In this document: positions 1-64,000 of the stretch, in pieces
Layout of the letters: each line of letters begins with the position of its first letter
How positions within the stretch are numbered: position 1 is the first letter of the stretch
Source: an uncultured Candidatus Saccharibacteria bacterium
Lineage (GTDB): Bacteria > Patescibacteriota > Minisyncoccia > Phycocordibacterales > WO2-35-19
Assembly: GCA_964630525.1 (NCBI GenBank)
Contig: CAZVUY010000002.1
Coordinates: 99,693 to 163,692, forward strand
Direction: 5' to 3'
DNA: 64,000 nucleotides
Position numbers and translations under genes: made by a program
The notes under the pieces: model-generated
Told to the model about the DNA's origin: nothing
What the model saw: the letters and a program-made list of their open reading frames with translations, nothing else
Database searches by the model: none

Positions 1-61
1 TATTGCGGACGCCTACAGTAAATGGTCGAATAATTTCAAGGTAAGAGATCTGAAAAATATC

Positions 62-577
62 TTGATAATAGAATCAGTAGTTTTTCGAATGAACCAATCA
101 ATACCTTCAGGCGATTCTAAGAAGTTTTTAAGGATGTTAGAAGCAGCTATTTTACAACTAGAGAATTATTTCGAAGCAAGTATAAGAGACAAACACGGGT
201 GTTTTTCTTCTGATCCGATAGTAAGCACAAGTATTAGAAACTACGAGGATTTTCAAAAATTGAAAGACCTATACGTATCCAGAAAAATAATACCAATGAA
301 AGATTTTTGGGAAAATAACAAACAAAGTCTCGAGGCCCTACTCTCTTCTAAAAGTAATTATGATAAGTGCGGTAAAAGTGGCAAGGCAACTCTCGAAGTC
401 CTGGAAAAAATATTCTCCGAACCAGACCAATCGGAAAATTATAATAATAATCGTAAACTAGGCGACTCTATTGTGGCGGTAGATTGCCCTAAATCTTATA
501 CTCTTCTAACCACTGATCGTATATTTGAAGTTTTGTGTGGGTCGCTAGGGAAAAAACATATCGTTTTGGGTAAATAG
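62..577 (+). CDS. hypothetical protein; frame stays open to window start, so it may be 5'-partial
   Basis: ORF of 171 aa with no recognisable motifs; AT-rich; no stop in frame upstream to position 2. Confidence 0.3.
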   Translation: MIIESVVFRMNQSIPSGDSKKFLRMLEAAILQLENYFEASIRDKHGCFSSDPIVSTSIRNYEDFQKLKDLYVSRKIIPMKDFWENNKQSLEALLSSKSNYDKCGKSGKATLEVLEKIFSEPDQSENYNNNRKLGDSIVAVDCPKSYTLLTTDRIFEVLCGSLGKKHIVLGK

Positions 578-610
578 ATGTTACATATTTGGAAAGCAAT
601 TCATAATCTT

Positions 611-886
611 TTACTTGTCTAATACACGGCGTATTAAGATGGTAATGCCAATAGTGAGAATAATCACGCCAAACATTTTTTCATCAATATGGTAATCAGC
701 ATAACCACTTAAAGAAGGTAATTTTGGTAAACCTCCATTTTTTTCTGTTGGGCGAATTATATTATAAAAAAGAATCCATGATCCAATATTGATAAAAATA
801 TCCGGTAGGTATTTTTTGAGTAATTGTATTTTTTTCATATATTTTTTATTTTGCAAACCATTGCTTATACATAATAAACACAACAA
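611..886 (-). CDS. small membrane protein, about 2 TM, charged C-terminus (holin-like topology)
   Basis: Hydrophobic segments in translation; likely start at internal MKKIQLL. Confidence 0.25.
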   Translation of the reverse strand: MLCLLCISNGLQNKKYMKKIQLLKKYLPDIFINIGSWILFYNIIRPTEKNGGLPKLPSLSGYADYHIDEKMFGVIILTIGITILIRRVLDK

Positions 887-1157
887 AACCTGTAATCGGA
901 ATCAAAAATGTTATGACTGGATGGGTCAAAGAGGTATAGAGAAATAAAAAAAATATAGAACCAATAAAAACATAGAACAGTATGACAAGAACAATTATCC
1001 TAACCGCATGCCATTTTGAAGTTGGTTTTGTTCTAACCTCGGCAGGATTTATTATCCTTGAAGCAATCCTTTCTTCTGGGGTTAGATTTTCTTCCTTGAT
1101 CTCTTTCAACGCATCAATAACAAGCCCTTGCAATTCTTCTTTTCTCCTAGCTCTCAT
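846..1157 (-). CDS. small membrane protein
   Basis: Charged N-terminus followed by two hydrophobic helices. Confidence 0.25.
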   Translation of the reverse strand: MRARRKEELQGLVIDALKEIKEENLTPEERIASRIINPAEVRTKPTSKWHAVRIIVLVILFYVFIGSIFFLFLYTSLTHPVITFLIPITGFVVFIMYKQWFAK

Positions 1158-1482
1158 AGATCAGGGTTAGAGAGAGTAGATAAATCAGAGAGAAAGTAAT
1201 TCCCAAAGTAAGACAAATCAGATATAAAATACGATCCTTTTTGAGAATAGAAGTTTTGTAGGACCGGAAACCATTGATAATTACAGTGATGAAAAATAGA
1301 GGCGGAACCAGGTATATAAGCCAAAATGAAGAAGAGTGTATCTTAGCTCCTAAAGTGTATCCTAGAGCCAAATCTGGGCTTTTAGAGGCAATGTAAAACC
1401 ATAGTTTAGTAATGCCGGGGAATAGGACGAATGGCGCTAGAAGTAGAAGTACCAATTGAACCTGTTTATACGTTCTTTCCAT
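1147..1482 (-). CDS. membrane protein, about 4 TM
   Basis: Four hydrophobic stretches; contiguous with the two preceding small ORFs on the same strand. Confidence 0.25.
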   Translation of the reverse strand: MERTYKQVQLVLLLLAPFVLFPGITKLWFYIASKSPDLALGYTLGAKIHSSSFWLIYLVPPLFFITVIINGFRSYKTSILKKDRILYLICLTLGITFSLIYLLSLTLIYES

Positions 1483-1485
1483 GTT

Positions 1486-1622
1486 ATTGATCGTGATTTA
1501 CTAATAAACACAAAGCCCGCCGCTAGGAAGGTCCGAAGACCTCTATGGAGTTTCCCCCATAACACGATCAATGCCCTAACGACGGGTTCTCTATCATTGA
1601 TCGTGATTTACTTGGACCATGC
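1486..1622. repeat. pair of perfect 17-nt direct repeats ATTGATCGTGATTTACT (1486-1502 and 1606-1622) flanking a GC-richer ~100-nt spacer
   Basis: Read directly from the sequence; lies in the 5' part of the 1456 ORF, which is therefore probably not coding here. Confidence 0.8.
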
Positions 1623-1701
1623 CGTTTCCGGTTTAGGTCCTGCCCTCGCGGGCTATTCGGTTGTTATTGCAATAATACCAAGTTTGGAGGAATATAGGAA
1701 T

Positions 1702-2394
1702 ATGGGGCTGGATAGAGAAAAGTCAAAAAGAGTTCGGGCAATACAAGAAAAATACGGCAATCTGCTTTTGAAACTGGATGGATTTATAAGAACAAATAAT
1801 CTGATGCCAGTAGATCTATTTACTCAATACAAGGAGATTGTTGATGAATATAACGATTTGGACAAAAACGTCTCGGAAATACTTTCATCCGACCCGTCCT
1901 ACTCTCATTACTATACGGAATGGTGGCTTTATTCTTTAGAACTTCAAGAAATCACCTCGCCTAACAATTTCAAAAGAGATCAGAACACTAGATTGCAAAA
2001 TCTCATGGTTATAAAAAGCAATCTCGTAAAAAAGCTGCCGATATTTAGCAGATTTATTGAGAAAAATGTAGTCGGGAATGTTAGAAATATTGAAAGGTAC
2101 GATTTACAGAAAGGAGTTTTTTATTTCGGCAATTTGGAAATACTAATGGAAAGAGGTCTTGGCAGCATGATGGATACATTTTTGGAAGAACCGAGGCGAA
2201 TAAAGAATGGCAAACTAACACAAGGGGGCACTCCAATAAAAAGAACAGATTTAGAAAATGTCGGTGGCTATAAGAACGAAGCTTCATTTAGAAGGGCTTT
2301 AGGAAAATTACGCGAAATAATAAAAGAAAATAAGCTGCCAATGGCAATCTTAAATCCGCAGACAAATCACTACTTGCTTCAAATTGATGGGTAG
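1702..2394 (+). CDS. hypothetical protein; start placed at internal Met downstream of the direct repeats
   Basis: Long ORF 1456-2394; no recognisable domain. Confidence 0.3.
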   Translation: MGLDREKSKRVRAIQEKYGNLLLKLDGFIRTNNLMPVDLFTQYKEIVDEYNDLDKNVSEILSSDPSYSHYYTEWWLYSLELQEITSPNNFKRDQNTRLQNLMVIKSNLVKKLPIFSRFIEKNVVGNVRNIERYDLQKGVFYFGNLEILMERGLGSMMDTFLEEPRRIKNGKLTQGGTPIKRTDLENVGGYKNEASFRRALGKLREIIKENKLPMAILNPQTNHYLLQIDG

Positions 2395-2682
2395 GACTTT
2401 TTGATACTTTTTGATTTTGTAAAAACTATATAACTGAACATCTTTGTAAAAAATATCAATCAGCCCAATATACAAGGGCTTCTTAGACGAAGAAAATGGG
2501 TGTGTGAACTCGCAAGAAAACACACTTAACGACGAAGATATATCTCTGCTCGCAGACATTTTTGACTTGCTTGCGCAGGGAGATTTTGAAGACCAAAAAA
2601 TAAACATATCGGATCTCAACAAGGACTCTACCGGACCAGCCCCGGAAGGGTCCTTGTTGGTATCTGAATAAAAGCAAAATCT

Positions 2683-3054
2683 ATGTGGCTGGATAGATCT
2701 AAAAAAATATGTGAGAAAGGCAATTGGTTTCCAATACCTTATGAGTTGGTAGATGAGTATGCAAAAGAGGTAAAGACCGGCCCTTTTTCAATCTATATTT
2801 GTTTATTAAGGCATAGGAACGAAAAAGATGATTTTTCTTTCCCATCCCAAAAACTTATAGCCAAAAAACTCGGTATCAGTAACAGAACGGTAATCAAATA
2901 CTTAAAGGTTTTAGAACAGCTAGGGTGGATTAAGACCGCAAAAAAACGCGAACACAATGGGACCAGGAGGAAAAACCGCTACTTCTTTACCAAACCCAGT
3001 TTATGGAAAAAGCGATTAGACCAGGTGAAAGATAAGTCGCCTCCATGTGAATAA
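2683..3054 (+). CDS. winged-helix/HTH DNA-binding protein (replication-initiator or DnaD-like N-terminal type), element-associated
   Basis: Motif LIAKKLGISNRTVIKYLKVLEQLGWI typical of wHTH DNA-binding domains; basic C-terminus; sits directly upstream of the recombinase. Confidence 0.4.
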   Translation: MWLDRSKKICEKGNWFPIPYELVDEYAKEVKTGPFSIYICLLRHRNEKDDFSFPSQKLIAKKLGISNRTVIKYLKVLEQLGWIKTAKKREHNGTRRKNRYFFTKPSLWKKRLDQVKDKSPPCE

Positions 3055-3124
3055 TATTCACCTACATTGGTGACGGATATTCACTGTAAATATATAAATT
3101 ATAAAAATATAAAAAATAAATAAT

Positions 3125-4855
3125 ATGGAAACTTCTACAAAAACAAGCAACAATGATAAAATAATTGAAATGAATAACAAAGCAGTAATTTATTGCAGAG
3201 TATCATCCAAAGAGCAGGAAGAAACCGGCTATTCATTGCCGGCACAGGAAAAACTACTTACTGAATATGCTCAAAAAAGAGGTTTGGATATAGTAAAGAT
3301 ATTTTCTATATCTGAATCAGCAAGTGGTGCAAAGCAGCGGCAAGTATTCTATGAAATGATGAGCTTTTTGGGGAATAAAAACATCCCTCATCTGTTATGC
3401 GAAAAAGTAGATCGCATTACTCGTAATATGAAAGATGCGGTAGTAATAAATGATTGGATTGAAGATGATGCAGAAAGACAAATCCACTTCATAAAACAGA
3501 ATCTTGTAATTCATAAGAATGCAAAGTCAGACGAGAAGTTTCGCTGGGATATTGAAATTGTCCTAGCCAAAAAATATATCGCAAACCTATCGGAGGAAGT
3601 GAAAAAAGGACAAGCAGAAAAAATTAGGCAGGGATGGCTACCAACAAGACCACCCATCGGGTATAGGACTGTCGGAGAAAAAGGCCATAAAACTCATGTG
3701 ATTGATGAAAATACAGCTCCACTCATAAGGAAAGCTTTTGAGTTGTATGCCACTGGCAATTATTCTATGAAGCGACTAGCTGATGAGTTGTATAAAGACG
3801 GCCTCCGAACGAAATTAGGAAAGAAGCCGGCCAAAAGCAGGATTGAAGATATTCTCAAAGAGCCATTTTATTATGGTGCGATCAGGTGGAATGATGTGCT
3901 TCACAACAATGGCGCCCATAAGCCGATTATAACCAAAGAGTTGTTTGATAAGGTTACAGAGGTCCGGACAAGGGGTGATACTCCAAAATATCAGAGGCAT
4001 CAGTTCACCTTTCGTAAACTTCTAAGATGCAAGGAGTGTGATGGCACGATCACGGCCGAGATTCAAAAAGGAATTATTTACTATCACTGCACTCATTACA
4101 AAGGTTGCACTCAAAATAAATACACCCCAGAGAAGCAAATAGAGGAAAAATTATTAGGTGTATTTAAGTTTTTTGAGAATATAACTCCGGGAGAGGCAGA
4201 GCGTATCAAGGATAAAATAAAGGCCAATCACGCTGTTGAGATTGAATACAAGGAAAACACCATAAAGTCCCTCAACGAGCGGTATAGCCACTTACAGAGG
4301 CGCGTAGACCAGTTATATGACGATAGGTTGGACCATATAATCACCAACGAGCATTGGGAGAGAAAGCAGAAGGAGATAAACGACGAGCAGGCAGTAATCA
4401 GAGATCAGTTGGCCCAACTCAAAAGTGAGGAAACGAAATATTTTGAAATCTGGCTCAATATCTTGGACCTTGCTAGGAGGGCAAGAGAGATATACCAAAA
4501 GAGAAGCCCGGAACAGCGTAGGACCCTTATAAAGTATATTTTTCAAACCCTTATGCTAAAAGATGGAGAAACCGAATCCACCCTAAAGCCGACTATTGAA
4601 AAAATAGCCAAAAGAGTGCAACAGAAGCTAGATCAAGAAAAGATTTTCGAACAGACACAAAAAACCGCTAAAAGCACTGCTTCTAGCGACTCTTTGCGTT
4701 CTTCAAAACCAAATAATCCGTTAGAACTTTCGGAGGGTCAAAATAATTTTCGAACCTCAAAAAAGCTCTCTGTTAAGGCACGACACAGTGATTTGCACAC
4801 TGCTTCACGCCCTCTGCTCCGGGAGCAGGGATCGAACCTGCGACCAATCGCTTAA
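3125..4855 (+). CDS. large serine recombinase (resolvase/invertase catalytic domain, recombinase domain, zinc ribbon, coiled coil)
   Basis: N-terminal VIYCRVSSKEQ with catalytic Ser; recombinase domain; zinc ribbon CKECDG...HC; long coiled-coil tail; the ORF ends inside tRNA-Asn. Confidence 0.85.
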   Translation: METSTKTSNNDKIIEMNNKAVIYCRVSSKEQEETGYSLPAQEKLLTEYAQKRGLDIVKIFSISESASGAKQRQVFYEMMSFLGNKNIPHLLCEKVDRITRNMKDAVVINDWIEDDAERQIHFIKQNLVIHKNAKSDEKFRWDIEIVLAKKYIANLSEEVKKGQAEKIRQGWLPTRPPIGYRTVGEKGHKTHVIDENTAPLIRKAFELYATGNYSMKRLADELYKDGLRTKLGKKPAKSRIEDILKEPFYYGAIRWNDVLHNNGAHKPIITKELFDKVTEVRTRGDTPKYQRHQFTFRKLLRCKECDGTITAEIQKGIIYYHCTHYKGCTQNKYTPEKQIEEKLLGVFKFFENITPGEAERIKDKIKANHAVEIEYKENTIKSLNERYSHLQRRVDQLYDDRLDHIITNEHWERKQKEINDEQAVIRDQLAQLKSEETKYFEIWLNILDLARRAREIYQKRSPEQRRTLIKYIFQTLMLKDGETESTLKPTIEKIAKRVQQKLDQEKIFEQTQKTAKSTASSDSLRSSKPNNPLELSEGQNNFRTSKKLSVKARHSDLHTASRPLLREQGSNLRPIA

Positions 4856-4888
4856 CAGGCGACTGCTCTACCGCTGAGCTATCCCGGA
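4817..4888 (-). tRNA. tRNA-Asn (anticodon GTT)
   Basis: Manually folded cloverleaf: perfect 7-bp acceptor TCCGGGA/TCCCGGA, D-arm GCTC-AGCGGTA-GAGC, anticodon loop CTGTTAA, T-loop TTCGATC. Confidence 0.85.
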
Positions 4889-5094
4889 ATATTTAAATTG
4901 TAACAAACATTTTTCCGTGATATCTATCCTTGAGTAGTCGCCTGGACAGGCGCCCTCCTTACAGGAGCTGTCTACTCATTGGATTTTTTGCTTTGCGAAG
5001 CTTGCAAAAATTCTCAATGAGTCTTGCAGTTGGGTCCCATCCCAACTTCACTCCACCGCTGAGCTATCCCGGAATATTTAAATTTGTAACAAAG
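4871..5094. repeat. ~38-bp direct repeat (4871-4908 and 5056-5094, one mismatch) duplicating the tRNA-Asn 5' end plus upstream flank; the second copy is a degenerate tRNA fragment
   Basis: CCGCTGAGCTATCCCGGAATATTTAAAT(T)GTAACAAA appears twice about 185 bp apart. Confidence 0.8.
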
Positions 5095-5292
5095 GTTCTC
5101 CTTTTTAAGAGAACAGGTTCATTCTACCAAAGATTTTGGGCTGTGCAATCTAAAAAATATTCGGTATTGACACAAGCCGATTAAGTAGTGTATAATTGGG
5201 GAGAATATTTTGTGGTAGGGTTGGGGATAGAGCGATGCGTTGCTTTGTACCCCTGTTATAATAGAAACATTAAGATACTAGCTAAAATTTAA

Positions 5293-5937
5293 ATGAAAAA
5301 TTATTTGAATCTAATCAGTTTGCTCGCATTGTTTTTTGTTTTTGGGTCGGTAGCTGAAGCGGCTTTTTTCGAAACCCCACTTGGTACTGGGGCAAACAAT
5401 CCAAAGACCGAGGTTCTCAAACTTCAGCAATTCCTTTTTGATAGAGGTTTTTTGAAAGTTGCTCCTACTGGCAATTATCTCGGTTTGACCACTGTCGCAG
5501 TAAAGGCTTTCCAAAATTCGCAAGGCATTGAAACCACTGGTTTCTTTGGTCCATTGAGTCGAGCAGCTGCCAACAAAATATTGGCTAACGCTGATATTTC
5601 TGAAGTATCTTCTTTTTCCGTTGGTCCCATCAAGGGTAGCAATCTGGTGGCTAGTGTGGCACTCTCTAATACCAGGGAAATAAAATGGGAGACAAAAAAC
5701 TATCCAGACAACGTGGGTGTAAACATAAATCTACTTCGCAAGATCTCTGACAATCCTACTGAATATGTGTTAGTTAGACAGATCGCCAAAGATACCCCCA
5801 ATGATGGTATTGAAATCTGGACGCCGGTAGTTAGCGATGGTGACAAGAGCTCGCTTTTTATTGAAGTTACTTGCTCAACCACCTATGCTTTTAGTGGCGA
5901 ATGCCGTTTTTCTGGTAAAACTCTAAAGGCTTTCTAA
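5293..5937 (+). CDS. secreted protein with N-terminal peptidoglycan-binding (PG_binding_1-like) domain
   Basis: Signal peptide; motif LKLQQFLFDRGFL...GNYLGLTTVAVKAFQNSQGIETTGFFGPLS; near-consensus TTGACA-N18-TATAAT promoter at 5167-5198. Confidence 0.6.
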   Translation: MKNYLNLISLLALFFVFGSVAEAAFFETPLGTGANNPKTEVLKLQQFLFDRGFLKVAPTGNYLGLTTVAVKAFQNSQGIETTGFFGPLSRAAANKILANADISEVSSFSVGPIKGSNLVASVALSNTREIKWETKNYPDNVGVNINLLRKISDNPTEYVLVRQIAKDTPNDGIEIWTPVVSDGDKSSLFIEVTCSTTYAFSGECRFSGKTLKAF

Positions 5938-5949
5938 CTCAGGTATTCT

Positions 5950-6855
5950 TTGTTAAAATCAACGAGCAGCTTATATAAGCTGCTCGTTGATTTTTTTATG
6001 AAATTTAGTCTGAAAACAAATCTTTATCCGATCATAGCGCTTGTTTTGGTAGCTGCTTGCGCAGCAGTTGGTTACTTCTACTACCAAAACTCTTTAGAAC
6101 TCACTTCGACCAAAGTAGAGTTGCTCAACACGAAAACTGATCTGGATCAGCTGGTCGAACAAAACATGATTTTGCAAACAGAGCTCGAAGCTGAAAAATA
6201 CAAAAACAGTATTTTTAGCGGCCAGATTAGTGAAATCGCTGGAACAGTGGGGACACTCAATAAGTTGGCTAAGACCGACCGAGAACTGTTGCAAAAATAT
6301 TCGAAGGTTTATTTTTTGAATGAACACTATGTACCTGATGACCTGGTAGAGATTCCACCTGATTATATCTATGAGAGTGGCAAAAAAATTCAATTTCATG
6401 CCAAGGCTTATCCTTATTTACAAAAACTTTTGGTTGATGCCAAGAACGCTGGTTTTGAAATTAAAATTATATCCGCCTACCGTTCTTTTGGTGAACAAGG
6501 GGTATTAAAAAATGGGTATATGGTCAACTATGGCAGCGGTGCCAATCGTTTTTCGGCCGACCAAGGTTATTCTGAACACCAGCTGGGGACCGCGCTCGAT
6601 TTCACTACCCCAGCACTAGGAGCCGGTTTTACTAGTTTCGCCAAAACCGAGGCTTATAGCTGGCTGCAAGCCAATGCGTACAAATATGGTTTCGTTATCT
6701 CCTACCCAGAAGACAATACTTATTATCAATTTGAACCTTGGCATTGGCGTTTCGTCGGGGTGAGTCTCGCCACGATGCTTCATGAGGAAAAACAAAACTT
6801 TTATGACGTTCTTCAGAGCAAAATAGATGCTTATTTGATCAAGATTTTTGATTAA
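5950..6855 (+). CDS. membrane-anchored M15B (VanY-type) D-alanyl-D-alanine carboxypeptidase
   Basis: N-terminal TM and coiled coil; M15 motifs ISAYRSFGEQ, SEHQLGTALDF, EPWHWRF. Confidence 0.8.
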   Translation: MLKSTSSLYKLLVDFFMKFSLKTNLYPIIALVLVAACAAVGYFYYQNSLELTSTKVELLNTKTDLDQLVEQNMILQTELEAEKYKNSIFSGQISEIAGTVGTLNKLAKTDRELLQKYSKVYFLNEHYVPDDLVEIPPDYIYESGKKIQFHAKAYPYLQKLLVDAKNAGFEIKIISAYRSFGEQGVLKNGYMVNYGSGANRFSADQGYSEHQLGTALDFTTPALGAGFTSFAKTEAYSWLQANAYKYGFVISYPEDNTYYQFEPWHWRFVGVSLATMLHEEKQNFYDVLQSKIDAYLIKIFD

Positions 6856-6961
6856 ATCAAGGGTGGTCTGACTTGGCGCCAAGATTTTTCGGAGTTATAA
6901 TATAATAAATCCCATTGTGAGCGGGTTACTGAGGGGGATATTATAATTAATTTTCAACCGT

Positions 6962-7369
6962 ATGAAAATTAACACCAAGGCCACCAATATCAGCCTAACC
7001 CCAGCCATCTCAGACTATGTTGAAAAGAAAATCAGTTTACTAGAAAAGTTTTTCAAGAATCCGGGTGAAGTTTTGATCAACGTGGAAGTCGGTAAGACTA
7101 CCAAGCATCACAAGTCAGGCAATGTCTTTTTGGCAGAAATACATATTGTCGCTGATGGAGAAGAATATTATGCGACCACCGAAACCGAAGATTTGTATGC
7201 GGCGATCGATCTAGTCAAAGATGATATCGCAAGAGAAATGACCTCGAGAAGGAAGAAGGCGATCCGCATGTTGCGTCGCGGCGGTGCTCATCTCAAAAAT
7301 ATACTGCGCGGTATTGTCGATATCAGAGACCGCAGCTGGAAAAGGATCAAAAATTTTAGAAAGAAGTAG
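6962..7369 (+). CDS. hpf: ribosome hibernation promoting factor / RaiA family
   Basis: HPF/YfiA-like sequence INVEVGKTTKHHKSGNVFLAEIHI... Confidence 0.85.
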   Translation: MKINTKATNISLTPAISDYVEKKISLLEKFFKNPGEVLINVEVGKTTKHHKSGNVFLAEIHIVADGEEYYATTETEDLYAAIDLVKDDIAREMTSRRKKAIRMLRRGGAHLKNILRGIVDIRDRSWKRIKNFRKK

Positions 7370-8222
7370 ATCGGTTTTGTCCACGCAAGAAATCTTCGTA
7401 AGGCATTTCTTTCTTGCCTTCGGGGATCACTCTTTCAATTTTTAGTTTTGAATCTTCTATACAAGCTTTTTTTATAAGGACTCTTTTATTTCCTTGAAAA
7501 AAGTAGGTGCCAGGCCAACCTTCCAGGGCCCTGATTTTGAGTAGGTTTTGGTGAGGATCGTCCTGGAGGTCTATTTGCCCGTCTTCTTTTTTGATTTTTT
7601 TACAATAGGTAGCCAACTCTTCGTTCTGAGGAATAGGGTCGATAACTCCTTCCAACCATTCGGGTAAGATATGAGCGAAAAGGCGAGCACCTTCGATTGC
7701 CAGGGTCCTTTCTAGCTCCTTCCTAGATTCTAGTTGCTGGCTTCTAGCTACTGGTTTTTTAGCTACTACTGGTCCTTCATCCATTCCTTCGGTTATAACC
7801 ATGATGCTCACTCCAATTCCTTTTTCATCATTTAAGATTTGGCTTTGGATTGGAGAGGCACCGCGGTATTTGGGCAAGAGAGAGGGGTGGATGTTTAGCG
7901 TTTTCTTTGCCGGGATTTCAAAAATTTCTTTAGGAATTATTTTGCCATAAGAGGCGACCAGGAAAAGTTGAGAGCTGAGAGCTTGGAGCTTAGAGACAAG
8001 ATCCGGATTATTTTTTAAAGAAGATGGATCCAATACTTCTATACCATTTTCCTTTGCCCAAACTTTGACTATATTGGGGGTGAGGATCAGCTTGCGACCT
8101 TGGGGTTTGTCGGGAGCGGTTACTATCAAAGTGGGCACTAGGTGGTGCAACTTTAGTTCGTCGAGTACTTGGACGGAAAATTCGGAAGAGCCGAAGAATA
8201 CAAATCTTGAATTTTGAATCAT
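7356..8222 (-). CDS. fmt: methionyl-tRNA formyltransferase
   Basis: N-terminal FFGSSEF and HPSLLPKYRGASPIQ motifs; def-fmt synteny. Confidence 0.9.
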   Translation of the reverse strand: MIQNSRFVFFGSSEFSVQVLDELKLHHLVPTLIVTAPDKPQGRKLILTPNIVKVWAKENGIEVLDPSSLKNNPDLVSKLQALSSQLFLVASYGKIIPKEIFEIPAKKTLNIHPSLLPKYRGASPIQSQILNDEKGIGVSIMVITEGMDEGPVVAKKPVARSQQLESRKELERTLAIEGARLFAHILPEWLEGVIDPIPQNEELATYCKKIKKEDGQIDLQDDPHQNLLKIRALEGWPGTYFFQGNKRVLIKKACIEDSKLKIERVIPEGKKEMPYEDFLRGQNRSTSF

Positions 8223-8264
8223 GAATCATGAATCATGCATTTTGCATCATTCATAATCCTTAAC

Positions 8265-8828
8265 TCAAACTTCTTTTTGGGGCGGGATTTCTTTTAGATC
8301 GCTCGCTTTGTCTATAAAGAGGATACCATTTAGATGATCGATTTCGTGTTGAAAAATCTGAGAGAGAATACCAGAACCACCAAAGGTGAAAGGTTGGCCT
8401 TGCTCATCATATGCTTTGACGAGGGTTTTGATTGGTCGTTCGACCTTGCCATAAAGCCATCTGACTGATAGGCAACCCTCCTCGACTGGCTCCTTTCTTT
8501 TGGAAGTTTTGATGATGGTGGGGTTGATGAAAACTAGATCTTTGTATTCTGGCTTATCCTTGGCAAACTCGTCCAGGTTTTCCCTTTTTGATTTGCTCCT
8601 ACTTTTTTCTTCGGCTATCAAATCAAAGACTCTTTTTGAGACCACAAAAATCCGCAGACTTTCACCGATCTGGGGGGCAGCGATCGCCACTCCGTCTTCT
8701 TCTTTATCCAGAGCTTTGATCATCCTTCTGATGATCGTGTCTATTTTTTGGCTCCTGATTTCTTCTAAGGGTACTTCTAAGGCCACTTTTCTAAGCACCC
8801 GATCGCCTTTTTGGACAATTTCACTCAT
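8265..8828 (-). CDS. def: peptide deformylase, with a charged insertion
   Basis: Motifs GxGxAAxQ-like IAAPQIG, EGCLS, QHEIDHLNG. Confidence 0.9.
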   Translation of the reverse strand: MSEIVQKGDRVLRKVALEVPLEEIRSQKIDTIIRRMIKALDKEEDGVAIAAPQIGESLRIFVVSKRVFDLIAEEKSRSKSKRENLDEFAKDKPEYKDLVFINPTIIKTSKRKEPVEEGCLSVRWLYGKVERPIKTLVKAYDEQGQPFTFGGSGILSQIFQHEIDHLNGILFIDKASDLKEIPPQKEV

Positions 8829-8867
8829 ATTTTCAATTTAACATGGTTTTACCCTATAACAAAGAGC

Positions 8868-10814
8868 TTACAACAAATTGTCTGGATCGATCTTTATTTC
8901 AAAATGAAGAGGGAGGGTTTTTAAGACAGAAATGATTTTTTTGTCTGGCCAATTTTCCCGAGGAATTTTGATGACTGCATTTACCGCCGCCTGTTCACCC
9001 TTTTTTTCTTGGGAAGAGCTGAAGAGGGTGGTTTTGTAATCATGATTTTGACCGTACACTTCCTGATCATCGTCTGGAGACTTTTTGAGTTTCGCCAATA
9101 TTTTTTTTAGGTTGTCGATCTCTTTGGTAACAAAATTTTTCGAACCACGAGTAGTGATTTTGATAAAAATACCGTAAGGCGGGTATTCCAATATTTTGCG
9201 ATCTTCAGTCTCGTTGTTATAAAAACCAAGCAAATCTCCGGTTAGGGCAAGCTTGACCGTCTCTTCTTCCGGGTTGCGAGTTTGAATCAAAAAATTTTCT
9301 TTGGCTATTTCTTTGGTTTGTAGAATCAACCTAAATATTTTTTCGCGGATTTTGTAGTCTGGTACAAAAAACAAGGAGTCAAATGAGGCAATGATGGCCG
9401 TATTGATCTTTTTTTGTAAGTAAGAAAAAGCAAGCTCGGTACCGAGCAAGACTCCGCCGCGAGTGTTATAAAAGCTATCCATGATTTTTATAGCTTTGGT
9501 ACTACTATCGACCACATCTTTGTTCATTTCAAAAAGGTTGAGGTTGGGCAATTTTTCCTTTAGTTCTTGAGCGACTCGGTCGACACCAACACCATAAGCG
9601 GCCAATTTCCAGCTACCACATTTTTGGCAAACTTCAGAAGCGTCTCTGGTTTCGCCACATTGCGGACATTTGAAAAGCCCCCCATCTTTTATTTTGTAAA
9701 GAATCATGGCCGAAGCGCAGTTGGAGCACTTGACTTGTTCGCCACAATCTCGACAGATGGTCATCGGAGCCAGACCTTTGCGGGCGGCAAAAATAAAAGT
9801 GTGAGCTCCTTTTTTTGCAGTTTCTTCGATCAAGGTTAAGAGATCGTCAGAAATAATCCGAAAATCTTTTTCTTTCTTGGTCAGGGTTTTTAGGTCTATC
9901 AGGTAAGTTTTCAAATCGGAGGTTAGGCGCCATTTGAGGTTATCAAGTTCGCGGAGCTTGTTTTCTCGATAGCGGTATAGAGTCTCGATTGTAAGGAAAG
10001 AGTCGCCGATAATACAGCGAGCACCTATTTTTTGAGCATAACTTTCAACGAAAAAACGCAGATCAATGAAAGGTCTGGAGAGGGTTTTCCAACCGTTTTC
10101 ATTTTCTTTGTCGATAATGATTGTGCCGATGTCATCTCTACCGACACAAAGCCACTTAGCAGTACCAATGATGAGTACAGGATGATCAGTGTTGGAGGTT
10201 TTTTGCCATTCGGCCTTTAGTTCTTTTTTGGTCATTTCTTTTTGGAAGCTAGCCACATAGGTTTCGATACCCCGACTCAATCTTTCTTTGGCCTGCCTCA
10301 CATCTTCATTTTGGGGTAGACAAATAAAAACAGATTTCTTTTTTGCAAATTCTTCCCGAATCAAAAGTCTATAATTGCTAAAACGCTCTTCTTCACTTGC
10401 CTGGAGGATTAGGGTTTCTGTTTTTTGTTCGGTCATTTTCCCAGACTTTTGATTATAATTTTTGGCACTGATCAATCTAGGGTTTTCTAAAATGAAAGAG
10501 GGGATGAGATGATAAAGCACCCCACCGGTGGTGGCCACGAAGTAACCAGCAGTTTCGTTTACCGCTTTTAGGAAATTTTTGCCAAGGAAAGGTTTGGAGA
10601 TGGAAGCCCCAATTTTTTTTAATTGAAAGCTGGCTGAACGAATCTCTGTTTTTAATTCTGCGGCGTCTTTACTGCTGACTACTAGAGCCGGTACATTTTT
10701 ACCCCGGAGATTGATCCTAACCAAAGAGCCGGCTTCAAAATGTTGGGTTGAAAAGTAAGATAAGGATTCGGCATTTAGACTTCTAGAAAATGGCAAACAT
10801 TCGACGATAAACAT
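8868..10814 (-). CDS. priA: PriA-like primosomal protein N' with degenerate ATPase motifs
   Basis: PriA-type 3' DNA-binding N-terminus, 4xCxxC zinc module, helicase-like core that aligns to PriA; classical priA-def-fmt synteny; Walker A replaced by QASEEER and DEEH by DKEN. Confidence 0.7.
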   Translation of the reverse strand: MFIVECLPFSRSLNAESLSYFSTQHFEAGSLVRINLRGKNVPALVVSSKDAAELKTEIRSASFQLKKIGASISKPFLGKNFLKAVNETAGYFVATTGGVLYHLIPSFILENPRLISAKNYNQKSGKMTEQKTETLILQASEEERFSNYRLLIREEFAKKKSVFICLPQNEDVRQAKERLSRGIETYVASFQKEMTKKELKAEWQKTSNTDHPVLIIGTAKWLCVGRDDIGTIIIDKENENGWKTLSRPFIDLRFFVESYAQKIGARCIIGDSFLTIETLYRYRENKLRELDNLKWRLTSDLKTYLIDLKTLTKKEKDFRIISDDLLTLIEETAKKGAHTFIFAARKGLAPMTICRDCGEQVKCSNCASAMILYKIKDGGLFKCPQCGETRDASEVCQKCGSWKLAAYGVGVDRVAQELKEKLPNLNLFEMNKDVVDSSTKAIKIMDSFYNTRGGVLLGTELAFSYLQKKINTAIIASFDSLFFVPDYKIREKIFRLILQTKEIAKENFLIQTRNPEEETVKLALTGDLLGFYNNETEDRKILEYPPYGIFIKITTRGSKNFVTKEIDNLKKILAKLKKSPDDDQEVYGQNHDYKTTLFSSSQEKKGEQAAVNAVIKIPRENWPDKKIISVLKTLPLHFEIKIDPDNLL

Positions 10815-10867
10815 ATAAAGATTGTGTCAGATATTTGCCTAGCTCTCAATATTGCTGATTTGCCGAC

Positions 10868-11908
10868 TTGCTTGTAGTATTTAAGCAAATGGCATTTTTC
10901 TCTAAAAAACTAGGTATTGATTTGGGGACGGCGAATATTTTGGTTTTTGTGCCTGGCAAGGGGGTGGTATTAAACGAACCTTCGGTGGTCGCGATTGGTG
11001 TTGAAAATAATCGGATTTTGGCGGTCGGAGCGGATGCTAAGGTGATGATCGGCCGTACCCCAGAGGCCATCATTGCCTATCGTCCAATGAAAGATGGTGT
11101 GATTGCTGATTATAGAGTGACAGAAGCGATGCTACGTTATTATATCCGAAAGGCGATGGGTAGCTGGAATTTTATCAAACCGGAGGTGTTAATATCGGTA
11201 CCGGCTGGTGTGACTTCAACCGAAAGAAGAGCGGTGATCGAGGCGGCTATCAAAGCGGGTGCCAAGAGCGCGTATGTTATCAAGGAGCCAATCTTAGCAG
11301 CGATCGGCGCTGGTATTCCGATCTATGAAGCTAAGGGTCATATGATCACTGATATTGGCGGTGGTACTACTGACGTAGCAGTGATTTCGCTCGGTGGCAT
11401 TGTTGCTTCTACTTCGGTCAAGTGCGCTGGCAACCGGATCGATGAAAGTATTGCTGATTATGTAAAAAAGAATTTTAACCTAGCGATTGGCGACAAAATG
11501 GCCGAAGATATCAAAATCAATATTGGTTCAGCACTGCCTCTTGAAGAAGAGTTGCGGATGGATATAAAAGGGCGTGATCTGGTGACTGGTTTACCGCGTT
11601 CGATCGAAGTGCGCACCAATGAAATTGTGAAAGCTATCTCCAAAGAGTTGAGAGAAATGATCAAGGCTATTAAAGATGTTTTGCAAGAGACACCACCCGA
11701 ACTTGCTGCTGATATTATCGACAATGGCATCATTATGACCGGGGGCACTTCTTCTTTGCGCAATTTTCCTGAATTGGTATTGGCTAAGGTTGGTGTCAAA
11801 GCCACTTTAGCCAAAGATCCGCTTTTTTGTGTCGCTCGGGGCACCGGAGTCGCGCTTGATTACCTCGGTACTTATAAGAAGACCATTATTTCAAAAAGAC
11901 AGTCATGA
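10868..11908 (+). CDS. mreB: rod-shape determining protein MreB
   Basis: GIDLGTANILVFV...NEPSVVAI actin-fold motifs; likely start at internal MAFFSKK. Confidence 0.9.
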   Translation: MLVVFKQMAFFSKKLGIDLGTANILVFVPGKGVVLNEPSVVAIGVENNRILAVGADAKVMIGRTPEAIIAYRPMKDGVIADYRVTEAMLRYYIRKAMGSWNFIKPEVLISVPAGVTSTERRAVIEAAIKAGAKSAYVIKEPILAAIGAGIPIYEAKGHMITDIGGGTTDVAVISLGGIVASTSVKCAGNRIDESIADYVKKNFNLAIGDKMAEDIKINIGSALPLEEELRMDIKGRDLVTGLPRSIEVRTNEIVKAISKELREMIKAIKDVLQETPPELAADIIDNGIIMTGGTSSLRNFPELVLAKVGVKATLAKDPLFCVARGTGVALDYLGTYKKTIISKRQS

Positions 11909-12546
11909 CCGGAAAGCTGCATCACGCCAACGTGATTCTCGATGATCAGAGTGGAGTCGATGCCCTGACTTCTTTTGTCGAACAGAGTCTCTCTTTTAAC
12001 TCAAAACAAAACCCAGATTTTTTATTTTTAGAAACCGAAACTTTCGGCATTGAAGAAGCGCGTGATTTTACGAAATGGGCACTCGGAAAACCACTAGCTG
12101 GCGATAAAAAGGTGGCATTGCTCAGAGTCAGCTCTCTGACTCTAGAGTCCCAAAATGCCTTACTCAAAATTTTTGAAGAGCCATCAGTCGGCACTTATTT
12201 TTTTCTGGTAGTGCCTAATCTTGGTAATATCTTGCCAACTCTTCTCTCTCGAATACAGATTTTGCAAATAGCAGGGAATCAAACAGCAGACAACCAAAAG
12301 AGTGATCAAAATTTGGCTTCCAAATTTACTAAACTTTCTGTTGGACAGAGGCTTGGTCTGATCAAACAATATTCAAAAGGGGACAAATCAGAACTAAAAA
12401 AGGTTTTGCAGCAATTGGAAAAACTTGTTCCAACCGAAGGTTTTGACCATGAGTCTAAGAAAAAAATACTGACTGCTAAAATTTTTTCGACCGCTAGGGG
12501 GAGCTCTGCTCGGATGCTTCTCGAATGGTTGGCTTGTGTGCTATAA
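11905..12546 (+). CDS. holB: short DNA polymerase III delta'-like protein
   Basis: LLKIFEEPSVGTYFFLV and LLSRIQIL sensor motifs; no P-loop, as expected for delta'; only 213 aa. Confidence 0.55.
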   Translation: MTGKLHHANVILDDQSGVDALTSFVEQSLSFNSKQNPDFLFLETETFGIEEARDFTKWALGKPLAGDKKVALLRVSSLTLESQNALLKIFEEPSVGTYFFLVVPNLGNILPTLLSRIQILQIAGNQTADNQKSDQNLASKFTKLSVGQRLGLIKQYSKGDKSELKKVLQQLEKLVPTEGFDHESKKKILTAKIFSTARGSSARMLLEWLACVL

Positions 12547-13113
12547 TTGATACCAATAACAATGTTCAACTTTCAGGATTTAAAGGAAAAAATAAAGGGT
12601 GTTGAGGAGTGGTTGGCAAAGGAATTCTCGGTTATCCGAACCGGCAGAGCCACTTTGGCGATTTTGGATTTTCTCCAAATAGACGCTTATGGTCAGAAAA
12701 TGGGTATTAAGGAATTGGCCAACATCTCAATCGAGGATGTAAAAACGGTCAAAATTGAGCCGTGGGATCAAAGTGTTTCCAAGAGTATCGAAAAGGCGAT
12801 CACCAATTCTAATCTAGGTCTCTCAGTCGCCCCTTTTGAGAAGGGACTAAGAATAATTTTCCCTGATTTAACGGCCGAACGGCGTGAACAATTTGCTAAA
12901 GTGGTCCGATCAAAATTGGAAGAAGCAAGGATCTCTTTGCGAGGGTTGCGCGACAAGACTTGGAAAGAAATAGAGGAAAAAGAAAAATCTGGCGGCATGG
13001 GTGAAGATGATAAGTTCAGATTGAAAGAAGAATTGCAAAAAATGATTGATGCTGCAAATCAGGGGCTCGAAAACTTGGCGTCTAAGAAGGAAGCTGAAAT
13101 CAAGAACGGATGA
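12547..13113 (+). CDS. frr: ribosome recycling factor
   Basis: Typical RRF sequence throughout. Confidence 0.9.
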   Translation: MIPITMFNFQDLKEKIKGVEEWLAKEFSVIRTGRATLAILDFLQIDAYGQKMGIKELANISIEDVKTVKIEPWDQSVSKSIEKAITNSNLGLSVAPFEKGLRIIFPDLTAERREQFAKVVRSKLEEARISLRGLRDKTWKEIEEKEKSGGMGEDDKFRLKEELQKMIDAANQGLENLASKKEAEIKNG

Positions 13114-14237
13114 CCATAATTATTTTTATTATCATTCTCGGACTTTTGGTCTTAGTTCATGAACTGGGGCATTTTTTGGCTGCCAAAAAAGCCGGAGTGA
13201 GGGTGGAAGAGTTTGGTTTTGGCTACCCTCCAAGGGTTCTAATAATCGGCAGAAAATGGGGAACCATCTTTAGCTTAAACTGGATCCCTTTTGGGGGCTT
13301 TGTAAAAATTTTTGGTGAAAACTATGAGGAAGCTGAAAGTTTAAAGCTAAAAGCTAAAAGTGAAAATTCTCCAACCTCTAACCCCCAACCTCTTAGCTTT
13401 GTTGAGATTTCTAAAAAGTGGCAAGCACTTATTTTGGTAGCGGGAGTCACTTTCAATCTTTTATTTGCCTGGTTGCTTTTTTCCTTAGGTTTCCTGATCG
13501 GTTTGCCGACTCCGGTTGAAAATGATTTTGGTGCTACAGTCACTGATCCAGTCCTAACCATCATAGAAGTTTTGCCTGATTCACCAGCTGATCTGGCTGG
13601 TCTCAAATCCGGGGACAAAATCCAAAGTATTTATACTGCCAAAGGTGAGACCAGAGGAGTATTTGACTCAGCAGAAATCTCGACCTTGATCAGTCAATCG
13701 GAGGGTGAAGTTCAGCTCATGGTGTTGCGTGGTAGCAAACCTCTAAGTTTTGATATTATTCCAGTAGAAGGTTTGGTTGATGATAAAAAAGCGATAGGAA
13801 TTAGTATGGATATGGTTGGCACTCTGACTTTGCCGCTGCACCAAGCTTTTTATGAAGGAGGCAAAACTACTTATCGGCTAACCCAACTGACCGTTGCTGG
13901 ACTAGCAGATTTATTGGTCGATGCGATCAGGGGTGAAGCTGATACCGCGAGTGTGACTGGACCGATAGGGATCGTTGGTTTGGTTGGTGATGCTTCTCGG
14001 CTAGGTTTTACTTACCTTATTACATTTACCGCTTTGATCTCAATCAATCTAGCGATTATAAATCTGGTACCTTTTCCCGCTCTTGATGGTGGCCGTCTTT
14101 TGTTTGTTGCGATCGAAGCTTTGACTCGTCGACCAATCAATAAAAACTTCGCCCAAGTTGCCAATACTACTGGTTTTGCTCTACTTATCGGACTTATGAT
14201 TTTTGTTACTTATCGAGATATTGTTAAATTGTTTTAA
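13110..14237 (+). CDS. rseP: RseP-like site-2 zinc metalloprotease (M50) with PDZ domain
   Basis: HELGHFLAAK HExxH in TM1; PDZ segment; C-terminal LDGG. Confidence 0.85.
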   Translation: MTIIIFIIILGLLVLVHELGHFLAAKKAGVRVEEFGFGYPPRVLIIGRKWGTIFSLNWIPFGGFVKIFGENYEEAESLKLKAKSENSPTSNPQPLSFVEISKKWQALILVAGVTFNLLFAWLLFSLGFLIGLPTPVENDFGATVTDPVLTIIEVLPDSPADLAGLKSGDKIQSIYTAKGETRGVFDSAEISTLISQSEGEVQLMVLRGSKPLSFDIIPVEGLVDDKKAIGISMDMVGTLTLPLHQAFYEGGKTTYRLTQLTVAGLADLLVDAIRGEADTASVTGPIGIVGLVGDASRLGFTYLITFTALISINLAIINLVPFPALDGGRLLFVAIEALTRRPINKNFAQVANTTGFALLIGLMIFVTYRDIVKLF

Positions 14238-14240
14238 TTT

Positions 14241-15482
14241 TTGCTATCATCATCCTCAATGAGACAGTCTCAACTTTTTACAAAAACCAGACGGGAGGCC
14301 CCAGCTGATGAGACGGCTAAGAACGCCCAACTCTTGATCCGAGCTGGCTATATAAACAAGGAAATGGCTGGTGTTTATTCTCTCTTACCACTAGGTTTAA
14401 GGGTGGTAAATAAAATAAAAAAAATAGTCGGAGAAGAAATGGAAATACTCGGCTCAAATGAGCTGCTCATGTCTACTTTGCAGAACAAGGAAACCTGGGA
14501 AAAGACAAACCGATGGGATGATACAGCAGTGGATGTGTGGTTTAAGTCAAAACTCAAAAATGATAGCGAGGTTGGTTTTGGCTGGTCCCATGAAGAGCCA
14601 ATCGGCGAGATGATGAGATCTCATGTGTTGAGTTATCATGATCTGCCTCGGGCGGTCCACCAATTTCAAAATAAATTAAGAAATGAAGTGCGAGCCAAAA
14701 GTGGTATCATGCGCTGCCGAGAATTTATCATGAAGGACATGTATTTCTTTGCTGCAACCGAAGAAGAAAATAATGATTTCTACAATAAAGCAATCGAAAG
14801 TTATAAAAAAATTTTTAAGAAAGTTGGCTTGGGTGATTTGACTTACGTGACCTCGGCTTCTGGTGGGGTGTTTACTGACAAATTTAGTCACGAATTTCAA
14901 ACTGTTTGTGACGCCGGAGAAGATGTTATCTATATAAATAAAGAGAACAAAACTGCGGTGAATGAAGAGGTTTACAATGGAGAAGATGGTTTTGAGAAAA
15001 TGAAGGCAGCAGAAGTGGGCAATATCTTCAATTTTGGTAATAAAAAATGTGATCAGCTGGGTTTGAATTTTTCAGATCAAAATGGAGAGAAAAAATCGGT
15101 TTTTTTGAGCTCCTTTGGTATCGGTATTACCAGACTGATGGGTGTGCTTGCCGAAGTTTTTGGAGATAATACTGGTTTGGTCTGGCCTGAAAGTGTTGCT
15201 CCGTTTAAAATCCATTTGATTGAAATTCCTTCGGGGAATTCAGAAGTTAAAAAAGTGGTTGAAAATGTTTACCAAAAAATCGGAGCTGAAAATGTTTTAT
15301 ACGACGATCGGGATGTGCGAGCGGGAGAAAAATTCGCTGATGCGGATCTTATAGGTATACCGTATCAGGTTATTGTGAGTGAAAAAAATATCGAATCTGG
15401 AAAATTTGAAATGAAAAACAGGAAGACTGGAGAAGTGAAAATGTTGAGTGAAAGAGAAATTTTTGAAATGCTGGCAAATTAA
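14241..15482 (+). CDS. proS: prolyl-tRNA synthetase, short form without editing domain
   Basis: Class II ProRS motifs; 413 aa. Confidence 0.9.
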   Translation: MLSSSSMRQSQLFTKTRREAPADETAKNAQLLIRAGYINKEMAGVYSLLPLGLRVVNKIKKIVGEEMEILGSNELLMSTLQNKETWEKTNRWDDTAVDVWFKSKLKNDSEVGFGWSHEEPIGEMMRSHVLSYHDLPRAVHQFQNKLRNEVRAKSGIMRCREFIMKDMYFFAATEEENNDFYNKAIESYKKIFKKVGLGDLTYVTSASGGVFTDKFSHEFQTVCDAGEDVIYINKENKTAVNEEVYNGEDGFEKMKAAEVGNIFNFGNKKCDQLGLNFSDQNGEKKSVFLSSFGIGITRLMGVLAEVFGDNTGLVWPESVAPFKIHLIEIPSGNSEVKKVVENVYQKIGAENVLYDDRDVRAGEKFADADLIGIPYQVIVSEKNIESGKFEMKNRKTGEVKMLSEREIFEMLAN

Positions 15483-15510
15483 AAAATCCAAGCATCCTTG
15501 CAGGAAAAAC

Positions 15511-15577
15511 AGAAAACTAAAATTTCAAAAGCTGCAGATAAATCTCGCTTATTGAAATTTTAGTTTTCTGTTTTTCT
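15511..15577 (+). terminator. rho-independent terminator after proS
   Basis: 18-bp stem AGAAAACTAAAATTTCAA/TTGAAATTTTAGTTTTCT followed by GTTTTTCT. Confidence 0.6.
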
Positions 15578-15646
15578 AAGTGGATATCAAATTACAATCA
15601 ATTAATTAACAGCGACGATTTCTAAAAACTGTGCTAGATTATCGTC

Positions 15647-16717
15647 ATGTTTAGAGAAAAGATGGAGCAATGGTGGCGCATGATGCGCAATGACATTGGT
15701 ATTGATCTTGGTACCGCGAACGTACTGGTCTATGTGCGTGGCAAAGGGGTTATACTCAACGAACCCTCGGTTGTCGCTGTAAATCAAAAGACCGGTCAGA
15801 TCGTGGCAGTTGGTCGGGAAGCCAAAAATATGCTAGGTCGCACTCCGCCGCATATCATAGCTGTCCGACCAATTGTTGGAGGAGTAATTTCTGATTTTGA
15901 GGTGACGGAAGAGATGATTAGCTATCTTTTAAAGAAAGCTCAGGCAGTTTCCAAAAAGTTTTTTGGTCCGAGAGTGGTGGTGGGTGTGCCATCACATATC
16001 ACCAATGTGGAAACAAGGGCGGTGAGAGATGCGACCCGCAATGCGGGAGCCAGTGAAGTCCATATTGTCGAAGAGCCGATGGCTGCAGCTATTGGAATGC
16101 ACTTACCAATCAACGAACCAGTTGGTAACATGGTGATCGATATTGGTGGCGGTACAGCTGATATAGCAGTTATTTCTTTGGGTGGTGTGGTGAGTTCTAA
16201 AAATGTCAGGATCGCTGGCGATAAATTAAATAACGATATAACTTCTTACATTAGGAGTGAATTTAAGATAGTGATTGGCGAGAAAACAGCTGAGAGTATC
16301 AAGACTACAATCTGTTGCCTTTTACCCGAAGAAAATCCGCTCGAAACTAAGGCGCGAGGCAGAGATCTAATCACTGGTTTGCCACGGGAAGTGGTAGTCA
16401 CCGATGCTGATATTAGGAATGCTGTTTCCAATTCGATCGAAAGACTCGTCGAAGCCACCAAAGAAGTTTTGGAATTAACCCCACCGGAAATATTGTCAGA
16501 TATCATGCATCGAGGTATTCACTTGGCGGGTGGCGGCGCTTTGATTAGGGGGTTTGCCGAGGTGCTCCAAGAAGAGGTAAAGATTCCGGTCTATATAGCC
16601 GATGACCCACTTTCTTGTGTGGTGAGGGGTACTGGTATGATCCTTGAGAAGTTAGATAAATTTAAAGACATATTGGTAGCTGACGAAGATGATATATCAA
16701 CTAAAGCATACGAATAG
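15647..16717 (+). CDS. mreB: second MreB paralog
   Basis: IGIDLGTANVLVYVRGKGVILNEPSVVAV; followed by mreC. Confidence 0.9.
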   Translation: MFREKMEQWWRMMRNDIGIDLGTANVLVYVRGKGVILNEPSVVAVNQKTGQIVAVGREAKNMLGRTPPHIIAVRPIVGGVISDFEVTEEMISYLLKKAQAVSKKFFGPRVVVGVPSHITNVETRAVRDATRNAGASEVHIVEEPMAAAIGMHLPINEPVGNMVIDIGGGTADIAVISLGGVVSSKNVRIAGDKLNNDITSYIRSEFKIVIGEKTAESIKTTICCLLPEENPLETKARGRDLITGLPREVVVTDADIRNAVSNSIERLVEATKEVLELTPPEILSDIMHRGIHLAGGGALIRGFAEVLQEEVKIPVYIADDPLSCVVRGTGMILEKLDKFKDILVADEDDISTKAYE

Positions 16718-17492
16718 TAAAAGTGGTTTGCGAGGAAATCGATTTTTTAGGACGATTGTTATTCTGCTAGTTGTTCTGGCTCTGTCTTTTGGTGCCAATT
16801 TTTTTATTGGACGTTATTTTTCCAGCACTTTCTCTTATCTTTTTGAGCTTGGCGACTATTTTTATCAAGATTTTGCTCTCATTCCTAAAAAGGTTGGTGA
16901 CCAAACAAGTCTAGCCGAAGAAAATGCCAAACTGGCAACAGAGGTGGAGGTTTTGCGGTCAGCCGTCTTTGATTACGAACTTTTAAAATCTGAAAATCAA
17001 AAACTTTATGAAGAAATCAAACTTAAGCCGGCAAGTGGGCTAATGGCAGCCAAAATTATTGCTCGTCCGCCCCAATTGCCGCTCGATTCTATTTTGCTTG
17101 ACCGAAGTTTCGAAGATGGGGTGGTTGTCGGTGATTGGGTTTTGGCGAGTGACAGGATCGTGATCGGTAAAGTATTGAAGACGGCGGAAGGACGCTCGGT
17201 GGTGGCTTTAAATTCTTTTGCTGATACTGTCTCTTATGGACATCTCGAGCGTACCAATGAATGGATAGAGGTGGTTGGTGACGGTGGCGGTAGTTTGACT
17301 GCTAAAGTACCAATAGATTTTGATGTTAAAACCGGTGACCGTATTTTGATTGAAGGCCAGCATCCTTACCTGTTGGCGGTTGTTAGTCTGATAAAAGAAA
17401 ACACCGCTTCTGGTTTCAAAGAGATATTGCTTTCATTGCCTATCAATTTATCCAAGATCAGGATAGTTTTTTTAGAAAAATCAGGTCAATGA
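16689..17492 (+). CDS. mreC: MreC-like rod shape protein
   Basis: N-terminal TM, coiled coil, beta-rich C-terminus; position after mreB. Confidence 0.6.
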   Translation: MIYQLKHTNSKSGLRGNRFFRTIVILLVVLALSFGANFFIGRYFSSTFSYLFELGDYFYQDFALIPKKVGDQTSLAEENAKLATEVEVLRSAVFDYELLKSENQKLYEEIKLKPASGLMAAKIIARPPQLPLDSILLDRSFEDGVVVGDWVLASDRIVIGKVLKTAEGRSVVALNSFADTVSYGHLERTNEWIEVVGDGGGSLTAKVPIDFDVKTGDRILIEGQHPYLLAVVSLIKENTASGFKEILLSLPINLSKIRIVFLEKSGQ

Positions 17493-17758
17493 GGAAAATA
17501 TATCGCATCGGCATCTTATTGTTCAGCATTTTGCTACCGATTATTTTCGGATGGTGGCTATTTTTACCACTCATTCTCATATCTATTTATCTGATCAAAT
17601 TGCCTTACGAAATCATCCTGGCTGCTGCGATCTTGGATTCCTTCTATTATTTTGGAGACAGTTTTTTGTCTAACCACAGGCTCACCTTGGCCGCCTTTTT
17701 TGCTATACTGATAGCACTTTTCCTGAGCGATAAGCTCAATTGGCAAAGAAGAATATAA
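17489..17758 (+). CDS. small polytopic membrane protein, possibly a minimal MreD
   Basis: 89 aa, hydrophobic; lies between mreC and the PBP2 gene. Confidence 0.3.
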   Translation: MRKIYRIGILLFSILLPIIFGWWLFLPLILISIYLIKLPYEIILAAAILDSFYYFGDSFLSNHRLTLAAFFAILIALFLSDKLNWQRRI

Positions 17759-19488
17759 AAATGCTAGGCATCATCAGGCGGTTTTTTGGTAGATTCAATA
17801 GAAGAAGTTATACCGATATTGATCCGGATTTGATTTTTCTTGATTCGAAAAATTTGCCAGAGTTTGATACTTACCAGCTGGAGGGTCGTCTCGAAAAACC
17901 TATTTCTAAAAAAGCATTTGGGGTTTTCCAGGTTTTGTGTTTGCTCGTATTGTTAGTCTTTATTTCCAAGATTGGTCATTTGCAGATCGTCGAGGGTCAA
18001 GTTTATCGAGAGCGAAGCGAAAATAATAAACTCAAACAAATTTTGATTGTCGCCCCTCGAGGGATGATCGTGAGTCGCGATGGCGAATCCCTCGCTTGGA
18101 ATCAACAACCACTTGGTGCAAACGGAGAAACGCAGGATTTTTCCCATCGCAAATATACCGATCGTGAAGGTTTCGGCAATCTACTCGGGTTTATCAAATA
18201 TCCCGCTAAAGACAAATCAGGTTTTTATTACGAAGAAGAATTTTTGCCCAAAGATGGGTTGGAGTTGTATTTAAATGAGATTGTCGCTGGTCGCAATGGT
18301 TTGGAATTTGTGGAAACTTCGGTAAACGGTGAAGTAGTTTCGGAAAGTGTGGTAAAGCCGCCAAAAATAGGCGACAATGCTCGGCTTTCTGTAGACGCAA
18401 GAGTTCAGGAGAAGTTTTATCACACCATCAAAGAGTTGGCCGGAAGAGTGGGTTTCCAAGGGGGTGCTGGTATTATCATGGACGTGCATTCGGGAGAAGT
18501 ACTCTCCATGGTGAGTTATCCAGAATACGACCCGGAAGTGATGACCGAAGGTGAGGATGCCAAACTGATTGACAGTTATTTTAAAAACCCCAATAACCCG
18601 TTTTTAAATCGAGTAATTGCTGGACTCTATACCCCAGGATCAATTATTAAACCTTTTGTCGCTCTAGCGGCGCTAGAAGAGAAGGTGATCAGCCCGCAGA
18701 AAGAAATAGTGAGCACCGGCCGGCTGGTGATCCCAAACCCTTATAATCCGGATAACCCGACTATTTTTCGTGACTGGAAAGCCCATGGAGCAGTCGATAT
18801 GAGGCGAGCGATCGCTGTTTCTTCGGACGTTTATTTTTATCAGATCGGCGGCGGGTTTGAGAATCAGAAAGGTTTGGGTGTTGAAAAGATCAAAAATTAT
18901 TTAGAAAACTTCGGCTTTACCAAGAAAACAGGTTTTGATAACTCAAAAGAAGAGATGGGTATAATACCTAGCCCCGAATGGAAGGCCAAGACTTTTAATG
19001 GTGAGATTTGGCGAGTGGGCGATACTTATAACACTTCGATTGGCCAATACAGCATGCAGATCACACCTATACAAGCGGCAGTCGCCACGGCTTCACTCGC
19101 GAATGGCGGCCACTTGGTGACCCCGTCTATTCTATTTACGGCGACCAGTACTGTAGCTTTTGGTGAGAAAGTGAAAGGTTCTCCAGAAAATTTCCAAATT
19201 GTAAAAGAAGGTATGAGACAGGCGGTACTTGAAGGCACGGCGGCGGGTTTGAATATGGGTGCGGTCGAGATCGCCGGCAAAACTGGGACAGCGGAACTCG
19301 GCGCCAGAAAACAATTTGTAAATTCGTGGGTGATTGGTTTTTTCCCTTATGAAAATCCAAAGTATGCTTTTGCGACCGTGATGGAGCGCGGTCCAGTCAC
19401 CAACCTAACCGGTGCTACTTATGTCATGCGCCAACTTTTTGATTGGATGTCGATCAACACCCCGGAGTATTTTAAGAATTCTCAATAA
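17740..19488 (+). CDS. mrdA: penicillin-binding protein 2-type transpeptidase
   Basis: SIIKPF (SxxK), SSD (SxN) and KTGTA motifs; mre context. Confidence 0.85.
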   Translation: MAKKNIKMLGIIRRFFGRFNRRSYTDIDPDLIFLDSKNLPEFDTYQLEGRLEKPISKKAFGVFQVLCLLVLLVFISKIGHLQIVEGQVYRERSENNKLKQILIVAPRGMIVSRDGESLAWNQQPLGANGETQDFSHRKYTDREGFGNLLGFIKYPAKDKSGFYYEEEFLPKDGLELYLNEIVAGRNGLEFVETSVNGEVVSESVVKPPKIGDNARLSVDARVQEKFYHTIKELAGRVGFQGGAGIIMDVHSGEVLSMVSYPEYDPEVMTEGEDAKLIDSYFKNPNNPFLNRVIAGLYTPGSIIKPFVALAALEEKVISPQKEIVSTGRLVIPNPYNPDNPTIFRDWKAHGAVDMRRAIAVSSDVYFYQIGGGFENQKGLGVEKIKNYLENFGFTKKTGFDNSKEEMGIIPSPEWKAKTFNGEIWRVGDTYNTSIGQYSMQITPIQAAVATASLANGGHLVTPSILFTATSTVAFGEKVKGSPENFQIVKEGMRQAVLEGTAAGLNMGAVEIAGKTGTAELGARKQFVNSWVIGFFPYENPKYAFATVMERGPVTNLTGATYVMRQLFDWMSINTPEYFKNSQ

Positions 19489-19507
19489 AAATTTAATAAA
19501 TAGAAAA

Positions 19508-19527
19508 GGGACCGATTGCTCGGTCCC
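19508..19527. terminator. GC hairpin GGGACC-N8-GGTCCC, bidirectional; U-tract is on the minus strand
   Basis: Sits between the convergent mrdA gene and the 19549-20301 gene. Confidence 0.5.
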
Positions 19528-19548
19528 CTGTGTGGAGGGTGTTTCGCC

Positions 19549-20301
19549 TCATCCCTTTCCGGGATTGATGTCGACCCTCCTGTAGAAGATCTCGGTTTCG
19601 CACTTGCCACCTTGGCAGATGGTAAGTGTGGTTGGCCCGGGTTCAGGCAGAAAGAACGTGTCGATCGGGAACCCTACTCTGAAGACGTTGTTTCCAATTG
19701 GTTCCACAATGCTCGATACCGCTCCGCGGCCGATCGCGACCACCACACCTTTTTGGACTCTGGGCGAAGATAAATGGATCAGGTATCCTCCTCCGAAATC
19801 CACCGATTCCGCCACAACCTGCGTTGGCGAGTTACTCGGCTTTGCTGCCAAGTAAGTTTCCAGCTGCTGGACCTCTCCGCTACGGGTGAGACGGAAGACG
19901 TTCACCCAGCAAAGTCGGGGCGAAGATGGTGCTGCTTCGAGCAGCTTCGTGGTGTCTACTACCAGTAAGTGGTTGATGCCATTTACTATGTTGTAGTACC
20001 CAGTGTCCCCCAATCGCATGGGGGCACCTTCACAAGTTACCCCGCTGAAAAGATACAAGCCGGGTTGGGAGAAAGTTAGGAAGACCTTCTCCCCGGAGCC
20101 GTTGATTTGCTGCTCCCGTATGAGAGCAGCCCTTGGGATCGGTTGCATTTCTGCCGCCCGGACGCCTTTCGGTGCCGCTGACTCGACTGTTACCCAGGCT
20201 TGTGCCCGGGCTTCTTCAGAAAGCTTCTCTTGCCCGAAGGCGAGAAAAGCGGAAAATAACAGAAGTGAAAGTGTTTTCAAGGTTGTGTCTCCTGCGTCCA
20301 A
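19549..20301 (-). CDS. GC-rich secreted hypothetical protein, probably horizontally acquired
   Basis: Signal peptide LKTLSLLLFSAFLAFGQE; local GC clearly above flanks; many spurious overlapping ORFs in the same region. Confidence 0.5.
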   Translation of the reverse strand: MDAGDTTLKTLSLLLFSAFLAFGQEKLSEEARAQAWVTVESAAPKGVRAAEMQPIPRAALIREQQINGSGEKVFLTFSQPGLYLFSGVTCEGAPMRLGDTGYYNIVNGINHLLVVDTTKLLEAAPSSPRLCWVNVFRLTRSGEVQQLETYLAAKPSNSPTQVVAESVDFGGGYLIHLSSPRVQKGVVVAIGRGAVSSIVEPIGNNVFRVGFPIDTFFLPEPGPTTLTICQGGKCETEIFYRRVDINPGKG

Positions 20302-20367
20302 TTATACATCTATGCTGTATACTTGTCAAGTAGGCTGAAGGGGGAGGTTGGGATAGAATGAAAGGCA

Positions 20368-21633
20368 ATGAAATCTCTCCTCAAAAGTATTTTAGTAGCT
20401 ATTTTGGGCAATCAGGTGAGGAGGTTGCGAGCGAGGCGGAACCCAAAGATTGTCGGGGTGGTCGGCAGTATCGGCAAAACCAGTACCAAGCTCGCGATCG
20501 CCAAAGTACTCAGTTCTCATTATCGGGTGCGCTACCAAGAAGGCAATTATAATGACATCGTGAGTGTGCCTTTAGTTTTTTTTGGTCATCCAATGCCGAA
20601 ATTGTGGAATATTTTTGGTTGGCTCAAGATTTTTTTTCTCAATGAATTTCAAATCTTATTTCAATATCCTTTCGATTTTGTAGTGGTGGAGCTTGGTACT
20701 GATGCTCCGGGCCAGATCGCTTTATTTAGAAAATATTTGAATCTGGATGTAGCGGTCATCACCGCTGTAACACCCGAACACATGGAATTTTTCGATACTT
20801 TAGAAAAGGTGGCCGAAGAAGAGTGGTCGGTGAGCTTTTTTAGTAAGCAAGTTTTTGCCAATCGAGATTTGGTGGAGATTGTACCTGATCAGGTCGATCA
20901 TCAGAAAATCGTTTTCTATGGCAAAAATCCCGGTTCTTATTACAAGATCGATAATTTGCAAAAGAGGGCTGATAATTTTGAATTCAACTTGTTTGCTCAG
21001 GGTAAAGAAATCTTAAATTTGTCTTTGGCTACGGTCTCGGAAGTAGCGGTTTATAGTGCGGCTATAGCTGCCATCTTGGCTTTGCAATTTAAAATAGCTC
21101 CTGAAAAAATAAAAAAATCAATCGGTGAGCTGAAACCTTTTGCTGGTCGAATGCAAAAACTTTTAGGTAAGAAGGGTTCGATCATCATCGACGACACTTA
21201 CAATGCGAGCCCAGAATCGATGAGAATAGCCCTTACTACTTTGTATGCTCAGGAGGCGACCGAGCGGATCGCCATTCTCGGTATGATGAATGAATTAGGT
21301 ACGATTTCCAAAAGGGAGCATGAGAAAGTCGGCGCTCTTTGTGACCCTAAACTTTTAGACTTGGTGGTTACTATAGGCAGAGACGCCAATGAGTATTTGG
21401 CCAAGGCAGCTGAAGCTCGTGGTTGCCAAGTCTACCGAGCTCTAAACTCGAAAGATGCCGGCGAGTTTGTCAAAGAAAAAATAAAAAGTGGTGCAGTTAT
21501 TCTTGCTAAAGGTTCTCAAAACGGCGTCTTTGCCGAAGAAGCGGTTAAGGTGTTACTCAAAGATCGGGCTGATATCAGGAGACTGGTCAGGCAGGATAGG
21601 GATTGGCTATCTAAAAAGTCGATTGACTTTTAG
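20368..21633 (+). CDS. murF: UDP-MurNAc-tripeptide--D-Ala-D-Ala ligase
   Basis: Mur ligase motifs VGVVGSIGKTSTK and DDTYNASPESM. Confidence 0.85.
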   Translation: MKSLLKSILVAILGNQVRRLRARRNPKIVGVVGSIGKTSTKLAIAKVLSSHYRVRYQEGNYNDIVSVPLVFFGHPMPKLWNIFGWLKIFFLNEFQILFQYPFDFVVVELGTDAPGQIALFRKYLNLDVAVITAVTPEHMEFFDTLEKVAEEEWSVSFFSKQVFANRDLVEIVPDQVDHQKIVFYGKNPGSYYKIDNLQKRADNFEFNLFAQGKEILNLSLATVSEVAVYSAAIAAILALQFKIAPEKIKKSIGELKPFAGRMQKLLGKKGSIIIDDTYNASPESMRIALTTLYAQEATERIAILGMMNELGTISKREHEKVGALCDPKLLDLVVTIGRDANEYLAKAAEARGCQVYRALNSKDAGEFVKEKIKSGAVILAKGSQNGVFAEEAVKVLLKDRADIRRLVRQDRDWLSKKSIDF

Positions 21634-21678
21634 TCAAAATCAAATACAATATCTGCCATTATTTATATTCAAAATTAA

Positions 21679-22143
21679 ATGTCAGAAAAAGAATATCTTA
21701 CAAAAGAGAAGCATCAAACTCTAGTAGAAGAACTCGAATATTTGAAGAAAACCAAGCGCAAAGAAGTAGCGGAGCAGCTTGAGTATGCCAAATCTTTGGG
21801 TGATCTTTCTGAAAATGCCGAATATCACGAGGCGAGGGAAAACCAGGGCTTGATCGAAGACAGGATCAAGAAAATAGATTTAATTTTGAAAAATGCGGTT
21901 ATCGTCTCTTCTCATAAAACCGAATCAGTGGGTGTTGGAGCGGTGATCACGGTGACAAAAGAGGGAGACAAGAACGAAAAGACTTACACTGTCGTTGGTG
22001 GTGAAGAGTCAGACATTGCCGCAGGCAAAATATCGATTAATTCTCCATTTGGTCAGGCAGCGATGGGAAAAAGGAAAGGGGATAAGTTTACCTTTCAGGC
22101 ACCAGCTGGACCTGTTACTTACAAAATAATTGAGATAAAATAA
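21679..22143 (+). CDS. greA: transcription elongation factor GreA
   Basis: Typical GreA N-terminal coiled coil and C-terminal FKBP-like domain. Confidence 0.9.
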   Translation: MSEKEYLTKEKHQTLVEELEYLKKTKRKEVAEQLEYAKSLGDLSENAEYHEARENQGLIEDRIKKIDLILKNAVIVSSHKTESVGVGAVITVTKEGDKNEKTYTVVGGEESDIAAGKISINSPFGQAAMGKRKGDKFTFQAPAGPVTYKIIEIK

Positions 22144-22147
22144 CCAA

Positions 22148-23740
22148 GTGAGGTTAGATATCGAAAAGTCCCTACAAAGAGGCGAACATTGGAGTGAGGT
22201 GACAGCGAGGGAAGTCAAAGCTGTTTTTGGTGATGCTACTCTTTTTACTACCGCCGCCGGTATTAGCCCATCAGGAGTGGTGCATTTTGGCAATTTTAGA
22301 GACGTGATCACTTCTTATGCCACCCACCTCAAATTGAAAGAACAAGGTTTAAAGACCAAGATGATTTTCTCTTGGGACAACTTCGATCGTTTTCGCAAAG
22401 TACCAGTCAATATTCCGGAGGATTTCAAACAATATATCGGACTTCCTTTGAGCGCCGTACCGTCTCCTGTAGATGGTTTTTCTTCCTATGCCGAATATTT
22501 TCAAAAGCCGTTTGAGGAAGCGATGAAAGAGCTCGGCATAGATCTTGAATATCGTTATCAAACAGAAGAATACAAAAGTGGGCAGTATGATGAGTTTATT
22601 TTTCAGGCATTGAAACGTCGCCAAGACATTGCCAAGATCTTGCTTTCATTTATGACCGAGAAGGGTAAAGTCGAAGCGGGTATCGTCGAATCTGAATACA
22701 TCGAAAATTATTACCCGATCTCTGTTTACTCGAGGTTTACTGGCAAAGATGCGACCAAGGTGCTTTCATACGATGGCGAAAGATCGATCACTTACTATTG
22801 TGCGGAAACCAAAAATACTGAGACTGTTGATTTAGGCAAGGACAGGATCGCCAAATTGGCGTGGAAGGTGGATTGGCCGATGCGCTGGAAAGTAGAAAAT
22901 GTCGTCTTCGAGCCGGGTGGCCATGACCATGCTTCGCCCGGAGGCAGCTTCGATGTTTCGAGTGTTATCGCCAAAGAGATTTTCGGTATTACCGAGCCGG
23001 TGTTTGTCGAATACAAATTTGTCGGTATCCAGGGTGGTGGTACCAAAATGTCTGGTTCTAAAGGCAATGCGATCTCGCCCCAACAACTCTTGGAAATTTA
23101 CGAACCGGCGCTTTTGAAATGGCTATATTTGCGCAAAAATCCGAGCCAACCATTTAGTTTGGCTTTCGATACCGAAATCTATCGCCAGTACGACGAATTT
23201 GATCGAGCTTTGCAAGCAAACTCTGGTGAAGTCGCTTTGAAACTGAGTGGTGCAACCAAGCTTGAAAACCCGATCCCTTTTAAACAAGCGGTCTCGCTCG
23301 GGCAAATCACCCAATGGAATGAAGAGAAAGTTTTGAATTTGCTTGCTGATCTGAAAGCTGACTACGATCCGCTCTCGGTCAAAAATAGATTGCCCAAAGC
23401 CAAAAACTGGCTCAATGAATACAACCAAGAAGAAATGATCGGTCTCTTGAGAGAGGTCAATGTAGCCTATGTGACTACCATGAGCGAAGCGTCAAAACAG
23501 CAGGTGTGGAAGTTGAAGGAAGAGTTGGCCAAAGAATATTCTTCGATTGAGGAGTTGGAACATCTTGTTTACTCGATTCCAAAAGATAATACGAAAACTG
23601 ACAAAGAAAATGCGCCAGCCCAAAAAGAATTTTTCCGTCATGTCTACAACCTTTTGATCGGCAAAGACGCCGGTCCCCGCCTCTCCACCTTCCTCTGGGC
23701 CGTCGATCGAGATCTTGTGCTTAAATTGTTGAATATATAA
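22148..23740 (+). CDS. lysS: class I lysyl-tRNA synthetase
   Basis: HFGN (HIGH-like) and KMSGSKGN (KMSKS) motifs in about 530 aa, the class I LysRS pattern. Confidence 0.85.
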   Translation: MRLDIEKSLQRGEHWSEVTAREVKAVFGDATLFTTAAGISPSGVVHFGNFRDVITSYATHLKLKEQGLKTKMIFSWDNFDRFRKVPVNIPEDFKQYIGLPLSAVPSPVDGFSSYAEYFQKPFEEAMKELGIDLEYRYQTEEYKSGQYDEFIFQALKRRQDIAKILLSFMTEKGKVEAGIVESEYIENYYPISVYSRFTGKDATKVLSYDGERSITYYCAETKNTETVDLGKDRIAKLAWKVDWPMRWKVENVVFEPGGHDHASPGGSFDVSSVIAKEIFGITEPVFVEYKFVGIQGGGTKMSGSKGNAISPQQLLEIYEPALLKWLYLRKNPSQPFSLAFDTEIYRQYDEFDRALQANSGEVALKLSGATKLENPIPFKQAVSLGQITQWNEEKVLNLLADLKADYDPLSVKNRLPKAKNWLNEYNQEEMIGLLREVNVAYVTTMSEASKQQVWKLKEELAKEYSSIEELEHLVYSIPKDNTKTDKENAPAQKEFFRHVYNLLIGKDAGPRLSTFLWAVDRDLVLKLLNI

Positions 23741-23763
23741 CCAAAACTAATGAAGAAAAGGAA

Positions 23764-23791
23764 AAGCGGGCTTGTGTTGCCCGCTTTTTTG
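23764..23791 (+). terminator. rho-independent terminator after lysS
   Basis: AAGCGGGC-TTGTGTT-GCCCGCTT followed by TTTT. Confidence 0.6.
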
Positions 23792-23814
23792 TATCCAAGT
23801 CTTTTATCCACAGA

Positions 23815-23880
23815 AGGGAGTGGTAGACGATGGTGGTCTAGTGGTATAAAATGGAACCAAGTGGGAAGAAGTGGGGTAAA
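23815..23880 (+). promoter_or_regulatory. series of GTGG[GT] direct repeats with about 10-bp spacing upstream of mraZ (MraZ-box-like operator)
   Basis: GTGGT/GTGGG repeated at 23821, 23832, 23841, 23863, 23874; TATAAA -10 nearby. Confidence 0.35.
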
Positions 23881-24327
23881 TTTCGAAAAATGCTTATTGG
23901 AGAATATACACACACGATAGACGACAAAAACCGGATTTCTATGCCAGCCAAGTTCCGGTCTCTGATGGGTAAAAAAATCGTGATCACCCCGGGTTTGGAC
24001 CAGTGTTTGTTTGCCTTCACTGCCAAAGAGTGGGAAAGGATCGCGGTAAAACTTTCAGAAAATGCTTCGATGCTTTCTTCTGACATGCGCAGCTTCACTA
24101 GATATATGTTTGGTGGGGCCAGTGAAGTGGAGGTCGACAACATTGGACGAATTCTGGTTCCGGATTTCTTGCGAGAAAGAGCCAATCTGAAGTCGAAAGT
24201 CGTATTGATTGGTGTTCAAAATCGCATTGAAATATGGAACGAGAAGTCGTGGGCCGACTATAAGAGGCAGGTGGAAAAACAAGCCGACGGTTTAGCCGAA
24301 AAGCTTTCCGGTCTCGGCATTATGTAA
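23851..24327 (+). CDS. mraZ: transcriptional regulator MraZ (true start probably at internal MLIGEY, about 23890)
   Basis: Two DxxxR-containing MraZ repeats; heads mraZ-rsmH-ftsL-ftsI. Confidence 0.85.
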   Translation: MEPSGKKWGKFRKMLIGEYTHTIDDKNRISMPAKFRSLMGKKIVITPGLDQCLFAFTAKEWERIAVKLSENASMLSSDMRSFTRYMFGGASEVEVDNIGRILVPDFLRERANLKSKVVLIGVQNRIEIWNEKSWADYKRQVEKQADGLAEKLSGLGIM

Positions 24328-24333
24328 ACCACC

Positions 24334-25242
24334 ATGATCCACGAGAGTGTTCTTTTAAAAGAGGCAATAGACGGGCTCGACCTCCAACCAGGAGACGTGT
24401 ATTTGGACGCCACTCTTGGTTCTGGTTTTCACGCTGAAGAAGCTTGGAAGAGACTTCGCAAACAGGGGACGGTGGTTGGCATCGATGCCGACCAAATGTC
24501 ACTTGATATTGCGAGGGCCAACCTGGCTCTTTCTGGAGTGGAGGCCAAAACCACGGTTCTAAATTTCCGTCACCTTGACCAGGTGCAGGAGATTTTGGGG
24601 ATAGAGAGACCAAACAAAATACTTTTTGACTTGGGTTGGAACTCACCACAGTTTGCCGAAGGTGGGAGAGGATTTAGCTTCCAAAAAGACGAGCCACTTC
24701 TCATGACTTTCAGTCAGGAAGTCAAAGAGTCCGACGTGACCGCCTATGATGTGGTCAACGACTGGAGCGAAGAGAGTTTGGCCGACATCATCTATGGCTA
24801 TGGGGAAGAGAAATATGCGAGACGGATCGCTAAAGCAATAGTCCAAAAGCGCAACGAGAGACCGATCAATTCTTCCTTGGAGCTGGCGCAGGTGGTGAAG
24901 TCTGCGGTACCGATCTTTTACCGCTTCGGCAGGATCCACCCAGCCACCCGTACCTTCCAGGCTATCCGGATCGCGGTCAATGATGAGCTTGGGGCGCTAG
25001 AAGAAGGCTTGACCAAAGGTTTTGAGATCATTCCTGATCAAGGTCGGCTAGCGGTGATTTCCTTCCACAGCTTAGAAGATCGAATCGTCAAAAATTTTTT
25101 CAAGTCAAAAAAAATGAGCGGTGAGGCAGAACTCTTGACCAAAAAACCCATTTTACCGACCGAAGCTGAAATAAAAAGAAATCCCAGGAGTCGTAGTGCC
25201 AAACTAAGAATAATCAAAAAGGTAAAAACCAATAATCAATAA
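24334..25242 (+). CDS. rsmH: 16S rRNA m4C1402 methyltransferase
   Basis: LDATLGSGFHAEE SAM motif; dcw position. Confidence 0.9.
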   Translation: MIHESVLLKEAIDGLDLQPGDVYLDATLGSGFHAEEAWKRLRKQGTVVGIDADQMSLDIARANLALSGVEAKTTVLNFRHLDQVQEILGIERPNKILFDLGWNSPQFAEGGRGFSFQKDEPLLMTFSQEVKESDVTAYDVVNDWSEESLADIIYGYGEEKYARRIAKAIVQKRNERPINSSLELAQVVKSAVPIFYRFGRIHPATRTFQAIRIAVNDELGALEEGLTKGFEIIPDQGRLAVISFHSLEDRIVKNFFKSKKMSGEAELLTKKPILPTEAEIKRNPRSRSAKLRIIKKVKTNNQ

Positions 25243-25255
25243 AATAAAAATCAAC

Positions 25256-25579
25256 ATGGCAAGTATCGCAAAAGAAAAAGCAATAAATCTGATGACCAGC
25301 CAATGGCTTGTTTATATTTTGGTTGCCATGATTTTCGCTTGTGTAGCCATGTATGTTTATTTGGCCAATTCGACCGTCAGGACGCTGGCCGTTCTAGAAA
25401 AAACAAAAACAGAAGTACAAACGCGCAATATTGGGGTGAGTGAGCTCGAAGCCAAACGACTCTCGATCGACAACAGCTTGAGTAGCTCTATGGCTAAGAG
25501 TCTGGGTTTGCGAGAGGTGACTGATCAGACTTTTATAGTGAACAAGGCTAAGAGCAAACTTTCTTTTAATACCGAATAA
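25256..25579 (+). CDS. ftsL: FtsL-like cell division protein (single TM)
   Basis: Small bitopic protein between rsmH and ftsI. Confidence 0.45.
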   Translation: MASIAKEKAINLMTSQWLVYILVAMIFACVAMYVYLANSTVRTLAVLEKTKTEVQTRNIGVSELEAKRLSIDNSLSSSMAKSLGLREVTDQTFIVNKAKSKLSFNTE

Positions 25580-25594
25580 TTTTAGACTAAGATA

Positions 25595-27316
25595 ATGAAC
25601 GGTAGGATACGACTTATATCGGGTAGTATCGTTTTCTTGGCGCTACTTCTGATTGCTAGGCTTTATTTTTTGCAAATCGTACACGGTGAATCCTTCGTCG
25701 CTGAAGCCGAGCGTCAATATGTAAACAAAAACACCGTTTCTTATGATCGCGGTGAAATTTATTTTGAGACCAAAAACAGTGAAAAGGTGCCAGCCGCTAT
25801 CTCTCGTTCTGGCTTCACGATCTCAATAAACCCAAGTATCATCAAAGATCCGGAGGCTATCTATCAATCACTCAGAAAAGTGCTGCCACTTGATCGGGAA
25901 GAGTTTCTGGCTAAGGCTGGCAAAGCAAACGACAAGAATGAAGAAATAGCCAATCGTTTGAATAAAGAGGCTGCTGATAAAATAAAAAATCTCAATCTTT
26001 ATGGTGTGAATATCGCTACCGACAAATGGCGGTTTTACCCGGGTAATAGTTTGGCGGCACAAAGCATTGGTTTTGTTGCTTACAAAGACGACGCTTTGGC
26101 CGGACGTTATGGTTTGGAGAGGTATTATGAAGATGTCTTGAGGCGCGATCCAAGAAGTGCTTATGATAATTTTTTTGCTGAATTTTTCTCAAGTGTTAAA
26201 CAGACTTTTGGTACTGGTTCGAATCAAGAGGGTGATATTGTGACTACGATTGAGCCATCGACCCAACTTTTTCTAGAGGATGAATTGAAAAATATAAAAC
26301 AAACATGGGGGAGCGATGGTGCTGGAGGTGTTGTTATAAACCCCAAAAATGGTGAGATAGCAGCACTCGCTTGGTACCCTTCTTACAATCCCAACAACTT
26401 CAAAGAAAGTGAAGTCTCCCTGTTTAATAACCCGATCGTAGAAGGGGTATATGAAATGGGTTCGATCATCAAACCGATCAGTATGGCGGCCGGTATCGAC
26501 AGTGGCACCGTCTCAGCTACTAGCACGTATTATGATGCGGGTTTTTTGGTTTTGAACAACAAAAGAATTTCTAATTATGACAACCGGGGCCGAGGTCTAG
26601 TAAATATGCAAGAGGTACTCAACCAATCTTTGAATACCGGGGTGGCTCATGTGGCGATGAAAATGGGTAATAAAAAATTCTCTGAGTACATGAAGAGTTT
26701 CGGGGTGGGTATGGAGACCGGGGTAGATTTGCCAAACGAAGCGAGAGGGCTCATTGACAACCTTGATAGTGAACGGGAGATTGAAATGGCAACAGCGGCC
26801 TATGGTCAAGGTATTGCGATGACTCCCATTGCCACCGTACGTGCTCTTTCGGCTCTAGCGAACGGTGGTACGCTAGTGACGCCGCATTTGGTTAAAAAAA
26901 TAGAATACGAGACCGGACTTTTCAAAAGAATATCTTTCCCCGAAGGTAAGCAGGTGATCAAGAAGGAAACTTCGGATGAGATATCGAGAATGTTGGTGAA
27001 AGTGGTAGATACTGCGCTCCGCAATGGTACGGCCAAAATACCTGGCTACTCGGTCGCTGCGAAAACTGGTACGGCTCAGATGACTGATGAGGGTAGGCGA
27101 GGTTATGCCGAGGGCAAGTATCTCCACTCCTTTTTTGGTTACTTCCCAGCTTACGATCCGAAATTTCTAGTTTTTCTTTTCCACATTTATCCTAAAAATG
27201 TACGTTATGCTTCAGAAACATTGACCGATCCATTTATCAATATTACAAAATTTCTAATAAATTATTATCAGATCCCACCCGACAGACCAGAGGATGTGGC
27301 AATTAAAAATATTTAA
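25595..27316 (+). CDS. ftsI: penicillin-binding protein 3-type transpeptidase
   Basis: SIIKPI, SLNTG and KTGTA motifs; dcw context. Confidence 0.85.
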   Translation: MNGRIRLISGSIVFLALLLIARLYFLQIVHGESFVAEAERQYVNKNTVSYDRGEIYFETKNSEKVPAAISRSGFTISINPSIIKDPEAIYQSLRKVLPLDREEFLAKAGKANDKNEEIANRLNKEAADKIKNLNLYGVNIATDKWRFYPGNSLAAQSIGFVAYKDDALAGRYGLERYYEDVLRRDPRSAYDNFFAEFFSSVKQTFGTGSNQEGDIVTTIEPSTQLFLEDELKNIKQTWGSDGAGGVVINPKNGEIAALAWYPSYNPNNFKESEVSLFNNPIVEGVYEMGSIIKPISMAAGIDSGTVSATSTYYDAGFLVLNNKRISNYDNRGRGLVNMQEVLNQSLNTGVAHVAMKMGNKKFSEYMKSFGVGMETGVDLPNEARGLIDNLDSEREIEMATAAYGQGIAMTPIATVRALSALANGGTLVTPHLVKKIEYETGLFKRISFPEGKQVIKKETSDEISRMLVKVVDTALRNGTAKIPGYSVAAKTGTAQMTDEGRRGYAEGKYLHSFFGYFPAYDPKFLVFLFHIYPKNVRYASETLTDPFINITKFLINYYQIPPDRPEDVAIKNI

Positions 27317-27324
27317 AAAGATGT

Positions 27325-27348
27325 GCCCCCAACCGTAAGGTTGGGGGC
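27325..27348. terminator. bidirectional GC hairpin GCCCCCAACC-GTAA-GGTTGGGGGC between convergent ftsI and the XRE gene
   Basis: Perfect 10-bp stem; U-rich on the minus-strand side. Confidence 0.55.
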
Positions 27349-27361
27349 ATCCCATTCTCTT

Positions 27362-27688
27362 TCAATGTCGTCCGCGATATCCACGCCGCCGACTTCTCTG
27401 CTGCAGTACCGATGAGTGCAGATGAAATTTAACTTTTCTTTTTCTTCTAGGATGAATGATCCCGAGAAGTTGCCCGGCTTTGCCACGAAGTTTTTTGGAC
27501 AAAGCGAGCGCCACAATGATCTTCTGGAAGTCACTCCTAGTCGGGTTGACGACTCCATGCTCAAGCTTGACTATCACCTCAACCTGGAGACCTGTCCGTT
27601 GCGCAAGAGTCTCTCTATCGAGTCCCTTTTTCTCCCGCACCTTTCGGAGCAGGGAACCGAGCCCGTCTCTGGCCTCATGACTACTCAT
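27362..27688 (-). CDS. XRE-family HTH transcriptional regulator with basic C-terminus, in a GC-rich patch
   Basis: LRKVREKKGLDRETLAQRTGLQVEVIVKLEHGVVNP helix-turn-helix. Confidence 0.55.
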   Translation of the reverse strand: MSSHEARDGLGSLLRKVREKKGLDRETLAQRTGLQVEVIVKLEHGVVNPTRSDFQKIIVALALSKKLRGKAGQLLGIIHPRRKRKVKFHLHSSVLQQRSRRRGYRGRH

Positions 27689-27770
27689 CTAAAACACCTC
27701 CTTTTATTATCTAACCACTTCTTGGTTGAGGTTGCAAATTAAAAATCGAATAAATTAATAATATCAAAAG

Positions 27771-27793
27771 ATGTCAAAGGGCACCTTTGACAT
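27771..27793 (-). terminator. hairpin ATGTCAAAGG-GCA-CCTTTGACAT downstream of tRNA-Glu
   Basis: 10-bp perfect stem; U-rich tail on the minus strand. Confidence 0.45.
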
Positions 27794-27819
27794 TTGAAAA
27801 CGTGGTGTGATAAACCCCA

Positions 27820-27891
27820 TGACCCTACGCGGAATCGAACCGCGCTTTTCGCCTTGAGAAGGCGACGTCCTAACCGATAGACGATAGGGCC
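27820..27891 (-). tRNA. tRNA-Glu (anticodon CTC)
   Basis: Manually folded: acceptor GGCCCTA/TAGGGTC with one G-U pair, 3-bp D-stem as in bacterial tRNA-Glu, anticodon loop TTCTCAA, T-loop TTCGATT. Confidence 0.8.
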
Positions 27892-28025
27892 CCACTACGC
27901 TAAAGCTTCGCGGGGCAAGCCCTTAGAAACTAGTAGGTAGAGACGGGAAAATCATAACACTTTTTAGGTTTGATGACAAAATACTATACAAGTAAGGAGG
28001 CGCCTTTAAGCGCCCCCAGAGAAGG

Positions 28026-28334
28026 TTACAGGTATCTTGTTTTCAGCTCCTCAAACTGTCCTGGGAGTATATCACTCGACTCCATGAGAGCCGAGAGTAC
28101 TTCCGCTGCTTTTTCTTTGCCCCCAGCCTCGAAGGCTGTCGCAACGGCCCCTTTTCTGTACTCGATACCCTCAATTGAGGCACGGTCACTCAAACCGGCC
28201 AGTTGGAGATAGTCATTACATATCTCCTCCCACTGCTCTTTGGCTAGGTCGGCGGTGGCTTGTCCGCCGGATTGGAGATTCCTGGCCATCTCAATCTTTT
28301 GAGCCAGCTCCCCTTTAAAACTTTCCATGTCCAT
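28026..28334 (-). CDS. hypothetical protein in a GC-rich patch
   Basis: 102-aa ORF with coding-like composition; no motif recognised. Confidence 0.35.
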   Translation of the reverse strand: MDMESFKGELAQKIEMARNLQSGGQATADLAKEQWEEICNDYLQLAGLSDRASIEGIEYRKGAVATAFEAGGKEKAAEVLSALMESSDILPGQFEELKTRYL

Positions 28335-28528
28335 GTTAGTTAACCTCTTTTTTATTTATACCACTAAAGATTCTAAATCGTCAAATTTTGAATTGGTCAA
28401 ATATGCACACTTTTTGATTTTATTTCAAAATAGATGCGATATAATAGAAGGGTAATCATAGAGGGTCGAGTAAATTTAATAATAAAATTTAAGAAAAAAA
28501 GCTATCTCTTAGCGGACGTTGAGATAGC

Positions 28529-28738
28529 ATGATTTCGCAAAATCATATGCAAAAAGCAGCACATTGGCTCCTAGTGATCGGCGGTCTAAACTGGCTTCTA
28601 GTGGGCCTTTTGAGTTGGGATGTAGGGCAATTGTTTGGTGGCCAAGAGGCTATGATCTCAAGAGTGGTTTACATTCTTGTTGGTCTTTCCGCTTTGGTTT
28701 CTCTTAAACCAAAATCTTCTTCCATGCCTCAGATGTAA
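28529..28738 (+). CDS. DUF378-family small membrane protein
   Basis: VIGGLNWLLVGL motif characteristic of DUF378. Confidence 0.6.
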   Translation: MISQNHMQKAAHWLLVIGGLNWLLVGLLSWDVGQLFGGQEAMISRVVYILVGLSALVSLKPKSSSMPQM

Positions 28739-28759
28739 CCAATTTTTTTGAAAATTTTG

Positions 28760-28795
28760 AAAACCGCTCCAATTTTTTGGGGCGGTTTTCTTTTT
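28760..28795 (+). terminator. terminator after the DUF378 gene
   Basis: AAAACCGCTCC...GGGGCGGTTTTC hairpin followed by a T-run. Confidence 0.5.
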
Positions 28796-28821
28796 CCCCT
28801 CTCCTAGATCTAGGAGAGGGG
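28796..28821. repeat. perfect 26-bp palindrome CCCCTCTCCTAGATCTAGGAGAGGGG about 25 nt upstream of the VirD4-like gene
   Basis: Read directly from the sequence; same CCCCTCTCC...GGAGAGGGG arms as the hairpin inside uvrB at 40408-40432. Confidence 0.8.
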
Positions 28822-28846
28822 CTAGGAGTGAGGTATAATAATATTT

Positions 28847-31594
28847 ATGGAGCACAAATTTTCTTCACCAGTATCGCCCTTCAAAAATTCTGAAGAAGAA
28901 ATTGCGCATTTGCGCCAGCTCATATCTGAGAAGGAACGAGCCTTAGAAAATATAGGTTTAAAAAGGGAGGATCTGGTTGAGGCACGAGAGACACTAGCCC
29001 AATACAAAACTGCCAAACACGCAGAAGTCTTACACCCTTCTTTTACACTCAATGAAGCCACTGTTGGAGAGCTGGCTCTCAAGTTGGCACCCGAAGAGCA
29101 TGATACTCAGATCGCTGAACTCATGAAATTAGTCAAAGAGAAAGGGATCAAGAATGCTCTTTCGGTTGTTGAGAAATTGGCTGATTTTCATATCACCGAC
29201 GACTTTCATCGCTTTGTCGCCGAATATTTAAAGGAAGGGTTTACCATCCCTGGTTTGGTAGAAAAAGAGGCAATAGCCAAGGGTTTGTCGATGGTGTTGT
29301 ATGAAGTTTTGATCCCAGAAGAGGTTGGCAGGGAAGAGACAAAAAGTTTGTCGGATATCATCGCCGGGATGGAGCAGTTTTATGCCAGCATGCTCTCACT
29401 TTCACCTGATGGCAAGAGTGCCGACAGTTGGATGTCGCTTGAGATCGCGAATGCTAATTTTTCTCAGGAAATTGTTTTTTATGTAGCCGTGCCAACTTCT
29501 CGCAGAAGCCTTTTTGAAAAATCGATCATTTCAATTTTCCATAACGTCAAGATTAGAGAAATGCCCGATGATTACAATATTTTCAACAAAACCGGTTTTA
29601 CCGCCGGCGCTTATGCTGCTTTTGCCAAAAAACCGATTTACCCGATCAAGACTTATGAAAATTTTGTCCATGATCCGCTCAACCTGATCCTCTCCAGTTT
29701 TTCCAAAGTCAATCGTGACGGAGAGGGAGCCGCGATTCAGCTTATTTGGTCGCCGATGGGAGATCGTTATTTGAAAAAATACAAAGAAGCACTTGAAAAA
29801 ATAAAAAAAGGAACACCTTTAAAAGAAGCTATCGATATCCCAGACAGTATCGGCGGTGAATTTGTCCACACTTTTAGAGATCTCTTTTCTTCCAAGCCAA
29901 CCAAGAAAGAAGGTGAGCCGGAAAAGCCGGAAATCATTGATCAGGCGGCGCTTGAAGAAATCGGCAAAAAGATAGCGGCGCCAATAATCAAATGCAATTT
30001 GCGTTTGCTCGCTTCTGCTCACACCAAAGAGGAAGCTGAGGAGATCCTCGATAGTCTGAAAGCGAGTTTCAATCAGTTTACCAACACGCTGGGCAATAGT
30101 TTCGAATGGAAGAAAACGGAAAAGGGCGCTTTGCGGTCGCTGGTGCGCAACTTTGTCTTTCGTCTTTTTGAAGATGCTTCGGCTCTGCCAATGAATCTCA
30201 AGGAGCTTAACTCTGTTATTCATTTTCATACCAAAGCCCTCAGTGCTTCTGAGGGTTTGCGCCAATCACGCTCGGCCACCGCTCAGGCACCACTCGATAT
30301 TAGTAGAGAAGGGTTGTTGTTGGGAGTGAACAAGCACCGCAACATAGAGACCGAAGTCAGGGTGTCGGAAGATGATCGGTTGAGACACTTCTACTGCATT
30401 GGGCAGACCGGTACCGGCAAATCAACTCTGCTGAAAGAAATGATCATTCAGGATATAAAGATGGGTAATGGGGTTTGTATGATCGATCCACATGGTAGCG
30501 ATGTGCAAGATGTGCTCGCCAATATTCCAAGTGAGCGGTATGAAGACCTGATCTATTTTGATCCTGGCTTCACTGCTCGACCGATGGCACTCAACATGCT
30601 CGAGTATGACCCAAACTTCCCAGAGCAAAAAACTTTTGTGGTCAATGAACTTTTCAATATTTTCCGCAAACTCTATGGCAATGTGCCGGAATCGATGGGA
30701 CCGGCCTTTGAACAATATTTCAGAAACTCGGCTCTCTTGGTAATGGAAGACCCCGCTTCCGGCAATACTCTAGTGGATATGTCGCGTGTCCTTTCTGACA
30801 AAGCATATCGCGATCTCAAACTTTCTCGTTGTAAAAACCCGCTGGTCAAGCAGTTCTGGATCAATGCCGAGAAGACGACCGGGGAGCAAGGTTTGGCCAA
30901 CTATGTGCAGTATGTCACTAACAAGTTTGATGTTTTCTTGGCCAACGAGATTATGCGGCCGATCGTCGCTCAAGAAAAATCCTCTTTCAACTTCAGAGAC
31001 ATTATGGATGGTAAAAAAATTCTTTTGGTCAATTTGGCCAAAGGTCGACTCGGCGATCTCAATGCCAACCTTATAGGCTTGATCCTAGTGGGCAAAATAC
31101 TGATGGCGGCGCTCTCCCGGGTAGATATGTTTGGTAAAGATTTTCCACCCTTTTATCTCTACATAGATGAATTTCAAAATATTACAACTGACTCAATTGC
31201 TACCATTCTTTCAGAAGCGAGAAAATACAAGCTCTCGCTGAATATTGCTCACCAGTTTATCGCTCAGCTTGAAGAAAATATCAGAGATGCTGTTTTTGGT
31301 AACGTTGGCTCACTTTGCTCTTTTAGGGTGGGGGCCGAGGATGCTGAATATTTGGAAAAGCAATTCACTCCGACTTTCGTAGCTTCCGATCTGATGAATA
31401 TCGACAATCGCAATGCCTATTTGCGGCTTTTGGTAAATGGTAAGCCCGCTAAACCTTTCAATATTGCCGTCTTGCCACCGCCAGTAGGCAACCTAGAACA
31501 GGTAGAAAATCTGAAACAACTTTCTTATGTCAGCTTCGGGCGACCTCGAGAAGAAGTGGAAAAAATGGTTTTAGAGAAATATAAAATAACTTAA
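28847..31594 (+). CDS. VirD4/TraD/TrwB-family coupling-protein-like ATPase with a ~480-aa soluble N-terminal domain of unknown function
   Basis: Walker A GQTGTGKST, IDPHG (TrwB IDPKG-like), Walker B YLYIDEF, and IAHQFIAQL of the TraG-D_C type; no N-terminal TM helices. Confidence 0.65.
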   Translation: MEHKFSSPVSPFKNSEEEIAHLRQLISEKERALENIGLKREDLVEARETLAQYKTAKHAEVLHPSFTLNEATVGELALKLAPEEHDTQIAELMKLVKEKGIKNALSVVEKLADFHITDDFHRFVAEYLKEGFTIPGLVEKEAIAKGLSMVLYEVLIPEEVGREETKSLSDIIAGMEQFYASMLSLSPDGKSADSWMSLEIANANFSQEIVFYVAVPTSRRSLFEKSIISIFHNVKIREMPDDYNIFNKTGFTAGAYAAFAKKPIYPIKTYENFVHDPLNLILSSFSKVNRDGEGAAIQLIWSPMGDRYLKKYKEALEKIKKGTPLKEAIDIPDSIGGEFVHTFRDLFSSKPTKKEGEPEKPEIIDQAALEEIGKKIAAPIIKCNLRLLASAHTKEEAEEILDSLKASFNQFTNTLGNSFEWKKTEKGALRSLVRNFVFRLFEDASALPMNLKELNSVIHFHTKALSASEGLRQSRSATAQAPLDISREGLLLGVNKHRNIETEVRVSEDDRLRHFYCIGQTGTGKSTLLKEMIIQDIKMGNGVCMIDPHGSDVQDVLANIPSERYEDLIYFDPGFTARPMALNMLEYDPNFPEQKTFVVNELFNIFRKLYGNVPESMGPAFEQYFRNSALLVMEDPASGNTLVDMSRVLSDKAYRDLKLSRCKNPLVKQFWINAEKTTGEQGLANYVQYVTNKFDVFLANEIMRPIVAQEKSSFNFRDIMDGKKILLVNLAKGRLGDLNANLIGLILVGKILMAALSRVDMFGKDFPPFYLYIDEFQNITTDSIATILSEARKYKLSLNIAHQFIAQLEENIRDAVFGNVGSLCSFRVGAEDAEYLEKQFTPTFVASDLMNIDNRNAYLRLLVNGKPAKPFNIAVLPPPVGNLEQVENLKQLSYVSFGRPREEVEKMVLEKYKIT

Positions 31595-31602
31595 AAAAGA
31601 TT

Positions 31603-31629
31603 GCCGTGTCGAGCTTCGCTCGACACGGC
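31603..31629. terminator. 12-bp-stem hairpin GCCGTGTCGAGC-TTC-GCTCGACACGGC
   Basis: Immediately after the VirD4-like stop; U-tract is on the minus-strand side. Confidence 0.4.
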
Positions 31630-31920
31630 GCATCTAATCGTTGAGAGGGCAGATGTCCTCATGTGCCTCCCGCTGGGCTTCCGCAGCTCCAGAGAGACGC
31701 ATAAGGATTTTTATCCGGATTCTTTTTTTTCTAGAATCCGCCCCCTTTTTTCCAAGTCGCGATAGCTCTTCTTTGTCTCCGCAAGCTAGCGCGACGTCGA
31801 CAGATTCATAACCTGTCATCTTCATCATACTGTCTAATATTATATCACGTATAAAAAATAAAGCAAGGAGCTGTGGATAGCAAAAGGGCGCCTCCTTGCG
31901 GGGCGCCCTAGATTCGACTA

Positions 31921-32424
31921 CTACGGTTGGAGTTCTTTGATGCTCTCCAGCATTTTGTTCCAGTCTGGCTCGGGCGGGTCAGATGCTCTTAGAGCCAAAT
32001 ACCCATAAATCTGGTTTTGGTCAGTATTTTCAAAATGACCAAAACGGTACGCAAGGTCTAGCAGTGTGGCCAACCTTTCCTTGTATTGGTCAGCCAATTC
32101 TTGGGCCGAAGTTGCTTCCGCGATCTTTTTTGGATCGCGGTCGGCGTCAAGACCACGCAAGGTAAACCTTGCGATCGTCTCATTCACTACAATTTCATTC
32201 GCAGTGTTCCTTATCTTTTTCCAAATCACGAGCTCGCGATTTTTGCGAGCTGATGAATCGAGGTCTTTAATTTCCACTGGTTGTCCAAATTCCATCCGGA
32301 ACCGGATCTTTAAAATCTCGTTTTCTTGGGTGTGTGCCAGGTACATCCCAAACCCAAATGCCGAAGATAGCACAACCACCAATCCCACAACCCGCACAAT
32401 CGGGTCTTTTAACAGTTTTTTCAT
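31921..32424 (-). CDS. membrane-anchored hypothetical protein
   Basis: N-terminal TM; hairpin GGGCGCC...GGCGCCC downstream at 31873-31900. Confidence 0.4.
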   Translation of the reverse strand: MKKLLKDPIVRVVGLVVVLSSAFGFGMYLAHTQENEILKIRFRMEFGQPVEIKDLDSSARKNRELVIWKKIRNTANEIVVNETIARFTLRGLDADRDPKKIAEATSAQELADQYKERLATLLDLAYRFGHFENTDQNQIYGYLALRASDPPEPDWNKMLESIKELQP

Positions 32425-32514
32425 GCGAACCTCCTTTTTGTTTATAACATCTAAAATAGTTTTTGTAAAATTTGGATAGAAGCTGATTTTGGTGTATATT
32501 TAAAGTGTGTTTGG

Positions 32515-32590
32515 GGGCCATTAGCTCATTTGGTAGAGCGCGCCCATGGCATGGGCGAGGTGAGCGGTTCGATCCCGCTATGGTCCACCA
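32515..32590 (+). tRNA. tRNA-Ala (anticodon GGC) with encoded CCA
   Basis: Manually folded: acceptor GGGCCAT/ATGGTCC with G3:U70, anticodon loop ATGGCAT, T-loop TTCGATC, discriminator A. Confidence 0.85.
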
Positions 32591-32807
32591 TACGAAACTT
32601 GTTCGGAATTACTTTTGCTTGTGGATTATTTTTCAAAAGTGCTTTCAGTGAATCAACATGAAAATGGTCGGCGTGTTCGTGCGTGATAAGTACAAAATCT
32701 ATATTTTTTACTTCGCTCTGTTGTGTTGAATAAGTCCCAGGGTCGGTCAAAATTCTGACTCCTTTTTCTTCTATCAATAAGCAACAATGTCCAAATTTTG
32801 TGATTTT
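32591..32807 (-). pseudogene. truncated MBL-fold metallo-hydrolase: N-terminal ~70 aa only; frame reads into the tRNA-Ala antisense
   Basis: MKITKFGHCCLLIEEKG...ITHEHADHFH (HxHxDH) then no further MBL motifs before abutting the tRNA 3' end. Confidence 0.5.
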
Positions 32808-32814
32808 CATAAAA

Positions 32815-33315
32815 TTATTTTTGACTCTCAATAAGTTTAGAAGCAAGTTTTTTAAGTTCTTCGGAGTCGGCCATTGGTCCACTCCCCGAAGAAATCCAAC
32901 CTTCGTATTTATCAAACCAAAATTCTTTTCCGCTTAAAACTTGCTTCCAAACACCTTGCTTTAGGTTTTCTGTTCCGTGAAGCGGAACAAGTTTAATATG
33001 TGCGTGGTCTATACCTGTTCCTTCCATCATCAATCCAACTCGTCCAACATCGTCAAAATAATTTTCTAAAATATTCGCCACTTTTTTGGAGGCAATTATG
33101 AATCTTTGCAAAACATCATCAGGCATTTTCAAGACATCGCTTCCAAAATGTTGCTTTGGAATTACGCAAGTAAAACCCTTGGTGTTCGGGTCAATGGCAA
33201 GCCAAGCCATAAATTCCTCATCTTCCCAGAACTTTCCAGCCGTTTGCATATTGCCCGCGACTATCTCGCAGAAAATACATTTGTTGTCTTTGGTTGTTGC
33301 TTCGTAGTGAGTCAT
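32815..33315 (-). CDS. HIT-family (histidine triad-like) protein
   Basis: IFCEIVAG N-terminus and GIDHAHIKLVP histidine motif (third His replaced by Lys). Confidence 0.75.
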   Translation of the reverse strand: MTHYEATTKDNKCIFCEIVAGNMQTAGKFWEDEEFMAWLAIDPNTKGFTCVIPKQHFGSDVLKMPDDVLQRFIIASKKVANILENYFDDVGRVGLMMEGTGIDHAHIKLVPLHGTENLKQGVWKQVLSGKEFWFDKYEGWISSGSGPMADSEELKKLASKLIESQK

Positions 33316-33317
33316 AA

Positions 33318-34037
33318 CTAGATAATTTTTCGCCAGCGTTTGAACGCCTTTATATCAGTTGCGTTGAGGTCAAACCATTCGCCATTCATTCGTTTTGCGT
33401 CAAATCGCTTATGCCAATATGCCTCAACGCCGCTGGGGTCGTCAGTCTTTATTTCGTGAATCAAGTCAAGATTTTCTGGTAATTGGATTCTAAGCTCATT
33501 TCCTCTCCGAACAGTGTCAAAAGTTTTTCCAATCTTGTAATACTTGCCATGCCTGAAAAGATAAACTGCACCTTCAATTTCTCCAGAGTCACCCTTTTCA
33601 GTTTCAGTTTTTGAGTTTTGTTCAATGATAGCAGTGCAGATTTTTACAATATCTGCGTATCCTTTCTGTTCGGCATATTCCAAAACCTTATTGACTCTCC
33701 CATTTTTATTTCCAAGACGATCAAAACTTCCTGGGCTTGGAAAGTCGGAATCTCTATGTCTTTTCCCAATTAAATCCGCATTGGTCGGGAATCTGCCAAT
33801 TTCCCGCATTAAGACAACTGCGCTTTCCAACAAAAACTCCATATCGTGTGCAGATTGCAAAGTATTCGGCTCAAAACCCGCTTCACGCTGTGCTTCACCA
33901 AAACTTGGCCAAAATTTCAAAATTTCGTATTCATTGATTCCTGTTTCTTTTCCGAATCTTCCACGACCAAGCGGAACGCCACCATTTTCTTTTGCGGTTT
34001 CCTGGATTGCCTTGATTATATCTTGTTTTGTTGCCAT
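33318..34037 (-). CDS. protein with C-terminal T5orf172/MUG113 (GIY-YIG superfamily) domain
   Basis: GAVYLFRHGKYYKIGKT...RRGNEL...LIHEIKTDDP...AYWHKRF...NGEWFDL. Confidence 0.65.
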   Translation of the reverse strand: MATKQDIIKAIQETAKENGGVPLGRGRFGKETGINEYEILKFWPSFGEAQREAGFEPNTLQSAHDMEFLLESAVVLMREIGRFPTNADLIGKRHRDSDFPSPGSFDRLGNKNGRVNKVLEYAEQKGYADIVKICTAIIEQNSKTETEKGDSGEIEGAVYLFRHGKYYKIGKTFDTVRRGNELRIQLPENLDLIHEIKTDDPSGVEAYWHKRFDAKRMNGEWFDLNATDIKAFKRWRKII

Positions 34038-34038
34038 A

Positions 34039-34245
34039 TCATTTCAAAAGCTCATCAACGGAAACATCAAGCGCTTTGGCGAGCTTTTCTAAAACTGCCA
34101 GCGTAACATTGACCTTTCCTCCCTCAATCGCACTCATGTAGCTTCTGTCCATATCTATTGCTCGACAAATGTCGCCCTGCGACATTTTACGGCGAAGCCG
34201 TATGCGCTTGATGTTTTCTCCAAGTTTTTTGGAAATTTGAGCCAT
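34039..34245 (-). CDS. Cro/C1-type (XRE) HTH regulator
   Basis: LGENIKRIRLRRKMSQGDICRAIDMDRSYMSAIEGGKVNVTLAVLEKLAKAL. Confidence 0.8.
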   Translation of the reverse strand: MAQISKKLGENIKRIRLRRKMSQGDICRAIDMDRSYMSAIEGGKVNVTLAVLEKLAKALDVSVDELLK

Positions 34246-34519
34246 ATTTATATTATCACTTTATCAACTATTGCGCCATGCCTCAATATGGAGGTATAAT
34301 CCCATATATGGATTCTCTTTTTGTAGCCGCCGATTTTTTCAAAAAAGAAAGCCGAAGCCCGCGCGGATTCCTCCCCAGACCCCTCCTCCGCGCGGGCGAG
34401 TCCATCGCCCCGCCTCCTTTGCCCCAGAAAAATAGTGGCGGGGCACATCAGGAGTTCCGTTCAAAGAAAGTTCGAGCAAATGCTAGAATAACACCACATG
34501 TTTAATAATAATTAAAAAT

Positions 34520-35047
34520 ATGTCTACCATTTTAAGTTTATATGCAGTAGAAAAGGGGAAGGTTGAAAAAATTATTAAAGATAAAGATGTTAGCGTATTG
34601 GATCAGATGCCTGACGCTGAATCCAAATCTTACCTAAATAAAATTTTTGATCATGAATACGATCGTGATCCAGATACTTACGAACATCCGGAAGGAGGTC
34701 AGTATATCTTTGCTTTTCATGAATTGTGCAAATTGTCAGCTACAAAATCTACGAGTGTTGAGTGTAGTGTAGATGACGAGCAGACTCCCGAATTTTGGCA
34801 TTTCGTTTGGAGTGATTGGGAACCAGAAGATTTTTTGGAATTACCACTTTCACCAGATGGTTTACCGGCGGTGACTTACAAAGGTTCAACCATGTTGCAA
34901 AAATATATAGACCAACTGAAGGGGGTGGAAGCAAATGGTGGTTATGATTCAAGATTTCTTAAGATCGATGATTTGAGAGAAATTATCAGTTTTCTTCAGG
35001 ATTCTACATCAGCGGGTACGGATGTGTTTGTTTTTATATCAGAATAG
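34520..35047 (+). CDS. acidic hypothetical protein; an immunity-protein-like role is speculative
   Basis: 175-aa acidic ORF, divergent from the XRE gene across a GC-rich palindromic spacer. Confidence 0.4.
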   Translation: MSTILSLYAVEKGKVEKIIKDKDVSVLDQMPDAESKSYLNKIFDHEYDRDPDTYEHPEGGQYIFAFHELCKLSATKSTSVECSVDDEQTPEFWHFVWSDWEPEDFLELPLSPDGLPAVTYKGSTMLQKYIDQLKGVEANGGYDSRFLKIDDLREIISFLQDSTSAGTDVFVFISE

Positions 35048-35170
35048 ATTGAGTTTCTCTGTAAAACTAAAAAATTTTGGTGTTGTCGATGGACACGGTA
35101 TGAGGTTGCTTTTTGCTGATTTTAAACTAATAATTAAATTGGCAGTACTTTGATTTTTTAGGAGGAGTAG

Positions 35171-35758
35171 ATGGGTAAACTGTTGCAAATGGATATTAAC
35201 CCGATGCGTCTCTCGGAACAACTTTTTAACCAAGCTCTCGAATGGGAGCCAGTCAACGTCGAACGCGCTGAAAATCTCTATCAAAGAGCAATCAGAGTTT
35301 ACCCCTACAACGTAGGGGCTCTACTCAATTTGGGCACGATTTTTTTTCGCCGTGACGATTTTAACAGGGCGGAGCAACTCTATCGTCAAACTATCGTAAT
35401 TAATCCTAATTACGCTTTAGCTCATTTTAATCTAGCCAATCTTTTGGATAAACGTTGGCGGAAATGGGAGGCGCTAGAGCATTATCGCACGGCAGTTGAG
35501 ATTGACCCAAACTATGCGGATGCACACTACAACCTTGCTAGCACTCTTCACGACGTGGGGCGCCCAATGGAGGCAGCGAAACATTGGCTTGCTTTCTTGC
35601 GCCTCGAACCTTACGGTGATTTTGCCGAAACTGCCAAGAAAAACTTTTCGGCTATTGCTGACAAGCTTACTGTCCAAAAAAACACAAATCCGGAGGTGCC
35701 TCATGATGGAAAGTTTGGCGCGGTGGTTGGAGAAAATGATGGTGGTGATCTCGTGTGA
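35171..35758 (+). CDS. TPR-repeat protein
   Basis: Several 34-aa TPR-like units (e.g. AEQLYRQTIVINPNYALAHFNLANLL; ALEHYRTAVEIDPNYADAHYNLASTL). Confidence 0.7.
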   Translation: MGKLLQMDINPMRLSEQLFNQALEWEPVNVERAENLYQRAIRVYPYNVGALLNLGTIFFRRDDFNRAEQLYRQTIVINPNYALAHFNLANLLDKRWRKWEALEHYRTAVEIDPNYADAHYNLASTLHDVGRPMEAAKHWLAFLRLEPYGDFAETAKKNFSAIADKLTVQKNTNPEVPHDGKFGAVVGENDGGDLV

Positions 35759-36125
35759 ATCTTTCTGGTGGGGTTATGAAAAAACTTGTGGCCAGGGTGA
35801 CTACCCACAACTTTGGGCAGAAATGGTAGGCAAGGAAATCATCCGTAGCCTTACCAAGATGGTTCATTGTGGGGAGCTCACTGATAAGTTTGTGGTTACC
35901 GGTTTTTTGGTTGGTCGGTTGTATCGGGTCAAAGTTTTTTGTGGTGGAAAGGAGGTGATGAGGGTTGATATATCTCATCCAAACCAGTTGTTGCCGATGA
36001 TGGTGAGAGACGGCCAAGTCCTAGGCCAACCTTTTCATTATTGCACAAACCCAAAACAACTCCTGGAATCATCCGAGGAGTTGCTGACTTATATAATTTG
36101 GCCACATACGAAAGTGGCCACTTGA
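35704..36125 (+). CDS. hypothetical protein (start uncertain; overlaps the TPR gene 3' end)
   Basis: ORF 35496-36125 with the most plausible Met at 35704. Confidence 0.25.
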
Positions 36126-36173
36126 GACCGTCAATCAATGGTTGGTTGGCGGTCTTTGTTTTTTGGCTATTAA

Positions 36174-37244
36174 TTAGTTTCTGGTCAATTCATCTATTTT
36201 AGAAGCCAAGATAAAATCGTTTTCGGAGAGGCCACCGATCGCATGAGTGGAAATCTTTACATCGACGTTTTTAAAGTCGTGAAGCTTGATATCGGGGTGG
36301 TGCCCTTCTTTTTGGGCCACCATCGCTACTTCATTCATGAAATTGACAGCTTCGCGAAAGTCGGTAAACTCGTAAGTTTTTTCTATTTCTTTGTCTTCAA
36401 CCAATGTCCATTGGCTGACTTTTTCAAGTAAACGTTCTGATTCTTCGTGTGATAGGGGAGAAGTGTCTCCTTCGCATGGTACGCAGTGTTTTTGAGAAAG
36501 GGCGGTGAGCGGACCTTCGCCGTTCCCCTTATTGTTTGAGTTGTTTACATCTTCTGATTTCTCGTCGTATTTTAAACCTATCCTGACAGGAGCATTTTTT
36601 ATCGCCTCAAGAACTTTTTGTTCGTCATCTGTTATGAGGTAAAGTTCCAAATCTTTTTCTTCGATCATGGAATTTGAAATCAGAATTTCTCTGAAAAAAT
36701 TCTCAAGAGGTTTCCAGTAACTTTCTCCAAAAAGGATGATGGGTACTCTTGGTATTTTATTTGTTTGAACTAGTGTCAAAATTTCCAAAAACTCATCTAA
36801 TGTGCCAAACCCTCCAGGAAAGAAAATATAAGCTTCCGCAGAAAAAGAAAGACAAACTTTGCGACTAAAAAAATAATGAAAACCCATTTTATGGGTCAGA
36901 TATTCGCTTGTTACTTGTTCGTGGGGGAGTTCGATCGTGAGGCCGACCGAATTGCCACCGGCTTCGTAAGCGCCGCGACTCGCCGCTCTCATGATACCTG
37001 GCCCACCGCCAGTGACGATCGAATAATGTAGCTCTTCGACGATGCGGCGAGCCAAAGTCCTGGCCTTCTCATAATATTCGTCACTTTCTTTGGTTCTGGC
37101 TGAGCCAAAAAAAGTAACCGAGCGGGGATAATTTTTTATAAATTCGAAACCATCGGCAAATTCTTTGGAGATAAGAGCAACCCTTTTTTGGGCAGCTTGG
37201 CTTAGCTCGACTAAGGTCAGAGGTTTGTTGTCCATGCTGATCAT
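36174..37244 (-). CDS. fusion of a LOG-family (TIGR00730, lysine-decarboxylase-like) domain with a C-terminal pterin-4a-carbinolamine dehydratase (PCD/DCoH) domain
   Basis: LOG motifs GGGPGIMRA and PGGFGTLDE in the N-terminal ~230 aa; C-terminal ~100 aa with E-G-H-H-P-D PCD signature. Confidence 0.7.
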   Translation of the reverse strand: MISMDNKPLTLVELSQAAQKRVALISKEFADGFEFIKNYPRSVTFFGSARTKESDEYYEKARTLARRIVEELHYSIVTGGGPGIMRAASRGAYEAGGNSVGLTIELPHEQVTSEYLTHKMGFHYFFSRKVCLSFSAEAYIFFPGGFGTLDEFLEILTLVQTNKIPRVPIILFGESYWKPLENFFREILISNSMIEEKDLELYLITDDEQKVLEAIKNAPVRIGLKYDEKSEDVNNSNNKGNGEGPLTALSQKHCVPCEGDTSPLSHEESERLLEKVSQWTLVEDKEIEKTYEFTDFREAVNFMNEVAMVAQKEGHHPDIKLHDFKNVDVKISTHAIGGLSENDFILASKIDELTRN

Positions 37245-37373
37245 TTTAATTGTTTTAAATAATAAGGCAATATGATAAAATAGACTCCGAGGCTAAAAGT
37301 TATAAGTTTAACCTGTCTTCGCTGAAGCTTCCGGTCTAGTGCCAAGGCTGACGGCGAGGCAAGAAATTAAAAA

Positions 37374-37880
37374 ATGAGGAAATTATCTAAGAATGAGTGG
37401 GTAGCGACAGTGCTTGCGATCGCTTTCGTTGCTTATACTTTGTTTGGAGGCAGTATTATGGGATTATTCAAAAAAAATTCAATGAATGAAAACTCGGCAG
37501 CCGCTATCAATACTACAGCTAATAGCAGCAATTCCTCGGTTATTATAAATGACATTACTGTTGGTAATGGTCAGGAAGTTAAAAATGGTGATCTGGTGTC
37601 AGTACATTACATTCTCTCGCTCTCAGATGGTACTGTTTTGCAGAATTCCAAAGATGTTGGTGCACCATTTCAGTTTACTCTCGGTGCTGGTGAAGTGATC
37701 CCTGGGTGGGAGCAAGGTTTTGCAGGTATCAAGGTTGGTGGTGTCCGTACCATTGTTATCCCACCAGAGCTTGCTTATGGCGCCAACCAGGCTGGACCAA
37801 TCCCACCAAATTCAACTCTAATCTTTACTATTGAAGTTGTAGATACTACTCCTGCTCCAGCTGCTGCAACCACTCAATAA
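37374..37880 (+). CDS. FKBP-type peptidyl-prolyl isomerase with signal or anchor
   Basis: VSVHY...DGTVLQNS...FQFTLGAGEVIPGWEQG...LIFTIEVV. Confidence 0.85.
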   Translation: MRKLSKNEWVATVLAIAFVAYTLFGGSIMGLFKKNSMNENSAAAINTTANSSNSSVIINDITVGNGQEVKNGDLVSVHYILSLSDGTVLQNSKDVGAPFQFTLGAGEVIPGWEQGFAGIKVGGVRTIVIPPELAYGANQAGPIPPNSTLIFTIEVVDTTPAPAAATTQ

Positions 37881-37883
37881 TCA

Positions 37884-39080
37884 ATGTTTCGGATTGAAAA
37901 AGAGATACCTAATTTTCTTGGCCGAGCCGGTGTTCTAGAGACTTCTCATGGGTCTATCAAGACACCGGCTTTTGTGACGGTAGGTACCAAGGGTACGGTC
38001 AAGTCTTTGACTCCTGAACAAGTGAAAGATCTTGGGGCTCAGGTGGTGTTGGCTAATACTTATCACCTATATCTGGAGCCGGGCGATGAAATGGTGAAAA
38101 AGATGGGTGGTTTGGGTCAAATGATGCAGTGGTCGGGTCCCACCATGACTGACTCGGGCGGCTTCCAAGCTTTTTCTTTGGGTGTGGCTTATGAGTATGG
38201 TATTGGTAAGTTCATTTCGAGTGAAGCGCCTCAAGAGCAGGTGGTGGAAGAGGCTTATGATACTACTCGCAAGAACAAAAAAGCCAAAATCACAGAAGAT
38301 GGGGTCGAGTTTCAGTCGGTGATCGATGGTAGTACTCACTTTTTTTCACCGGAAAAATCTATCCAGATTCAGAAAAATATCGGGGCTGACATAATATTTG
38401 CTTTCGATGAATGTACTTCGCCTCACGCCGGCTATCAGTATCTCAAAGAGTCAATGGAACGCACCCACCGCTGGGCGGAGAGGTGTTTGGGGGAACACAA
38501 AAAGAGCCCACCCTCCCAATCCCTTTTCGGTATCGTCCAGGGTGGTCGGTATCAGGATTTGCGTGAAGAAAGTGCCAAAGTGGTAAGTGCGATGGGTTTC
38601 GATGGCTTTGGGATCGGCGGTTCATTTGTCAAAGAAGATATGCATGATGCGGTGAAATGGGTCAACACTGTTTTGCCCAAAGAGAAACCAAGACATTTGC
38701 TCGGGGTGGGTGAGCCAGCTGATCTTTTTGGAGCGGTGGAAAATGGTTGTGATCTTTTCGATTGTGTCGCCCCAACCAGGATCGCGCGCAACGGTACTCT
38801 CTACACTCATTTTGGCAAAATCAATATTTTGAATAGTAAATTCAAAAATGATCTAGTTCCCATAGATGAAGGGTGCGATTGCTACACCTGTCAAAAATAT
38901 TCTCGTGCTTACGTGGCTCACTTATTTCGAGCTAAAGAAATGTTGGGGGCCACTCTCGCCTCAATCCACAACCTACGTTTTATTGTGAGGATGGTTGATG
39001 CTATGCGTGAAGCTATTTTAAACGGCACTTTTTTTGAATACAAAAAAAATTTTCTTGATCGCTATCAACAAACAATATGA
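37884..39080 (+). CDS. tgt: queuine tRNA-ribosyltransferase
   Basis: DSGGFQ, DCVAPTR and zinc site CDCYTCQKYSRAYVAHL. Confidence 0.9.
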   Translation: MFRIEKEIPNFLGRAGVLETSHGSIKTPAFVTVGTKGTVKSLTPEQVKDLGAQVVLANTYHLYLEPGDEMVKKMGGLGQMMQWSGPTMTDSGGFQAFSLGVAYEYGIGKFISSEAPQEQVVEEAYDTTRKNKKAKITEDGVEFQSVIDGSTHFFSPEKSIQIQKNIGADIIFAFDECTSPHAGYQYLKESMERTHRWAERCLGEHKKSPPSQSLFGIVQGGRYQDLREESAKVVSAMGFDGFGIGGSFVKEDMHDAVKWVNTVLPKEKPRHLLGVGEPADLFGAVENGCDLFDCVAPTRIARNGTLYTHFGKINILNSKFKNDLVPIDEGCDCYTCQKYSRAYVAHLFRAKEMLGATLASIHNLRFIVRMVDAMREAILNGTFFEYKKNFLDRYQQTI

Positions 39081-39092
39081 TATATTATCCGC

Positions 39093-41228
39093 ATGAAATT
39101 TGAGCTGAAGGCCAAATTTGATCCTGCCGGAGATCAGCCAAAAGCTATTGAAAAATTGGTGGCTGGTGTGCGAAAGGGCAAAGATCATCAAACACTGCTC
39201 GGGGTGACAGGGAGCGGCAAGACTTTTACTATTGCCAATGTGATAGAGAAGATCAATAAGCCGACTTTGGTCATTGCCCACAACAAAACCTTGGCCGCCC
39301 AACTCACTCAGGAATATCGAGAATTTTTCCCCAACAATGCTGTTCATTATTTTGTTTCTTATTACGATTTCTACCAGCCGGAAGCTTATATGCCGGTCAC
39401 CGATACTTATATAGAAAAAGAGGCAATGATCAATGAGGAGATCGAGCGGTTGCGCCACGCTTCGACCGAAGCTTTGCTCACCCGAAAAGATGTGATCATC
39501 GTGGCCTCTGTTTCTTGTATTTATGGCTTAGGTTCTCCGGAAGAATATGAAAAAGTGAATCTCAAAATCGAAGCGGAAAGCAAGATAAACCGAGCCGAGT
39601 TCTTACGAAAACTGATTTATATCCACTATGAGCGGACCAACGCTGACCTGACGCCCGGTACTTTTCGGGCGATCGGCAATATTATTGAGATCATGCCGGT
39701 CTCTGAAAAACAGGTTTATCGGCTTGAAGTGGTGGGCGACCAGATCAAATCTATCCAACAAATAGATGCTATTTCCAGAAGTATTTTGGCTGAACCGAAA
39801 GCTTTTTATCTTTTTCCGGCCAAGCATTTCATTACCGCCGAAGAAGATGTTAAAAGAGCGCTAAAATCGATCAAGGCTGAGTTGGCAGCACAACTTAAAA
39901 AATTTGAAAAAGAAGGCAAGCTTTTGGAGGCTGATCGACTAAAACGTCGCACTGGCTACGACCTCTCTATGATCAAAGAGGTTGGCTATTGCAACGGTAT
40001 CGAAAATTATTCCAGGCATTTTGATGGTCGCGAGGCGGGCGAACCACCTCACTCTCTGCTCTCTTATTTCCCAAAAGACAAAGATGGTAAGCCGGATTTT
40101 CTCACAGTGATCGATGAATCGCATGTCACCGTCTCTCAAATTGGTGGTATGTACGCCGGCGACGCCTCCAGAAAAGAAACCTTGATCGAGCATGGTTTTC
40201 GCTTGCCAAGCGCCAAAGACAATCGACCACTCAAGTTCCCTGAATTTACCGAACGGATTGGGCAGGTTATCTACACTTCAGCTACTCCGGGCAAATATGA
40301 ACTTGATAAAAGCGGGAAAGAAGGGGTGGCAGAACAAATCATTCGTCCGACAGGACTCTTGGATCCGGAAGTTTTCGTAAGACCGATCAGTCAGACCTCA
40401 CCCCCGACCCCTCTCCTTGGTAAGGAGAGGGGAGAAGTGGTTTTTTCTGATTCCCCCCTTAAGGTAAGGGGGGCTAGAGGGGATATGAATAAAAAAGCAG
40501 GTTACCCAGGCCAGATTCTCGATTTCATCAATGAGGCGGTGAAAGAAGTAAAGAAAGGCAATCGGGTTATTGCTACCACTCTTACCAAAAAGATGGCTGA
40601 GGATCTGTCTGAGTACTTAAAGGAAAAAAAGATTCGAGCTGAATATTTGCATAGTGATATCAAAACTATTGAAAGAATAGAAATTTTGACCAGGCTAAGA
40701 AAAGGGGAGTTTGATGTGTTGGTTGGGGTCAATCTCTTGCGAGAAGGTTTGGACCTGCCAGAAGTTTCTTTTATCGGCATTCTCGATGCAGACAAAGAGG
40801 GTTTTTTGCGAAGCGAAACTTCTTTGATTCAGACGATCGGTCGGGCAGCCCGCAACGTCGAGGGGCGAGTCATCCTTTATGCCGATCAGCTGACTGGTTC
40901 GATGGAGCGCGCAATCTCAGAAACAAATCGTCGGCGTGCTTTGCAGATCGCTTACAACAAAGCGCACGGTATCACGCCGCAGACCATCAAGAAAGAAATA
41001 AAAGATATCACCGAACAAATGCAACGAGAGCACAAAAAGGCGGTGGGTACGCTCCTTGCGATAGATTTGAAGAAGGGGGGCAAGGACGGACTCTCTGCTA
41101 AACAGGTGGCCAAATTGATCAAGACCAAAGAAAAACAAATGAACGCCGCCGTCAAAATCCTCGATTTCGAATCCGCCGCCATCCTCCGTGATGAGATTAA
41201 GGAATTGGAGAAAATGATCTCGGGCTAG
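39093..41228 (+). CDS. uvrB: excinuclease ABC subunit B with a ~39-aa in-frame insertion
   Basis: GVTGSGKTFTIAN Walker A, beta-hairpin region, C-terminal UvrC-interaction helix; insertion between VRP and QILDF relative to the canonical UvrB core. Confidence 0.9.
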   Translation: MKFELKAKFDPAGDQPKAIEKLVAGVRKGKDHQTLLGVTGSGKTFTIANVIEKINKPTLVIAHNKTLAAQLTQEYREFFPNNAVHYFVSYYDFYQPEAYMPVTDTYIEKEAMINEEIERLRHASTEALLTRKDVIIVASVSCIYGLGSPEEYEKVNLKIEAESKINRAEFLRKLIYIHYERTNADLTPGTFRAIGNIIEIMPVSEKQVYRLEVVGDQIKSIQQIDAISRSILAEPKAFYLFPAKHFITAEEDVKRALKSIKAELAAQLKKFEKEGKLLEADRLKRRTGYDLSMIKEVGYCNGIENYSRHFDGREAGEPPHSLLSYFPKDKDGKPDFLTVIDESHVTVSQIGGMYAGDASRKETLIEHGFRLPSAKDNRPLKFPEFTERIGQVIYTSATPGKYELDKSGKEGVAEQIIRPTGLLDPEVFVRPISQTSPPTPLLGKERGEVVFSDSPLKVRGARGDMNKKAGYPGQILDFINEAVKEVKKGNRVIATTLTKKMAEDLSEYLKEKKIRAEYLHSDIKTIERIEILTRLRKGEFDVLVGVNLLREGLDLPEVSFIGILDADKEGFLRSETSLIQTIGRAARNVEGRVILYADQLTGSMERAISETNRRRALQIAYNKAHGITPQTIKKEIKDITEQMQREHKKAVGTLLAIDLKKGGKDGLSAKQVAKLIKTKEKQMNAAVKILDFESAAILRDEIKELEKMISG
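40408..40473. repeat. two GC-rich perfect hairpins inside the uvrB CDS: CCCCTCTCC-TTGGTAA-GGAGAGGGG (40408-40432) and CCCCCCTTA-AGG-TAAGGGGGG (40453-40473)
   Basis: Read directly from the sequence; they encode the uvrB insertion segment. Confidence 0.8.
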
Positions 41229-41291
41229 ATCAACTTGACATCTCTTGCTATATATGTATATTAATGCTGTAGTTCATTTTATGGAGGTTAT

Positions 41292-41717
41292 ATGATTTTG
41301 CAGCTGCTCACTGAGCTGAACCAGGATCTTCCAGTGGATGATCCGCCACAACAGAAGGTCCAACCGGGTGACAAGGTCCTGGGAGTGGTCGGCATACAGG
41401 CTCAACGCCTGTTTTCGATCATTCAACGCCATGCCAATCTGGTCGACGCGAAGGCCGCCCAGCTCAAGGATGGAAGTATTTCCATCAATGATATGAGGCG
41501 TATTGTGAGGGAGATCAAGGATGATCTGCGCCGCCTGACGTTGCTGGGGCAGGTCTTTTGGACCGAGATCCGGGAAGAGGTGGGTGTTCCGGATGGCGAG
41601 CTATTGATCTGTGAGGACTGGAAAGTGGTTGCATCAGAGGTCGTCGACGAGGACTGCGGCGATCCCAACTGTCCGGCCCATGGCCACAAGCACACAAGTG
41701 AATCTGCTGCCGACTAA
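41292..41717 (+). CDS. hypothetical protein (GC-rich island gene 1) with C-terminal CGDPNCPAHGH Cys/His cluster
   Basis: 141-aa ORF with coding-like composition; first gene of the GC-rich island. Confidence 0.4.
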   Translation: MILQLLTELNQDLPVDDPPQQKVQPGDKVLGVVGIQAQRLFSIIQRHANLVDAKAAQLKDGSISINDMRRIVREIKDDLRRLTLLGQVFWTEIREEVGVPDGELLICEDWKVVASEVVDEDCGDPNCPAHGHKHTSESAAD

Positions 41718-41726
41718 TCGGGCTCA

Positions 41727-41758
41727 GGCCCCCATCGCTTTGCGATGGGGGCCTTTTT
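41727..41758 (+). terminator. strong rho-independent terminator
   Basis: GGCCCCCATCGC-TT-TGCGATGGGGGCC followed by TTTTT. Confidence 0.7.
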
Positions 41759-41871
41759 AAAGAAAGTGTTACTAACGCTTGAAAAATGTACACAGACAGT
41801 TGACTTTTTATATAACGAATGATATTATTCGGTTAGAATTTTGTCCTTTTAAATTAAAGGAGATAGAGACA

Positions 41872-43353
41872 ATGAGATTTCTTTATGCTACTGATTTGCA
41901 TGGAAATCGGGATGCTATTGAGCAAGCTTTCCAAGTGGCTCACGAAGAGCGGGTTGGGGCTATTGTATTTGGTGGCGACCTGACTCCCAAGTCAGTGGCA
42001 ATCAAGTTGGCCCACTATCCTGATCCTTCTAAAGAAGAAGTTGAGTTTGAGGGAGAAATTCCTCTGCTTGGCGGCGAAGTATTACCAACTCACCTACTGG
42101 AAGACGAGCAGCACATCCACACTTTTACAAAGAGTCTGGAGCGTGTGAAAAAACTCAACCAACAGTTGGGTTCGGATGTCCTTGCAGAACAACTTGTTCG
42201 TAAGGGATCAATCCTTCACGAGCTTAAAAACCAATACTACGAGATTGAGTCTATGCTCTCAGAGCAGATCCTTCTCGACAAATTGTATGCTTTCTTTCGC
42301 GATGCTGGCACTAACAGTCGAACACGACTTGAACTCTCCGATGAGGAGGTTGAGATCGTCAAAGACTGTGTGGCCGAGTGGCTTGCAGAATACGAGAAAG
42401 GACTAATGGATAGTCAAAAGTCAGCTTTTTTAGCTAAATGTAAACAAACATTTGGTTACGAGGGTGATGACTTTTTGGCCGTCGCACCGTCGCGACACAT
42501 CTTGGAATGTATCCTCTACGAACTTTCGAGTGGAAATCTGTCAGATGTTTTTGTTCCGATTGAAAATTTGCTTAAGAGTAAGAAGGGGTACATCGCGGGG
42601 CGACTTCTAAAGTTTTTCCACGACGAGCAGAATAGAATTTTCCGATCCGGTGCCTACAAAGGCATGATCGAGGAGTCTTGGATTGGGGCCTTGCCCTATT
42701 ACTCAACTATCGCTCAGCTCAAACGAGACGTAGAGAAAACGGAATTCTTAGGAGCGGAGCAAGCAAAATTCCTTCGGGAGTTTTTCTTCCCGCTTGTTCG
42801 GGGATGGAATGCGACACACCCAAACCAGCCCGTGTACGCCATGCTTGGCAACGACGACATCATCGAAAATGTCTCGTTGCTAGATGAAGCGGAACGGGAA
42901 GGTCTACTCTGTCATATGCATGGCGACAAAGTCAGCATGTTCGACGGTGATCTTAATATCGTCGGCTACAGCTTTGTTGAAACTCTGCCTCCCAAGGTTG
43001 AGTACCGTGCATGGGTCAAGAATGCTAGTGACATCCTATGCGATCTGAAGTCTCTCTGGTTTAGCCTGAGACACAGGAAAGCAATTTGGGTGATCCACAA
43101 TCCGCCGTTCGGCTACGTCGACCAGATCGTCGGCGGCCACGCTGGAAGCCAAGGGGTGCTAGAGTTTTTGGAGCAATTCAAACCCTCCTTAGCGCTTTTC
43201 GGACACATTCACGAAGCACCGCGACTCGCAGGAGATTTTACGGCTAAACTTGGAGAAACGCTCTGCGTCAATCCAGGAGGAGAACATGAAAATGGGCTCC
43301 AAGCTGTTATTATTAATTCAGAAACTTTGGAAGTGGAGAGGAGGTGGCTATGA
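41872..43353 (+). CDS. calcineurin-like metallophosphoesterase with a long internal insertion (GC-rich island gene 2)
   Basis: RBS AAGGAG 8 nt upstream; N-terminal LYATDLHGN...VFGGDL and C-terminal NPPFGY...LFGHIHEA phosphoesterase motifs. Confidence 0.65.
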   Translation: MRFLYATDLHGNRDAIEQAFQVAHEERVGAIVFGGDLTPKSVAIKLAHYPDPSKEEVEFEGEIPLLGGEVLPTHLLEDEQHIHTFTKSLERVKKLNQQLGSDVLAEQLVRKGSILHELKNQYYEIESMLSEQILLDKLYAFFRDAGTNSRTRLELSDEEVEIVKDCVAEWLAEYEKGLMDSQKSAFLAKCKQTFGYEGDDFLAVAPSRHILECILYELSSGNLSDVFVPIENLLKSKKGYIAGRLLKFFHDEQNRIFRSGAYKGMIEESWIGALPYYSTIAQLKRDVEKTEFLGAEQAKFLREFFFPLVRGWNATHPNQPVYAMLGNDDIIENVSLLDEAEREGLLCHMHGDKVSMFDGDLNIVGYSFVETLPPKVEYRAWVKNASDILCDLKSLWFSLRHRKAIWVIHNPPFGYVDQIVGGHAGSQGVLEFLEQFKPSLALFGHIHEAPRLAGDFTAKLGETLCVNPGGEHENGLQAVIINSETLEVERRWL

Positions 43354-43949
43354 TGCAGATGATGAGATTTAATCTAGCGCCCCGTTTCGAGTTGCGTCAG
43401 GAGCAGAGGATAGCGCACTTGCAGATTCTTTGCGCGCCGAAACCGCCTAATGCAGTTTGTGGTATTGAGGGTATGAAAGTTGCTGACAGCGTACTCAAGG
43501 AAATGGGAGTTGTTGGTATGTTGATTGGTGGCTTGGCTAAAGAACTTTGGTCTGGCGTATCGGACGAAGAACGTTTGTTGAAACATAAGGATGTTGATGT
43601 GCTGGTGCTTTCGCACGACTGCACATTTCATCCGAAAAAATGGGCGAGCGGTATCGATTGGTGGGTAAGCCATGATCCACAACAGCGCCCAACGAATGGC
43701 AATCCGGTTGGATTGCTGTGGCGGGTGCGGTTGGATTTGCATGCGCGAAATATCCCAAAAGGGTTGTATTTGTGCCCGCTGCAACTTCTTCGTGAATCGG
43801 TTGTGATGGAACGACGCTTTCTCAAGGGTCGTAAGGTGGTTGGCGGACGTTTTAAGGACAATCCCGCTTCTCTGTATCCGTCTTTGGACGAGATGCAGCT
43901 TCGATGGGACTGGGCAGGTTTAGAAGACCCTGTTGCGGACTATTGCTGA
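43350..43949 (+). CDS. hypothetical protein, possibly minimal nucleotidyltransferase-fold (GC-rich island gene 3)
   Basis: RBS AGGAGG before ATG 43350; loose IGG...x19...DVDV match to the pol-beta NTase motif. Confidence 0.3.
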   Translation: MMQMMRFNLAPRFELRQEQRIAHLQILCAPKPPNAVCGIEGMKVADSVLKEMGVVGMLIGGLAKELWSGVSDEERLLKHKDVDVLVLSHDCTFHPKKWASGIDWWVSHDPQQRPTNGNPVGLLWRVRLDLHARNIPKGLYLCPLQLLRESVVMERRFLKGRKVVGGRFKDNPASLYPSLDEMQLRWDWAGLEDPVADYC

Positions 43950-43962
43950 CAACGTTTGATAG

Positions 43963-43993
43963 GTGGCTATGCCTTCGGCTGGCCACCTTTTTG
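43963..43993 (+). terminator. terminator at the end of the GC-rich island
   Basis: GGTGGC...GCCACC hairpin followed by TTTTTG. Confidence 0.6.
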
Positions 43994-44056
43994 TTATCGC
44001 AGGAACGTATTTTATATATTTGACTCTTTTGGGGGGATTTGGTAGCCTTATTCGGT

Positions 44057-44242
44057 ATGGCCAAAAAGTCAGTTATAGCAAGAAGTCTTAAAAAGCCAAA
44101 GTTTAGTACTCGGGCTGTTAAGCGTTGCTTCAAGTGTGGCCGAGTCCGTGCTTATATGGGCGATTTCGCTCTTTGCCGCATCTGCTTTAGGGAGCTTGCC
44201 AATGAAGGCAGGATCCCCGGCATCAAGAAATCTTCTTGGTAA
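44057..44242 (+). CDS. rpsZ: 30S ribosomal protein S14, type Z (zinc-binding)
   Basis: 61 aa; CFKCGR...CRIC zinc ribbon; sits before rpsH. Confidence 0.9.
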
Positions 44243-44347
44243 ACCCAAAGAAGATATCAATATTAAAGATTAAATTTATAAAAAACAGTCAACCCAGGAG
44301 AGGAAAATATGGAAACCGTATAACTCCTCCCCTCTAACAGAAACAGA

Positions 44348-44740
44348 ATGAACGATCCAATAGGAGATTTTATAATCAGAATAAAAAACGCTAGTCAGGT
44401 CAAAAAGACTGAAGTTTTGGTGCCTTTTTCAAAGATGAAGTTGGCTATCGCCAAATTGCTTGCAGAAAAAGGTTTTGTCGGTGAAGTGAGCGAAAAAACC
44501 AAAGGCAGCGCGAAATATCTGAATGTCGGTTTGATTTACGACGAGAGCGGTAACCCAAAAGTTTCTAATGCTAGGCGTATTTCTAAGCCGGGTCGCCGAC
44601 TTTACACCAAATCGAAAGATATCAAGCGATTTCGTCGAGGCTTTGGTTTGTCGGTATTCTCAACCCCAAAAGGCATCATGGCTGATATGGACGCAAAGAA
44701 AGAGAACTTGGGTGGAGAATTTTTGTTTAATATCTGGTAA
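44348..44740 (+). CDS. rpsH: 30S ribosomal protein S8
   Basis: Canonical S8 sequence. Confidence 0.95.
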   Translation: MNDPIGDFIIRIKNASQVKKTEVLVPFSKMKLAIAKLLAEKGFVGEVSEKTKGSAKYLNVGLIYDESGNPKVSNARRISKPGRRLYTKSKDIKRFRRGFGLSVFSTPKGIMADMDAKKENLGGEFLFNIW

Positions 44741-44764
44741 CCCAGCACGAAATATAATAATAAA

Positions 44765-45298
44765 ATGAGTAGAATTGGTAAAAAAGGAATAGTAGCTGAC
44801 GGAAATGTTGAGGTCAAAATCGAAAATGGCCTGTTTTCTGCTAAAGGACCGAAAGGGTCTCTAGCGAGAATGTTTCGTCCGGAAGTGTCTATCCATATCG
44901 ATGGGAAAAATATTTCTTTAACTATCGAAAAAGAGAATACTCAGACCAAAGCTCTCTGGGGGGCGTATGCTTCCCATATCAAGAATATGGTGAAGGGCGT
45001 TGTTGACGGCTTTGAGAAGAAGTTGATTCTCGAAGGGGTTGGTTATAAATCTCAAGTGAACGGAGACAAATTGGTTCTGGCACTCGGTTTTTCTCACCCA
45101 GTCGAAGTCTTGATACCCCAAGAATTAAGTGTGAAGGCAGAGAAGAATCTCATCACTATTTCGGGTATTGATAAGGAGTTGGTGGGTAGCTTTAGCGCTA
45201 AACTTAGGGCACTTAAGAAACCAGAACCATACAAAGGTAAAGGTTTCCGTTATCACGATGAAGTGATCAGAAGGAAGCAGGGCAAGAAATCCGTATAG
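44765..45298 (+). CDS. rplF: 50S ribosomal protein L6
   Basis: Canonical L6 sequence. Confidence 0.95.
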
Positions 45299-45320
45299 TG
45301 AAATAAGAAAGCAAAAAGAA

Positions 45321-45668
45321 ATGGATACTAAAATCAAAAAAATAAAGAGAGAGAGGCGTAAAAAGCGTATTAGAGCGAAAATTTTTGGTACTGCGGCCAG
45401 ACCAAGGTTTTCCGTTTTTAGATCAAATAGGTATATGACCGCTCAGCTAGTGGATGACGCAAATGGTGTTACTTTGGCTGCGGCTACTACCAAAAATGTA
45501 AAAAGTGGTAATTTGTCAGATAAGGCGAAAATGATCGGTCAAGATATCGCCAAGCAAGCTTTGGCCAAAAATATCAAGGAAGCAGTGTTTGACCGGGGAG
45601 GCTACCTTTATACCGGATCAGTCATGTCACTTGCTGAAGGGGCGAGGGAGGCTGGGCTCAAATTTTAA
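45321..45668 (+). CDS. rplR: 50S ribosomal protein L18
   Basis: Canonical L18 sequence. Confidence 0.9.
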
Positions 45669-45675
45669 ATAAATT

Positions 45676-46278
45676 ATGATCAAAGACATGGAAGAAAAAG
45701 AAATCACAACAACCGAAGGAGAGGCTACTACCAGCGCTGAAGTCGTAGAGACTCCAGTTGTTTCGAGACAGGCGCCAGCTTCGATGAAAGAAAGGCGCAA
45801 GAATGAGCGCCGACCTTCAAGACGACCGGAAAGAGCCCGTCAAGAGTTTGATAGCAAAATCATCAGTATCCGACGAGTGACCCGAGTAACTTCTGGTGGT
45901 CGCCGATTTAGCTTTAGTATCGCTATCGTGGTGGGTGATAAGAAGGGGCGAGTGGGGGTAGGTGTCGGTAAGGCTGGGGACACACCTATTGCTGTCGACA
46001 AGGCTATGCGAGCCGCTAAGAAAGAGATGATCGTGGTGCCACTTACCAAAAAGGGTTCGATCGCTCACGAGGTGGAAGAAAAATACTCAAGTGCTCGTGT
46101 TTCCATTATGCCGGCACCAGGCAAGGGAGTGATCGCTGGTAGCGCTGTCCGTATCGTACTCGAACTTGCTGGTATAAAGGAAGTATCTTCCAAAATTCTT
46201 TCTCGTTCGAAGAATAAACTAAATATCGCGAGAGCTACCATCAAGGCATTGAGTAAGTTAAAAAATAAAAAGGGATAA
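45676..46278 (+). CDS. rpsE: 30S ribosomal protein S5 with N-terminal extension
   Basis: S5 dsRBD and C-terminal domain motifs. Confidence 0.9.
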   Translation: MIKDMEEKEITTTEGEATTSAEVVETPVVSRQAPASMKERRKNERRPSRRPERARQEFDSKIISIRRVTRVTSGGRRFSFSIAIVVGDKKGRVGVGVGKAGDTPIAVDKAMRAAKKEMIVVPLTKKGSIAHEVEEKYSSARVSIMPAPGKGVIAGSAVRIVLELAGIKEVSSKILSRSKNKLNIARATIKALSKLKNKKG

Positions 46279-46288
46279 AAGTAAAACA

Positions 46289-46735
46289 ATGCAATTCCAT
46301 AATTTAAAAAGAAATACAGCGAATAGGAAAGCCAAACAAGTTGGTCGTGGGGGTACCAGGGGCAAGACTGCTGGTCGTGGTACCAAAGGTCAAAACGCTC
46401 GATCTGGACGCAAGAAAAGACCAGAGATGCGCGACTTCATAAAGAAGTTGCCCAAATTGCGTGGTCGCGGCAAGAACTTTCTAAAATCTCGTTTTGTAGA
46501 TGCAAAACCAATCAACCTTTCGGTAATAGACAATAATTTTAAAGCGGGAGAATTGGTAAATATCAAATCCTTGCTAGAGAAAAAATTGATTGAGCAGAAA
46601 AATGGTAAAAATCCAGTGGTCAAAATATTGGCAGCTGGTAAACTTACTAAGCCACTCAATTTTGAGCAGGTGGCAGTTTCCCTAAATGCTAAAAAAGCAA
46701 TAGAAACTGCTGGCGGGAAGATAACTAATGAATAA
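46289..46735 (+). CDS. rplO: 50S ribosomal protein L15; no L30 gene between S5 and L15
   Basis: Gly/Arg-rich L15 N-terminus. Confidence 0.9.
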   Translation: MQFHNLKRNTANRKAKQVGRGGTRGKTAGRGTKGQNARSGRKKRPEMRDFIKKLPKLRGRGKNFLKSRFVDAKPINLSVIDNNFKAGELVNIKSLLEKKLIEQKNGKNPVVKILAAGKLTKPLNFEQVAVSLNAKKAIETAGGKITNE

Positions 46736-47999
46736 TTTTGCTCACAAAATTAGACTGATTTTTGGCGACAAGGTCCTACGGGGCAGGATCTTGTTTACTC
46801 TTTTTGTGCTGGTGCTTTTTCGAATGCTCTCAACCATCCCGATTCCTGGTATCGATACTCTAAGGTTGGAGCAATTTGTTTCGGGTAATGATTTTTTGGG
46901 TCTTTTGAATATATTTTCTGGTGGCGGTCTGTCTAATCTTTCGATCATTATGCTCGGTGTTTCGCCGAGCATCACCGCCTCGATCATCATGCAGCTTTTG
47001 ACGGTGATGTTTCCTAAACTGAAAGCCATGTATCAAGAAGATGGGGAGGTGGGTCGTCGCAAATTTGCTCAGTACTCCAGATTGCTCACGGTGCCACTGG
47101 CCTTCATCCAGGGCTATGCTTTCGTTACCCTTTTGCAAAATCAGAGTATTCTGGCCAGACTAGCTCCTTTTGAGCTCATTACCAATATCATAATCATCAG
47201 TGCCGGTTCGCTGCTACTTATGTGGTTGGGTGAATTGATTAGTGAGTTTGGAGTCGGCAATGGTCTTTCTCTGATTATTTTTGCGGGTATCGTATCGGCT
47301 TTGCCGGGTGCTATCGGCCGATTGTGGTTTGCTTTCGACCCATCCCAACTACCTACCTACATAGGTTTTCTAGCTGCCACTTTGTTGGTGATTTGGGGAG
47401 TAGTAATGATCACCGAAGCTGAAAGACCAATCCCGGTAACTTATGCTAAGCAAGTGAGAGGCAACAAGGTTTATGGTGGGGTTTCTACTTATTTGCCACT
47501 TCGGGTCAATCAGGCTGGAGTGATCCCCATTATCTTCGCCCTTTCTATCTTGCTATTTCCTCAGATGATCGTCAGATTTCTAACCAATGTTGATAATGCA
47601 ATCGTACAAAAAGTGGCAAGCACCATACTCGCTCTCCTCTCTAACCAAACTTTTTATGGAGCAGCTTATTTCTTGTTAGTGTTTATGTTTACTTACTTCT
47701 ACACTGCTATTACTTTTGATCCTGATTCTATCGCCAAAAATTTGCAACGCAGTGGTGCTTTTATCCCTGGAGTGCGACCTGGTGTTTCTACCTCAGCCCA
47801 TATCGCAAAGACCCTCTTCCGTCTTACCATGGTTGGAGCTCTATTTTTGGGAGTGATCGCTGTTTTGCCGATCGCGGTCGGAGCTTTGACTGGTATCAAT
47901 GCGGTTACTATCGGTGGTACCGGGCTGTTGATCGTAGTTTCTGTAGTAATTGACCTGATGAAGAAGATCGAAACTCAAGTTTCAGCTAGGGAATATTAA
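46728..47999 (+). CDS. secY: preprotein translocase subunit SecY
   Basis: 10-TM SecY sequence. Confidence 0.95.
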   Translation: MNNFAHKIRLIFGDKVLRGRILFTLFVLVLFRMLSTIPIPGIDTLRLEQFVSGNDFLGLLNIFSGGGLSNLSIIMLGVSPSITASIIMQLLTVMFPKLKAMYQEDGEVGRRKFAQYSRLLTVPLAFIQGYAFVTLLQNQSILARLAPFELITNIIIISAGSLLLMWLGELISEFGVGNGLSLIIFAGIVSALPGAIGRLWFAFDPSQLPTYIGFLAATLLVIWGVVMITEAERPIPVTYAKQVRGNKVYGGVSTYLPLRVNQAGVIPIIFALSILLFPQMIVRFLTNVDNAIVQKVASTILALLSNQTFYGAAYFLLVFMFTYFYTAITFDPDSIAKNLQRSGAFIPGVRPGVSTSAHIAKTLFRLTMVGALFLGVIAVLPIAVGALTGINAVTIGGTGLLIVVSVVIDLMKKIETQVSAREY

Positions 48000-48000
48000 A

Positions 48001-48080
48001 AAGCTTAGAGCTAAAAGGTAAAAGCTTAGAGAATGAAATCAACACTTGCAACTTTAAGCTCTAAGCTCTAAGCTTTAAGC
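48001..48080. repeat. small palindromic element with AAGCTTAGAGC / GCTCTAAGCTT terminal inverted repeats, between secY and adk
   Basis: AAGCTTAGAGCTAAAAGG...AAGCTCTAAGCTCTAAGCTTTAAGCT; related copies at 55645-55720 and 59535-59570. Confidence 0.7.
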
Positions 48081-48081
48081 T

Positions 48082-48675
48082 ATGATGCAACCACAAACTT
48101 TCATATTCTTTGGTCCATCGGGTTCCGGCAAGGGGACTCAGGCCAAGCTTCTTATTGATAAAATTAAAGAAAAAGACAGCAGTAAACCTGTTTTATATGT
48201 AGAAACAGGTCAAAAACTTAGGGACTTTGCAACCGAAGCTTCTTTCGCCGCTCGAGAAGCCAAAAATATAATGGAGTCAGGCGGCCTGCTTCCAGAATTT
48301 TTGCCGATTTGGATCTGGACAGAATATTTTATTCGACATGTTGCAGGCGATGAGCACTTGGTACTTGACGGGCTTTCGAGGAGGGCTCATGAAGCACCTA
48401 TCCTTGATTCAGCCATGAAGTTTTACAAAAGAGAAAATCCTTTTGTGATTTCCATAGATTTGCCGCGCGAAGTGGCTGCAGATCGTTTGCGCAACCGCAA
48501 GAGAAGTGATGACACAAATCTTGATATCGAAAAGAGGCTTGACTGGTACGACGAAAATGTTTTACCTGCAATCGAATATTTCAAAAGAAATCCTTACTAT
48601 CGTTTTATTTCTATTGGTGGTGATCAAAGTGTTGAGGTGGTCCATCAGGAAATTTTGAATAAAATCGGCTTTTAA
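48082..48675 (+). CDS. adk: adenylate kinase
   Basis: GPSGSGKGTQ P-loop. Confidence 0.9.
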   Translation: MMQPQTFIFFGPSGSGKGTQAKLLIDKIKEKDSSKPVLYVETGQKLRDFATEASFAAREAKNIMESGGLLPEFLPIWIWTEYFIRHVAGDEHLVLDGLSRRAHEAPILDSAMKFYKRENPFVISIDLPREVAADRLRNRKRSDDTNLDIEKRLDWYDENVLPAIEYFKRNPYYRFISIGGDQSVEVVHQEILNKIGF

Positions 48676-48678
48676 TTT

Positions 48679-49455
48679 ATGGCTATTAGATACAAGACAG
48701 AAGAGCAAATAGCTATAATGAGAGAGGGGGGCAAGATTCATGCCCGGATCTTGAAAGAGGTGGCCAAAAAGGTAAAACCCGGGATCAAGACAGATGAGCT
48801 CAATGATTATGCTGAGAAGTTGATCGATGAGGCTGGCTGCACTGCGTCTTTTTTGGGCTACCAACCCTATGATGCGAAGCGTCCGTATCCCGCTTCCCTC
48901 TGTGTATCAATCAACGAAGAGATTGTTCACGGTATTCCAAACGAAGGTGGTAGGTTGTTGTTTGAGGGCGATATCGTGACGCTTGATTTGGGTCTGACTT
49001 ACAACAATTTGATCACTGATGCGGCGATCACGGTACCTGTCGGCAAGGTTAGCAAAGAGGCAGAAACTTTGATTAAAGCAACGAGAGAGGCATTGGACCG
49101 GGGTATCTCTGCTATGCGCGTACGCGGCCATATCGGTGACATTGGTGAAGCGGTGATGCAAGTGGCGATGAAATATGATCTTGGGATTATCGAAGGCCTT
49201 TCTGGCCACGGGGTCGGTTTTGATGTGCACGAAGACCCTTTTGTACCAAACAGAGCCGAGCGGGGTGAAGGCCCAGAGATAAAGGCTGGTTTGGTGATCG
49301 CTATTGAGCCGATGCTTTCGCTTGGGAGCCGCGATGTGAAGCGGCTTTCTGATGGCTACACTTTTATCACTCGAGACAAATCACTCTCAGCTCACTTTGA
49401 ACATACTGTGGCGGTGGGTTATGATGGTAAGGTCGAAGTACTCACCAGGCTTTAG
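48679..49455 (+). CDS. map: methionine aminopeptidase type I
   Basis: Pita-bread fold metal ligands; position after adk. Confidence 0.9.
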   Translation: MAIRYKTEEQIAIMREGGKIHARILKEVAKKVKPGIKTDELNDYAEKLIDEAGCTASFLGYQPYDAKRPYPASLCVSINEEIVHGIPNEGGRLLFEGDIVTLDLGLTYNNLITDAAITVPVGKVSKEAETLIKATREALDRGISAMRVRGHIGDIGEAVMQVAMKYDLGIIEGLSGHGVGFDVHEDPFVPNRAERGEGPEIKAGLVIAIEPMLSLGSRDVKRLSDGYTFITRDKSLSAHFEHTVAVGYDGKVEVLTRL

Positions 49456-49495
49456 TAAGCTGTTGGGTCAATTAGAAATTAGAGCAATTTATCCT

Positions 49496-50101
49496 ATGGC
49501 GCACTATAAAGAAGAACGCACCTTGGTTGTTATTAAACCAGATGGTATCCAACGATCGTTGATTGGTGAAATTATAAAAAGGTATGAGAGACTGGGTCTT
49601 AAACTGGTTGCTACCAAAATGTTGGTCACTACTCCAGAATTTATTGAAAAGCATTACACTCTTGATCCAGCTTGGCGTAAAGTCACCGGAGAGAAGACAA
49701 TCAAGGGTTACAAAGACAAAGGTCTAACACCCCCGTCTGAGGATCCTTTTGAGATTACTGACAAAATTCTTACTAATTTAAAACACTATATGACAAGTGG
49801 TCCAGTGATTGCGATGGTTTGGCAAGGAGCTCACGCTGTCAAAATAGTTCGCAAAGTTACTGGAGGTACCGAACCGTTATCGACCGATGTGGGGAGTATC
49901 AGGGGTGACTTTGTAGTTGATTCATACCAGATGTCAGATACTGACAACCGAGCCATTAGGAACTTGATCCATGCGTCAGGTTCGGTGGAGGAAGCGGAGA
50001 ATGAGATAAAACACTGGTTTAAAGAAGGAGAAATCGTCAATTATCGCTTAGTGGGAGAACAAATACTTTATGATGTAAATCTTGACGGTATTTTAGAGTA
50101 A
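49496..50101 (+). CDS. ndk: nucleoside diphosphate kinase with an internal insertion
   Basis: VVIKPDG, catalytic-His region and SD...NxIHASGS motifs; about 200 aa versus a typical ~140. Confidence 0.85.
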   Translation: MAHYKEERTLVVIKPDGIQRSLIGEIIKRYERLGLKLVATKMLVTTPEFIEKHYTLDPAWRKVTGEKTIKGYKDKGLTPPSEDPFEITDKILTNLKHYMTSGPVIAMVWQGAHAVKIVRKVTGGTEPLSTDVGSIRGDFVVDSYQMSDTDNRAIRNLIHASGSVEEAENEIKHWFKEGEIVNYRLVGEQILYDVNLDGILE

Positions 50102-50302
50102 TCTATTTTATCGGAACATATTATCTACTGTTTTTGAACTATTAAACTAACCTGATTTTGTTATAATTGCCTCAGGGTTACTCGGATATTTTCTAGATTG
50201 CACATATTCAGGGAGGCTAACTTTTTGCGGTAAATATGCCGTGATCGAGGCCACCCACCTAATATTTTTCAATTAGGGAATTATACTGGGTAACCCCACA
50301 AG

Positions 50303-50331
50303 GAGGCTCGTCCTAAAAGACGAGTTTTCTT
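50303..50331 (+). terminator. rho-independent terminator in the ndk-downstream intergenic region
   Basis: CTCGTC-CTAAAA-GACGAG followed by TTTTCTT. Confidence 0.5.
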
Positions 50332-50376
50332 GTAAAACACAATAGCTCAAGAATCGGTTTGTGGTAAGATAACAGT

Positions 50377-50808
50377 ATGTTAAGAAAACCGCTTTTTTTG
50401 GAGATGTTTGCCCTGCTCCTCATTGTCGGGGTAGTTAATTATTTTGCTACCGTTTATAATCTTTACTGGTCAGTCAATGAATTAGATAGTGTAGTGCACT
50501 TTCTGGGGGGTGCTAGTTTGGCTGCTTTTTTTCTGTGGTTATATTTTTTCTCTGGTTTTTTTAATCCGAGAGATAGGGGACTAGCTAGATTTTTTTTCGT
50601 TGCAATGATTGGATCTTTGGCGATCGCGGTTGCTTGGGAAGCGTACGAGCTCTTGCTTGGTGAAGCGGTGATCCAAAAAGCGGCTTATCCTTATGACACG
50701 ACACTCGACTTCATTATGGATTTTTTGGGGATGGTAGCGGTGACTTTTTATGGTTATTTGAGAGAAATCAATTTTAAGAAAATCACTATTCAACAAAATG
50801 AAGGTTAA
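50377..50808 (+). CDS. polytopic membrane protein of unknown function
   Basis: Four hydrophobic helices. Confidence 0.4.
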   Translation: MLRKPLFLEMFALLLIVGVVNYFATVYNLYWSVNELDSVVHFLGGASLAAFFLWLYFFSGFFNPRDRGLARFFFVAMIGSLAIAVAWEAYELLLGEAVIQKAAYPYDTTLDFIMDFLGMVAVTFYGYLREINFKKITIQQNEG

Positions 50809-52186
50809 TTCGAAATTAATTTTTTATGGCGGGGTCGGGACAACAACTGGGGCCAACATTTTGCTTGATGGTGGTGACAAAAAAATAATGGTTGATTGCG
50901 GACTCCTGCAAGGAGCTAGACAATCTGAAATGAAGAATTTTAAACCTTTTGCTTATGACCCTAAATCTATCGATTTTTTGCTTATTACCCACGCCCACAT
51001 GGACCATATAGGCAGAGTACCCAAATTAGTCAGGGAGGGTTTCAATGGCCAGATCATCTCTACTCAGGAGACCTTGGAGCTTGCCCAACCAATGCTCCAG
51101 GATGCTCTCCGGGTGATGCAGACTAGACACAAAGGCAGCACTCTTTTTGAGCTGAAGGATATCGAAAAAGCGCTTACCCTCTGGCGGGGCTATAAATACG
51201 GTGAAGTGATCGGTTTGGGTCAGTCTTGCCAACTTAGCATGATAGATGCTGGTCATATCCTCGGTTCGGCCATTTTAAACATTACTTGTGGTGATGGGGA
51301 AAATAAGAAAAATATTGTTTTTACTGGCGACCTAGGCAATTCACCATCGCCTCTTTTGTCAGATACTCAAATTCCCAAAGACGCAGATTATTTGATAATG
51401 GAGAGTGTCTATGGCGATCGCAATCATGAACCCAAGGCGGAAAGACGGGCCAGATTAAAACAAGCAATTCTGAATGGTATCGAGAAAGGGGGGACGATTG
51501 TTATTCCAGCATTTTCGATCGAACGAACCCAGGTGTTGCTCTACGAAATAAACAATATGGTGGAAGACAAAGAAATTCCGACTATACCGGTTTTTCTGGA
51601 CTCACCATTAGCTAGCAAAGTTACTCATATTTATAAAAAGCATCAAGACAATTTCAAAAAATCGGTCCAGGAAGAGATCAAAAATGGCGATGATATTTTT
51701 GATTTCCCGAATCTCAAAATAATCGGCCGGTCAGCTGAGTCGCGAGAAATCGAAAACGTGAAGGGAGCTAAGATTATTTTGGCTGGTTCGGGTATGTCAG
51801 AGGGTGGGAGGGTGGTCAATCACGAGCTCAATTATCTAGGCGACCCGAAAGCCACTATTCTCTTGGTCGGATATCAGTCGGTCGGGTCGCTCGGTAGAAA
51901 AATAGCCGAAAAACCAAAAGAAATTGAAATAGTGGATAATGGTCGGCGAGAAAAAATAAAAGTCAGAGCCACAATAGAAAGTATTATGGGCTATTCTTCC
52001 CACAAAGACTCCGAGCATCTTTTGGAATTTGTCGAGCAGGTGATCAGCAAGTCTGCCCATCTCAAGAAAGTTTTTGTGATTATGGGCGAACCTAAATCCT
52101 CTCTTTTTCTCACTCAACGCGTCCGCGACTATCTAGATATCGAAGCTATTTATCCGGAAGTGGGAAAGGAGTATATTTTGGAGTGA
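50798..52186 (+). CDS. beta-CASP family MBL-fold ribonuclease (RNase J/CPSF-like)
   Basis: ITHAHMDHIGRVP HxHxDH motif, beta-CASP and C-terminal region, about 460 aa. Confidence 0.75.
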   Translation: MKVNSKLIFYGGVGTTTGANILLDGGDKKIMVDCGLLQGARQSEMKNFKPFAYDPKSIDFLLITHAHMDHIGRVPKLVREGFNGQIISTQETLELAQPMLQDALRVMQTRHKGSTLFELKDIEKALTLWRGYKYGEVIGLGQSCQLSMIDAGHILGSAILNITCGDGENKKNIVFTGDLGNSPSPLLSDTQIPKDADYLIMESVYGDRNHEPKAERRARLKQAILNGIEKGGTIVIPAFSIERTQVLLYEINNMVEDKEIPTIPVFLDSPLASKVTHIYKKHQDNFKKSVQEEIKNGDDIFDFPNLKIIGRSAESREIENVKGAKIILAGSGMSEGGRVVNHELNYLGDPKATILLVGYQSVGSLGRKIAEKPKEIEIVDNGRREKIKVRATIESIMGYSSHKDSEHLLEFVEQVISKSAHLKKVFVIMGEPKSSLFLTQRVRDYLDIEAIYPEVGKEYILE

Positions 52187-52198
52187 AAACATGCTAGT

Positions 52199-52429
52199 AT
52201 GATATTTATGAAAAGGGAATTTACAGCTATATATAAAAAAAGCGGAAATTGGTTTCTGGCTTGGGTAGAAGAAATTCCTGGTGTAAATACTCAAGGTAGG
52301 ACATTGAAAGAAGTAAAAGAAAACCTAAAAGAAGCTATTCGGCTTGTCATTGAATCGAATAGAAACATCTATTCCGGCAAATTTGCCGATCTTAAAAGAG
52401 AACCAATATCAATAAAAATGTCGGTCTAA
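52199..52429 (+). CDS. hicB: HicB-family antitoxin
   Basis: EFTAIYKKSGNWFLAWVEEIPGVNTQGRTLKEVKENLKEAI is the UPF0150/HicB fold signature. Confidence 0.7.
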   Translation: MIFMKREFTAIYKKSGNWFLAWVEEIPGVNTQGRTLKEVKENLKEAIRLVIESNRNIYSGKFADLKREPISIKMSV

Positions 52430-52430
52430 A

Positions 52431-52625
52431 ATGAAAAGACTGAAGTTTGTTTTGCATCTAAATTTTTATCACTGCATTTTGATCAGAGAAGGGGCTAAAC
52501 ATTCTGTTTTCTACAATACAAAAACGGGACAAACATCAACCGTACCAAGACATTCTGAAATAAATAATTTTCTTGCTCGCAAAATTTGCCGAGATTTGGG
52601 GATACCAATAATAAAACTAAGATAG
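52431..52625 (+). CDS. hicA: HicA-family mRNA interferase toxin
   Basis: 64-aa basic protein with ...TVPRHSEINNFLARKICRDLGIP; starts 2 nt after the hicB stop. Confidence 0.65.
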   Translation: MKRLKFVLHLNFYHCILIREGAKHSVFYNTKTGQTSTVPRHSEINNFLARKICRDLGIPIIKLR

Positions 52626-52638
52626 AGTAATAAAAGCC

Positions 52639-52660
52639 CCGCGTCTGGTGAAGGACGCGA
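52639..52660. terminator. bidirectional hairpin between convergent hicA and rny
   Basis: CGCGTC-N8-GACGCG; U-rich on the minus side. Confidence 0.5.
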
Positions 52661-52694
52661 GGCGAGGTGAAGTTTAATAGCGTAGGTTTTGAGG

Positions 52695-54227
52695 TTACCT
52701 CGCAAATTCGATGGTGCGGGATTCGCGGATGACGACGACTTTGATTTCGCCTGGGTATTTGAGTTCATTTTCGATACGGACGGCGATATCGCGAGCCATG
52801 TTCTTGGCTTCTAGGTCGGTGACTTGAGCTGGAGTGACGAACACCCGCAGCTCGCGACCAGCCTGGAGGGCGTAAGCCTTTTCGACCCCGGTGATTGCAG
52901 TGGCGATCGATTCGAGGTCACCAAGTCGTTTTAGATAATTTTCCACACTGTCTCTTCTTGCCCCTGGTCTGGCTCCAGAAATAGCGTCAGCGGCTTGGAC
53001 GATATAAGATTCTAGAGTGGAATAAGGATATTCGCCGTGGTGGGATTCCATGGCACGAATGATCCGCTCATCTGCCCCAAATTTTTGAAGGATTCGGCGA
53101 CCGATTTCAACATGGGTACCAGCGATCTCGTGGTCTACGGCTTTGCCGATATCGTGAAGGAGAGCACCCGCTTTGGCGATGGCGACATTGGCACCTATTT
53201 CAGTAGCGATCATGCCCGCTACGTGTGCCATCTCAACTGAGTGTTGGAGAACATTTTGGCCGTAAGAAGTGCGGAAATGGAGGCGACCAAGTATGCTAAT
53301 AATTCGAGGATCCAAGTTGAAGACACCGCATTCGTAAGCGGCTTGTTCACCCTTTTCTTTCATTATTTTGTTAATTTCCTGTCTCGCTTTTTCAACCATT
53401 TCTTCTATTTTGGCTGGCTGAATACGACCGTCTTGGATAAGGTTTTCAAGGGCTACCCGAGCGATCTGGCGACGTACTGAGTCATACGAGGAGAGGGTGA
53501 TCAGGCCTGGTGTATCATCTACTATCACTTCTACTCCGGAAGCTCTCTCAAAAGCTTTGATGTTGCGACCCTCTTTACCGATAATTTTACCCTTGATTTC
53601 ATCAGAAGGGATGGCGACCGTGGTCGAGAAGACTTCAGATGATACAGAATTGGCCAATCGCTGGATTGAGGTGGTCAGTATCTCTTTGGCACGATTTTCA
53701 ATCTTTTCGTTGCCGCCATTTTCTAATTTTTGCATCCTAACGATCACGTCCTCTTCCGCTTTGCGCTCGATTTCCTTCATCAACAGGTCTTTGGCTTGTT
53801 CTTCGGAAAGGCCGGCTATCCTCTGCAAATCAGCTGTCTTCTGCTTTTCTAGAGACTCTGCTTTTTCACGAATGATTTTTATTTCGGCTACTCTTTCTTT
53901 GACCTGCTCTACTTCTTTGTCGATATCAAGTTGTCTTTTGTCCAAGAATTCCTCTTTTTTGATCAGGCGATCTTCGGTCTTTTTTAACTTTTCTTCTTTC
54001 TCTTTAAACTCATTCCTGGTTTCTTTGGCTAATTCTTCAGCCTTGGTGGTCGCTTCCTCGATGATCTTCTTGGCCTCTTCCTTGGCGTGCAGCTCCATCT
54101 GCTTGATGCGCAACTCTACCGAACCTCTTTGGCCCAACGAAATGATCCAGCGCAAGAAATACCCAAAAGCCACACCCAATAGGGCAGCTAGACCTGAGAG
54201 CAGTATCGCTAACTTTAATGACAGCAT
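52695..54227 (-). CDS. rny: ribonuclease Y
   Basis: N-terminal TM, coiled coil, KH domain, HD domain (LLHDIGKAVDHE). Confidence 0.9.
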   Translation of the reverse strand: MLSLKLAILLSGLAALLGVAFGYFLRWIISLGQRGSVELRIKQMELHAKEEAKKIIEEATTKAEELAKETRNEFKEKEEKLKKTEDRLIKKEEFLDKRQLDIDKEVEQVKERVAEIKIIREKAESLEKQKTADLQRIAGLSEEQAKDLLMKEIERKAEEDVIVRMQKLENGGNEKIENRAKEILTTSIQRLANSVSSEVFSTTVAIPSDEIKGKIIGKEGRNIKAFERASGVEVIVDDTPGLITLSSYDSVRRQIARVALENLIQDGRIQPAKIEEMVEKARQEINKIMKEKGEQAAYECGVFNLDPRIISILGRLHFRTSYGQNVLQHSVEMAHVAGMIATEIGANVAIAKAGALLHDIGKAVDHEIAGTHVEIGRRILQKFGADERIIRAMESHHGEYPYSTLESYIVQAADAISGARPGARRDSVENYLKRLGDLESIATAITGVEKAYALQAGRELRVFVTPAQVTDLEAKNMARDIAVRIENELKYPGEIKVVVIRESRTIEFAR

Positions 54228-54382
54228 ATATTTGACTGTAATTCCGTCCAGGTTTTAGAAAAATAACGAGATTTTATTTATTTTTAGGTAAACTAAGCTC
54301 ATTTCAGGTGAAAAATCAGACGAAATCACTAATTTAAATGTTAATGAAGATATTATACAAACTTTAGCCAAAAAGGCAAAAT

Positions 54383-54958
54383 TTAGAGAATTTTGTCGAC
54401 AATACCGTATTTCTTGGCTTCCTCGGCTGACATGAAGAAATCTCTCTCTACATCAGCTTCTATTTTTGATAGCGGCTGACCCGTATGTTCGGCTAGCATT
54501 TTGTTGAGGTTATCCTTTGTTTTTAGGATATGTTTGGCTGAAATTGCGATATCAGTGGCCTGACCTTCCGCGCCGCCTAGAGGTTGGTGGATCATGACTT
54601 CTGCATTTGGCAAGATAAATCTTTTACCTTTGGCACCGGCGGAAAGTATCATGGCTGCACCGGAGGCAGCGATACCGATACAATAGACTGCCACATCGGG
54701 CTTGATAAACTTCATAGTATCTATTATGGCCAAAGTCGAAGTGACAGAGCCTCCGGGTGAATTGATATAGACAGAGATGTCTTTTTTCGCATCTTCTGCC
54801 TGCAAGAAAAGCATCTGGGCGATTATAAGATTGGCCATGGTATCTTCAATCGGACCGCCCAAAAAGATGATTCTATCTTTCAAAAGGCGAGAGTAAATAT
54901 CATAAGCTCGCTCTCCTTGATGGGTCTTTTCGATCACTGTTGGTACTAAAATACTCAT
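54383..54958 (-). CDS. clpP: ATP-dependent Clp protease proteolytic subunit
   Basis: Canonical ClpP sequence. Confidence 0.95.
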
Positions 54959-54976
54959 ATGTTTGTTTAATTTGTA

Positions 54977-55092
54977 ACTTACGCAAAATAGTCCTTAAGC
55001 GAGATTCCGGAAGCTGCTGGAAAGCTGAGGACAAGGAAATTTTTAGCAAAAAATTTCCGTATCGAGCGAAAGGAGCTATTTTGCGTAAGTGT
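54977..55092. repeat. nested inverted repeats in the clpP/rsmE divergent leader: outer 15/16-bp arms AACTTACGCAAAATAG / CTATTTTGCGTAAGTG enclosing an inner hairpin GGAAATTTTT-AGCA-AAAAATTTCC
   Basis: Read directly from the sequence. Confidence 0.6.
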
Positions 55093-55152
55093 TAATTACT
55101 AAGGTCAACAATATAGCATAAATTTGGCTTTTGCGCTAGGATAAAGATACCA

Positions 55153-55887
55153 ATGAGACTGCATCGTTTTTTTGTTGATTTCAATATTTCTCAGACTGAA
55201 TTTAGTGTTAAGGATGAGCGCCTAGTTCATCAATGGCGCAATGTGTTTAGATACAATACCGGTAGCGAGCTAATTCTTTTTGATGGCAGCGGGTACGAAT
55301 ACGACTGCTTGATTCAGAACCTAAACAACAGGGAAGCTGTTTTAGAAGTGGTTAGAAAAAGAGAGGGGGTTTTGCCAAAACATAAAATTACTCTCTACCA
55401 ATCAATCATCAAGAAGGACAAAATGGAATGGATAGTCGAAAAGGCGACTGAGCTTGGAGTTTCCAAAATCGTACCAATCATTTCTGAAAGGAGCGAGAAA
55501 AAAGATTTGAATCTGGAGCGAATGCAAAAAATTGCGATTGAGGCTGCTGAACAATGCGGTAGGGCGGATGTACCAATTATCAGCGATGTTACAAGTTTAG
55601 ATGAGGCTTTAAAATATTGTGAAAATGCGGTGACTTGTGATTTGTCTGGAAGCTTAGAGCTAAAAGCTGAAAGCTTAAAGAAAACTCTTAGCTCTAAGCT
55701 TAAACCTCTAAGCTTGTTCGTCGGTCCTGAAGGTGGTTGGTCTGACAATGAGATTGAGCTATTTAAGCAAAAAGGAGTGCAAATATTTAGTTTGGGAAAG
55801 CTTACCCTAAGAGCAGAAACGGTCGCTATTGTAGGTTTGTCAAAAATTCAGACCTCAAACCAGCTACTAATTTTCCAAAAGCTTTAG
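55153..55887 (+). CDS. rsmE: 16S rRNA m3U1498 methyltransferase
   Basis: RsmE N-terminal PUA-like and C-terminal SPOUT motifs (GPEGGW). Confidence 0.8.
   Translation: MRLHRFFVDFNISQTEFSVKDERLVHQWRNVFRYNTGSELILFDGSGYEYDCLIQNLNNREAVLEVVRKREGVLPKHKITLYQSIIKKDKMEWIVEKATELGVSKIVPIISERSEKKDLNLERMQKIAIEAAEQCGRADVPIISDVTSLDEALKYCENAVTCDLSGSLELKAESLKKTLSSKLKPLSLFVGPEGGWSDNEIELFKQKGVQIFSLGKLTLRAETVAIVGLSKIQTSNQLLIFQKL
55645..55720. repeat. copy of the AAGCTTAGAGCT palindromic element inside the rsmE CDS
   Basis: AAGCTTAGAGCTAAAAGCTGAAAGCTTAAAG...CTTAGCTCTAAGCTTAAACCTCTAAGCTT; its first 17 nt match 48001-48017 exactly. Confidence 0.7.
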
Positions 55888-56937
55888 CACCTCTTGATTA
55901 AGGAGGACTGTAGTTACGTAAACACGTGCATTTTGTTCGCTTGCGTCTTTATAGTGGTCTAAAATATGCTTTACTTCCTGTTCCAAAATTTCTTTATTCG
56001 GTTCTAGTTTTTCTACCTCTGCTATTTTGTTAAATATAAGTTGGATTTTGGCCTTCTTTTCCGAAGAGTCTCTCAAATCTTTTTTCAAATCCTCCTCCGT
56101 TTTTTTAGTATGCGTTAGATAATCTTCCCATTTTCCTCCAATTCGAGTTATATCGTCTTTCATTTGAGCAAGAGACTTGTTTATTTCGCTTTCTATCAAA
56201 ATATCCGGCACTTCAATTTTTGTATTTTTTAGAAGTTCCTCCATTAGCTCTGCGCGCCTTTTCTCATGCTCCTTGTGTTTTTTGTCTTCAATTATATTTT
56301 GCTTCACTTTTTCCTTTAGCTCGTCCAAGTTTTTGAAATTGCCCGCAGATTTTGCAAGTTCATCGTCAAGTGGTGGCAAATTTTCCGGCTTTTCTAAATC
56401 TACTCCTGCGTGATCGTGATTTTTGTCTTCAGGGTTATTCTTATGCCAATCAATGTGCGCTTTATTTTTCCTAATTTGCAAAAGCACCTCATCAACTTCT
56501 TTTTCTGTCGCCTCAATTTTTTCTTCTTTCCTAGATGCTGACTGCTTGCTACTAACTGCTATTTTCTTGTAATCAGGCAAATCAAAAATGGGAAGCACGG
56601 GGAAGTTTGCTTTAAATTCAAGCGGATTACCGAGCGCCAATTTGGTTATAGAAATTTTTGGGCTTCCCAAAATATCGAACTTCTCTTGCTCTACGATTTT
56701 AGGAAAATGTTCTTTGAGTAAAATATCAGCTACTTCTTCCAACAGCCCTCCCTCTCCTACTTTTTCGATTACCACATTTTCTGGTATGTGGCCTTTTCTA
56801 AACCCATCTATATTTAAAGAGTTGCTAAAATTTTGAATGGCTTTCTTCCTTGCTCCATCCAGTAAATCAGCAGGCAAAGAAACCTCTATCTCCACCTCCG
56901 ACTTAGGCAACTTTTTAGTTTTTATATTGTATTGCAT
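55867..56937 (-). CDS. tig: trigger factor, short form (PPIase domain apparently absent)
   Basis: N-terminal ribosome-binding motif GFRKGHIP; C-terminal helical domain. Confidence 0.8.
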   Translation of the reverse strand: MQYNIKTKKLPKSEVEIEVSLPADLLDGARKKAIQNFSNSLNIDGFRKGHIPENVVIEKVGEGGLLEEVADILLKEHFPKIVEQEKFDILGSPKISITKLALGNPLEFKANFPVLPIFDLPDYKKIAVSSKQSASRKEEKIEATEKEVDEVLLQIRKNKAHIDWHKNNPEDKNHDHAGVDLEKPENLPPLDDELAKSAGNFKNLDELKEKVKQNIIEDKKHKEHEKRRAELMEELLKNTKIEVPDILIESEINKSLAQMKDDITRIGGKWEDYLTHTKKTEEDLKKDLRDSSEKKAKIQLIFNKIAEVEKLEPNKEILEQEVKHILDHYKDASEQNARVYVTTVLLNQEVLKLLEN

Positions 56938-57127
56938 TCAAATAAATTAACACAAATTATTAAAAACACAAGGTCAATTTTAAATAAAAACCTGATTTTA
57001 AGTAGAGATATACAAAAAACCACGACCGTGGGAAAGTGTATAAAACACCTTTTTAGCAAACTACTAATTAATTTTGTATCCAATCATCCAATTTTAAAGA
57101 GCGCCTACCTGCCACAGATAGACGCTC

Positions 57128-57421
57128 TTACTTACCCCAGTGAGGGGCTCTTTCACGAAAAAATCTAGCTACGTCAGGGGTGAGGTGGAACCAAAACTTT
57201 GAAAAACATTTATGGCATTCAAAAATCGCAATTCCTACCCGTGCATTGCTCTCAGAAGTTTCCGGTCGAGCTCCCTCTGTAGTAAATCCAACTAGAAGCG
57301 GTATGCGTGCTTGAAGATTGAATGGTAGGTCAGCTCCACAACTACACTCGTGGTCAACTCCGTGGTGCATATCTGACGAGAAAGTTGTGCCCCAAGTCTT
57401 GAATTCCATACTTATCACCAA
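57128..57421 (-). CDS. small Cys/His-containing hypothetical protein
   Basis: ORF only; HxxxHECSCG and CHKC clusters. Confidence 0.3.
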   Translation of the reverse strand: MVISMEFKTWGTTFSSDMHHGVDHECSCGADLPFNLQARIPLLVGFTTEGARPETSESNARVGIAIFECHKCFSKFWFHLTPDVARFFRERAPHWGK

Positions 57422-57496
57422 CCTTTCTTACTTGAATTTAATCTAATTTAACTTAAAAATCAACTTTTATTTCATAAAAAGAATTAGAACATAAAA

Positions 57497-57517
57497 TGTC
57501 AAAGACCGTCTTTGACA
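57497..57517 (-). terminator. hairpin TGTCAAAGAC-C-GTCTTTGACA immediately 3' of the xer stop
   Basis: 10-bp perfect stem; U-rich tail on the minus strand; stem nearly identical to the 27771 hairpin. Confidence 0.5.
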
Positions 57518-58444
57518 CTAGCGTCTGCTGTGGAATTTTTTGTGGATGTCGCGGAGGTGGCGGTCGGTGACATGAGTGTAGATCTGGGTGGTGCCGATAT
57601 TGGCGTGGCCGAGGAGAGCTTGGACAGAACGCAAATCAGCACCGTTCCCAAGCAAGTCGGTGGCAAACATGTGGCGCATGGTGTGAGGAGTCACTTTTTT
57701 AGAGATACCAGCTTTGATAGCGCGCTGTTTGATAATCCGCTCTATCGAGCGCCCTGTGAGGCCGATATTACCTTTTCTTTGTTTGGTAGTTTTGCCGTTG
57801 CGAGAGAGCTGGACAAAGAGGGCTTCATCGAGATCTTTTCTTTTGTCTAAATATTTTTTCAAAATTTTCTTGGCTTCATCAGAAATGAAGACGACCCGCA
57901 CCTTGCTACCTTTGCCGCGGATAGAAAGTTCGTCGGTTGAAAGGTCGAGGTCGCGAGTGAGCGAACAGAGTTCGGAGACTCGCAGCCCAGTGGAGAAAAG
58001 TAGTTCCAAGATGGCTCGATCTCGCAGATCAGTGATTTCTTCGCCATCGGCAGAAGCGAGGAGCCTTTTCAATTCCGCTTCAGTGATCAGTTCGAGTGAA
58101 CGCTCGGGCACCTTGGCGAGCTCGATCCGCTCGGCGGGCAGAGTCTTTATTTCTTGCCGAGCCAAGTATTTGAGAAAAGCGCGGAGAGCGATCAAATAAT
58201 AATTTTGAGTTTTTTTCGATATAGTATCGCTGGTTTTCTTGTTTTTGCCGGTCACTTGTCGGTTGAGCCAAAGGCGGAATTCGCGCACCGCGTCATCGCT
58301 TATGTCGGCGGGGGATTTGAGACCTGTGTGTTCCAAAAATACACTCAAGTAATGATCATAATTTTCGACCGTCTTCAGCGATCGCCCTTTTTCGATTTCC
58401 ACATATTCGAGAAATTGTCTTTTGAGTTGTTGTAAGTCTTTCAT
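57518..58444 (-). CDS. xerC: tyrosine recombinase XerC/XerD family
   Basis: R...HxxR...Y catalytic region HTMRHMFATDLL...LLGHANIGTTQIYTHV. Confidence 0.85.
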   Translation of the reverse strand: MKDLQQLKRQFLEYVEIEKGRSLKTVENYDHYLSVFLEHTGLKSPADISDDAVREFRLWLNRQVTGKNKKTSDTISKKTQNYYLIALRAFLKYLARQEIKTLPAERIELAKVPERSLELITEAELKRLLASADGEEITDLRDRAILELLFSTGLRVSELCSLTRDLDLSTDELSIRGKGSKVRVVFISDEAKKILKKYLDKRKDLDEALFVQLSRNGKTTKQRKGNIGLTGRSIERIIKQRAIKAGISKKVTPHTMRHMFATDLLGNGADLRSVQALLGHANIGTTQIYTHVTDRHLRDIHKKFHSRR

Positions 58445-58578
58445 AATAACCTCACTCCTCGCTATCGCGCAGACCCCCCTTTTTGGTCAGGAGAGGGAAG
58501 AGGGAAATAGAATTGTACCATATTTTAATGTCGTAAAATAAATAAAAAGTTGGGGAAAGGTTTGTTATGAAAAGAGAT

Positions 58579-58608
58579 AGGCCGCCTCGCGCATGCGCGA
58601 GGCGGCCT
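58579..58608 (-). terminator. perfect palindrome AGGCCGCCTCGCGCATGCGCGAGGCGGCCT
   Basis: Immediately downstream of the 58613-59092 gene. Confidence 0.6.
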
Positions 58609-58612
58609 TAGA

Positions 58613-59092
58613 TTATCCGAGCGCTTCCACCGGGTCGTAGTTTCTCACGGCTTCACATAAAGCCGCGAGCTTTACCGCATCCAATTCTTTTGCCAGTTCT
58701 GAATTTGTCCCTCGACGGATTGTTATCGGCAGAGTTTTTTGGTGGGGTCTGATCTCAACCCCCAGCAGCCTACTCCCCTTTGTGGGATGAAAAGCGTAAG
58801 AATCAACAACTACCATCTTTACGAAGTCGGTGCTGATTTTGTGCACTCGCAACTTCGCAGGCCGGTTTTCATTCGCTGCCCTTTTGAGGGCTTCTGAGAT
58901 TTGCATGAGAAGCTCTTGCCCAGTCCTCTCTCTCAGAAGGGTGTAGGCTCTCCGTTTTTTCTTTCGCCGGACTCTTTTTGTGAGAACGGCGATGCCGAGT
59001 ATCCCTAGAAGTAACATTACCTCAAGGACCATTCCAACGGGGGATATGAGGAAATCCCCCAAGTTAAGCATCATCTTCTCGAAATTTCTCAT
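58613..59092 (-). CDS. membrane-anchored hypothetical protein, GC-richer
   Basis: N-terminal TM, basic stretch KRVRRKKKRR. Confidence 0.4.
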   Translation of the reverse strand: MRNFEKMMLNLGDFLISPVGMVLEVMLLLGILGIAVLTKRVRRKKKRRAYTLLRERTGQELLMQISEALKRAANENRPAKLRVHKISTDFVKMVVVDSYAFHPTKGSRLLGVEIRPHQKTLPITIRRGTNSELAKELDAVKLAALCEAVRNYDPVEALG

Positions 59093-59231
59093 CAGGTGCC
59101 TCCTGTTCCATACTCTAAACTATTATTAATAATATGTCAAATTTTGGCATTGGCTGGCTAGCAGAGGGGGTCGGTGAGGGGTTTTGGGTGAACTTGCACA
59201 AAAAAGGCTTTCGTGATATCCTTTAAGCACA

Positions 59232-59504
59232 ATGTTAACCAAAAATAAAAAGCAAAAAATTATCAAAGAGGTCAAAATCCACGACAAAGACACCGGTTCC
59301 CCGGAGGTGCAGATAGCGGTCCTTTCTCGTCGAATCGATGATTTGACTTCTCATTTGAAGAAAAACAAGAACGATAAGCACTCTCGTCGAGGTCTTCTAA
59401 GTCTGGTGGCTGACCGCAAGGCTCACTTGAAGTATCTAGAGAAAAAAGACACAAAGAGGTATAATTCTCTCGTTAAGAAGCTAGGATTGAAGAAAGCTGC
59501 TTAA
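59232..59504 (+). CDS. rpsO: 30S ribosomal protein S15
   Basis: Canonical S15 sequence. Confidence 0.9.
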   Translation: MLTKNKKQKIIKEVKIHDKDTGSPEVQIAVLSRRIDDLTSHLKKNKNDKHSRRGLLSLVADRKAHLKYLEKKDTKRYNSLVKKLGLKKAA

Positions 59505-59534
59505 TTTTTAATAAAAAAGTTTGAAACTATATGC

Positions 59535-59570
59535 CAAAAGCTTTTAGCTTCAAGCTCTAAGCTAATTTTT
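59535..59570. repeat. third, shorter copy of the AGCTCTAAGCT-type palindromic element
   Basis: AAGCTTTTAGCTTCAAGCTCTAAGCT. Confidence 0.5.
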
Positions 59571-59571
59571 T

Positions 59572-60123
59572 ATGGCTGTAATTAAACACAAGAATCAGCG
59601 CGTTGGTATTTTTATTGATACTCAAAATCTCTACCATAGCGCTAAAAATATTTATAAGGCACGGGTCAATTTTGACCAAGTGGTTAAGGAGGGTTTGGCC
59701 GGTCGCCCGCTTACTCGAGCGGTCGCTTATGTCATCACCACCGAGACAGGTGAAGAAAAGAACTTCTTTGAGGCTTTGGAAAAAATGGGTATTGAGACCA
59801 AGACCAAAAACCTACAAGTCTTTGCTGGTGGTGCCAAAAAAGGTGATTGGGACGTTGGCCTGGCGATCGACGCCATCAAGCTCGCACCCAAGTTGGACGC
59901 GATCATCCTGGTCACTGGCGATGGGGATTTCGTTCCTCTAGTGGAATATCTTAAAAATGATGGTTGTCAGGTAGAGGTTGCTTCTTTTGGTAAATCAACC
60001 TCGGCCAGATTGATCGAAGTGGCGGATGACTTTATTGATCTCGACAAAAATCCGAGAAAATATCTGATCGGTCAGGTGCGTAGCCGCAGCCGCAGTACTT
60101 CGCCAGCGAATCCACTTAGTTAG
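59572..60123 (+). CDS. NYN/LabA-like domain protein (predicted RNase fold)
   Basis: VGIFIDTQNLY...LVTGDGDF acidic motifs typical of NYN/DUF88. Confidence 0.75.
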   Translation: MAVIKHKNQRVGIFIDTQNLYHSAKNIYKARVNFDQVVKEGLAGRPLTRAVAYVITTETGEEKNFFEALEKMGIETKTKNLQVFAGGAKKGDWDVGLAIDAIKLAPKLDAIILVTGDGDFVPLVEYLKNDGCQVEVASFGKSTSARLIEVADDFIDLDKNPRKYLIGQVRSRSRSTSPANPLS

Positions 60124-60188
60124 TCAGTTGTGCCCACTTTTTATTTCTGATTCTACATTTATTTTTGATATAATCTTCACAAGCACGT

Positions 60189-61943
60189 ATGCATGTTGAA
60201 GATTCACAAATAAAAGATTTTATCATTGATGCTGGGCTGATCTCCAAATCAGAGGCTGAAGAATTTGAAAAAGAAGCCAAATCCAAGAAGAGGCCAATGA
60301 GCGACCTTTTGGTCGCCAAGGGTAAATTTTCTGATGATGATTTGAGGCGTATGCAGGCCTATATTCTAGGTATTCCTTTTATTAACCTCAAAGGTCAGAC
60401 ACTTGATCGCGATCTCCTCAATCTTATTCCCGAGCCGATTGCTCGCAAGCACAATATTATCGCTTTTCAGAAAAGGGACGATTCTCTTGAGGTTGCGATG
60501 TTAGATACCGATGATTTGCAAGCACTCAACTCGATCAAGAAAAAAGTCGGCCTAAAGATCCTGCCGAGGTTGACTGATTCCGAGTCGATGCGCAGCGTTC
60601 TTTTGCAGTATCAAAAAAATCTCAAGGATGATTTTGGAGATATTATCAAAAATGAAGCCGACCAGATCAAGACCATTGCTGAGAAGGTGAATGGTGATGA
60701 TACCCCGGTTGGTGATCTCAAAAAATTAGCAGAGGAACTACCGGTGGTGCGAATCGTCGACACGTTGCTCAAACACGCTATTATCCAAAACGCCTCCGAT
60801 ATCCATATCGAACCATTGGAAGACCAGATCATGGTCAGGTACCGTATCGATGGTCTACTGCACGACGCGATGGTTTTGCCCAAACATATCGGGCATTCTC
60901 TAGTCGCTCGTATCAAAGTTCTTTCAAACTTGCGTCTCGATGAGAAACGTTTGCCTCAAGATGGTCGCTTTAAGATAGATATGAGTGGAGAGAAGGTTTC
61001 TTTCCGAGTCTCTACATTGCCTGTTTATTATGGAGAGAAAATTGTAATGCGTCTTTTGCGTGAGTCGGTTTCTGGTTTTACGCTCGAATCCCTCGGTTTT
61101 CATGGCGACGGTTTGGATCTTTTGCACAAAACTCTTCAGCACACCACAGGTATGATACTTACCACCGGACCGACTGGTAGTGGTAAATCAACCACTCTCT
61201 ATACTATGATCGATATTTTAAATACGGCCGATGTCAATATTTCTACTATTGAAGATCCGGTAGAGTATCAGATGAAAAGGGTCAACCAGACTCAGGTCAA
61301 GCCAGAAATCGGTCTTACTTTCGCCTCCGGGTTACGTACTTTAGTGCGTCAAGATCCGGACATTATTATGGTTGGTGAAATTCGTGATGGGGAAACCGCT
61401 TCACTCGCGATCAATGCTGCTCTGACCGGCCACTTGGTGCTATCTACTTTGCATACAAATTCAGCAGCAGGAGCGATACCGAGGTTGGTTGATATGAAGA
61501 TCGAGCCATTTCTGATCATCTCCACTTTAGACGTTATTATTGCTCAGCGATTGGTGCGTAAACTTTCATCGGAAAAGAAAGAAAAATACTATCTTTCAAA
61601 AGCCGAGGTTGAATCTATTTCCAAAGCAGTCAATATGGATGTAGTCCTCAAAGCACTCAAAGAAGAGAAGGTGGTTGGCAAAAATGACGACTGGGAGAAC
61701 GTGCCGTTCTTTAGACCAGAAAAAGACGCCGGCGAAGAAGCGTTCAAAGGGCGTATCGGTATTTATGAAGTGCTCAATGTTTCCGGTGCCATCAAAGACC
61801 TTATCATCAAGGGTTCGACTACCGAAGACATAGAACTTCAGGCCAAAAAGGAAGGAATGCTTACGATGCTTGAAGACGGTCTCTTCAAGGCCGCCCAAGG
61901 TATGACCACCATCGAAGAAGTTTTGAGAGTGGTATCGGAGTAG
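60189..61943 (+). CDS. pilB: type IV pilus / T2SS assembly ATPase (GspE/PilB family)
   Basis: T2SE_N-like N-terminus, Walker A GPTGSGKST, Asp and His boxes. Confidence 0.85.
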   Translation: MHVEDSQIKDFIIDAGLISKSEAEEFEKEAKSKKRPMSDLLVAKGKFSDDDLRRMQAYILGIPFINLKGQTLDRDLLNLIPEPIARKHNIIAFQKRDDSLEVAMLDTDDLQALNSIKKKVGLKILPRLTDSESMRSVLLQYQKNLKDDFGDIIKNEADQIKTIAEKVNGDDTPVGDLKKLAEELPVVRIVDTLLKHAIIQNASDIHIEPLEDQIMVRYRIDGLLHDAMVLPKHIGHSLVARIKVLSNLRLDEKRLPQDGRFKIDMSGEKVSFRVSTLPVYYGEKIVMRLLRESVSGFTLESLGFHGDGLDLLHKTLQHTTGMILTTGPTGSGKSTTLYTMIDILNTADVNISTIEDPVEYQMKRVNQTQVKPEIGLTFASGLRTLVRQDPDIIMVGEIRDGETASLAINAALTGHLVLSTLHTNSAAGAIPRLVDMKIEPFLIISTLDVIIAQRLVRKLSSEKKEKYYLSKAEVESISKAVNMDVVLKALKEEKVVGKNDDWENVPFFRPEKDAGEEAFKGRIGIYEVLNVSGAIKDLIIKGSTTEDIELQAKKEGMLTMLEDGLFKAAQGMTTIEEVLRVVSE

Positions 61944-61975
61944 CTAGTGTCTTGATTTTTATTTTATTTTAAAAA

Positions 61976-63187
61976 ATGCCACTCTATAAATACAAATATA
62001 TTAAGGATGGGGAAGAAAAAGAAGAATTGAGAGAATTTAGCAACAAAGCTGAACTTTATGGTTTTGTGAGGAACGAAAATGGCTCTATTGTTTCAGTTGA
62101 AGAGAAAAAACAGGCCAGATCTTTCAATTTATTTACTATCGGCCGGAGGATCAAGCAAGAAGAAATCATTAATTTTGCCAAAAATATGGGAGTTATGATC
62201 GATGCTGGACTTTCCATATCTAGAGCCATATCAGTTTTACAGAAACAATCAAAAAACAAGAAATTTTCTGATTTGCTAAACTCTATTTATCAATCTGTCA
62301 ATGCGGGCGAAACCTTTTCTGCCTCTCTAGAAAAATACCCAGCTACTTTTTCTCAACTTTTTGTTTCAATGGTGAAGGCTGGTGAAGAATCAGGCAAACT
62401 CCCAGAATCATTAAAAATGATAACTATCCAATTGGAGAAGAACTACCAGTTGTCGAAGAAAATAAAAGGAGCAATGATCTATCCTTCTGTGATCATTAGT
62501 CTGATGGTGGTGATCGGTATTTTATTGATGGTTTATATGGTGCCCACTCTCACAGAAACTTTCAAGGGTTTAAATATTGATTTGCCGCTACCGACGAGAA
62601 TCATAATATCGATCAGTGATTTTTTAAGAAATAATATATTTTTCACTTTTGCTGGTCTAATCGTTGCTTCGGGACTTTTTGTTTCTGGTTTGAATACTAA
62701 ATTTGGCAAAAATACTCTCGATTATCTGGTTTTAAAGATGCCGATGATTAAAAATATGTCAAAAGAAGTCAATGCTGCGCGTACTTCCAGAACTCTTGCT
62801 TCTTTGATTTCTTCGGGGGTACCGATAGTAGGTGCTTTGGAGACTACCAAAAATGTTTTGCAAAATCATTATTTTAAAGACGTTGTCTCAAAGGTAATAG
62901 AAAAAGTCCAAGTGGGAGAATCTCTTTCGAGCTCTTTCGATTTGTTCGGTAAAGATGTATACCCTCTATTTTTAAGTGAGATGCTTTTGGTTGGTGAAGA
63001 GACCGGTAAAATGTCAGAAATGCTAGATAATATTGCCAACTATTATGAGGGAGAAGTGGATCAAAAAACCAAAGACCTTTCTACTATTATTGAGCCTTTT
63101 TTGATGGTATTGATTGGTATTGCGGTAGGTGTATTTGCGGTGGCTATGATGTTGCCAACATATTCTCTCGTAGATGCTATCCAATAA
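61976..63187 (+). CDS. pilC: type IV pilus platform protein (GspF/PilC family)
   Basis: Two T2SSF repeats, 3 TM. Confidence 0.85.
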   Translation: MPLYKYKYIKDGEEKEELREFSNKAELYGFVRNENGSIVSVEEKKQARSFNLFTIGRRIKQEEIINFAKNMGVMIDAGLSISRAISVLQKQSKNKKFSDLLNSIYQSVNAGETFSASLEKYPATFSQLFVSMVKAGEESGKLPESLKMITIQLEKNYQLSKKIKGAMIYPSVIISLMVVIGILLMVYMVPTLTETFKGLNIDLPLPTRIIISISDFLRNNIFFTFAGLIVASGLFVSGLNTKFGKNTLDYLVLKMPMIKNMSKEVNAARTSRTLASLISSGVPIVGALETTKNVLQNHYFKDVVSKVIEKVQVGESLSSSFDLFGKDVYPLFLSEMLLVGEETGKMSEMLDNIANYYEGEVDQKTKDLSTIIEPFLMVLIGIAVGVFAVAMMLPTYSLVDAIQ

Positions 63188-64000
63188 AACAAAAATCCAT
63201 AAAGGTTTTGCTTTGGTCGAAGTTATTTTTGCTGCCACCATATTTGCCATAGTGGCTGTCGCTATATACCAAGGACTAGCCTCTATTACTACTGTTGTTT
63301 CTGTATCCAGAGACAAAGTTGCCTCAACTAATTTAGTAAATAGTGAATTTGAGCTAATCAGAAATTTGGCTTTTAATGATATTGGTTTGCAATCCGGCAT
63401 ACCAAGTGGAGTAATAGTGCCTAGTAGTGTTGTAGATATAGACGGCCGTTCTTTTAGTGTTACCAGGGTCGTTCGCAACATAGACGATCCTTTTGATGGT
63501 ACCATCGGTGGTTCACCAAATGACCTTTCACCGGCTGATTATAAAATGGTTGAGATTAGAGTCGTTTGTAATGATTGTAAGAAGCCCATTGATTTAAGGG
63601 CTAATTCTTATATGGCTCCTAAAAATCTAGAAACTGCTTCTACCAACGGAGCTTTGTTTGTTAAAGTTTTTGATGCGAGTGGTAATCCGGTACCACAAGC
63701 AAATGTACATATCACAAACTCAGGACTTGGTATCGATATAAACGAAACTACTGATAATAACGGCGTGTTGGCAATAGTAGACGCCCCTCCAGCTGAAAAT
63801 TCATATAGAATTGTTGTCACTAAAGCCGGATTTACAACAGATCGTACCTACCCACCGTCGGTAGGAAACCCAAATCCAGTTAAACCAGATGCTACTGTTC
63901 TTTTGCAGCAACTAACAGAAATTTCTTTTATTATTGATCGGGTTAGTAGTATCGATTTAAATACGGTAACCAACACCTGTGGCCAAGTCCTGAATGTTCC
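63174..64000 (+). CDS. prepilin-type (class III signal peptide) pilin or pseudopilin with long C-terminal beta-rich domain; 3'-partial at the window end
   Basis: ATG at 63174 overlaps the pilC stop; KG-FALVEVIFAATIFAIVAVAIY with Glu+5; missed by the ORF track because no stop lies in the window. Confidence 0.6.
   Translation, partial: MLSNKTKIHKGFALVEVIFAATIFAIVAVAIYQGLASITTVVSVSRDKVASTNLVNSEFELIRNLAFNDIGLQSGIPSGVIVPSSVVDIDGRSFSVTRVVRNIDDPFDGTIGGSPNDLSPADYKMVEIRVVCNDCKKPIDLRANSYMAPKNLETASTNGALFVKVFDASGNPVPQANVHITNSGLGIDINETTDNNGVLAIVDAPPAENSYRIVVTKAGFTTDRTYPPSVGNPNPVKPDATVLLQQLTEISFIIDRVSSIDLNTVTNTCGQVLNV

What the first reader, a model, noticed from the sequence alone, without database searches (positions are those of the whole stretch)
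32515..35100. tRNA-Ala-associated accessory block: truncated MBL gene, HIT protein, T5orf172/GIY-YIG-like protein, XRE regulator and an acidic hypothetical
Immediately 3' of tRNA-Ala, an MBL-fold gene is cut after ~70 aa so that its frame runs into the tRNA. It is followed on the same strand by a HIT hydrolase (HxHxK variant), a T5orf172-domain protein and a Cro-like repressor. Diverging from these is a 175-aa acidic protein. T5orf172 and HIT proteins recur in phage-defence and toxin-immunity contexts. Gene truncation exactly at a tRNA 3' end is a signature of site-specific integration. No integrase is present, so this may be a decayed island or a compact defence or toxin module.
Basis: partly seen in the sequence, partly recalled or inferred. 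Interest (0 to 1): 0.6.

Follow-up and report, generated by a model that had tools for sequence, protein, structure and literature searches.

The report
Integrase-less nuclease islet at tRNA-Ala
A 1.9-kb piece of foreign DNA sits at the 3' end of a tRNA-Ala gene; it is a damaged copy of a widespread small mobile element built around a regulator and a GIY-YIG-type nuclease, with no integrase, and this element family often lodges next to tRNA genes.

Summary
Comparison with two close relatives shows a true insertion, window 32589-34497 (1909 bp), starting in the last bases of tRNA-Ala(GGC). One relative has the empty site, with the tRNA 43 nt from the acidic-protein gene. The closest relative carries a different 2.6-kb cassette at the same spot. 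The acidic protein is therefore lineage core, not part of the block.

The MBL gene is truly truncated: 70 of 211 residues, 90% identical to a full-length copy that follows HIT in another Patescibacterium.

The core of the islet is an XRE regulator, a T5orf172/MUG113 nuclease and a ~180-nt structured repeat. Relatives of the nuclease give 530 matches in the species-genome collection, across many phyla. None was found in phage collections. In 17 of 80 loci the gene lies just downstream of a co-oriented tRNA, sometimes with direct repeats of the tRNA 3' part around the single gene. In five loci 190-225-bp inverted repeats bracket XRE, nuclease and a variable cargo gene.

No recurrent integrase and no known defence system was found. 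My reading is a decayed, homing-endonuclease-like element. Nuclease-driven mobility is inferred, not shown.

The parts
32515..32590 (+). tRNA-Ala(GGC), the insertion target. Homology to relatives ends at 32588 (..GGTCCAC). The encoded CCA is completed by the first bases of the insert.
32589..34497 (.). The inserted islet (1909 bp). It is absent from L182 (empty site) and replaced by a different 2.57-kb cassette in L181. CCAC is present at both junctions (32585-32588 and 34494-34497).
32598..32810 (-). MBL-fold pseudogene fragment (codons 1-71 of a 211-aa gene). It is 63/70 identical to the full-length L097 homologue. A 7-nt filler (TACGAAA, + strand) separates it from the tRNA end.
32815..33315 (-). 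HIT-family protein (166 aa, HxHxK variant). It is 75-92% identical to a widespread Patescibacterial protein and is paired with a full-length MBL in L097/L098. Here it occupies the cargo position.
33318..34037 (-). T5orf172/MUG113 (GIY-YIG superfamily) nuclease, 239 aa, with two N-terminal helical HTH-like repeats. It is intact and keeps all invariant family residues.
34039..34245 (-). XRE/Cro-type regulator (68 aa). Its best PADLOC match is the restriction-modification Control_protein model (E 6e-16). It is 100% identical in protein to the XRE of L086.
34246..34311 (-). Leader/promoter region of the XRE operon, with a near-perfect palindrome (TCCATATATGGGA; a perfect 14-mer in L086). This is the outer limit of the 91% DNA identity shared with L086.
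34323..34497 (+). Structured terminal repeat. It starts GTAGCCGCCGA, has GC hairpins at 34357-34397 and 34407-34444 with conserved C-rich loops, and ends ..AACACCAC. It is homologous to the inverted repeats that bracket XRE-T5orf172-cargo units in L006, L011, L012, L088 and L091. Only this one copy is present in the window.
34520..35047 (+). Acidic 175-aa protein (sub-threshold DUF7691 match). It is NOT part of the islet. It is conserved beside tRNA-Ala in L182 and beside the alternative cassette in L181.

Best explanation
Window 32589-34497 is a decayed copy of a small, integrase-less mobile element inserted at the 3' end of tRNA-Ala(GGC). The element's own parts are three: a ~180-nt structured terminal repeat, a C-protein-like XRE regulator, and a T5orf172/MUG113 (GIY-YIG superfamily) endonuclease with two N-terminal HTH-like DNA-binding repeats. 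HIT and the MBL fragment occupy the variable cargo position directly after the nuclease gene. Proposed mechanism (inferred): the nuclease recognises and cuts DNA at or near the acceptor/3' end of tRNA or tmRNA genes. Repair from an element-bearing copy then installs the element, in the manner of a free-standing homing endonuclease gene. The element terminus (..CACC[G/A]CCA) resembles a tRNA 3' end and marks the joint. XRE represses the operon through the palindrome upstream of its own gene and so limits nuclease toxicity. In this window the element inserted in reverse orientation. A later deletion removed the tRNA-proximal repeat and the 3' two-thirds of the MBL gene, leaving one terminus and an immobile remnant. 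Shown: the insertion, its boundaries, the truncation, the family's distribution, its tRNA association and its repeat structures. Inferred: nuclease activity, the target site, XRE control and the order of events.
For: 1. Insertion and boundaries. L182 has tRNA-Ala(GGC) 43 nt from the acidic-protein gene. L181 (92-98% DNA identity) matches the window up to 32588 and again from 34498, with a different 2.57-kb cassette between. More distant syntenic relatives (L103, L104, L106) have only 0.4-1.4 kb between the VirD4-like gene and the LOG gene.
2. The mobile unit. L086 shares 91% DNA identity with the window only from 34311 to 33324, which is leader + XRE + T5orf172. It is followed by NERD instead of HIT. 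Other close homologues are followed by HD, LEM-3 GIY-YIG, a glycosyltransferase, a methyltransferase, DUF2130 or RhuM. Some are followed by housekeeping genes, namely ATP synthase gamma, rpS8 and a pseudouridine synthase.
3. Spread. 530 stretches in the species-representative genome collection encode relatives (the 80 best kept are 45-64% identical over the full length). They span Patescibacteria, Omnitrophota, Planctomycetota, Acidobacteriota, Proteobacteria, Actinomycetota and DPANN archaea.
4. tRNA association. 17 of 80 loci have a co-oriented tRNA within 831 nt upstream. 20 of the 39 tRNAs in those loci fall in 6.5% of the searchable space (binomial p 3.7e-14). L002 sits 132 nt after a tmRNA gene.
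5. Single-gene units between direct repeats of the tRNA 3' part: L008 (163 nt, perfect), L030 (22 nt, perfect), L004 (21/25).
6. Inverted repeats of 190-225 nt bracket XRE-T5orf172-cargo in L012, L088, L091, L006 and L011. The window's 34323-34497 is one such repeat, and its outer end is the islet boundary. Stems covary while loops are conserved.
7. No recombinase recurs. Among 67 ORFs downstream of the 19 tRNA/tmRNA-linked copies, no Pfam family occurs in more than 2.
8. T5orf172 proteins are documented homing endonucleases in phages (PMC10448857).
Against: No cleavage or mobility assay exists for this subfamily. The window copy is in the opposite orientation to the 17 canonical tRNA-linked copies, and it has only one terminal repeat and only a 4-nt junction identity. 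L181 carries a cassette with no T5orf172 at the same site, so another agent may serve this hot spot. Most family members (about 60 of 80) are not next to a tRNA. Direct repeats were detected in only about 8 loci, and not all are tRNA-derived (L034, L075, L082). Homing by double-strand-break repair does not by itself predict flanking direct repeats of 22-163 nt. The AF2 model gave no significant GIY-YIG structural match, so the nuclease assignment rests on Pfam HMMs and conserved residues. Only the 25 best of the 62 Pfam families found were listed, so a single weak integrase hit cannot be excluded.
Confidence: 0.6

Rival explanations
1. Remnant of a classical tRNA-targeting genomic island that was inserted by a tyrosine or serine integrase. 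The integrase was later deleted or acts in trans. XRE, T5orf172, HIT and MBL' are merely cargo.
For: The insertion is exactly at a tRNA 3' end. An unrelated cassette (ECF sigma, PAS, PG-binding) occupies the same site in L181. Direct repeats of tRNA 3' parts, as in L008, L030 and L004, are the classical attL/attR signature. One Resolvase and one transposase (rve/DUF772 in L002) occur near some copies.
Against: No integrase domain is present in the islet. In L008, L030 and L004 the 0.9-1.0 kb between the repeats holds only the T5orf172 ORF. No recombinase family recurs among the 19 tRNA-linked loci. The same nuclease gene also sits inside housekeeping operons with 1-10 nt gaps, which integrase-borne cargo would not explain.
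Confidence: 0.2
2. A compact defence or toxin-antitoxin-like module. XRE controls a toxic T5orf172 nuclease that works with a swappable effector (HIT here; NERD, HD, GIY-YIG or NUDIX elsewhere).
For: XRE best matches restriction-modification controller proteins (E 6e-16) and capH. Several downstream partners are nucleases or nucleotide hydrolases typical of defence islands: NERD, HD, LEM-3 GIY-YIG, DUF4145, RhuM, NUDIX. The genes are tightly packed with 1-4 nt gaps.
Against: No PADLOC system model matches T5orf172, and the matches for HIT and the MBL fragment are insignificant (E 0.0003-0.007). The third gene is not conserved and includes ATP synthase gamma, rpS8 and a pseudouridine synthase. 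Many copies are solo genes. HIT is 75-92% conserved across Patescibacteria and pairs with MBL without any T5orf172. DNA identity with L086 stops at the T5orf172 stop codon.
Confidence: 0.12
3. Not an island. The block is ordinary vertically inherited sequence and the short MBL is a normal small gene.
For: There is no compositional anomaly: GC is 0.41 against about 0.43 in the flanks. No long direct repeat is present.
Against: The empty site in L182 and the replaced cassette in L181. A full-length 211-aa MBL exists in L097. HIT is 84% and MBL' 90% identical to L097, while SecY and MAP of the same two genomes are 47-59% identical.
Confidence: 0.02

Closest known systems
Free-standing T5orf172-family homing endonuclease genes of phages (ICP1, T5-like; Barth et al. 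2023, PMC10448857)
   Same: Both have a T5orf172/MUG113 GIY-YIG-type catalytic domain fused to repeated DNA-binding modules. Both show sporadic distribution and insertion between conserved genes with tiny gaps. In both, the nuclease gene sits at the boundary of exchanged DNA (identity with L086 ends at its stop codon).
   Different: This subfamily is chromosomal in bacteria and archaea, with no relative found in INPHARED or IMG/VR. Its N-terminal modules are helical HNH_repeat-type (PF18780 precomputed on homologues), not CapR/DUF723 zinc fingers. It shows a strong preference for the 3' flank of tRNA/tmRNA genes, flanking direct repeats, and, in one branch, 190-225-bp terminal inverted repeats plus an XRE partner.
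tRNA/tmRNA-targeting genomic islands and integrative elements (tyrosine-integrase type)
   Same: Insertion is at the 3' end of a tRNA or tmRNA gene. Insertion is strain-specific, and alternative cassettes occupy one site. In some family members there are direct repeats of the tRNA 3' part.
   Different: There is no integrase in the islet or in the 0.9-1.0-kb single-gene units. The junction identity in the window is only 4 nt. The elements are far smaller (1-3 kb) than typical islands.
Restriction-modification controller (C) protein with its nuclease gene
   Same: A small XRE/HTH protein is encoded immediately upstream of, and co-transcribed with, a nuclease gene. A palindromic box lies upstream of the regulator gene. 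The best PADLOC match is Control_protein.
   Different: There is no methyltransferase and no restriction-enzyme fold. The regulator is present in only a subset of family loci (about 12 of 85).
TIR-bounded prokaryotic transposons and hairpin-dependent elements (IS200/IS605, REP/RAYT, integron attC)
   Same: The ends are long and structured, with conserved loops and covarying stems. A variable cargo gene lies between the ends.
   Different: No DDE, HUH, serine or tyrosine enzyme is present. No target-site duplication was seen. The only enzyme encoded is a GIY-YIG-type nuclease.

Membership tests
T5orf172 / MUG113 (Pfam GIY-YIG clan) | Match to the family HMMs above the curated cut-off | tested here: met
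   MUG113 59.8 bits (cut-off 22.3) and T5orf172 30.3 bits (cut-off 20), residues 157-235
T5orf172 / MUG113 (Pfam GIY-YIG clan) | Conserved catalytic-type residues (two Tyr of the GIY..YIG strands, Arg, Glu) | tested here: met
   Y159, Y167, R178 and E220 are invariant in 27 sequences. Mapping them onto the GIY-YIG catalytic roles is by inference.
T5orf172 / MUG113 (Pfam GIY-YIG clan) | GIY-YIG alpha/beta fold | tested here: inconclusive
Free-standing homing endonuclease gene | Nuclease domain plus a separate DNA-binding domain | tested here: met
Free-standing homing endonuclease gene | Sporadic presence/absence between otherwise syntenic genomes, and insertion between conserved genes | tested here: met
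Free-standing homing endonuclease gene | Cleavage of the element-free allele near the insertion site, followed by copying through repair | not testable with these tools
   Requires biochemistry or genetics
Integrase-mediated tRNA-targeting genomic island | Insertion at the tRNA 3' end, absent from relatives | tested here: met
Integrase-mediated tRNA-targeting genomic island | Tyrosine or serine recombinase gene in the island | tested here: not met
   No such domain in any ORF of 32589-34497. None recurs in the family loci.
Integrase-mediated tRNA-targeting genomic island | Flanking direct repeat (about 15 nt or more) of the tRNA 3' part | tested here: not met
   Only CCAC is shared in the window. 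Longer repeats exist in other family loci.
Known anti-phage defence system (PADLOC-DB 2.0) | Significant match of the component proteins to a system model | tested here: not met
   Only XRE matches generic regulator models. T5orf172, HIT and the MBL fragment give E 0.0003-0.007.
Transposon with terminal inverted repeats | Two inverted terminal repeats | tested here: not met
   There is one copy only in the window. Both copies are present in L006, L011, L012, L088 and L091.
Transposon with terminal inverted repeats | Known transposase family and target-site duplication | tested here: not met
   No transposase domain. No duplication was seen at the L012, L088 or L006 ends.
MBL-fold hydrolase (Lactamase_B_3) | Full domain with all metal-ligand motifs | tested here: not met
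   Only profile positions 1-62 of 160 are matched. The HxHxDH motif is present and the rest is missing. The full-length relative is 211 aa.
HIT superfamily | HIT domain match and the histidine triad HxHxHxx | tested here: inconclusive
   The Pfam HIT match is above the cut-off (29.8 against 21.5) but covers residues 26-88 only. The triad reads H-A-H-I-K, with the third His replaced by Lys.
DUF7691 | Score above the Pfam gathering threshold | tested here: not met
   24 bits against a cut-off of 27, although the match is full-length

The most novel reading that the evidence does not exclude
The T5orf172/MUG113 protein is itself the insertion enzyme of a previously unrecognised class of prokaryotic mobile element. 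These would be 1-3-kb units, with or without 190-225-bp structured terminal inverted repeats and an XRE partner. They would use a GIY-YIG-type nuclease instead of an integrase or transposase to enter the 3' ends of tRNA and tmRNA genes, and would have spread across bacterial and archaeal phyla without phage or plasmid vectors.
Probability: 0.22. Interest if true: 0.85.

Novelty: new variant of a known kind. Interest (0 to 1): 0.62.

Why it matters
tRNA-linked islands are normally explained by integrases. Here a small, very widely distributed element family lodges at tRNA/tmRNA 3' ends with no recurrent recombinase in the loci examined, carrying only a GIY-YIG-type nuclease and sometimes a regulator. 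If the nuclease drives insertion, homing-endonuclease biology would extend from phages and introns to bacterial and archaeal chromosomes. It would also help explain how streamlined Patescibacteria, which have few classical mobile elements, exchange single-gene cassettes such as HIT, NERD, HD or methyltransferase genes. And it would offer a compact protein with a tRNA-gene-flank target. For annotation, it shows that 'GIY-YIG nuclease family protein' genes next to tRNAs can mark islet boundaries that integrase-based island finders miss.

Tried and rejected
- Direct repeat of the tRNA-Ala 3' end. None was found in 64 kb with up to 3 mismatches in 25 nt, and none among seed-10 repeats in 32.4-46 kb. 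The boundary was found by comparative genomics instead.
- Known RNA family for the GC-rich intergenic element. Rfam gathering and E<=1 scans gave only the tRNA. I considered a tmRNA or tRNA fragment because the terminus reads ..CACC(G/A)CCA, but no T-arm or acceptor structure could be drawn and ARAGORN finds nothing there.
- Terminator reading of the hairpins. No T-run follows them, and the scan finds no terminator there.
- Defence system. PADLOC, PHROGs and NCBIfam gave no system-level hit.
- Phage or plasmid origin. There was no INPHARED hit, no IMG/VR hit, and one weak partial PLSDB hit.
- Metagenome scan with the 167-aa neighbour found no relatives. The TGT query was used instead.
- 'XRE-T5orf172-third gene' as a fixed three-gene system. 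Rejected because the third gene varies and includes housekeeping genes.
- Intact ancestor of the window's element (IR-XRE-T5orf172-HIT-MBL-IR).
Full report
OBSERVATION.
ARAGORN finds tRNA-Ala(GGC) at 32515-32590 on the + strand, and Rfam scores it at 55.1 bits. Four genes on the - strand are packed with 1-4-nt gaps:
- XRE, 34039-34245, 68 aa.
- T5orf172/MUG113, 33318-34037, 239 aa. MUG113 scores 59.8 bits and T5orf172 30.3 bits, both above the cut-offs.
- HIT, 32815-33315, 166 aa. The triad region reads DHAHIK.
- An MBL-fold fragment from ATG 32810. It matches only positions 1-62 of the 160-position Lactamase_B_3 profile, and its frame runs into the tRNA.

The 175-aa acidic ORF is at 34520-35047 on the + strand, with a sub-threshold DUF7691 match. 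The suggested long direct repeat of the tRNA 3' end is not present. Base composition gives no signal.

IS THE MBL TRUNCATED?
Yes. The HIT protein is 75-92% identical to a very common ~166-aa Patescibacterial protein. In L097/L098 (GCA_027447105 and GCA_027423395) the layout is tRNA-Ala(UGC), then HIT, then after 4 nt a 211-aa MBL, then a convergent tRNA-Ile. The window fragment is 63/70 identical to residues 2-71 of that MBL. Identity stops at K71 (window 32598). A 7-nt filler then separates it from the tRNA end.

Between the window and L097, HIT is 84% identical and MBL' 90%. SecY and methionine aminopeptidase of the same two genomes are only 47-59% identical. The HIT-MBL pair is therefore itself horizontally mobile. 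HIT also lies just downstream of tRNA-Ser in L095 and tRNA-Leu in L100.

IS IT AN ISLAND, AND WHERE ARE ITS ENDS?
The acidic protein has only three homologues in 5.8 billion proteins. The contigs of two of them are syntenic with the window.

L182 (about 70-75% DNA identity) has this gene order: tRNA-Glu, the VirD4-like gene, tRNA-Ala(GGC), 43 nt, the acidic-protein gene, LOG-PCD, FKBP, TGT. L182 4015-4573 aligns with window 34494-35050. This is an empty site.

L181 (92-98% DNA identity) aligns with window 31623-32588 and again with 34498-41221. Between these it has a different 2.57-kb cassette encoding a PG-binding protein, a PAS protein, an ECF sigma factor and DUF5670.

The junctions read as follows:
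- window left: ..GGTCCAC|CATACG..
- window right: ..AACACCAC|ATGTTTAATAA..
- empty site: ..GGGTCCAC|AGGTTTAATAA..

The insert is therefore 32589-34497 (1909 bp), with CCAC at both joints. More distant syntenic relatives (L103, L104, L106; TGT 66-68% identical) have only 0.4-1.4 kb between the VirD4-like gene and LOG. In L103 the tRNA-Ala(GGC) is followed by a remnant of an XRE gene's 3' end (GATGAGCTTTTGAAATAGA) and then by a nucleotidyltransferase-like gene. So this site has a history of occupation. The acidic protein and the TPR gene lie outside the insert and are lineage core.

WHAT IS THE INSERT MADE OF?
The T5orf172 protein belongs to a very conserved ~240-aa family. More than 1500 protein clusters match, the best 120 at 58-93% identity over nearly the full length. 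Pfam PF18780 (homing-endonuclease-associated repeat) is precomputed on the N-terminal half of many of them.

The closest relatives show that the shared unit is XRE + T5orf172. L086 has an XRE that is 100% identical in protein and a nuclease that is 93% identical. Its DNA identity with the window (91%) runs only from 34311 to 33324, and it continues into a NERD gene instead of HIT. Elsewhere the gene that starts 1-10 nt after the nuclease stop codon is one of the following:
- accessory genes: HD, a LEM-3-type GIY-YIG, a glycosyltransferase, a methyltransferase, DUF2130, RhuM, DUF4145, DUF3850 + NUDIX;
- housekeeping genes: ATP synthase gamma, rpS8, a pseudouridine synthase.

This pattern is that of a selfish gene at a recombination boundary, not of a fixed multi-gene system. 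PADLOC gives no system hit. XRE matches restriction-modification controller proteins best (E 6e-16). A near-perfect palindrome lies in the conserved leader.

FAMILY BEHAVIOUR.
A scan of one genome per species found 530 stretches encoding relatives. The 80 best, which were kept, are 45-64% identical to the window protein. The hosts are Patescibacteria, Omnitrophota, Planctomycetota, Acidobacteriota, Proteobacteria, Actinomycetota, Nanoarchaeota and Micrarchaeota. No relative was found in 50,697 phage genomes or in IMG/VR, and only one weak partial hit in plasmids.

In 17 of the 80 loci kept, a tRNA lies within 831 nt upstream and is co-oriented. Of the 39 tRNAs in those loci, 20 fall in that window, which is 6.5% of the searchable space (binomial p 3.7e-14). 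In L002 the gene is 132 nt after a tmRNA gene.

In three loci the single gene lies between direct repeats of the tRNA 3' part:
- L008: tRNA-Ser, 163 nt, perfect, unit of 1022 bp.
- L030: tRNA-Gly, 22 nt, perfect.
- L004: tRNA-Arg, 21/25.

Non-tRNA repeats flank the gene in L034, L075 and L082. Among 67 ORFs of at least 120 aa downstream of the 19 tRNA/tmRNA-linked copies, no Pfam family occurs in more than two, and only one Resolvase and one Relaxase were seen. No recurrent integrase can therefore explain the pattern.

THE STRUCTURED REPEAT.
The GC-rich stretch 34323-34497 folds better than shuffled sequence on the + strand (z = -3.1). It has no Rfam match. Homologous ~200-nt elements lie upstream of XRE in L012, L088, L091, L086, L006 and L011. 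In L012 (225 nt, 96%), L088 (194 nt, 96%), L091, L006 and L011 a second, inverted copy lies just after the cargo gene. These units are therefore bracketed by long terminal inverted repeats.

The stems of the two hairpins differ between the window and L012/L088 through compensatory changes, while the loops (ATTCCTCCCCAGACCCCTCCT and TCCTTTnCCCCAGAnAAAT) are conserved. In other copies the C-rich loop appears as its G-rich complement.

The outer terminus reads ..AACACC(G/A)CCA, which resembles a tRNA 3' end. In the window it is exactly the islet boundary. In L002 the terminus (..GCACCACCAT) repeats the tmRNA end (..GGTCCACCAT). In L011 the element sits directly after tRNA-Ala(CGC) and a stray tRNA 3' fragment. 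The window has only one copy. Short-read contigs of several samples break inside this element.

INTERPRETATION.
The most economical history has two steps. First, an element of the form IR-XRE-T5orf172-(HIT-MBL)-IR inserted in reverse orientation at the CCAC of the tRNA-Ala 3' end. Second, a deletion removed the tRNA-proximal repeat and the last two-thirds of the MBL gene. What remains is an intact regulator and nuclease, a cargo HIT gene and one terminus.

I propose that the nuclease is the mobility agent, acting like a homing endonuclease with XRE as its controller. T5orf172 proteins are established homing endonucleases in ICP1- and T5-like phages (PMC10448857). The AF2 model (pLDDT 81.7) shows two helical N-terminal repeats with weak HTH-like matches and a C-terminal beta-beta-alpha domain. 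Nuclease activity, the target site and the role of the repeats are inferences.

The main rival is an integrase acting in trans at a general tRNA hot spot. The unrelated cassette in L181 keeps this rival alive. The defence-module reading is weak.

NOVELTY.
The components are known: the T5orf172 domain, XRE regulators, and tRNA-linked islands. I found no description in the searchable literature of a chromosomal, phage-independent T5orf172 element family with tRNA/tmRNA 3'-flank preference, single-gene direct-repeat units and long structured inverted repeats. One paper notes horizontal transfer of a GIY-YIG gene out of Patescibacteria (PMC12455944). I rate it a new variant of a known kind. The window's copy is a decayed example. 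The interest lies in the family.

Noticed in passing
window 41222-44016: About 2.8 kb is present in the window but absent from the closest relative L181, between UvrB and the rpS8 ribosomal-protein cluster. It holds ORFs of 141, 524 (calcineurin-like metallophosphoesterase) and 201 aa. This is a second strain-variable insertion.
   Followed up: partly
window 36174-37244 (-): LOG (lysine-decarboxylase-like) and pterin-4a-carbinolamine dehydratase are fused in one 356-aa protein. The fusion is shared with L181 and L182, but L103 and L106 have LOG alone (258-265 aa).
   Followed up: partly
window 1528-1639 (-): Rfam LOOT RNA match, 53.1 bits against a gathering score of 46.4.
   Followed up: no
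window 32515-32590: The whole-window Rfam gathering scan did not list this tRNA-Ala, although the local scan scores it 55.1 bits. This looks like a filter miss.
   Followed up: no
L095 5803-6504; L100 5690-6498; L097 4789-5395: The highly conserved HIT gene lies just downstream of, and co-oriented with, three different tRNAs (Ser, Leu, Ala-UGC) in three Patescibacteria. It is far more conserved than housekeeping genes of the same genomes. HIT may itself be a tRNA-flank cassette.
   Followed up: partly
window 31921-32424 (-): The 167-aa hypothetical gene upstream of tRNA-Ala is present in L181 but absent from L182, L103, L104 and L106. It has no relative in the JGI metagenome scan and no family match.
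   Followed up: partly
L008 3758-3920 and 4780-4942: A perfect 163-nt direct repeat (3' 69 nt of tRNA-Ser plus 94 nt of flank) brackets a lone T5orf172 gene. The length suggests Campbell-type insertion of a 1022-bp circle or a very recent event.
   Followed up: partly
L012 48-167 and 1567-1686: A second, perfect 120-nt inverted repeat pair lies immediately outside the left terminal repeat of the L012 element, near the contig end. It may be nested elements or an assembly artefact.
   Followed up: no
window 34460-34489 (+): A promoter-like site (TTCAAA, 18-nt spacer, TG, TAGAAT) inside the outer part of the terminal repeat points at the acidic-protein gene. In the empty-site relative that gene lies 43 nt after the tRNA. 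The scan as a whole found no more sites than in shuffled sequence.
   Followed up: no
L103 7201-7251; L002 9968-10000: The last ~18 nt of an XRE gene (GATGAGCTTTTGAAATAG) survive in front of a nucleotidyltransferase-like gene in L103 and in front of T5orf172 in L002, where no XRE gene is present. The XRE/nuclease junction may be a recombination point.
   Followed up: partly
L181 3520-3540: The alternative cassette of the closest relative ends with TATAATACACCGTA. This resembles the last ~15 nt of the window's terminal repeat (TAGAATAACACCACA) and hints that both cassettes share one docking end.
   Followed up: no

What the first reader, a model, noticed from the sequence alone, without database searches (positions are those of the whole stretch)
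36174..37244. LOG-family phosphoribohydrolase-like domain fused to a pterin-4a-carbinolamine dehydratase domain
A single 356-aa ORF has LOG motifs (GGGPGIMRA, PGGFGTLDE) in its first ~230 aa. After a Ser/Asn/Gly linker it has a DCoH/PCD domain with the E-G-H-H-P-D signature. The two enzyme families are normally separate, so this is a rare domain architecture. It may couple nucleotide-derivative hydrolysis with pterin recycling, or form a regulatory fusion.
Basis: partly seen in the sequence, partly recalled or inferred. Interest (0 to 1): 0.5.

Follow-up and report, generated by a model that had tools for sequence, protein, structure and literature searches.

The report
LOG–pterin dehydratase fusion enzyme
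In one group of tiny uncultured bacteria (Paceibacteria), a real, conserved gene joins a nucleotide-cleaving LOG enzyme to a pterin-recycling dehydratase; relatives carry the two as overlapping separate genes or have lost the second part, so this is an undescribed but modest variation on two well-known enzymes.

Summary
Window 36174..37244 (minus strand) is one uninterrupted 356-aa ORF. Its N-terminal part is a type-II LOG phosphoribohydrolase domain (TIGR00730 144 bits; TM about 0.9 to 5wq3/1wek/5zi9). A disordered linker of about 28 aa joins it to a complete pterin-4a-carbinolamine dehydratase (PCD) domain (PF01329, E=2e-30). It is not a frameshift artefact: at least 97 protein clusters (51-94% identity) from Paceibacteria/Patescibacteria metagenomes share the architecture, and the catalytic residues of both domains are invariant or nearly so. 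At 50% clustering the fusion collapses to one family among 1.84 billion representatives, so it is specific to one lineage. In the same genomic slot (divergent from FKBP-tgt-uvrB), relatives carry LOG and PCD as separate genes overlapping by 4-13 nt, or LOG alone with a leftover linker tail. This is an operon-derived fusion that has repeatedly split or decayed. AlphaFold predicts no fixed contact between the domains. The most likely reading is a bifunctional protein with two independent, catalytically competent enzymes. The reason for pairing them is unproven. A compact aromatic amino-acid hydroxylase, the canonical PCD client, exists in Paceibacteria, but I could not show it in a genome that carries the fusion. 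I found no literature on this architecture. Interest is modest: a new variant of known kinds.

The parts
36174..37244 (-). Whole LOG-PCD fusion gene (356 aa plus stop codon at 36174..36176)
   Evidence: Single ORF. PF03641 + PF01329. Same architecture in at least 97 clusters at 90% identity.
37134..37214 (-). N-terminal alpha-1 helix (aa 11-37), the hexamerisation helix typical of type-II LOGs
   Evidence: AlphaFold helix H11-37, pLDDT 83-92. It aligns to the N-terminal extension of CgLOGII 5wq3 and TT1465 1wek. The role of alpha-1 in hexamer formation is from PMC5379747.
36579..37223 (-). Type-II LOG (TIGR00730) phosphoribohydrolase domain, aa 8-222
   Evidence: TIGR00730 144 bits. 5wq3 E=1e-52. 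Foldseek TM about 0.9 (normalised to target) to 5zi9/1wek/5wq3/9us2.
36984..37013 (-). T-G-G-G-P-G-I-M-R-A nucleotide-binding loop (aa 78-87)
   Evidence: G79, G80, G83 and M85 are invariant in 68 fusions.
36858..36863 (-). R128-K129; R128 is equivalent to catalytic Arg155 of CgLOGII
   Evidence: Offset of +27 in the alignment. Catalytic role from PMC5379747. Invariant in A1 and A3.
36792..36818 (-). PGGFGTLDE motif (aa 143-151). E151 is equivalent to catalytic Glu178; D150 is equivalent to the type-II-specific Asp177.
   Evidence: Identical to CgLOGII 170-PGGFGTLDE-178. G144, G145, G147, T148, D150 and E151 are invariant.
36495..36578 (-). Inter-domain linker (aa 223-250), Asn/Ser/Gly-rich, variable in length among relatives
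   Evidence: pLDDT 46-57. The alignment shows variable length and composition. LOG-only relatives keep its proximal part, '..NGxGPLSxLSKK', as a C-terminal tail.
36177..36494 (-). Pterin-4a-carbinolamine dehydratase (PCD/DCoH, PhhB-like) domain, aa 251-356
   Evidence: PF01329 covers profile positions 2-91 of 91, E=2.3e-30. PDB 2v6s/2ebb/3hxa/1dch. pLDDT about 90-94.
36474..36485 (-). C254-V-P-C257 motif at the start of the PCD domain
   Evidence: C254 and C257 are invariant in 68 fusions. The equivalent Cys pair is invariant in 33 standalone CPR PCDs. Its function is not known to me.
36291..36308 (-). E313-G-H315-H316-P317-D318, the PCD active-site histidine pair
   Evidence: H315, H316 and P317 are invariant. 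They align to the D-H-H-P-E motif of rat/human DCoH.
36243..36248 (-). T333-H334, the third active-site histidine of PCD
   Evidence: T333 is invariant and H334 is conserved in at least 90% of sequences. It aligns to the S-T-H of DCoH.
37245..37373 (.). 129-nt divergent intergenic region between the fusion gene and the FKBP-tgt-uvrB operon
   Evidence: Promoter-like sites on both strands (consensus matches only). The divergent arrangement is conserved in all related loci.
37374..41228 (+). Conserved neighbours: membrane-anchored FKBP PPIase (37374..37880), tRNA-guanine transglycosylase TGT (37884..39080) and UvrB (39093..41228). These are context, not shown to be functionally linked.
   Evidence: Pfam. 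Synteny with LOG is kept even in distant LOG-only relatives at 54-57% identity.

Best explanation
The gene encodes a bifunctional protein made of two independently folding, catalytically competent enzymes. (1) A type-II (hexamer-type) LOG nucleoside-5'-monophosphate phosphoribohydrolase, which cleaves the N-glycosidic bond of AMP-type nucleotides to give a free base plus ribose-5-phosphate. (2) A PhhB-type pterin-4a-carbinolamine dehydratase, which dehydrates 4a-hydroxytetrahydropterin to quinonoid dihydropterin. The two are tethered by a flexible linker of about 28 aa. The fusion arose within Paceibacteria (Patescibacteria/CPR) from a LOG gene and a PCD gene that lay head-to-tail with overlapping stop and start codons. 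The LOG gene was already resident next to FKBP-tgt-uvrB. Small changes at the junction merged the two genes, probably more than once. In some descendants the genes split again or the PCD part was deleted. SHOWN: the ORF is real; both domains are complete with conserved active sites; fused, split and LOG-only states occupy one syntenic slot; the fusion is restricted to one lineage; the linker is predicted disordered. INFERRED: the two enzyme activities themselves; that the domains work independently, so that the fusion mainly secures co-expression and equal stoichiometry (three PCD dimers could sit on the three dimeric 'petals' of a LOG hexamer); that LOG serves nucleotide/base/ribose-5-P salvage in a scavenging symbiont; and that PCD recycles the pterin cofactor of the compact aromatic amino-acid hydroxylase found in this bacterial class.
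For: Domain identity and completeness. Type-II LOG hallmarks (alpha-1 helix, PGGFGTLDE, Arg/Glu catalytic pair, Asp at the type-II position) map onto the window protein. Both active sites are invariant or nearly so in 68 fusions at 51-94% identity. The LOG-linked PCD has the same active-site motifs as PCDs adjacent to a hydroxylase. Split, overlapping LOG/PCD gene pairs occur in the same slot in independent assemblies and samples: L008/L009, L014, L101, L104/L105, L112. LOG-only orthologues in the same slot keep the linker tail and have no PCD remnant nearby. Trees place split forms basally and LOG-only forms inside fused clades. The AlphaFold model has two domains with pLDDT above 90, a linker with pLDDT 46-57 and pTM 0.61. 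A PF00351 hydroxylase family of about 240 aa exists in Paceibacteria/Minisyncoccia/Nomurabacteria and sits next to PCD in L044 and L095/L096. An AAH-PCD fusion (P0485) shows that PCD does fuse with a known functional partner. CgLOGII and TT1465, the closest solved relatives, have measured phosphoribohydrolase activity and no lysine decarboxylase activity (PMC5379747).
Against: No activity was measured for any member. I could not show that a genome carrying the fusion also encodes a hydroxylase: there is none in the 64-kb window or in any fetched LOG-PCD locus. In a rough NJ tree, the hydroxylase-linked PCDs of Paceibacteria form a separate clade from the LOG-linked ones, which could mean the LOG-linked PCD has another job. 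A persistent, translationally coupled LOG-PCD pair that became fused hints at a functional link that 'independent activities' does not explain. The window protein has Gln (Q311) where most family members have Glu four residues before the His pair; the significance is unknown. The trees are neighbour-joining without support values.
Confidence: 0.6

Rival explanations
1. The two domains act in one pathway on a common class of ligand: a pterin or pterin-like (2-amino-4-oxo-pyrimidine) base or nucleotide. For example, LOG would release a pterin, 7-deazaguanine or modified purine base from its ribosyl-5'-phosphate, and PCD would then bind, dehydrate or repair it. One version feeds the neighbouring TGT, with LOG acting on queuosine/preQ nucleotides as eukaryotic Qng1 does. 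Another version is nucleotide-pool or cofactor repair.
For: Translationally coupled gene pairs and fusions are classic indicators of a shared pathway. LOG-fold proteins can bind a pterin cofactor: Moco carrier proteins belong to the same Pfam family and bind Moco where LOGs bind the nucleotide phosphate (PMC7470044). COG2154 PCDs were assigned 'a role in Moco metabolism' (PMC3223725). LOG is divergently adjacent to tgt across more than 45% sequence divergence, even where the far flank changes from uvrB to truB. Standalone CPR PCDs repeatedly overlap another N-glycosidase, HhH-GPD (L010, L020, L015), or sit by repair genes.
Against: The LOG domain is of the enzyme type (TIGR00730 144 bits), not the carrier type (TIGR00725 46.8 bits against a cutoff of 106.9; RoMCP itself scores 115.8). 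The LOG-tgt synteny predates PCD and sits inside a larger conserved block (mraZ, PBP, TraG-like), so it may simply be inherited gene order. FKBP, which shares the operon with tgt, has no obvious tie to tRNA modification, so operons here mix functions. PCD was lost repeatedly without loss of LOG. No confident domain interface is predicted. By my own reading the TGT pocket is the bacterial preQ1 type (D-E-C; Val at the Z. mobilis V233 position), not the queuine type. No Moco, queuosine-synthesis or pterin-synthesis genes are in the window.
Confidence: 0.2
2. The PCD domain is mainly a structural or regulatory module, like DCoH acting as a dimerisation cofactor. It would cross-link or stabilise LOG hexamers, or sense a pterin-like ligand to regulate LOG, rather than work as a metabolic dehydratase.
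For: The PCD/DCoH fold is known to moonlight as a protein-binding module: DCoH-HNF1 complexes 1f93/1dch appear among the PDB hits. PCDs oligomerise, so six tethered copies per LOG hexamer could pair up (inference from PMC5379747). PCD is dispensable in several lineages.
Against: The complete catalytic signature (H-H-P, T-H, N-D) is invariant or nearly so in 68 fusions, and identical to that of hydroxylase-linked PCDs. A purely structural role would not need this. The same PCD subfamily exists as free-standing genes in many contexts. No interface with LOG is predicted.
Confidence: 0.12
3. Artefact: a sequencing or assembly frameshift, or a chimeric contig, falsely joined two neighbouring genes.
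For: Split forms with overlapping reading frames do exist in relatives, so a single indel could create an apparent fusion.
Against: At least 97 clusters from many independent samples and sources (NCBI, JGI, ENA, Logan) have the same continuous ORF. The exact window protein is also on record in an NCBI assembly. The linker is alignable across fusions. LOG-only forms retain the linker tail, which only makes sense if the fusion was real.
Confidence: 0.01

Closest known systems
Type-II (hexameric) LOG cytokinin riboside 5'-monophosphate phosphoribohydrolases: CgLOGII/Cg1261 (5wq3), T. thermophilus TT1465 (1wek), S. coelicolor (5zi9)
   Same: About 43% identity over about 200 aa, TM about 0.9. N-terminal alpha-1 helix, PGGFGTLDE motif, Arg/Glu catalytic pair and the type-II Asp.
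   Different: The known members are single-domain proteins. This one carries a C-terminal linker plus a PCD domain. Its substrate range is unknown, and the organism is a CPR symbiont with no known reason to make cytokinins.
Bacterial PhhB / mammalian PCD-DCoH (pterin-4a-carbinolamine dehydratase, PF01329, COG2154)
   Same: Full-length domain match with the active-site His-His-Pro, Thr-His and Asn-Asp motifs. The N-terminal C-x-x-C is typical of this bacterial subfamily.
   Different: PCD is normally a free protein of about 100-115 aa encoded beside phhA. Here it is fused or coupled to LOG, with no hydroxylase gene nearby. The window copy has Gln instead of the usual Glu four residues before the His pair.
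Moco carrier proteins / plant Moco-binding proteins (LOG-fold, TIGR00725 type)
   Same: Same Pfam fold family. They show that a LOG-like Rossmann fold can hold a pterin cofactor (PMC7470044).
   Different: The window domain scores below the TIGR00725 cutoff, shares only 28% identity over 82 aa with RoMCP, and keeps the enzyme motifs.
AAH-PCD fusion (P0485, 318 aa, PF00351+PF01329) and phhA-phhB operons in Paceibacteria (L044, L095/L096)
   Same: PCD fused or adjacent to a partner gene in the same bacterial class.
   Different: There the partner is the canonical pterin-dependent hydroxylase. Here it is a nucleotide hydrolase with no known pterin chemistry.
Other multi-domain LOG proteins: PpnN/YgdH (LOG core with flanking domains) and tandem LOG-LOG proteins (P0122, P0142, P0173 and others)
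   Same: They show that the LOG core tolerates added domains.
   Different: None of them carries PCD. The PpnN model scores 33 bits against a cutoff of 450.
Qng1/DUF2419 queuosine-5'-monophosphate glycosylase (eukaryotic queuine salvage)
   Same: A functional analogy only. It is an N-glycosidase acting on a nucleoside 5'-monophosphate that supplies TGT with its base (PMC9881137, abstract). The gene here lies beside tgt.
   Different: Unrelated fold. There is no evidence that this LOG acts on queuosine nucleotides.

Membership tests
Type-II LOG (TIGR00730; PF03641) | Sequence match above the curated family cutoffs | tested here: met
   TIGR00730 144.2 bits against 96.35. PF03641 111.9 bits against 27.
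Type-II LOG (TIGR00730; PF03641) | PGGxGTxxE nucleotide-binding motif with catalytic Glu, plus catalytic Arg (CgLOGII Arg155/Glu178) | tested here: met
   P143-GGFGTLD-E151 is identical to CgLOGII 170-178. R128 aligns to Arg155. Both are invariant in 68 homologues.
Type-II LOG (TIGR00730; PF03641) | Extended N-terminal alpha-1 helix and Asp at the position before the catalytic Glu (type-II synapomorphies) | tested here: met
   AlphaFold helix 11-37 aligns with the N-terminal extension of 5wq3/1wek. D150 is present.
Type-II LOG (TIGR00730; PF03641) | Hexameric quaternary structure | not testable with these tools
   Only a monomer prediction was available.
Type-II LOG (TIGR00730; PF03641) | Phosphoribohydrolase activity on AMP or cytokinin nucleotides | not testable with these tools
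   This needs an enzyme assay. It has been shown for the homologues Cg1261 and TT1465 (PMC5379747).
Pterin-4a-carbinolamine dehydratase (PF01329 / COG2154) | Full-length domain match above the curated cutoff | tested here: met
   PF01329 105 bits against 26, covering profile positions 2-91 of 91. NF002017 80.6 bits against 80. The other NF0020xx equivalogs score below their whole-protein cutoffs.
Pterin-4a-carbinolamine dehydratase (PF01329 / COG2154) | Active-site histidines (H-H-P and a later T/S-H) and a downstream acidic residue | tested here: met
   H315-H316-P317, T333-H334 and N342-D343 align with the DCoH residues and are conserved. The roles of these residues in catalysis are from my own knowledge of the DCoH literature.
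Pterin-4a-carbinolamine dehydratase (PF01329 / COG2154) | Acidic or basic residue four positions before the His pair (part of the PCD activity motif of Naponelli et al. 2008, recalled from memory; the paper was not available) | tested here: inconclusive
   The window has Q311. Most fusions and standalone CPR PCDs have E at this position. The motif itself could not be checked.
Pterin-4a-carbinolamine dehydratase (PF01329 / COG2154) | A pterin-dependent aromatic amino-acid hydroxylase partner in the same genome | tested here: inconclusive
   None in the window or in the LOG-PCD loci. The hydroxylase is present in the class and adjacent to other PCDs.
Moco carrier protein (TIGR00725 type LOG fold) | Match to TIGR00725 above the cutoff, as for the validated carrier RoMCP | tested here: not met
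   The window scores 46.8 bits against a cutoff of 106.9. RoMCP scores 115.8. Pairwise identity is 28% over 82 aa.
PpnN nucleotide 5'-monophosphate nucleosidase | Match to NF038390 with its flanking regulatory domains | tested here: not met
   33.1 bits against a cutoff of 450. Only the LOG core aligns.
SLOG-domain anti-phage defence proteins | Match to a defence-system model and a location in a variable defence island | tested here: not met
   Only a marginal PsyrA hit (E=9e-5, 19.7 bits). The gene sits in a conserved housekeeping slot in all relatives.

The most novel reading that the evidence does not exclude
The LOG-PCD pair is a two-step salvage or repair module for a pterin-like base. 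The LOG domain would free a 7-deazaguanine, pterin or damaged-guanine base from its ribosyl-5'-phosphate. The PCD domain would then bind it or dehydrate a carbinolamine form of it. This would feed the adjacent TGT (a bacterial counterpart of Qng1-type queuine salvage) or cleanse the nucleotide/cofactor pool. If so, it would give PCDs in organisms without a hydroxylase, and type-II LOGs outside plant-associated bacteria, a defined function.
Probability: 0.1. Interest if true: 0.75.

Novelty: new variant of a known kind. Interest (0 to 1): 0.35.

Why it matters
Two questions are still open: what type-II LOG enzymes do in bacteria that have no dealings with plants, and what COG2154 PCDs do where no aromatic amino-acid hydroxylase is evident. 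Both genes are kept in CPR bacteria with genomes of about 0.5-1 Mb, so both are probably useful to a scavenging lifestyle. A lineage in which the two are translationally coupled and then fused is a natural 'Rosetta stone' suggesting they may be linked. It also provides a single small soluble protein that can be expressed and assayed for both activities and for any cross-talk. If the domains prove independent, the finding is just a tidy example of operon-to-fusion-to-decay evolution, and a correction to the current annotation ('TIGR00730 family Rossman fold protein'), which hides the PCD half.

Tried and rejected
(1) Frameshift or chimera artefact: rejected.

(2) Independent LOG+PCD fusions in other lineages: ten of the other two-stretch hits in the exhaustive search were checked by Pfam and are LOG-LOG tandems. 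A local PCD screen of all 150 listed hits found PCD only in P0037, P0121 and P0138.

(3) PCD remnants downstream of LOG-only genes: none by tblastn at E<=10.

(4) A conserved small ORF downstream of the fusion: the ORFs of 82-94 aa are not conserved between loci or in the window.

(5) A universal partner of standalone PCD in CPR/DPANN: none. Neighbours vary: HhH-GPD three to four times, AAH, Ddl, DinB, RecF, Dus, PilM and others.

(6) tgt linkage as evidence of function: LOG-FKBP-tgt synteny is real but older than PCD and embedded in wider conserved gene order, so it is not decisive.

(7) Moco-carrier identity of the LOG domain: rejected.

(8) Defence-system identity: rejected.

(9) Co-occurrence of hydroxylase and fusion in one genome: this could not be established. 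The extra look-ups of P0429 and of the window protein gave nothing useful.

(10) Literature on this architecture: four searches found nothing. The key COG2154 paper (PMC2287330) is not held.

(11) Caveat on counts: '97 of the top 120 are fused' is biased, because a full-length query scores fused proteins higher. In the metagenome sample, of 14 loci carrying LOG, 9 were LOG-only, 4 split and 1 fused.
Full report
OBSERVATION. Window 36174..37244 contains one uninterrupted ORF on the minus strand (ATG start, 356 aa). Pfam finds PF03641 (LOG/'lysine decarboxylase') at aa 85-214 (E=3e-32) and PF01329 (pterin-4a-carbinolamine dehydratase, PCD) at aa 263-353, covering the entire profile (E=2e-30). 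NCBIfam puts the N-terminal part in TIGR00730 (144 bits, cutoff 96) and the C-terminal part in the 4a-hydroxytetrahydrobiopterin dehydratase models. The closest solved structures by sequence are the type-II LOGs 5wq3, 1wek and 5zi9 (E=1e-52 to 1e-48), and for the C-terminal part the PCDs 2v6s, 2ebb, 3hxa and 1dch.

NOT AN ARTEFACT, BUT CONFINED TO ONE LINEAGE.
- A search of 5.8 billion protein clusters returned the same two-domain architecture in proteins of 342-396 aa at 51-94% identity. The sources are NCBI, JGI, ENA and Logan, and where named the organisms are Candidatus Paceibacterota, Parcubacteria, Zambryskibacteria or 'Patescibacteria group'.
- A local PCD screen found the domain in 97 of the top 120 clusters. 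That fraction is inflated, because a full-length query ranks fused proteins first.
- NCBI names these proteins only 'TIGR00730 family Rossman fold protein' (for example HEY4480273.1, MEK7642321.1, MCX6703467.1), which hides the PCD half.
- In the exhaustive search of 1.84 billion 50%-identity representatives there were 15,910 LOG hits. Among the best 150, only one full-length representative (P0037) and two fragments carry PCD. Other two-stretch hits that I tested are LOG-LOG tandems.
- The architecture is therefore real, recurrent within one clade, and absent or very rare elsewhere.

ANATOMY.
- The type-II LOG paper (PMC5379747) defines the class by four features: an extra N-terminal alpha-1 helix that builds a hexamer, the motif 170-PGGFGTLDE-178, the catalytic residues Arg155 and Glu178, and an Asp at position 177.
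- With the +27 offset of the HMMER alignment, these map to helix 11-37 (AlphaFold), P143-E151, R128, E151 and D150.
- In an alignment of 68 fusions, G79, G80, G83, M85, R128, K129, G144, G145, G147, T148, D150 and E151 are invariant. In the PCD part, C254, C257, W279, H315, H316, P317, T333 and N342 are invariant, and H334 and D343 are conserved in at least 90% of sequences.
- The PCD residues align with the His-His-Pro, Thr-His and Ser-Glu-x-Asp elements of rat/human DCoH.
- AlphaFold (68-sequence alignment) gives mean pLDDT 86.9. Both domains are above 90, residues 223-250 are at 46-57, and pTM is only 0.61. That means two well-folded beads on a flexible string, with no confident interface.
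- Foldseek superposes the N-terminal domain on type-II LOG crystal structures at TM about 0.9, normalised to the target.

GENOMIC CONTEXT AND EVOLUTION.
- The gene is transcribed divergently from an operon encoding a membrane-anchored FKBP isomerase, tRNA-guanine transglycosylase (TGT) and UvrB. The same arrangement holds in relatives at 54-80% identity.
- Three gene states occupy this one slot. (i) Fused: the window, L001-L004, L013, L016, L108. (ii) Split: a LOG gene of 232-254 aa whose stop overlaps the start of a PCD gene of 112-118 aa by 4-13 nt, or is separated from it by about 8 nt. These are L008/L009 (two assemblies), L014, L101, L104/L105 (two samples) and L112. (iii) LOG-only: L005-L007, L097-L100, L102, L103, L106, L107.
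- LOG-only proteins close to the window protein still carry the proximal linker ('..NGxGPLSxLSKK') and stop exactly where PCD would begin. No PCD remnant lies within 8 kb. They are therefore truncated descendants of a fusion.
- Neighbour-joining trees (rough, no support values) place split forms near the base, show two or three fused clades, and nest LOG-only forms inside the window's fused clade.
- More distant LOG-only genes (54-57% identity) already sit beside FKBP-tgt-uvrB, so the LOG-tgt synteny predates the arrival of PCD.
- The simplest history has four steps: a resident LOG gene; a PCD gene inserted downstream in overlapping, translationally coupled fashion; fusion by small junction changes, possibly more than once; and later fission or PCD loss in some lines.

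WHAT THE PCD DOMAIN NORMALLY DOES IN THESE ORGANISMS.
- Free-standing PCDs of about 110 aa at 50-74% identity to the window domain are common across Patescibacteria, and also occur in DPANN archaea, Planctomycetota, Acidobacteriota and others.
- Their neighbours vary. An HhH-GPD DNA glycosylase lies immediately upstream in L010/L011, L020 and L015. Ddl lies upstream in L012 and L077. DinB, RecF, Dus, an RsmI-like methylase and PilM each occur once or twice.
- In a Minisyncoccia MAG (L044) and a Paceibacterota MAG (L095/L096), PCD lies directly after a compact 238-240-aa biopterin-dependent aromatic amino-acid hydroxylase (PF00351, E=1e-35). This is the classical phhA-phhB pair.
- That hydroxylase family has dozens of clusters named Minisyncoccia, Paceibacterota or Nomurabacteria, and one member (P0485) is itself fused to PCD.
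- So the canonical client of PCD exists in this bacterial class. I could not establish that it exists in a genome that carries LOG-PCD. There is no hydroxylase in the 64-kb window or in any LOG-PCD locus, and the remaining look-ups did not help.
- In a rough PCD tree, the hydroxylase-linked PCDs of Paceibacteria cluster apart from the LOG-linked ones, although the active-site motifs are the same.

MECHANISM: BEST READING AND RIVALS.
- Best reading (0.6). This is a bifunctional protein with two independent catalytic domains. One is a type-II LOG nucleotide phosphoribohydrolase, releasing base plus ribose-5-phosphate, which is useful to an organism that lives by scavenging nucleotides. The other is a genuine PCD. 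They are fused because they were already co-transcribed and translationally coupled. The fusion fixes 1:1 stoichiometry. A LOG hexamer built of three dimers could carry three PCD dimers; this last point is inference only. The disordered linker, the lack of a predicted interface, the repeated loss of PCD with retention of LOG, and the wide occurrence of PCD without LOG all argue against obligatory coupling.
- Rival 1 (0.2): a shared pathway on a pterin-like ligand. It draws some support from the literature. Moco carrier proteins are LOG-fold proteins that bind a pterin cofactor in the nucleotide site (PMC7470044), and COG2154 PCDs have been tied to Moco metabolism (PMC3223725). The adjacency to tgt, and the recurrent pairing of CPR PCDs with another N-glycosidase (HhH-GPD), also fit. 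Against it, the LOG domain here is clearly the enzyme type and not the carrier type, the tgt synteny is older than PCD, and there are no supporting pathway genes in the window.
- Rival 2 (0.12): PCD as a structural or regulatory appendage. This is weakened by the strict conservation of the catalytic signature.
- Rival 3 (0.01): artefact. This is excluded.

COMPARISON WITH THE KNOWN, AND NOVELTY. Each half is an ordinary member of a well-studied family: type-II LOG, and PhhB-like PCD. The combination is what is new. I found no paper that mentions it, and public annotation does not flag it. It is best classed as a new variant (a new domain architecture) of known kinds. It is not a new kind of system.

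VERDICT. The finding is real and correctly described. The functional interpretation remains a hypothesis. Interest is modest (0.35). The fusion is a useful lead on two under-explained enzyme families in minimal-genome bacteria and a clean case of operon-to-fusion-to-decay evolution, but nothing here demands a new mechanism.

Noticed in passing
window 1-4900 (recombinase 3125..4855 +; tRNA-Asn 4816..4888 -): A large serine recombinase (Resolvase + Recombinase + Zn-ribbon domains) ends inside or abutting a tRNA-Asn gene. The first 4 kb have lower GC (0.36-0.37 against about 0.43) and include an HTH_36/DnaD-like protein (2683..3054). This looks like an integrated mobile element at a tRNA gene.
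   Followed up: partly
window 31900-35760: A block lies between the conserved TraG-like/DUF8128 ATPase (28847..31594) and the fusion gene. It contains tRNA-Ala (32515..32590), a HIT-domain protein, a MUG113/T5orf172 (GIY-YIG-like) protein, an XRE-type HTH, a weak DUF7691 match and a TPR protein. The block is absent from the syntenic loci L001 and L005-L007. It is a variable island. No defence-system match was found apart from generic HTH 'control protein' hits.
   Followed up: partly
L044:7260-7976; L095:10001-10720; L093:10001-10723; P0390-P0484: Paceibacteria/Minisyncoccia/Nomurabacteria encode a compact (about 238-245 aa) biopterin-dependent aromatic amino-acid hydroxylase (PF00351). It is sometimes followed by PCD and sometimes by a GNAT acetyltransferase instead. 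A pterin-dependent hydroxylase in such reduced genomes raises the question of where the pterin comes from.
   Followed up: partly
P0485 (318 aa): A protein carrying both PF00351 (hydroxylase) and PF01329 (PCD), that is a phhA-phhB fusion. It is known only from Logan assemblies.
   Followed up: no
L010:6345-7336, L011, L020:7286-8327, L015:1632-2557: In several CPR genomes the standalone PCD gene starts at or within the stop codon of an upstream HhH-GPD base-excision DNA glycosylase gene. This is a second recurrent pairing of PCD with an N-glycosidase.
   Followed up: partly
P0122, P0142, P0157, P0163, P0173, P0174, P0177 and others: Many proteins of 420-460 aa are tandem LOG-LOG duplications, with two PF03641/PF18306 stretches. 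Some of the longer hits (600-3300 aa) with LOG domains were not examined.
   Followed up: no
window 39093..41228 (UvrB) and 37884..39080 (TGT): The window UvrB is 711 aa, against 669-678 aa in syntenic relatives. It appears to carry an extra Pro/Gly/Ser-rich segment around aa 440-485. The TGT Pfam match is broken into two stretches, which suggests an insertion near aa 95-130. Neither was aligned in detail.
   Followed up: no
window 36124..36156: A 15-bp-stem hairpin followed by a T-run on the + strand lies 18 nt beyond the stop codon of the fusion gene, between it and the convergent TPR gene region. It may terminate the + strand transcript and possibly acts in both directions.
   Followed up: no
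window 28847..31594 and L001, L005-L007: A protein of about 916 aa (DUF8128, with weak TraG-D_C/DUF87 ATPase matches) is conserved next to the LOG slot and the mraZ-rsmH-PBP cluster across Paceibacteria loci. It is a conserved but uncharacterised housekeeping-like ATPase.
   Followed up: no

What the first reader, a model, noticed from the sequence alone, without database searches (positions are those of the whole stretch)
40385..40512. About 117-nt in-frame insertion in uvrB made of two GC-rich perfect hairpins, one sharing arms with the palindrome upstream of the VirD4-like gene
Relative to the canonical UvrB core, about 39 extra residues sit between the VRP and QILDF segments. The DNA encoding them is two perfect hairpins (9-bp stems). 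The first, CCCCTCTCC-N7-GGAGAGGGG, has the same arms as the 26-bp palindrome at 28796. This resembles in-frame palindromic-element insertions (RPE-like) known from some reduced genomes. It is a mobile palindromic repeat family that tolerates or exploits coding insertion.
Basis: partly seen in the sequence, partly recalled or inferred. Interest (0 to 1): 0.65.

Follow-up and report, generated by a model that had tools for sequence, protein, structure and literature searches.

The report
Triplex-hairpin repeat pair inside uvrB
A 99-base pair of GC-rich hairpin repeats, from a family found across bacteria and viruses, sits in frame in a flexible loop of the DNA-repair gene uvrB of a tiny CPR bacterium; relatives carry many other such insertions at the same spot, so this is a counterpart of the Rickettsia palindromic elements, not a new kind of system.

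Summary
uvrB (39093-41228) carries a 99-nt in-frame insert (about 40398-40496). It holds two perfect hairpins with 11-bp and 9-bp stems, and hairpin 1 shares its arms with the palindrome at 28796.

The insert is absent from two relatives at 93% nt identity and from the next two outgroups. It is present in a 97% relative, where the 3-nt loop of hairpin 1 is flipped.

Each hairpin has a flanking mirror-repeat G-strand (ACCTCACCCC / GGGGTGAGG type). That makes them "intrastrand triplex motifs" (PIT / TM_ECO / BoxC class, Holder 2015). The same motif occurs in at least 120 genome stretches from many phyla and at least 120 viral contigs.

The encoded 33 residues model as a disordered loop just before the Helicase_C domain.

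The site is a hot spot. 52 of 120 Paceibacteria UvrBs carry at least 8 extra residues there, from several unrelated palindromic families, against at most 8 at any other internal site. Similar in-frame insertions occur in tgt and rsmE, including this window's rsmE.

Best reading: tolerated selfish or structure-prone repeat DNA, working like Rickettsia RPEs and intragenic REPs. Mobility is inferred and the machinery is unknown. I rate it a new variant of a known kind, of moderate interest.

The parts
39093..41228 (+). uvrB gene (711 aa), host of the insertion
   Evidence: ORF. Pfam ResIII, UvrB_inter, Helicase_C, UvrB and UVR. E = 2e-235 to solved UvrB structures.
40398..40496 (+). 99-nt in-frame insert (33 codons) relative to the closest insert-free relatives; boundaries uncertain by about 6 nt
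   Evidence: DNA alignment with L001/L002 (empty site) and L003 (filled). Outgroups L204 and L205 are also empty. AlphaFold2 gives residues 435-471 pLDDT below 50 and coil.
40395..40432 (-). Triplex motif 1. Read on the minus strand: CCCCTCTCCTT-ACC-AAGGAGAGGGG-TC-GGGGGTGAGGT, that is hairpin 40408-40432 plus mirror third strand 40395-40405.
   Evidence: My triplex scanner finds 0 mismatches among the triads. The same architecture appears in 122 of 142 copies from other genomes. The 3-nt loop is inverted in L003.
40433..40452 (+). Spacer AGAAGTGGTTTTTTCTGATT between the two motifs. Its 5' part (GAAGTGGTT) is a weaker plus-strand third strand for hairpin 1.
   Evidence: one mismatch. The spacer 3' end plus motif 2 (40442-40471) is 100% identical over 30 nt to the insert in L206, whose uvrB is 69% identical overall.
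40453..40485 (+). Triplex motif 2: CCCCCCTTA-AGG-TAAGGGGGG-CTA-GAGGGGATA, with a degenerate third strand
   Evidence: The canonical form, hairpin + N5 + GGGGGGTTAT, is seen in viral contigs L210 and L211. It is also implied by the relatives' peptide SPLKVRGARGVMKK.
40486..40496 (+). A-rich right end of the insert (TGAATAAAAAA), next to the ambiguous junction with the ancestral AAAAAT
   Evidence: Alignments. No target-site duplication is recognisable.
28796..28833 (+). Intergenic copy of triplex motif 1 in the opposite orientation: 26-bp perfect palindrome + CTA + GGAGTGAGG (one triad mismatch)
   Evidence: It is conserved in relative L002, which has a different single mismatch.
28759..28790 (+). 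Terminator-like hairpin with a T-run, immediately upstream of the intergenic copy. This is context for that copy, not part of the repeat.

Best explanation
The insert is a composite of two GC-rich hairpin repeats in head-to-head orientation, about 99 bp in all. Each hairpin has a mirror-repeat purine strand beside it. This is the intrastrand-triplex-motif class, known as PIT, TM_ECO or BoxC.

It entered the uvrB coding sequence in the lineage of this genome after its split from the L001/L002 lineage. It persists because three conditions hold:
- Its length is a multiple of three.
- Its polypurine/polypyrimidine sequence has no stop codon in the frame used.
- It lies in a surface loop between the last strand before helicase domain 2 (VFVRP) and that domain's first helix (QILDFINE).

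There it is translated into about 33 disordered residues that UvrB tolerates.

It is best seen as selfish or structure-prone DNA, not as an adaptation of UvrB. Its DNA-level properties (hairpin and possibly triplex formation) explain three things: its origin, its further rearrangement, and the repeated filling of this one permissive site by different palindromic families in Paceibacteria.

Shown: anatomy, family membership, presence/absence, the hot spot, in-frame copies in other genes.

Inferred: translation, neutrality, mobility and direction of change. The insertion machinery is unknown.
For: 1. Recent gain. The insert is absent in L001/L002 (93% nt identity) and in outgroups L204/L205. It is present in L003 at 97% identity.

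2. DNA-level dynamics. In L003 the loop GGT is replaced by its reverse complement ACC, and motif 2 has a stem mismatch. In L206 the same composite carries a nested extra hairpin.

3. Family.
- CCCCTCTCCT-N0-10-AGGAGAGGGG occurs in at least 120 genome stretches from many phyla, including several Patescibacteria lineages.
- 122 of 142 copies carry GGG[T/A]GAGG, or its complement, within 30 nt.
- This matches the published triplex motif and its purine-motif pairing rules.

4. The insert is younger or more constrained than its host gene. The longest exact run shared by the window and L206 uvrB genes is 30 nt and lies inside the insert. No run elsewhere in the gene exceeds 17 nt, at 69% overall identity.

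5. Tolerated loop.
- The match to solved structures splits exactly at the insert.
- Residues 435-471 have pLDDT 27-47 and no secondary structure.
- Helicase_C starts at residue 479.

6. Hot spot.
- 52 of 120 homologues have at least 8 extra residues at this site, against at most 8 at any other internal site.
- 11 of 15 long inserts have stems longer than at least 48 of 50 control segments; mean longest stem is 13 against 5.6.
- 6 of the 11 triplex motifs found in 557 kb of Paceibacteria loci lie at this one site.

7. The same elements occur in frame elsewhere.
- Motif-1 hairpins lie in TilS, a P-type ATPase and the xanthine-dehydrogenase Fe-S subunit, among others.
- TSPPTPLLxKERG occurs in a cyanobacterial AMP-binding protein and in a Paceibacteria RsmE.
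- A different palindromic family lies in frame in both tgt and uvrB of L207.

8. Precedent. Intragenic REP/RPE elements in repair genes, including excinuclease genes, are published.
Against: - No transposase, terminal target duplication or other insertion signature was found. The published work also found none for this motif class.
- Only three triplex-motif loci are visible in the 64-kb window, and the rest of this genome was not available.
- Gain is favoured over loss only by parsimony on four to six sequences. L001/L002 share an ACC codon with the left edge of the element, which could be an excision footprint.
- The extreme concentration at one site is more than simple tolerance obviously predicts, so targeting or allelic transfer may contribute.
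- Translation of the loop and normal UvrB activity are not shown.
- Triplex formation in duplex DNA was not supported in vivo in E. coli.
Confidence: 0.75

Rival explanations
1. Allelic transfer or in-situ turnover rather than de novo insertion. On this view the hinge insert is old in Paceibacteria. It moves between lineages by homologous recombination of uvrB segments. It is then remodelled in place by inversion between arms, nested insertions and deletions back to the 9-residue base state. The hot spot would reflect history, not repeated insertion.
For: - The same composite (motif 1, spacer, motif 2) sits at the same site in uvrB genes only 69% identical.
- Insert families recur in separate branches of a rough NJ tree.
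- Divergence is 33% in the 30 nt either side of the insert against 5.9% elsewhere, p = 3e-10.
- Loop and arm inversions are seen directly. The L127 copy of the family-C element is reversed relative to L207.
Against: - Outgroup polarisation splits the flank substitutions evenly between lineages (10 against 9), so no clean imported tract is visible.
- Unrelated families occupy the site: triplex motifs, CGTC-type REPs, a 47-nt palindrome, and elements with 20-bp terminal inverted repeats.
- Motif 1 is read in different frames in the window and in L206.
- The same families also occur at other loci and in other genes, so they do reach new sites.
Confidence: 0.2
2. Nucleic-acid-level function. The hairpins or triplex in uvrB DNA or mRNA have been co-opted, for example to pause transcription or translation between the two helicase domains, or to tune uvrB expression in response to DNA supercoiling or damage.
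For: - Perfect 11-bp and 9-bp GC-rich stems in a 45% GC gene.
- The hairpins are retained in the 97% relative.
- The position is exactly at a domain boundary.
- Non-B DNA is a known substrate or target of repair proteins (discussion in PMC4666352).
Against: - The 93% relatives and about half of all orthologues lack any insert.
- Inserts at the site differ in sequence, length and structure, and some have no hairpin.
- Motif 2 is already decaying in both strains.
- Earlier work found no promoter or terminator activity for this motif.
Confidence: 0.07
3. Protein-level adaptation. The extra 33 residues form a lineage-specific functional loop of UvrB, for example a new interaction surface, and the hairpins are incidental.
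For: The reading frame is kept open. The composite is shared by some distant UvrBs, with SPLKVRGARG conserved.
Against: - The segment is predicted to be disordered.
- The peptide changes when the hairpin loop flips, G to T.
- Conservation is at the DNA level: 30 nt are identical while the host genes are 69% identical.
- The same DNA is read in other frames elsewhere.
- The insert is absent from the nearest relatives.
Confidence: 0.05
4. The segment is not translated. It would be removed from the mRNA, or bypassed by the ribosome as with the GC-rich 'byp' inserts of yeast mitochondria. Alternatively it is an assembly artefact.
For: GC-rich hairpin inserts in an AT-rich genome resemble byp elements (my own knowledge, not tested here).
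Against: - All inserts examined at this site are multiples of three with no stop codon. The eight loci that first failed my pattern were ordinary in-frame genes.
- The insert occurs in two independent assemblies with small differences.
- No Rfam family matches the region.
Confidence: 0.02

Closest known systems
Intrastrand triplex motifs: PIT elements (Hoyne/Maher 2000), TM_ECO (Holder et al. 2015, PMC4666352), BoxC of E. coli
   Same: - The anatomy matches: C-rich arm, short loop, G-rich arm, a second loop of about 3 nt, then a G-rich mirror strand obeying G.GC / A.AT / T.AT triads.
- Copies are dispersed and highly conserved, often in inverted pairs.
- They are linked to local sequence instability.
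- No transposase is known.
   Different: - The arm sequence differs: CCCCTCTCC here against CCCTCNCCC.
- The host is a CPR bacterium, not a proteobacterium.
- The copy lies inside a gene and in frame, whereas in E. coli the motif is reported as always intergenic.
- I also find the motif in many viral contigs, whereas the paper reported no association with phages or plasmids.
Rickettsia palindromic elements (RPEs; Ogata et al. 2000, as summarised in PMC10969869 and PMC3733652)
   Same: - Palindromic repeats inserted in frame into housekeeping genes of a small-genome bacterium.
- They are translated as extra surface segments.
- Several families exist.
- uvrB and uvrC are among the hosts in R. 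conorii.
   Different: - No sequence relationship.
- The units are shorter (about 35 nt, here paired to 99 nt, against about 100-150 nt for RPE-1).
- The triplex-type third strand is present here.
- The phylum is different.
- The UvrB position reported in R. conorii (residues 537-545 and 761-769 of an 838-aa protein) is not evidently this one.
GTAG/CGTC-tagged REPs and their intragenic copies in DNA-repair genes (Di Nocera et al. 2013, PMC3733652)
   Same: - Short hairpin repeats, often as inverted dimers encoding 20-30 residues.
- They are found inside excinuclease, polymerase and tRNA/rRNA-modification genes.
- One relative (L202) carries CGTC-type units (VIPAKAGI / DSRFRGND) in this same UvrB site.
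   Different: - The window's hairpins lack the GTAG or CGTC tag.
- No RAYT-type transposase was seen in the parts of the window I scanned.
MITEs
   Same: Small size, non-coding origin, inverted-repeat architecture, presence/absence between strains. Some other inserts at this site have 20-bp terminal inverted repeats (L207, L208).
   Different: For the window's insert I found no target-site duplication, no recognisable terminal inverted repeats matching an IS, and no parent IS.

Membership tests
Intrastrand triplex motif (PIT / TM class, Holder 2015) | Watson-Crick hairpin with a pyrimidine (C-rich) arm and a purine (G-rich) arm of about 8-15 nt and a loop of 1-6 nt | tested here: met
   Motif 1 has an 11-bp stem and 3-nt loop. 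Motif 2 has a 9-bp stem and 3-nt loop. The copy at 28796 has a 13-bp stem.
Intrastrand triplex motif (PIT / TM class, Holder 2015) | A third strand after a short second loop that mirrors the purine arm and obeys G.GC, A.AT and T.AT triads, with at most one mismatch | tested here: met
   Motif 1 on the minus strand has 0 mismatches. Motif 2 and the 28796 copy each have 1 mismatch in an 8-nt scan. There were 0 hits in 30 shuffled windows.
Intrastrand triplex motif (PIT / TM class, Holder 2015) | Many conserved, dispersed copies within and across genomes | tested here: met
86% of copies carry the mirror strand. Within this genome only 3 loci could be seen, in 64 kb.
TM_ECO / BoxC sensu stricto | Consensus CCCTCNCCC-N3-6-GGGNGAGGG-N3-GGGNGAGGG | tested here: not met
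   The arms here are CCCCTCTCC / GGAGAGGGG and CCCCCCTTA / TAAGGGGGG. This is the same class but a different sequence family.
Intrastrand triplex motif (PIT / TM class, Holder 2015) | Actual triplex formation by the single strand (CD or NMR) | not testable with these tools
   Only the pairing rules could be checked.
Rickettsia palindromic elements (RPE) | Palindromic repeat inserted in frame in ORFs that encode otherwise normal proteins | tested here: met
Rickettsia palindromic elements (RPE) | Sequence or peptide similarity to one of the RPE families; Rickettsia host | tested here: not met
   The host is Paceibacteria, judged from the UvrB hits. The RPE/CGTC peptides listed in PMC3733652 (SFPRKRES, VIPAKAGI, DSRFRGND) do not occur in the window's insert.
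REP (GTAG/CGTC super-families) mobilised by RAYT | GTAG or CGTC tetranucleotide at one foot of the hairpin | tested here: not met
   The feet of the hairpins read CCGA|CCCC...GGGG|AGAA and GATT|CCCC...GGGG|CTAG. Neither tag is present.
REP (GTAG/CGTC super-families) mobilised by RAYT | A cognate Y1 (RAYT) transposase gene in the genome | tested here: inconclusive
   None appeared among the 10 window ORFs scanned or in the gene tables of the related loci. Most of the genome was not available.
MITE | Terminal inverted repeats plus a target-site duplication | tested here: not met
   Comparing filled and empty sites shows no duplication. The two ends are only loosely complementary.
Programmed translational bypass inserts (byp-like) | Inserts not constrained to multiples of three, or containing stop codons | tested here: not met
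   All inserts at this site are in frame and free of stops.

The most novel reading that the evidence does not exclude
Triplex-motif hairpins, together with several other palindromic families, may be an active, pan-prokaryotic and virus-borne class of insertion elements with still unknown machinery. In CPR bacteria they would be directed to a handful of specific sites in housekeeping genes: the UvrB domain 1/3 hinge, the RsmE loop before GPEGGW, and a TGT loop. Targeting would come from local DNA structure or sequence rather than from tolerance alone. These elements would then be a main source of the lineage-specific protein insertions typical of CPR proteomes.
Probability: 0.15. Interest if true: 0.7.

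Novelty: new variant of a known kind. Interest (0 to 1): 0.42.

Why it matters
This extends two known phenomena into new territory. Triplex-motif repeats were described as strictly intergenic in E. coli. In-frame palindromic insertions were described mainly in Rickettsia and a few REP-rich species. Neither has been reported in candidate-phyla-radiation bacteria.

It also shows that one codon-level site in UvrB has been filled again and again by unrelated hairpin elements, in 52 of 120 orthologues.

Practical value:
- It warns annotators that odd 'low-complexity loops' in CPR proteins (PLLxKERG, SPLKVRGARGVM, YFSAEKSP and similar) are repeat DNA read through.
- It gives a natural map of insertion-tolerant loops.
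- It provides matched filled and empty alleles for studying how these elements move and how hairpin loops invert.

It does not point to a new biochemical system.

Tried and rejected
- **Exhaustive phmmer of the 40-aa peptide.** Only three hits. One is a chance match to an unrelated repetitive 1656-aa protein; two are informative.
- **Rfam.** Nothing in or near the insert; the window has only two tRNAs and a LOOT RNA.
- **Folding energy.** It is a weak discriminator here because shuffled C-runs and G-runs also fold well.
- **Target-site duplication or excision footprint.** None is clear. The shared ACC codon in L001/L002 is ambiguous.
- **Import by recombination.** Flank divergence is strongly elevated, but outgroup polarisation is symmetric, so the test is inconclusive.
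- **NJ tree to count independent gains.** Branch lengths are too short and the method too crude for a number. I use it only to show that filled and empty states are interleaved.
- **Intein, intron and bypass readings.** Considered and rejected on size, reading frame and lack of any domain or RNA family.
- **Literature.** Searches for CPR/Patescibacteria with palindromic or MITE insertions returned nothing relevant in the held library.
Full report
**1. The observation**

The ORF at 39093-41228 (+) encodes a 711-aa UvrB with the usual domains: ResIII, UvrB_inter, Helicase_C, UvrB and UVR. Between FVRP and QILDF lies extra sequence. Its DNA contains two perfect hairpins:
- CCCCCCTTA-AGG-TAAGGGGGG at 40453-40473, with a 9-bp stem.

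The arm pair CCCCTCTCC...GGAGAGGGG occurs exactly twice in the window, here and at 28796-28821. None occurred in 100 shuffles.

Against solved UvrB structures the match breaks exactly at the insert. Query 2-432 and 473-709 align to chain 4-427 and 429-659, which leaves about 39 extra residues.

**2. Whether it is an insertion, and how old**

The organism is a CPR bacterium of the Paceibacteria/Parcubacteria group. I infer this from the names attached to its UvrB relatives.

| Sequence | Identity to window | State of the site |
|---|---|---|
| P0003, P0004 (DNA loci L001, L002) | 93% | Empty: VRPLSETKNYPGQI, 33 residues shorter |
| L003 | 97% nt / 99% aa | Filled |
| L204, L205 (next outgroups) | 82% and 81% aa | Empty |

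The DNA alignment gives a clean 99-nt gap at about 40398-40496. Parsimony therefore favours a gain on the window/L003 branch.

I found no target-site duplication. L001/L002 share an ACC codon with the left edge of the element. This could be coincidence, microhomology or a footprint.

Two changes in L003 are informative:
- The 3-nt loop of hairpin 1 is replaced by its reverse complement (GGT to ACC, which changes Gly to Thr). This is what recombination between the arms would produce.
- Hairpin 2 has a stem mismatch.

**3. What the hairpins are**

I estimate about six would be expected by chance. The hits span Cyanobacteria, Bacteroidota, Chloroflexota, Ignavibacteria, Armatimonadota, several Patescibacteria lineages and even Bathyarchaeia.

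The flanks are not random. 122 of 142 copies carry GGG[T/A]GAGG within 30 nt on one side, or its complement on the other side.

A full-text search for that string led to Holder et al. 2015 (PMC4666352). That paper describes 'intrastrand triplex motifs', also called PIT elements or BoxC, and TM_ECO in E. coli. The anatomy is a C-rich arm, a loop, a G-rich arm, a 3-nt loop, and then a G-rich strand that mirrors the purine arm and can form G.GC, A.AT and T.AT triads. These motifs are highly conserved, always intergenic in E. coli, have no known transposase, and are linked to local genomic instability.

The window's copies fit this description:
- **Motif 1 in uvrB**, read on the minus strand, is CCCCTCTCCTT-ACC-AAGGAGAGGGG-TC-GGGGGTGAGGT, with no illegal triad.
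- **The intergenic copy** at 28796-28833 is the same motif in the other orientation, with one mismatch.
- **Hairpin 2** is followed by CTA-GAGGGGATA, a degraded mirror strand.

My scanner finds exactly these three loci in 64 kb and none in 30 shuffled windows.

The intact form of motif 2 is hairpin + N5 + GGGGGGTTAT. It appears in two viral contigs and is implied by the relatives' peptide SPLKVRGARGVMKK.

The insert is therefore two triplex motifs head to head, with their third strands pointing outward, joined by a 20-nt spacer. The arm sequences differ from the E. coli consensus, so this is the same class but a different family.

**4. The protein side**

An AlphaFold2 model built on 65 homologues has mean pLDDT 74. 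Residues 435-471 score 27-47 with no secondary structure. They lie between strand 426-430 and helix 474-487. Helicase_C starts at residue 479.

The site is thus the junction before the second helicase domain (UvrB domain 3).

All inserts seen at this site are multiples of three and free of stop codons. This argues for read-through translation rather than bypass or splicing.

**5. A hot spot**

- Among the 120 best UvrB hits, 52 have at least 8 extra residues at exactly this position. The next-richest internal site has 8, and each of the others has 1.
- In 80 further uvrB loci from metagenomes, the base state is 9 residues (IxEKGxYKG) in about 50 loci. The rest carry 1-84 extra residues there.

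The insert DNAs are mostly palindromic:
- the same motif 1 in L127;
- other triplex motifs in L172, L179 and L202;
- CGTC-type REPs (VIPAKAGI / DSRFRGND) in L202;
- a 47-nt perfect palindrome in L126;
- a 51-nt hairpin in L209;
- elements of about 95 nt with roughly 20-bp terminal inverted repeats in L207 and L208.

Eleven of 15 long inserts have a longest stem exceeding at least 48 of 50 control segments from the same genes. The mean longest stem is 13 against 5.6.

Of the 11 triplex motifs found in 557 kb of Paceibacteria loci, six lie at this one site.

L206 has a uvrB only 69% identical to the window's, yet it carries the same composite with a nested extra hairpin. The longest exact run the two genes share is 30 nt and lies inside the insert. 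No run elsewhere exceeds 17 nt. So the element is younger, or more constrained, than its host gene.

**6. How general the phenomenon is**

- Sixteen of the 142 genome copies of motif 1 lie in long open frames. Pfam shows real in-frame insertions between or within domains of TilS, a P-type ATPase, a xanthine-dehydrogenase Fe-S/FAD subunit, a PatG protease and others.
- An exhaustive phmmer search with the 40-aa peptide recovered a cyanobacterial AMP-binding protein with five tandem TSPPTPLLxKERG units. It also recovered a small ORF of tandem SPLKVRGARGVM units.
- In L207 the ~95-nt 'family C' element lies in frame in both uvrB and the neighbouring tgt gene, which is 444 aa instead of about 398. 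L127 carries the same element reversed.
- In this very window, rsmE (55153-55887) contains an inverted repeat at 55650-55701. Its 17-mer recurs in the strain-variable intergenic region at 48001-48081. RsmE relatives are hypervariable at exactly that point, and one of them carries TSPPTPLLLKERG.

**7. Interpretation**

The most economical reading is tolerated repeat DNA. A structure-prone, dispersed element landed in a permissive loop in an open frame and is read through. This is functionally the same phenomenon as Rickettsia RPEs and the intragenic REPs that Di Nocera et al. found enriched in repair genes, including excinuclease genes.

Unresolved points:
- How the elements move. No transposase or duplication was seen.
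- Why one site is so favoured.

Divergence is 33% within 30 nt of the insert against 5.9% elsewhere (p = 3e-10). The changes are split evenly between lineages. So I cannot tell imported DNA from local instability or relaxed constraint.

Allelic transfer and in-situ turnover remain a serious partial rival. A regulatory or protein-level function is unlikely, given the absence from close relatives, the heterogeneity of the inserts and their visible decay.

**8. Novelty**

Triplex motifs and in-frame palindromic insertions are both published. I did not find any of the following in the held literature:
- triplex-motif elements inside genes;
- their presence in CPR bacteria and in many viral contigs;
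- a codon-level hot spot shared by unrelated families.

I rate this a new variant of a known kind, of moderate interest.

Noticed in passing
window 55650-55701 (inside rsmE, 55153-55887) and window 48001-48081: A second palindromic repeat family (AAGCTTAGAGCT; 7 matches against 0.4 expected) lies in frame inside rsmE, giving the peptide SLELKAES..LKKTLSSKLKP. It also occurs in an intergenic region. RsmE relatives are hypervariable at exactly this point, and some carry triplex-motif peptides, for example P0128 ATSPPTPLLLKERGD.
   Followed up: yes
window 48001-48091; L002 16383-16499; L003 14256-14372: This intergenic region holds a different element in the close relatives. Between L002 and L003 the ~29-nt loop of a long hairpin is present in opposite orientations, a second case of arm-mediated inversion.
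   Followed up: partly
L207 9322-9405 (tgt) and 11303-11412 (uvrB); L208 tgt; L127 3433-3523: A ~95-nt element with roughly 20-bp terminal inverted repeats (peptide ...YFSAEKSP...KVALEK) lies in frame in two neighbouring genes of one genome. It is reversed in another genome's uvrB. tgt has its own insertion hot spot after EHKKS.
   Followed up: yes
viral loci L212-L331, e.g. L215 (5 copies in 7.3 kb), L261, L305; L210 and L211: The full motif-1 pattern (28 specified bases) hits at least 120 IMG/VR viral contigs, with 157 copies, 35 of them inside long open frames. This contrasts with the published statement that the E. coli motif is not associated with phages. Viruses could carry the family between phyla.
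   Followed up: partly
window 28818-28849; L038 3780-3800: The intergenic motif's third strand runs straight into TATAATAATATTTATG, a -10-like box about 7 nt before the ATG of the 915-aa DUF8128/TraG-like gene. That spacing suggests a leaderless mRNA. An Amesbacteria copy (L038) has nearly the same arrangement.
   Followed up: no
window 41292-44017: A segment of about 2.7 kb between uvrB and rpsH is absent from the 97%-identical relative L003. It carries ORFs of 141 aa (no Pfam hit), 524 aa (metallophosphoesterase) and 201 aa, and is preceded by a 13-bp GC-rich hairpin at 41726-41754.
   Followed up: partly
window 57518-58444 (-) and 58579-58608: A phage-integrase/XerC-like gene lies next to a 30-bp perfect GC-rich palindrome (AGGCCGCCTCGCGCA|TGCGCGAGGCGGCCT).
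   Followed up: no
L202 1936-2199: The longest UvrB hinge insert (84 extra residues) combines two CGTC-type REP hairpins (ATTCCCGC-GAAA-GCGGGAAT; VIPAKAGI / DSRFRGND) with a triplex motif. Different repeat classes pile up in the same loop.
   Followed up: partly
window 1528-1639 (-); 15504-15576; 5955-5994: A LOOT RNA (RF03000, 53 bits). A 25-nt perfect inverted repeat with a 23-nt spacer. A 40-bp perfect AT-rich palindrome.
   Followed up: no
window 52111-52702: About 590 bp here correspond to only about 80 bp in L003 (18392-18471). This is another strain-specific indel.
   Followed up: no
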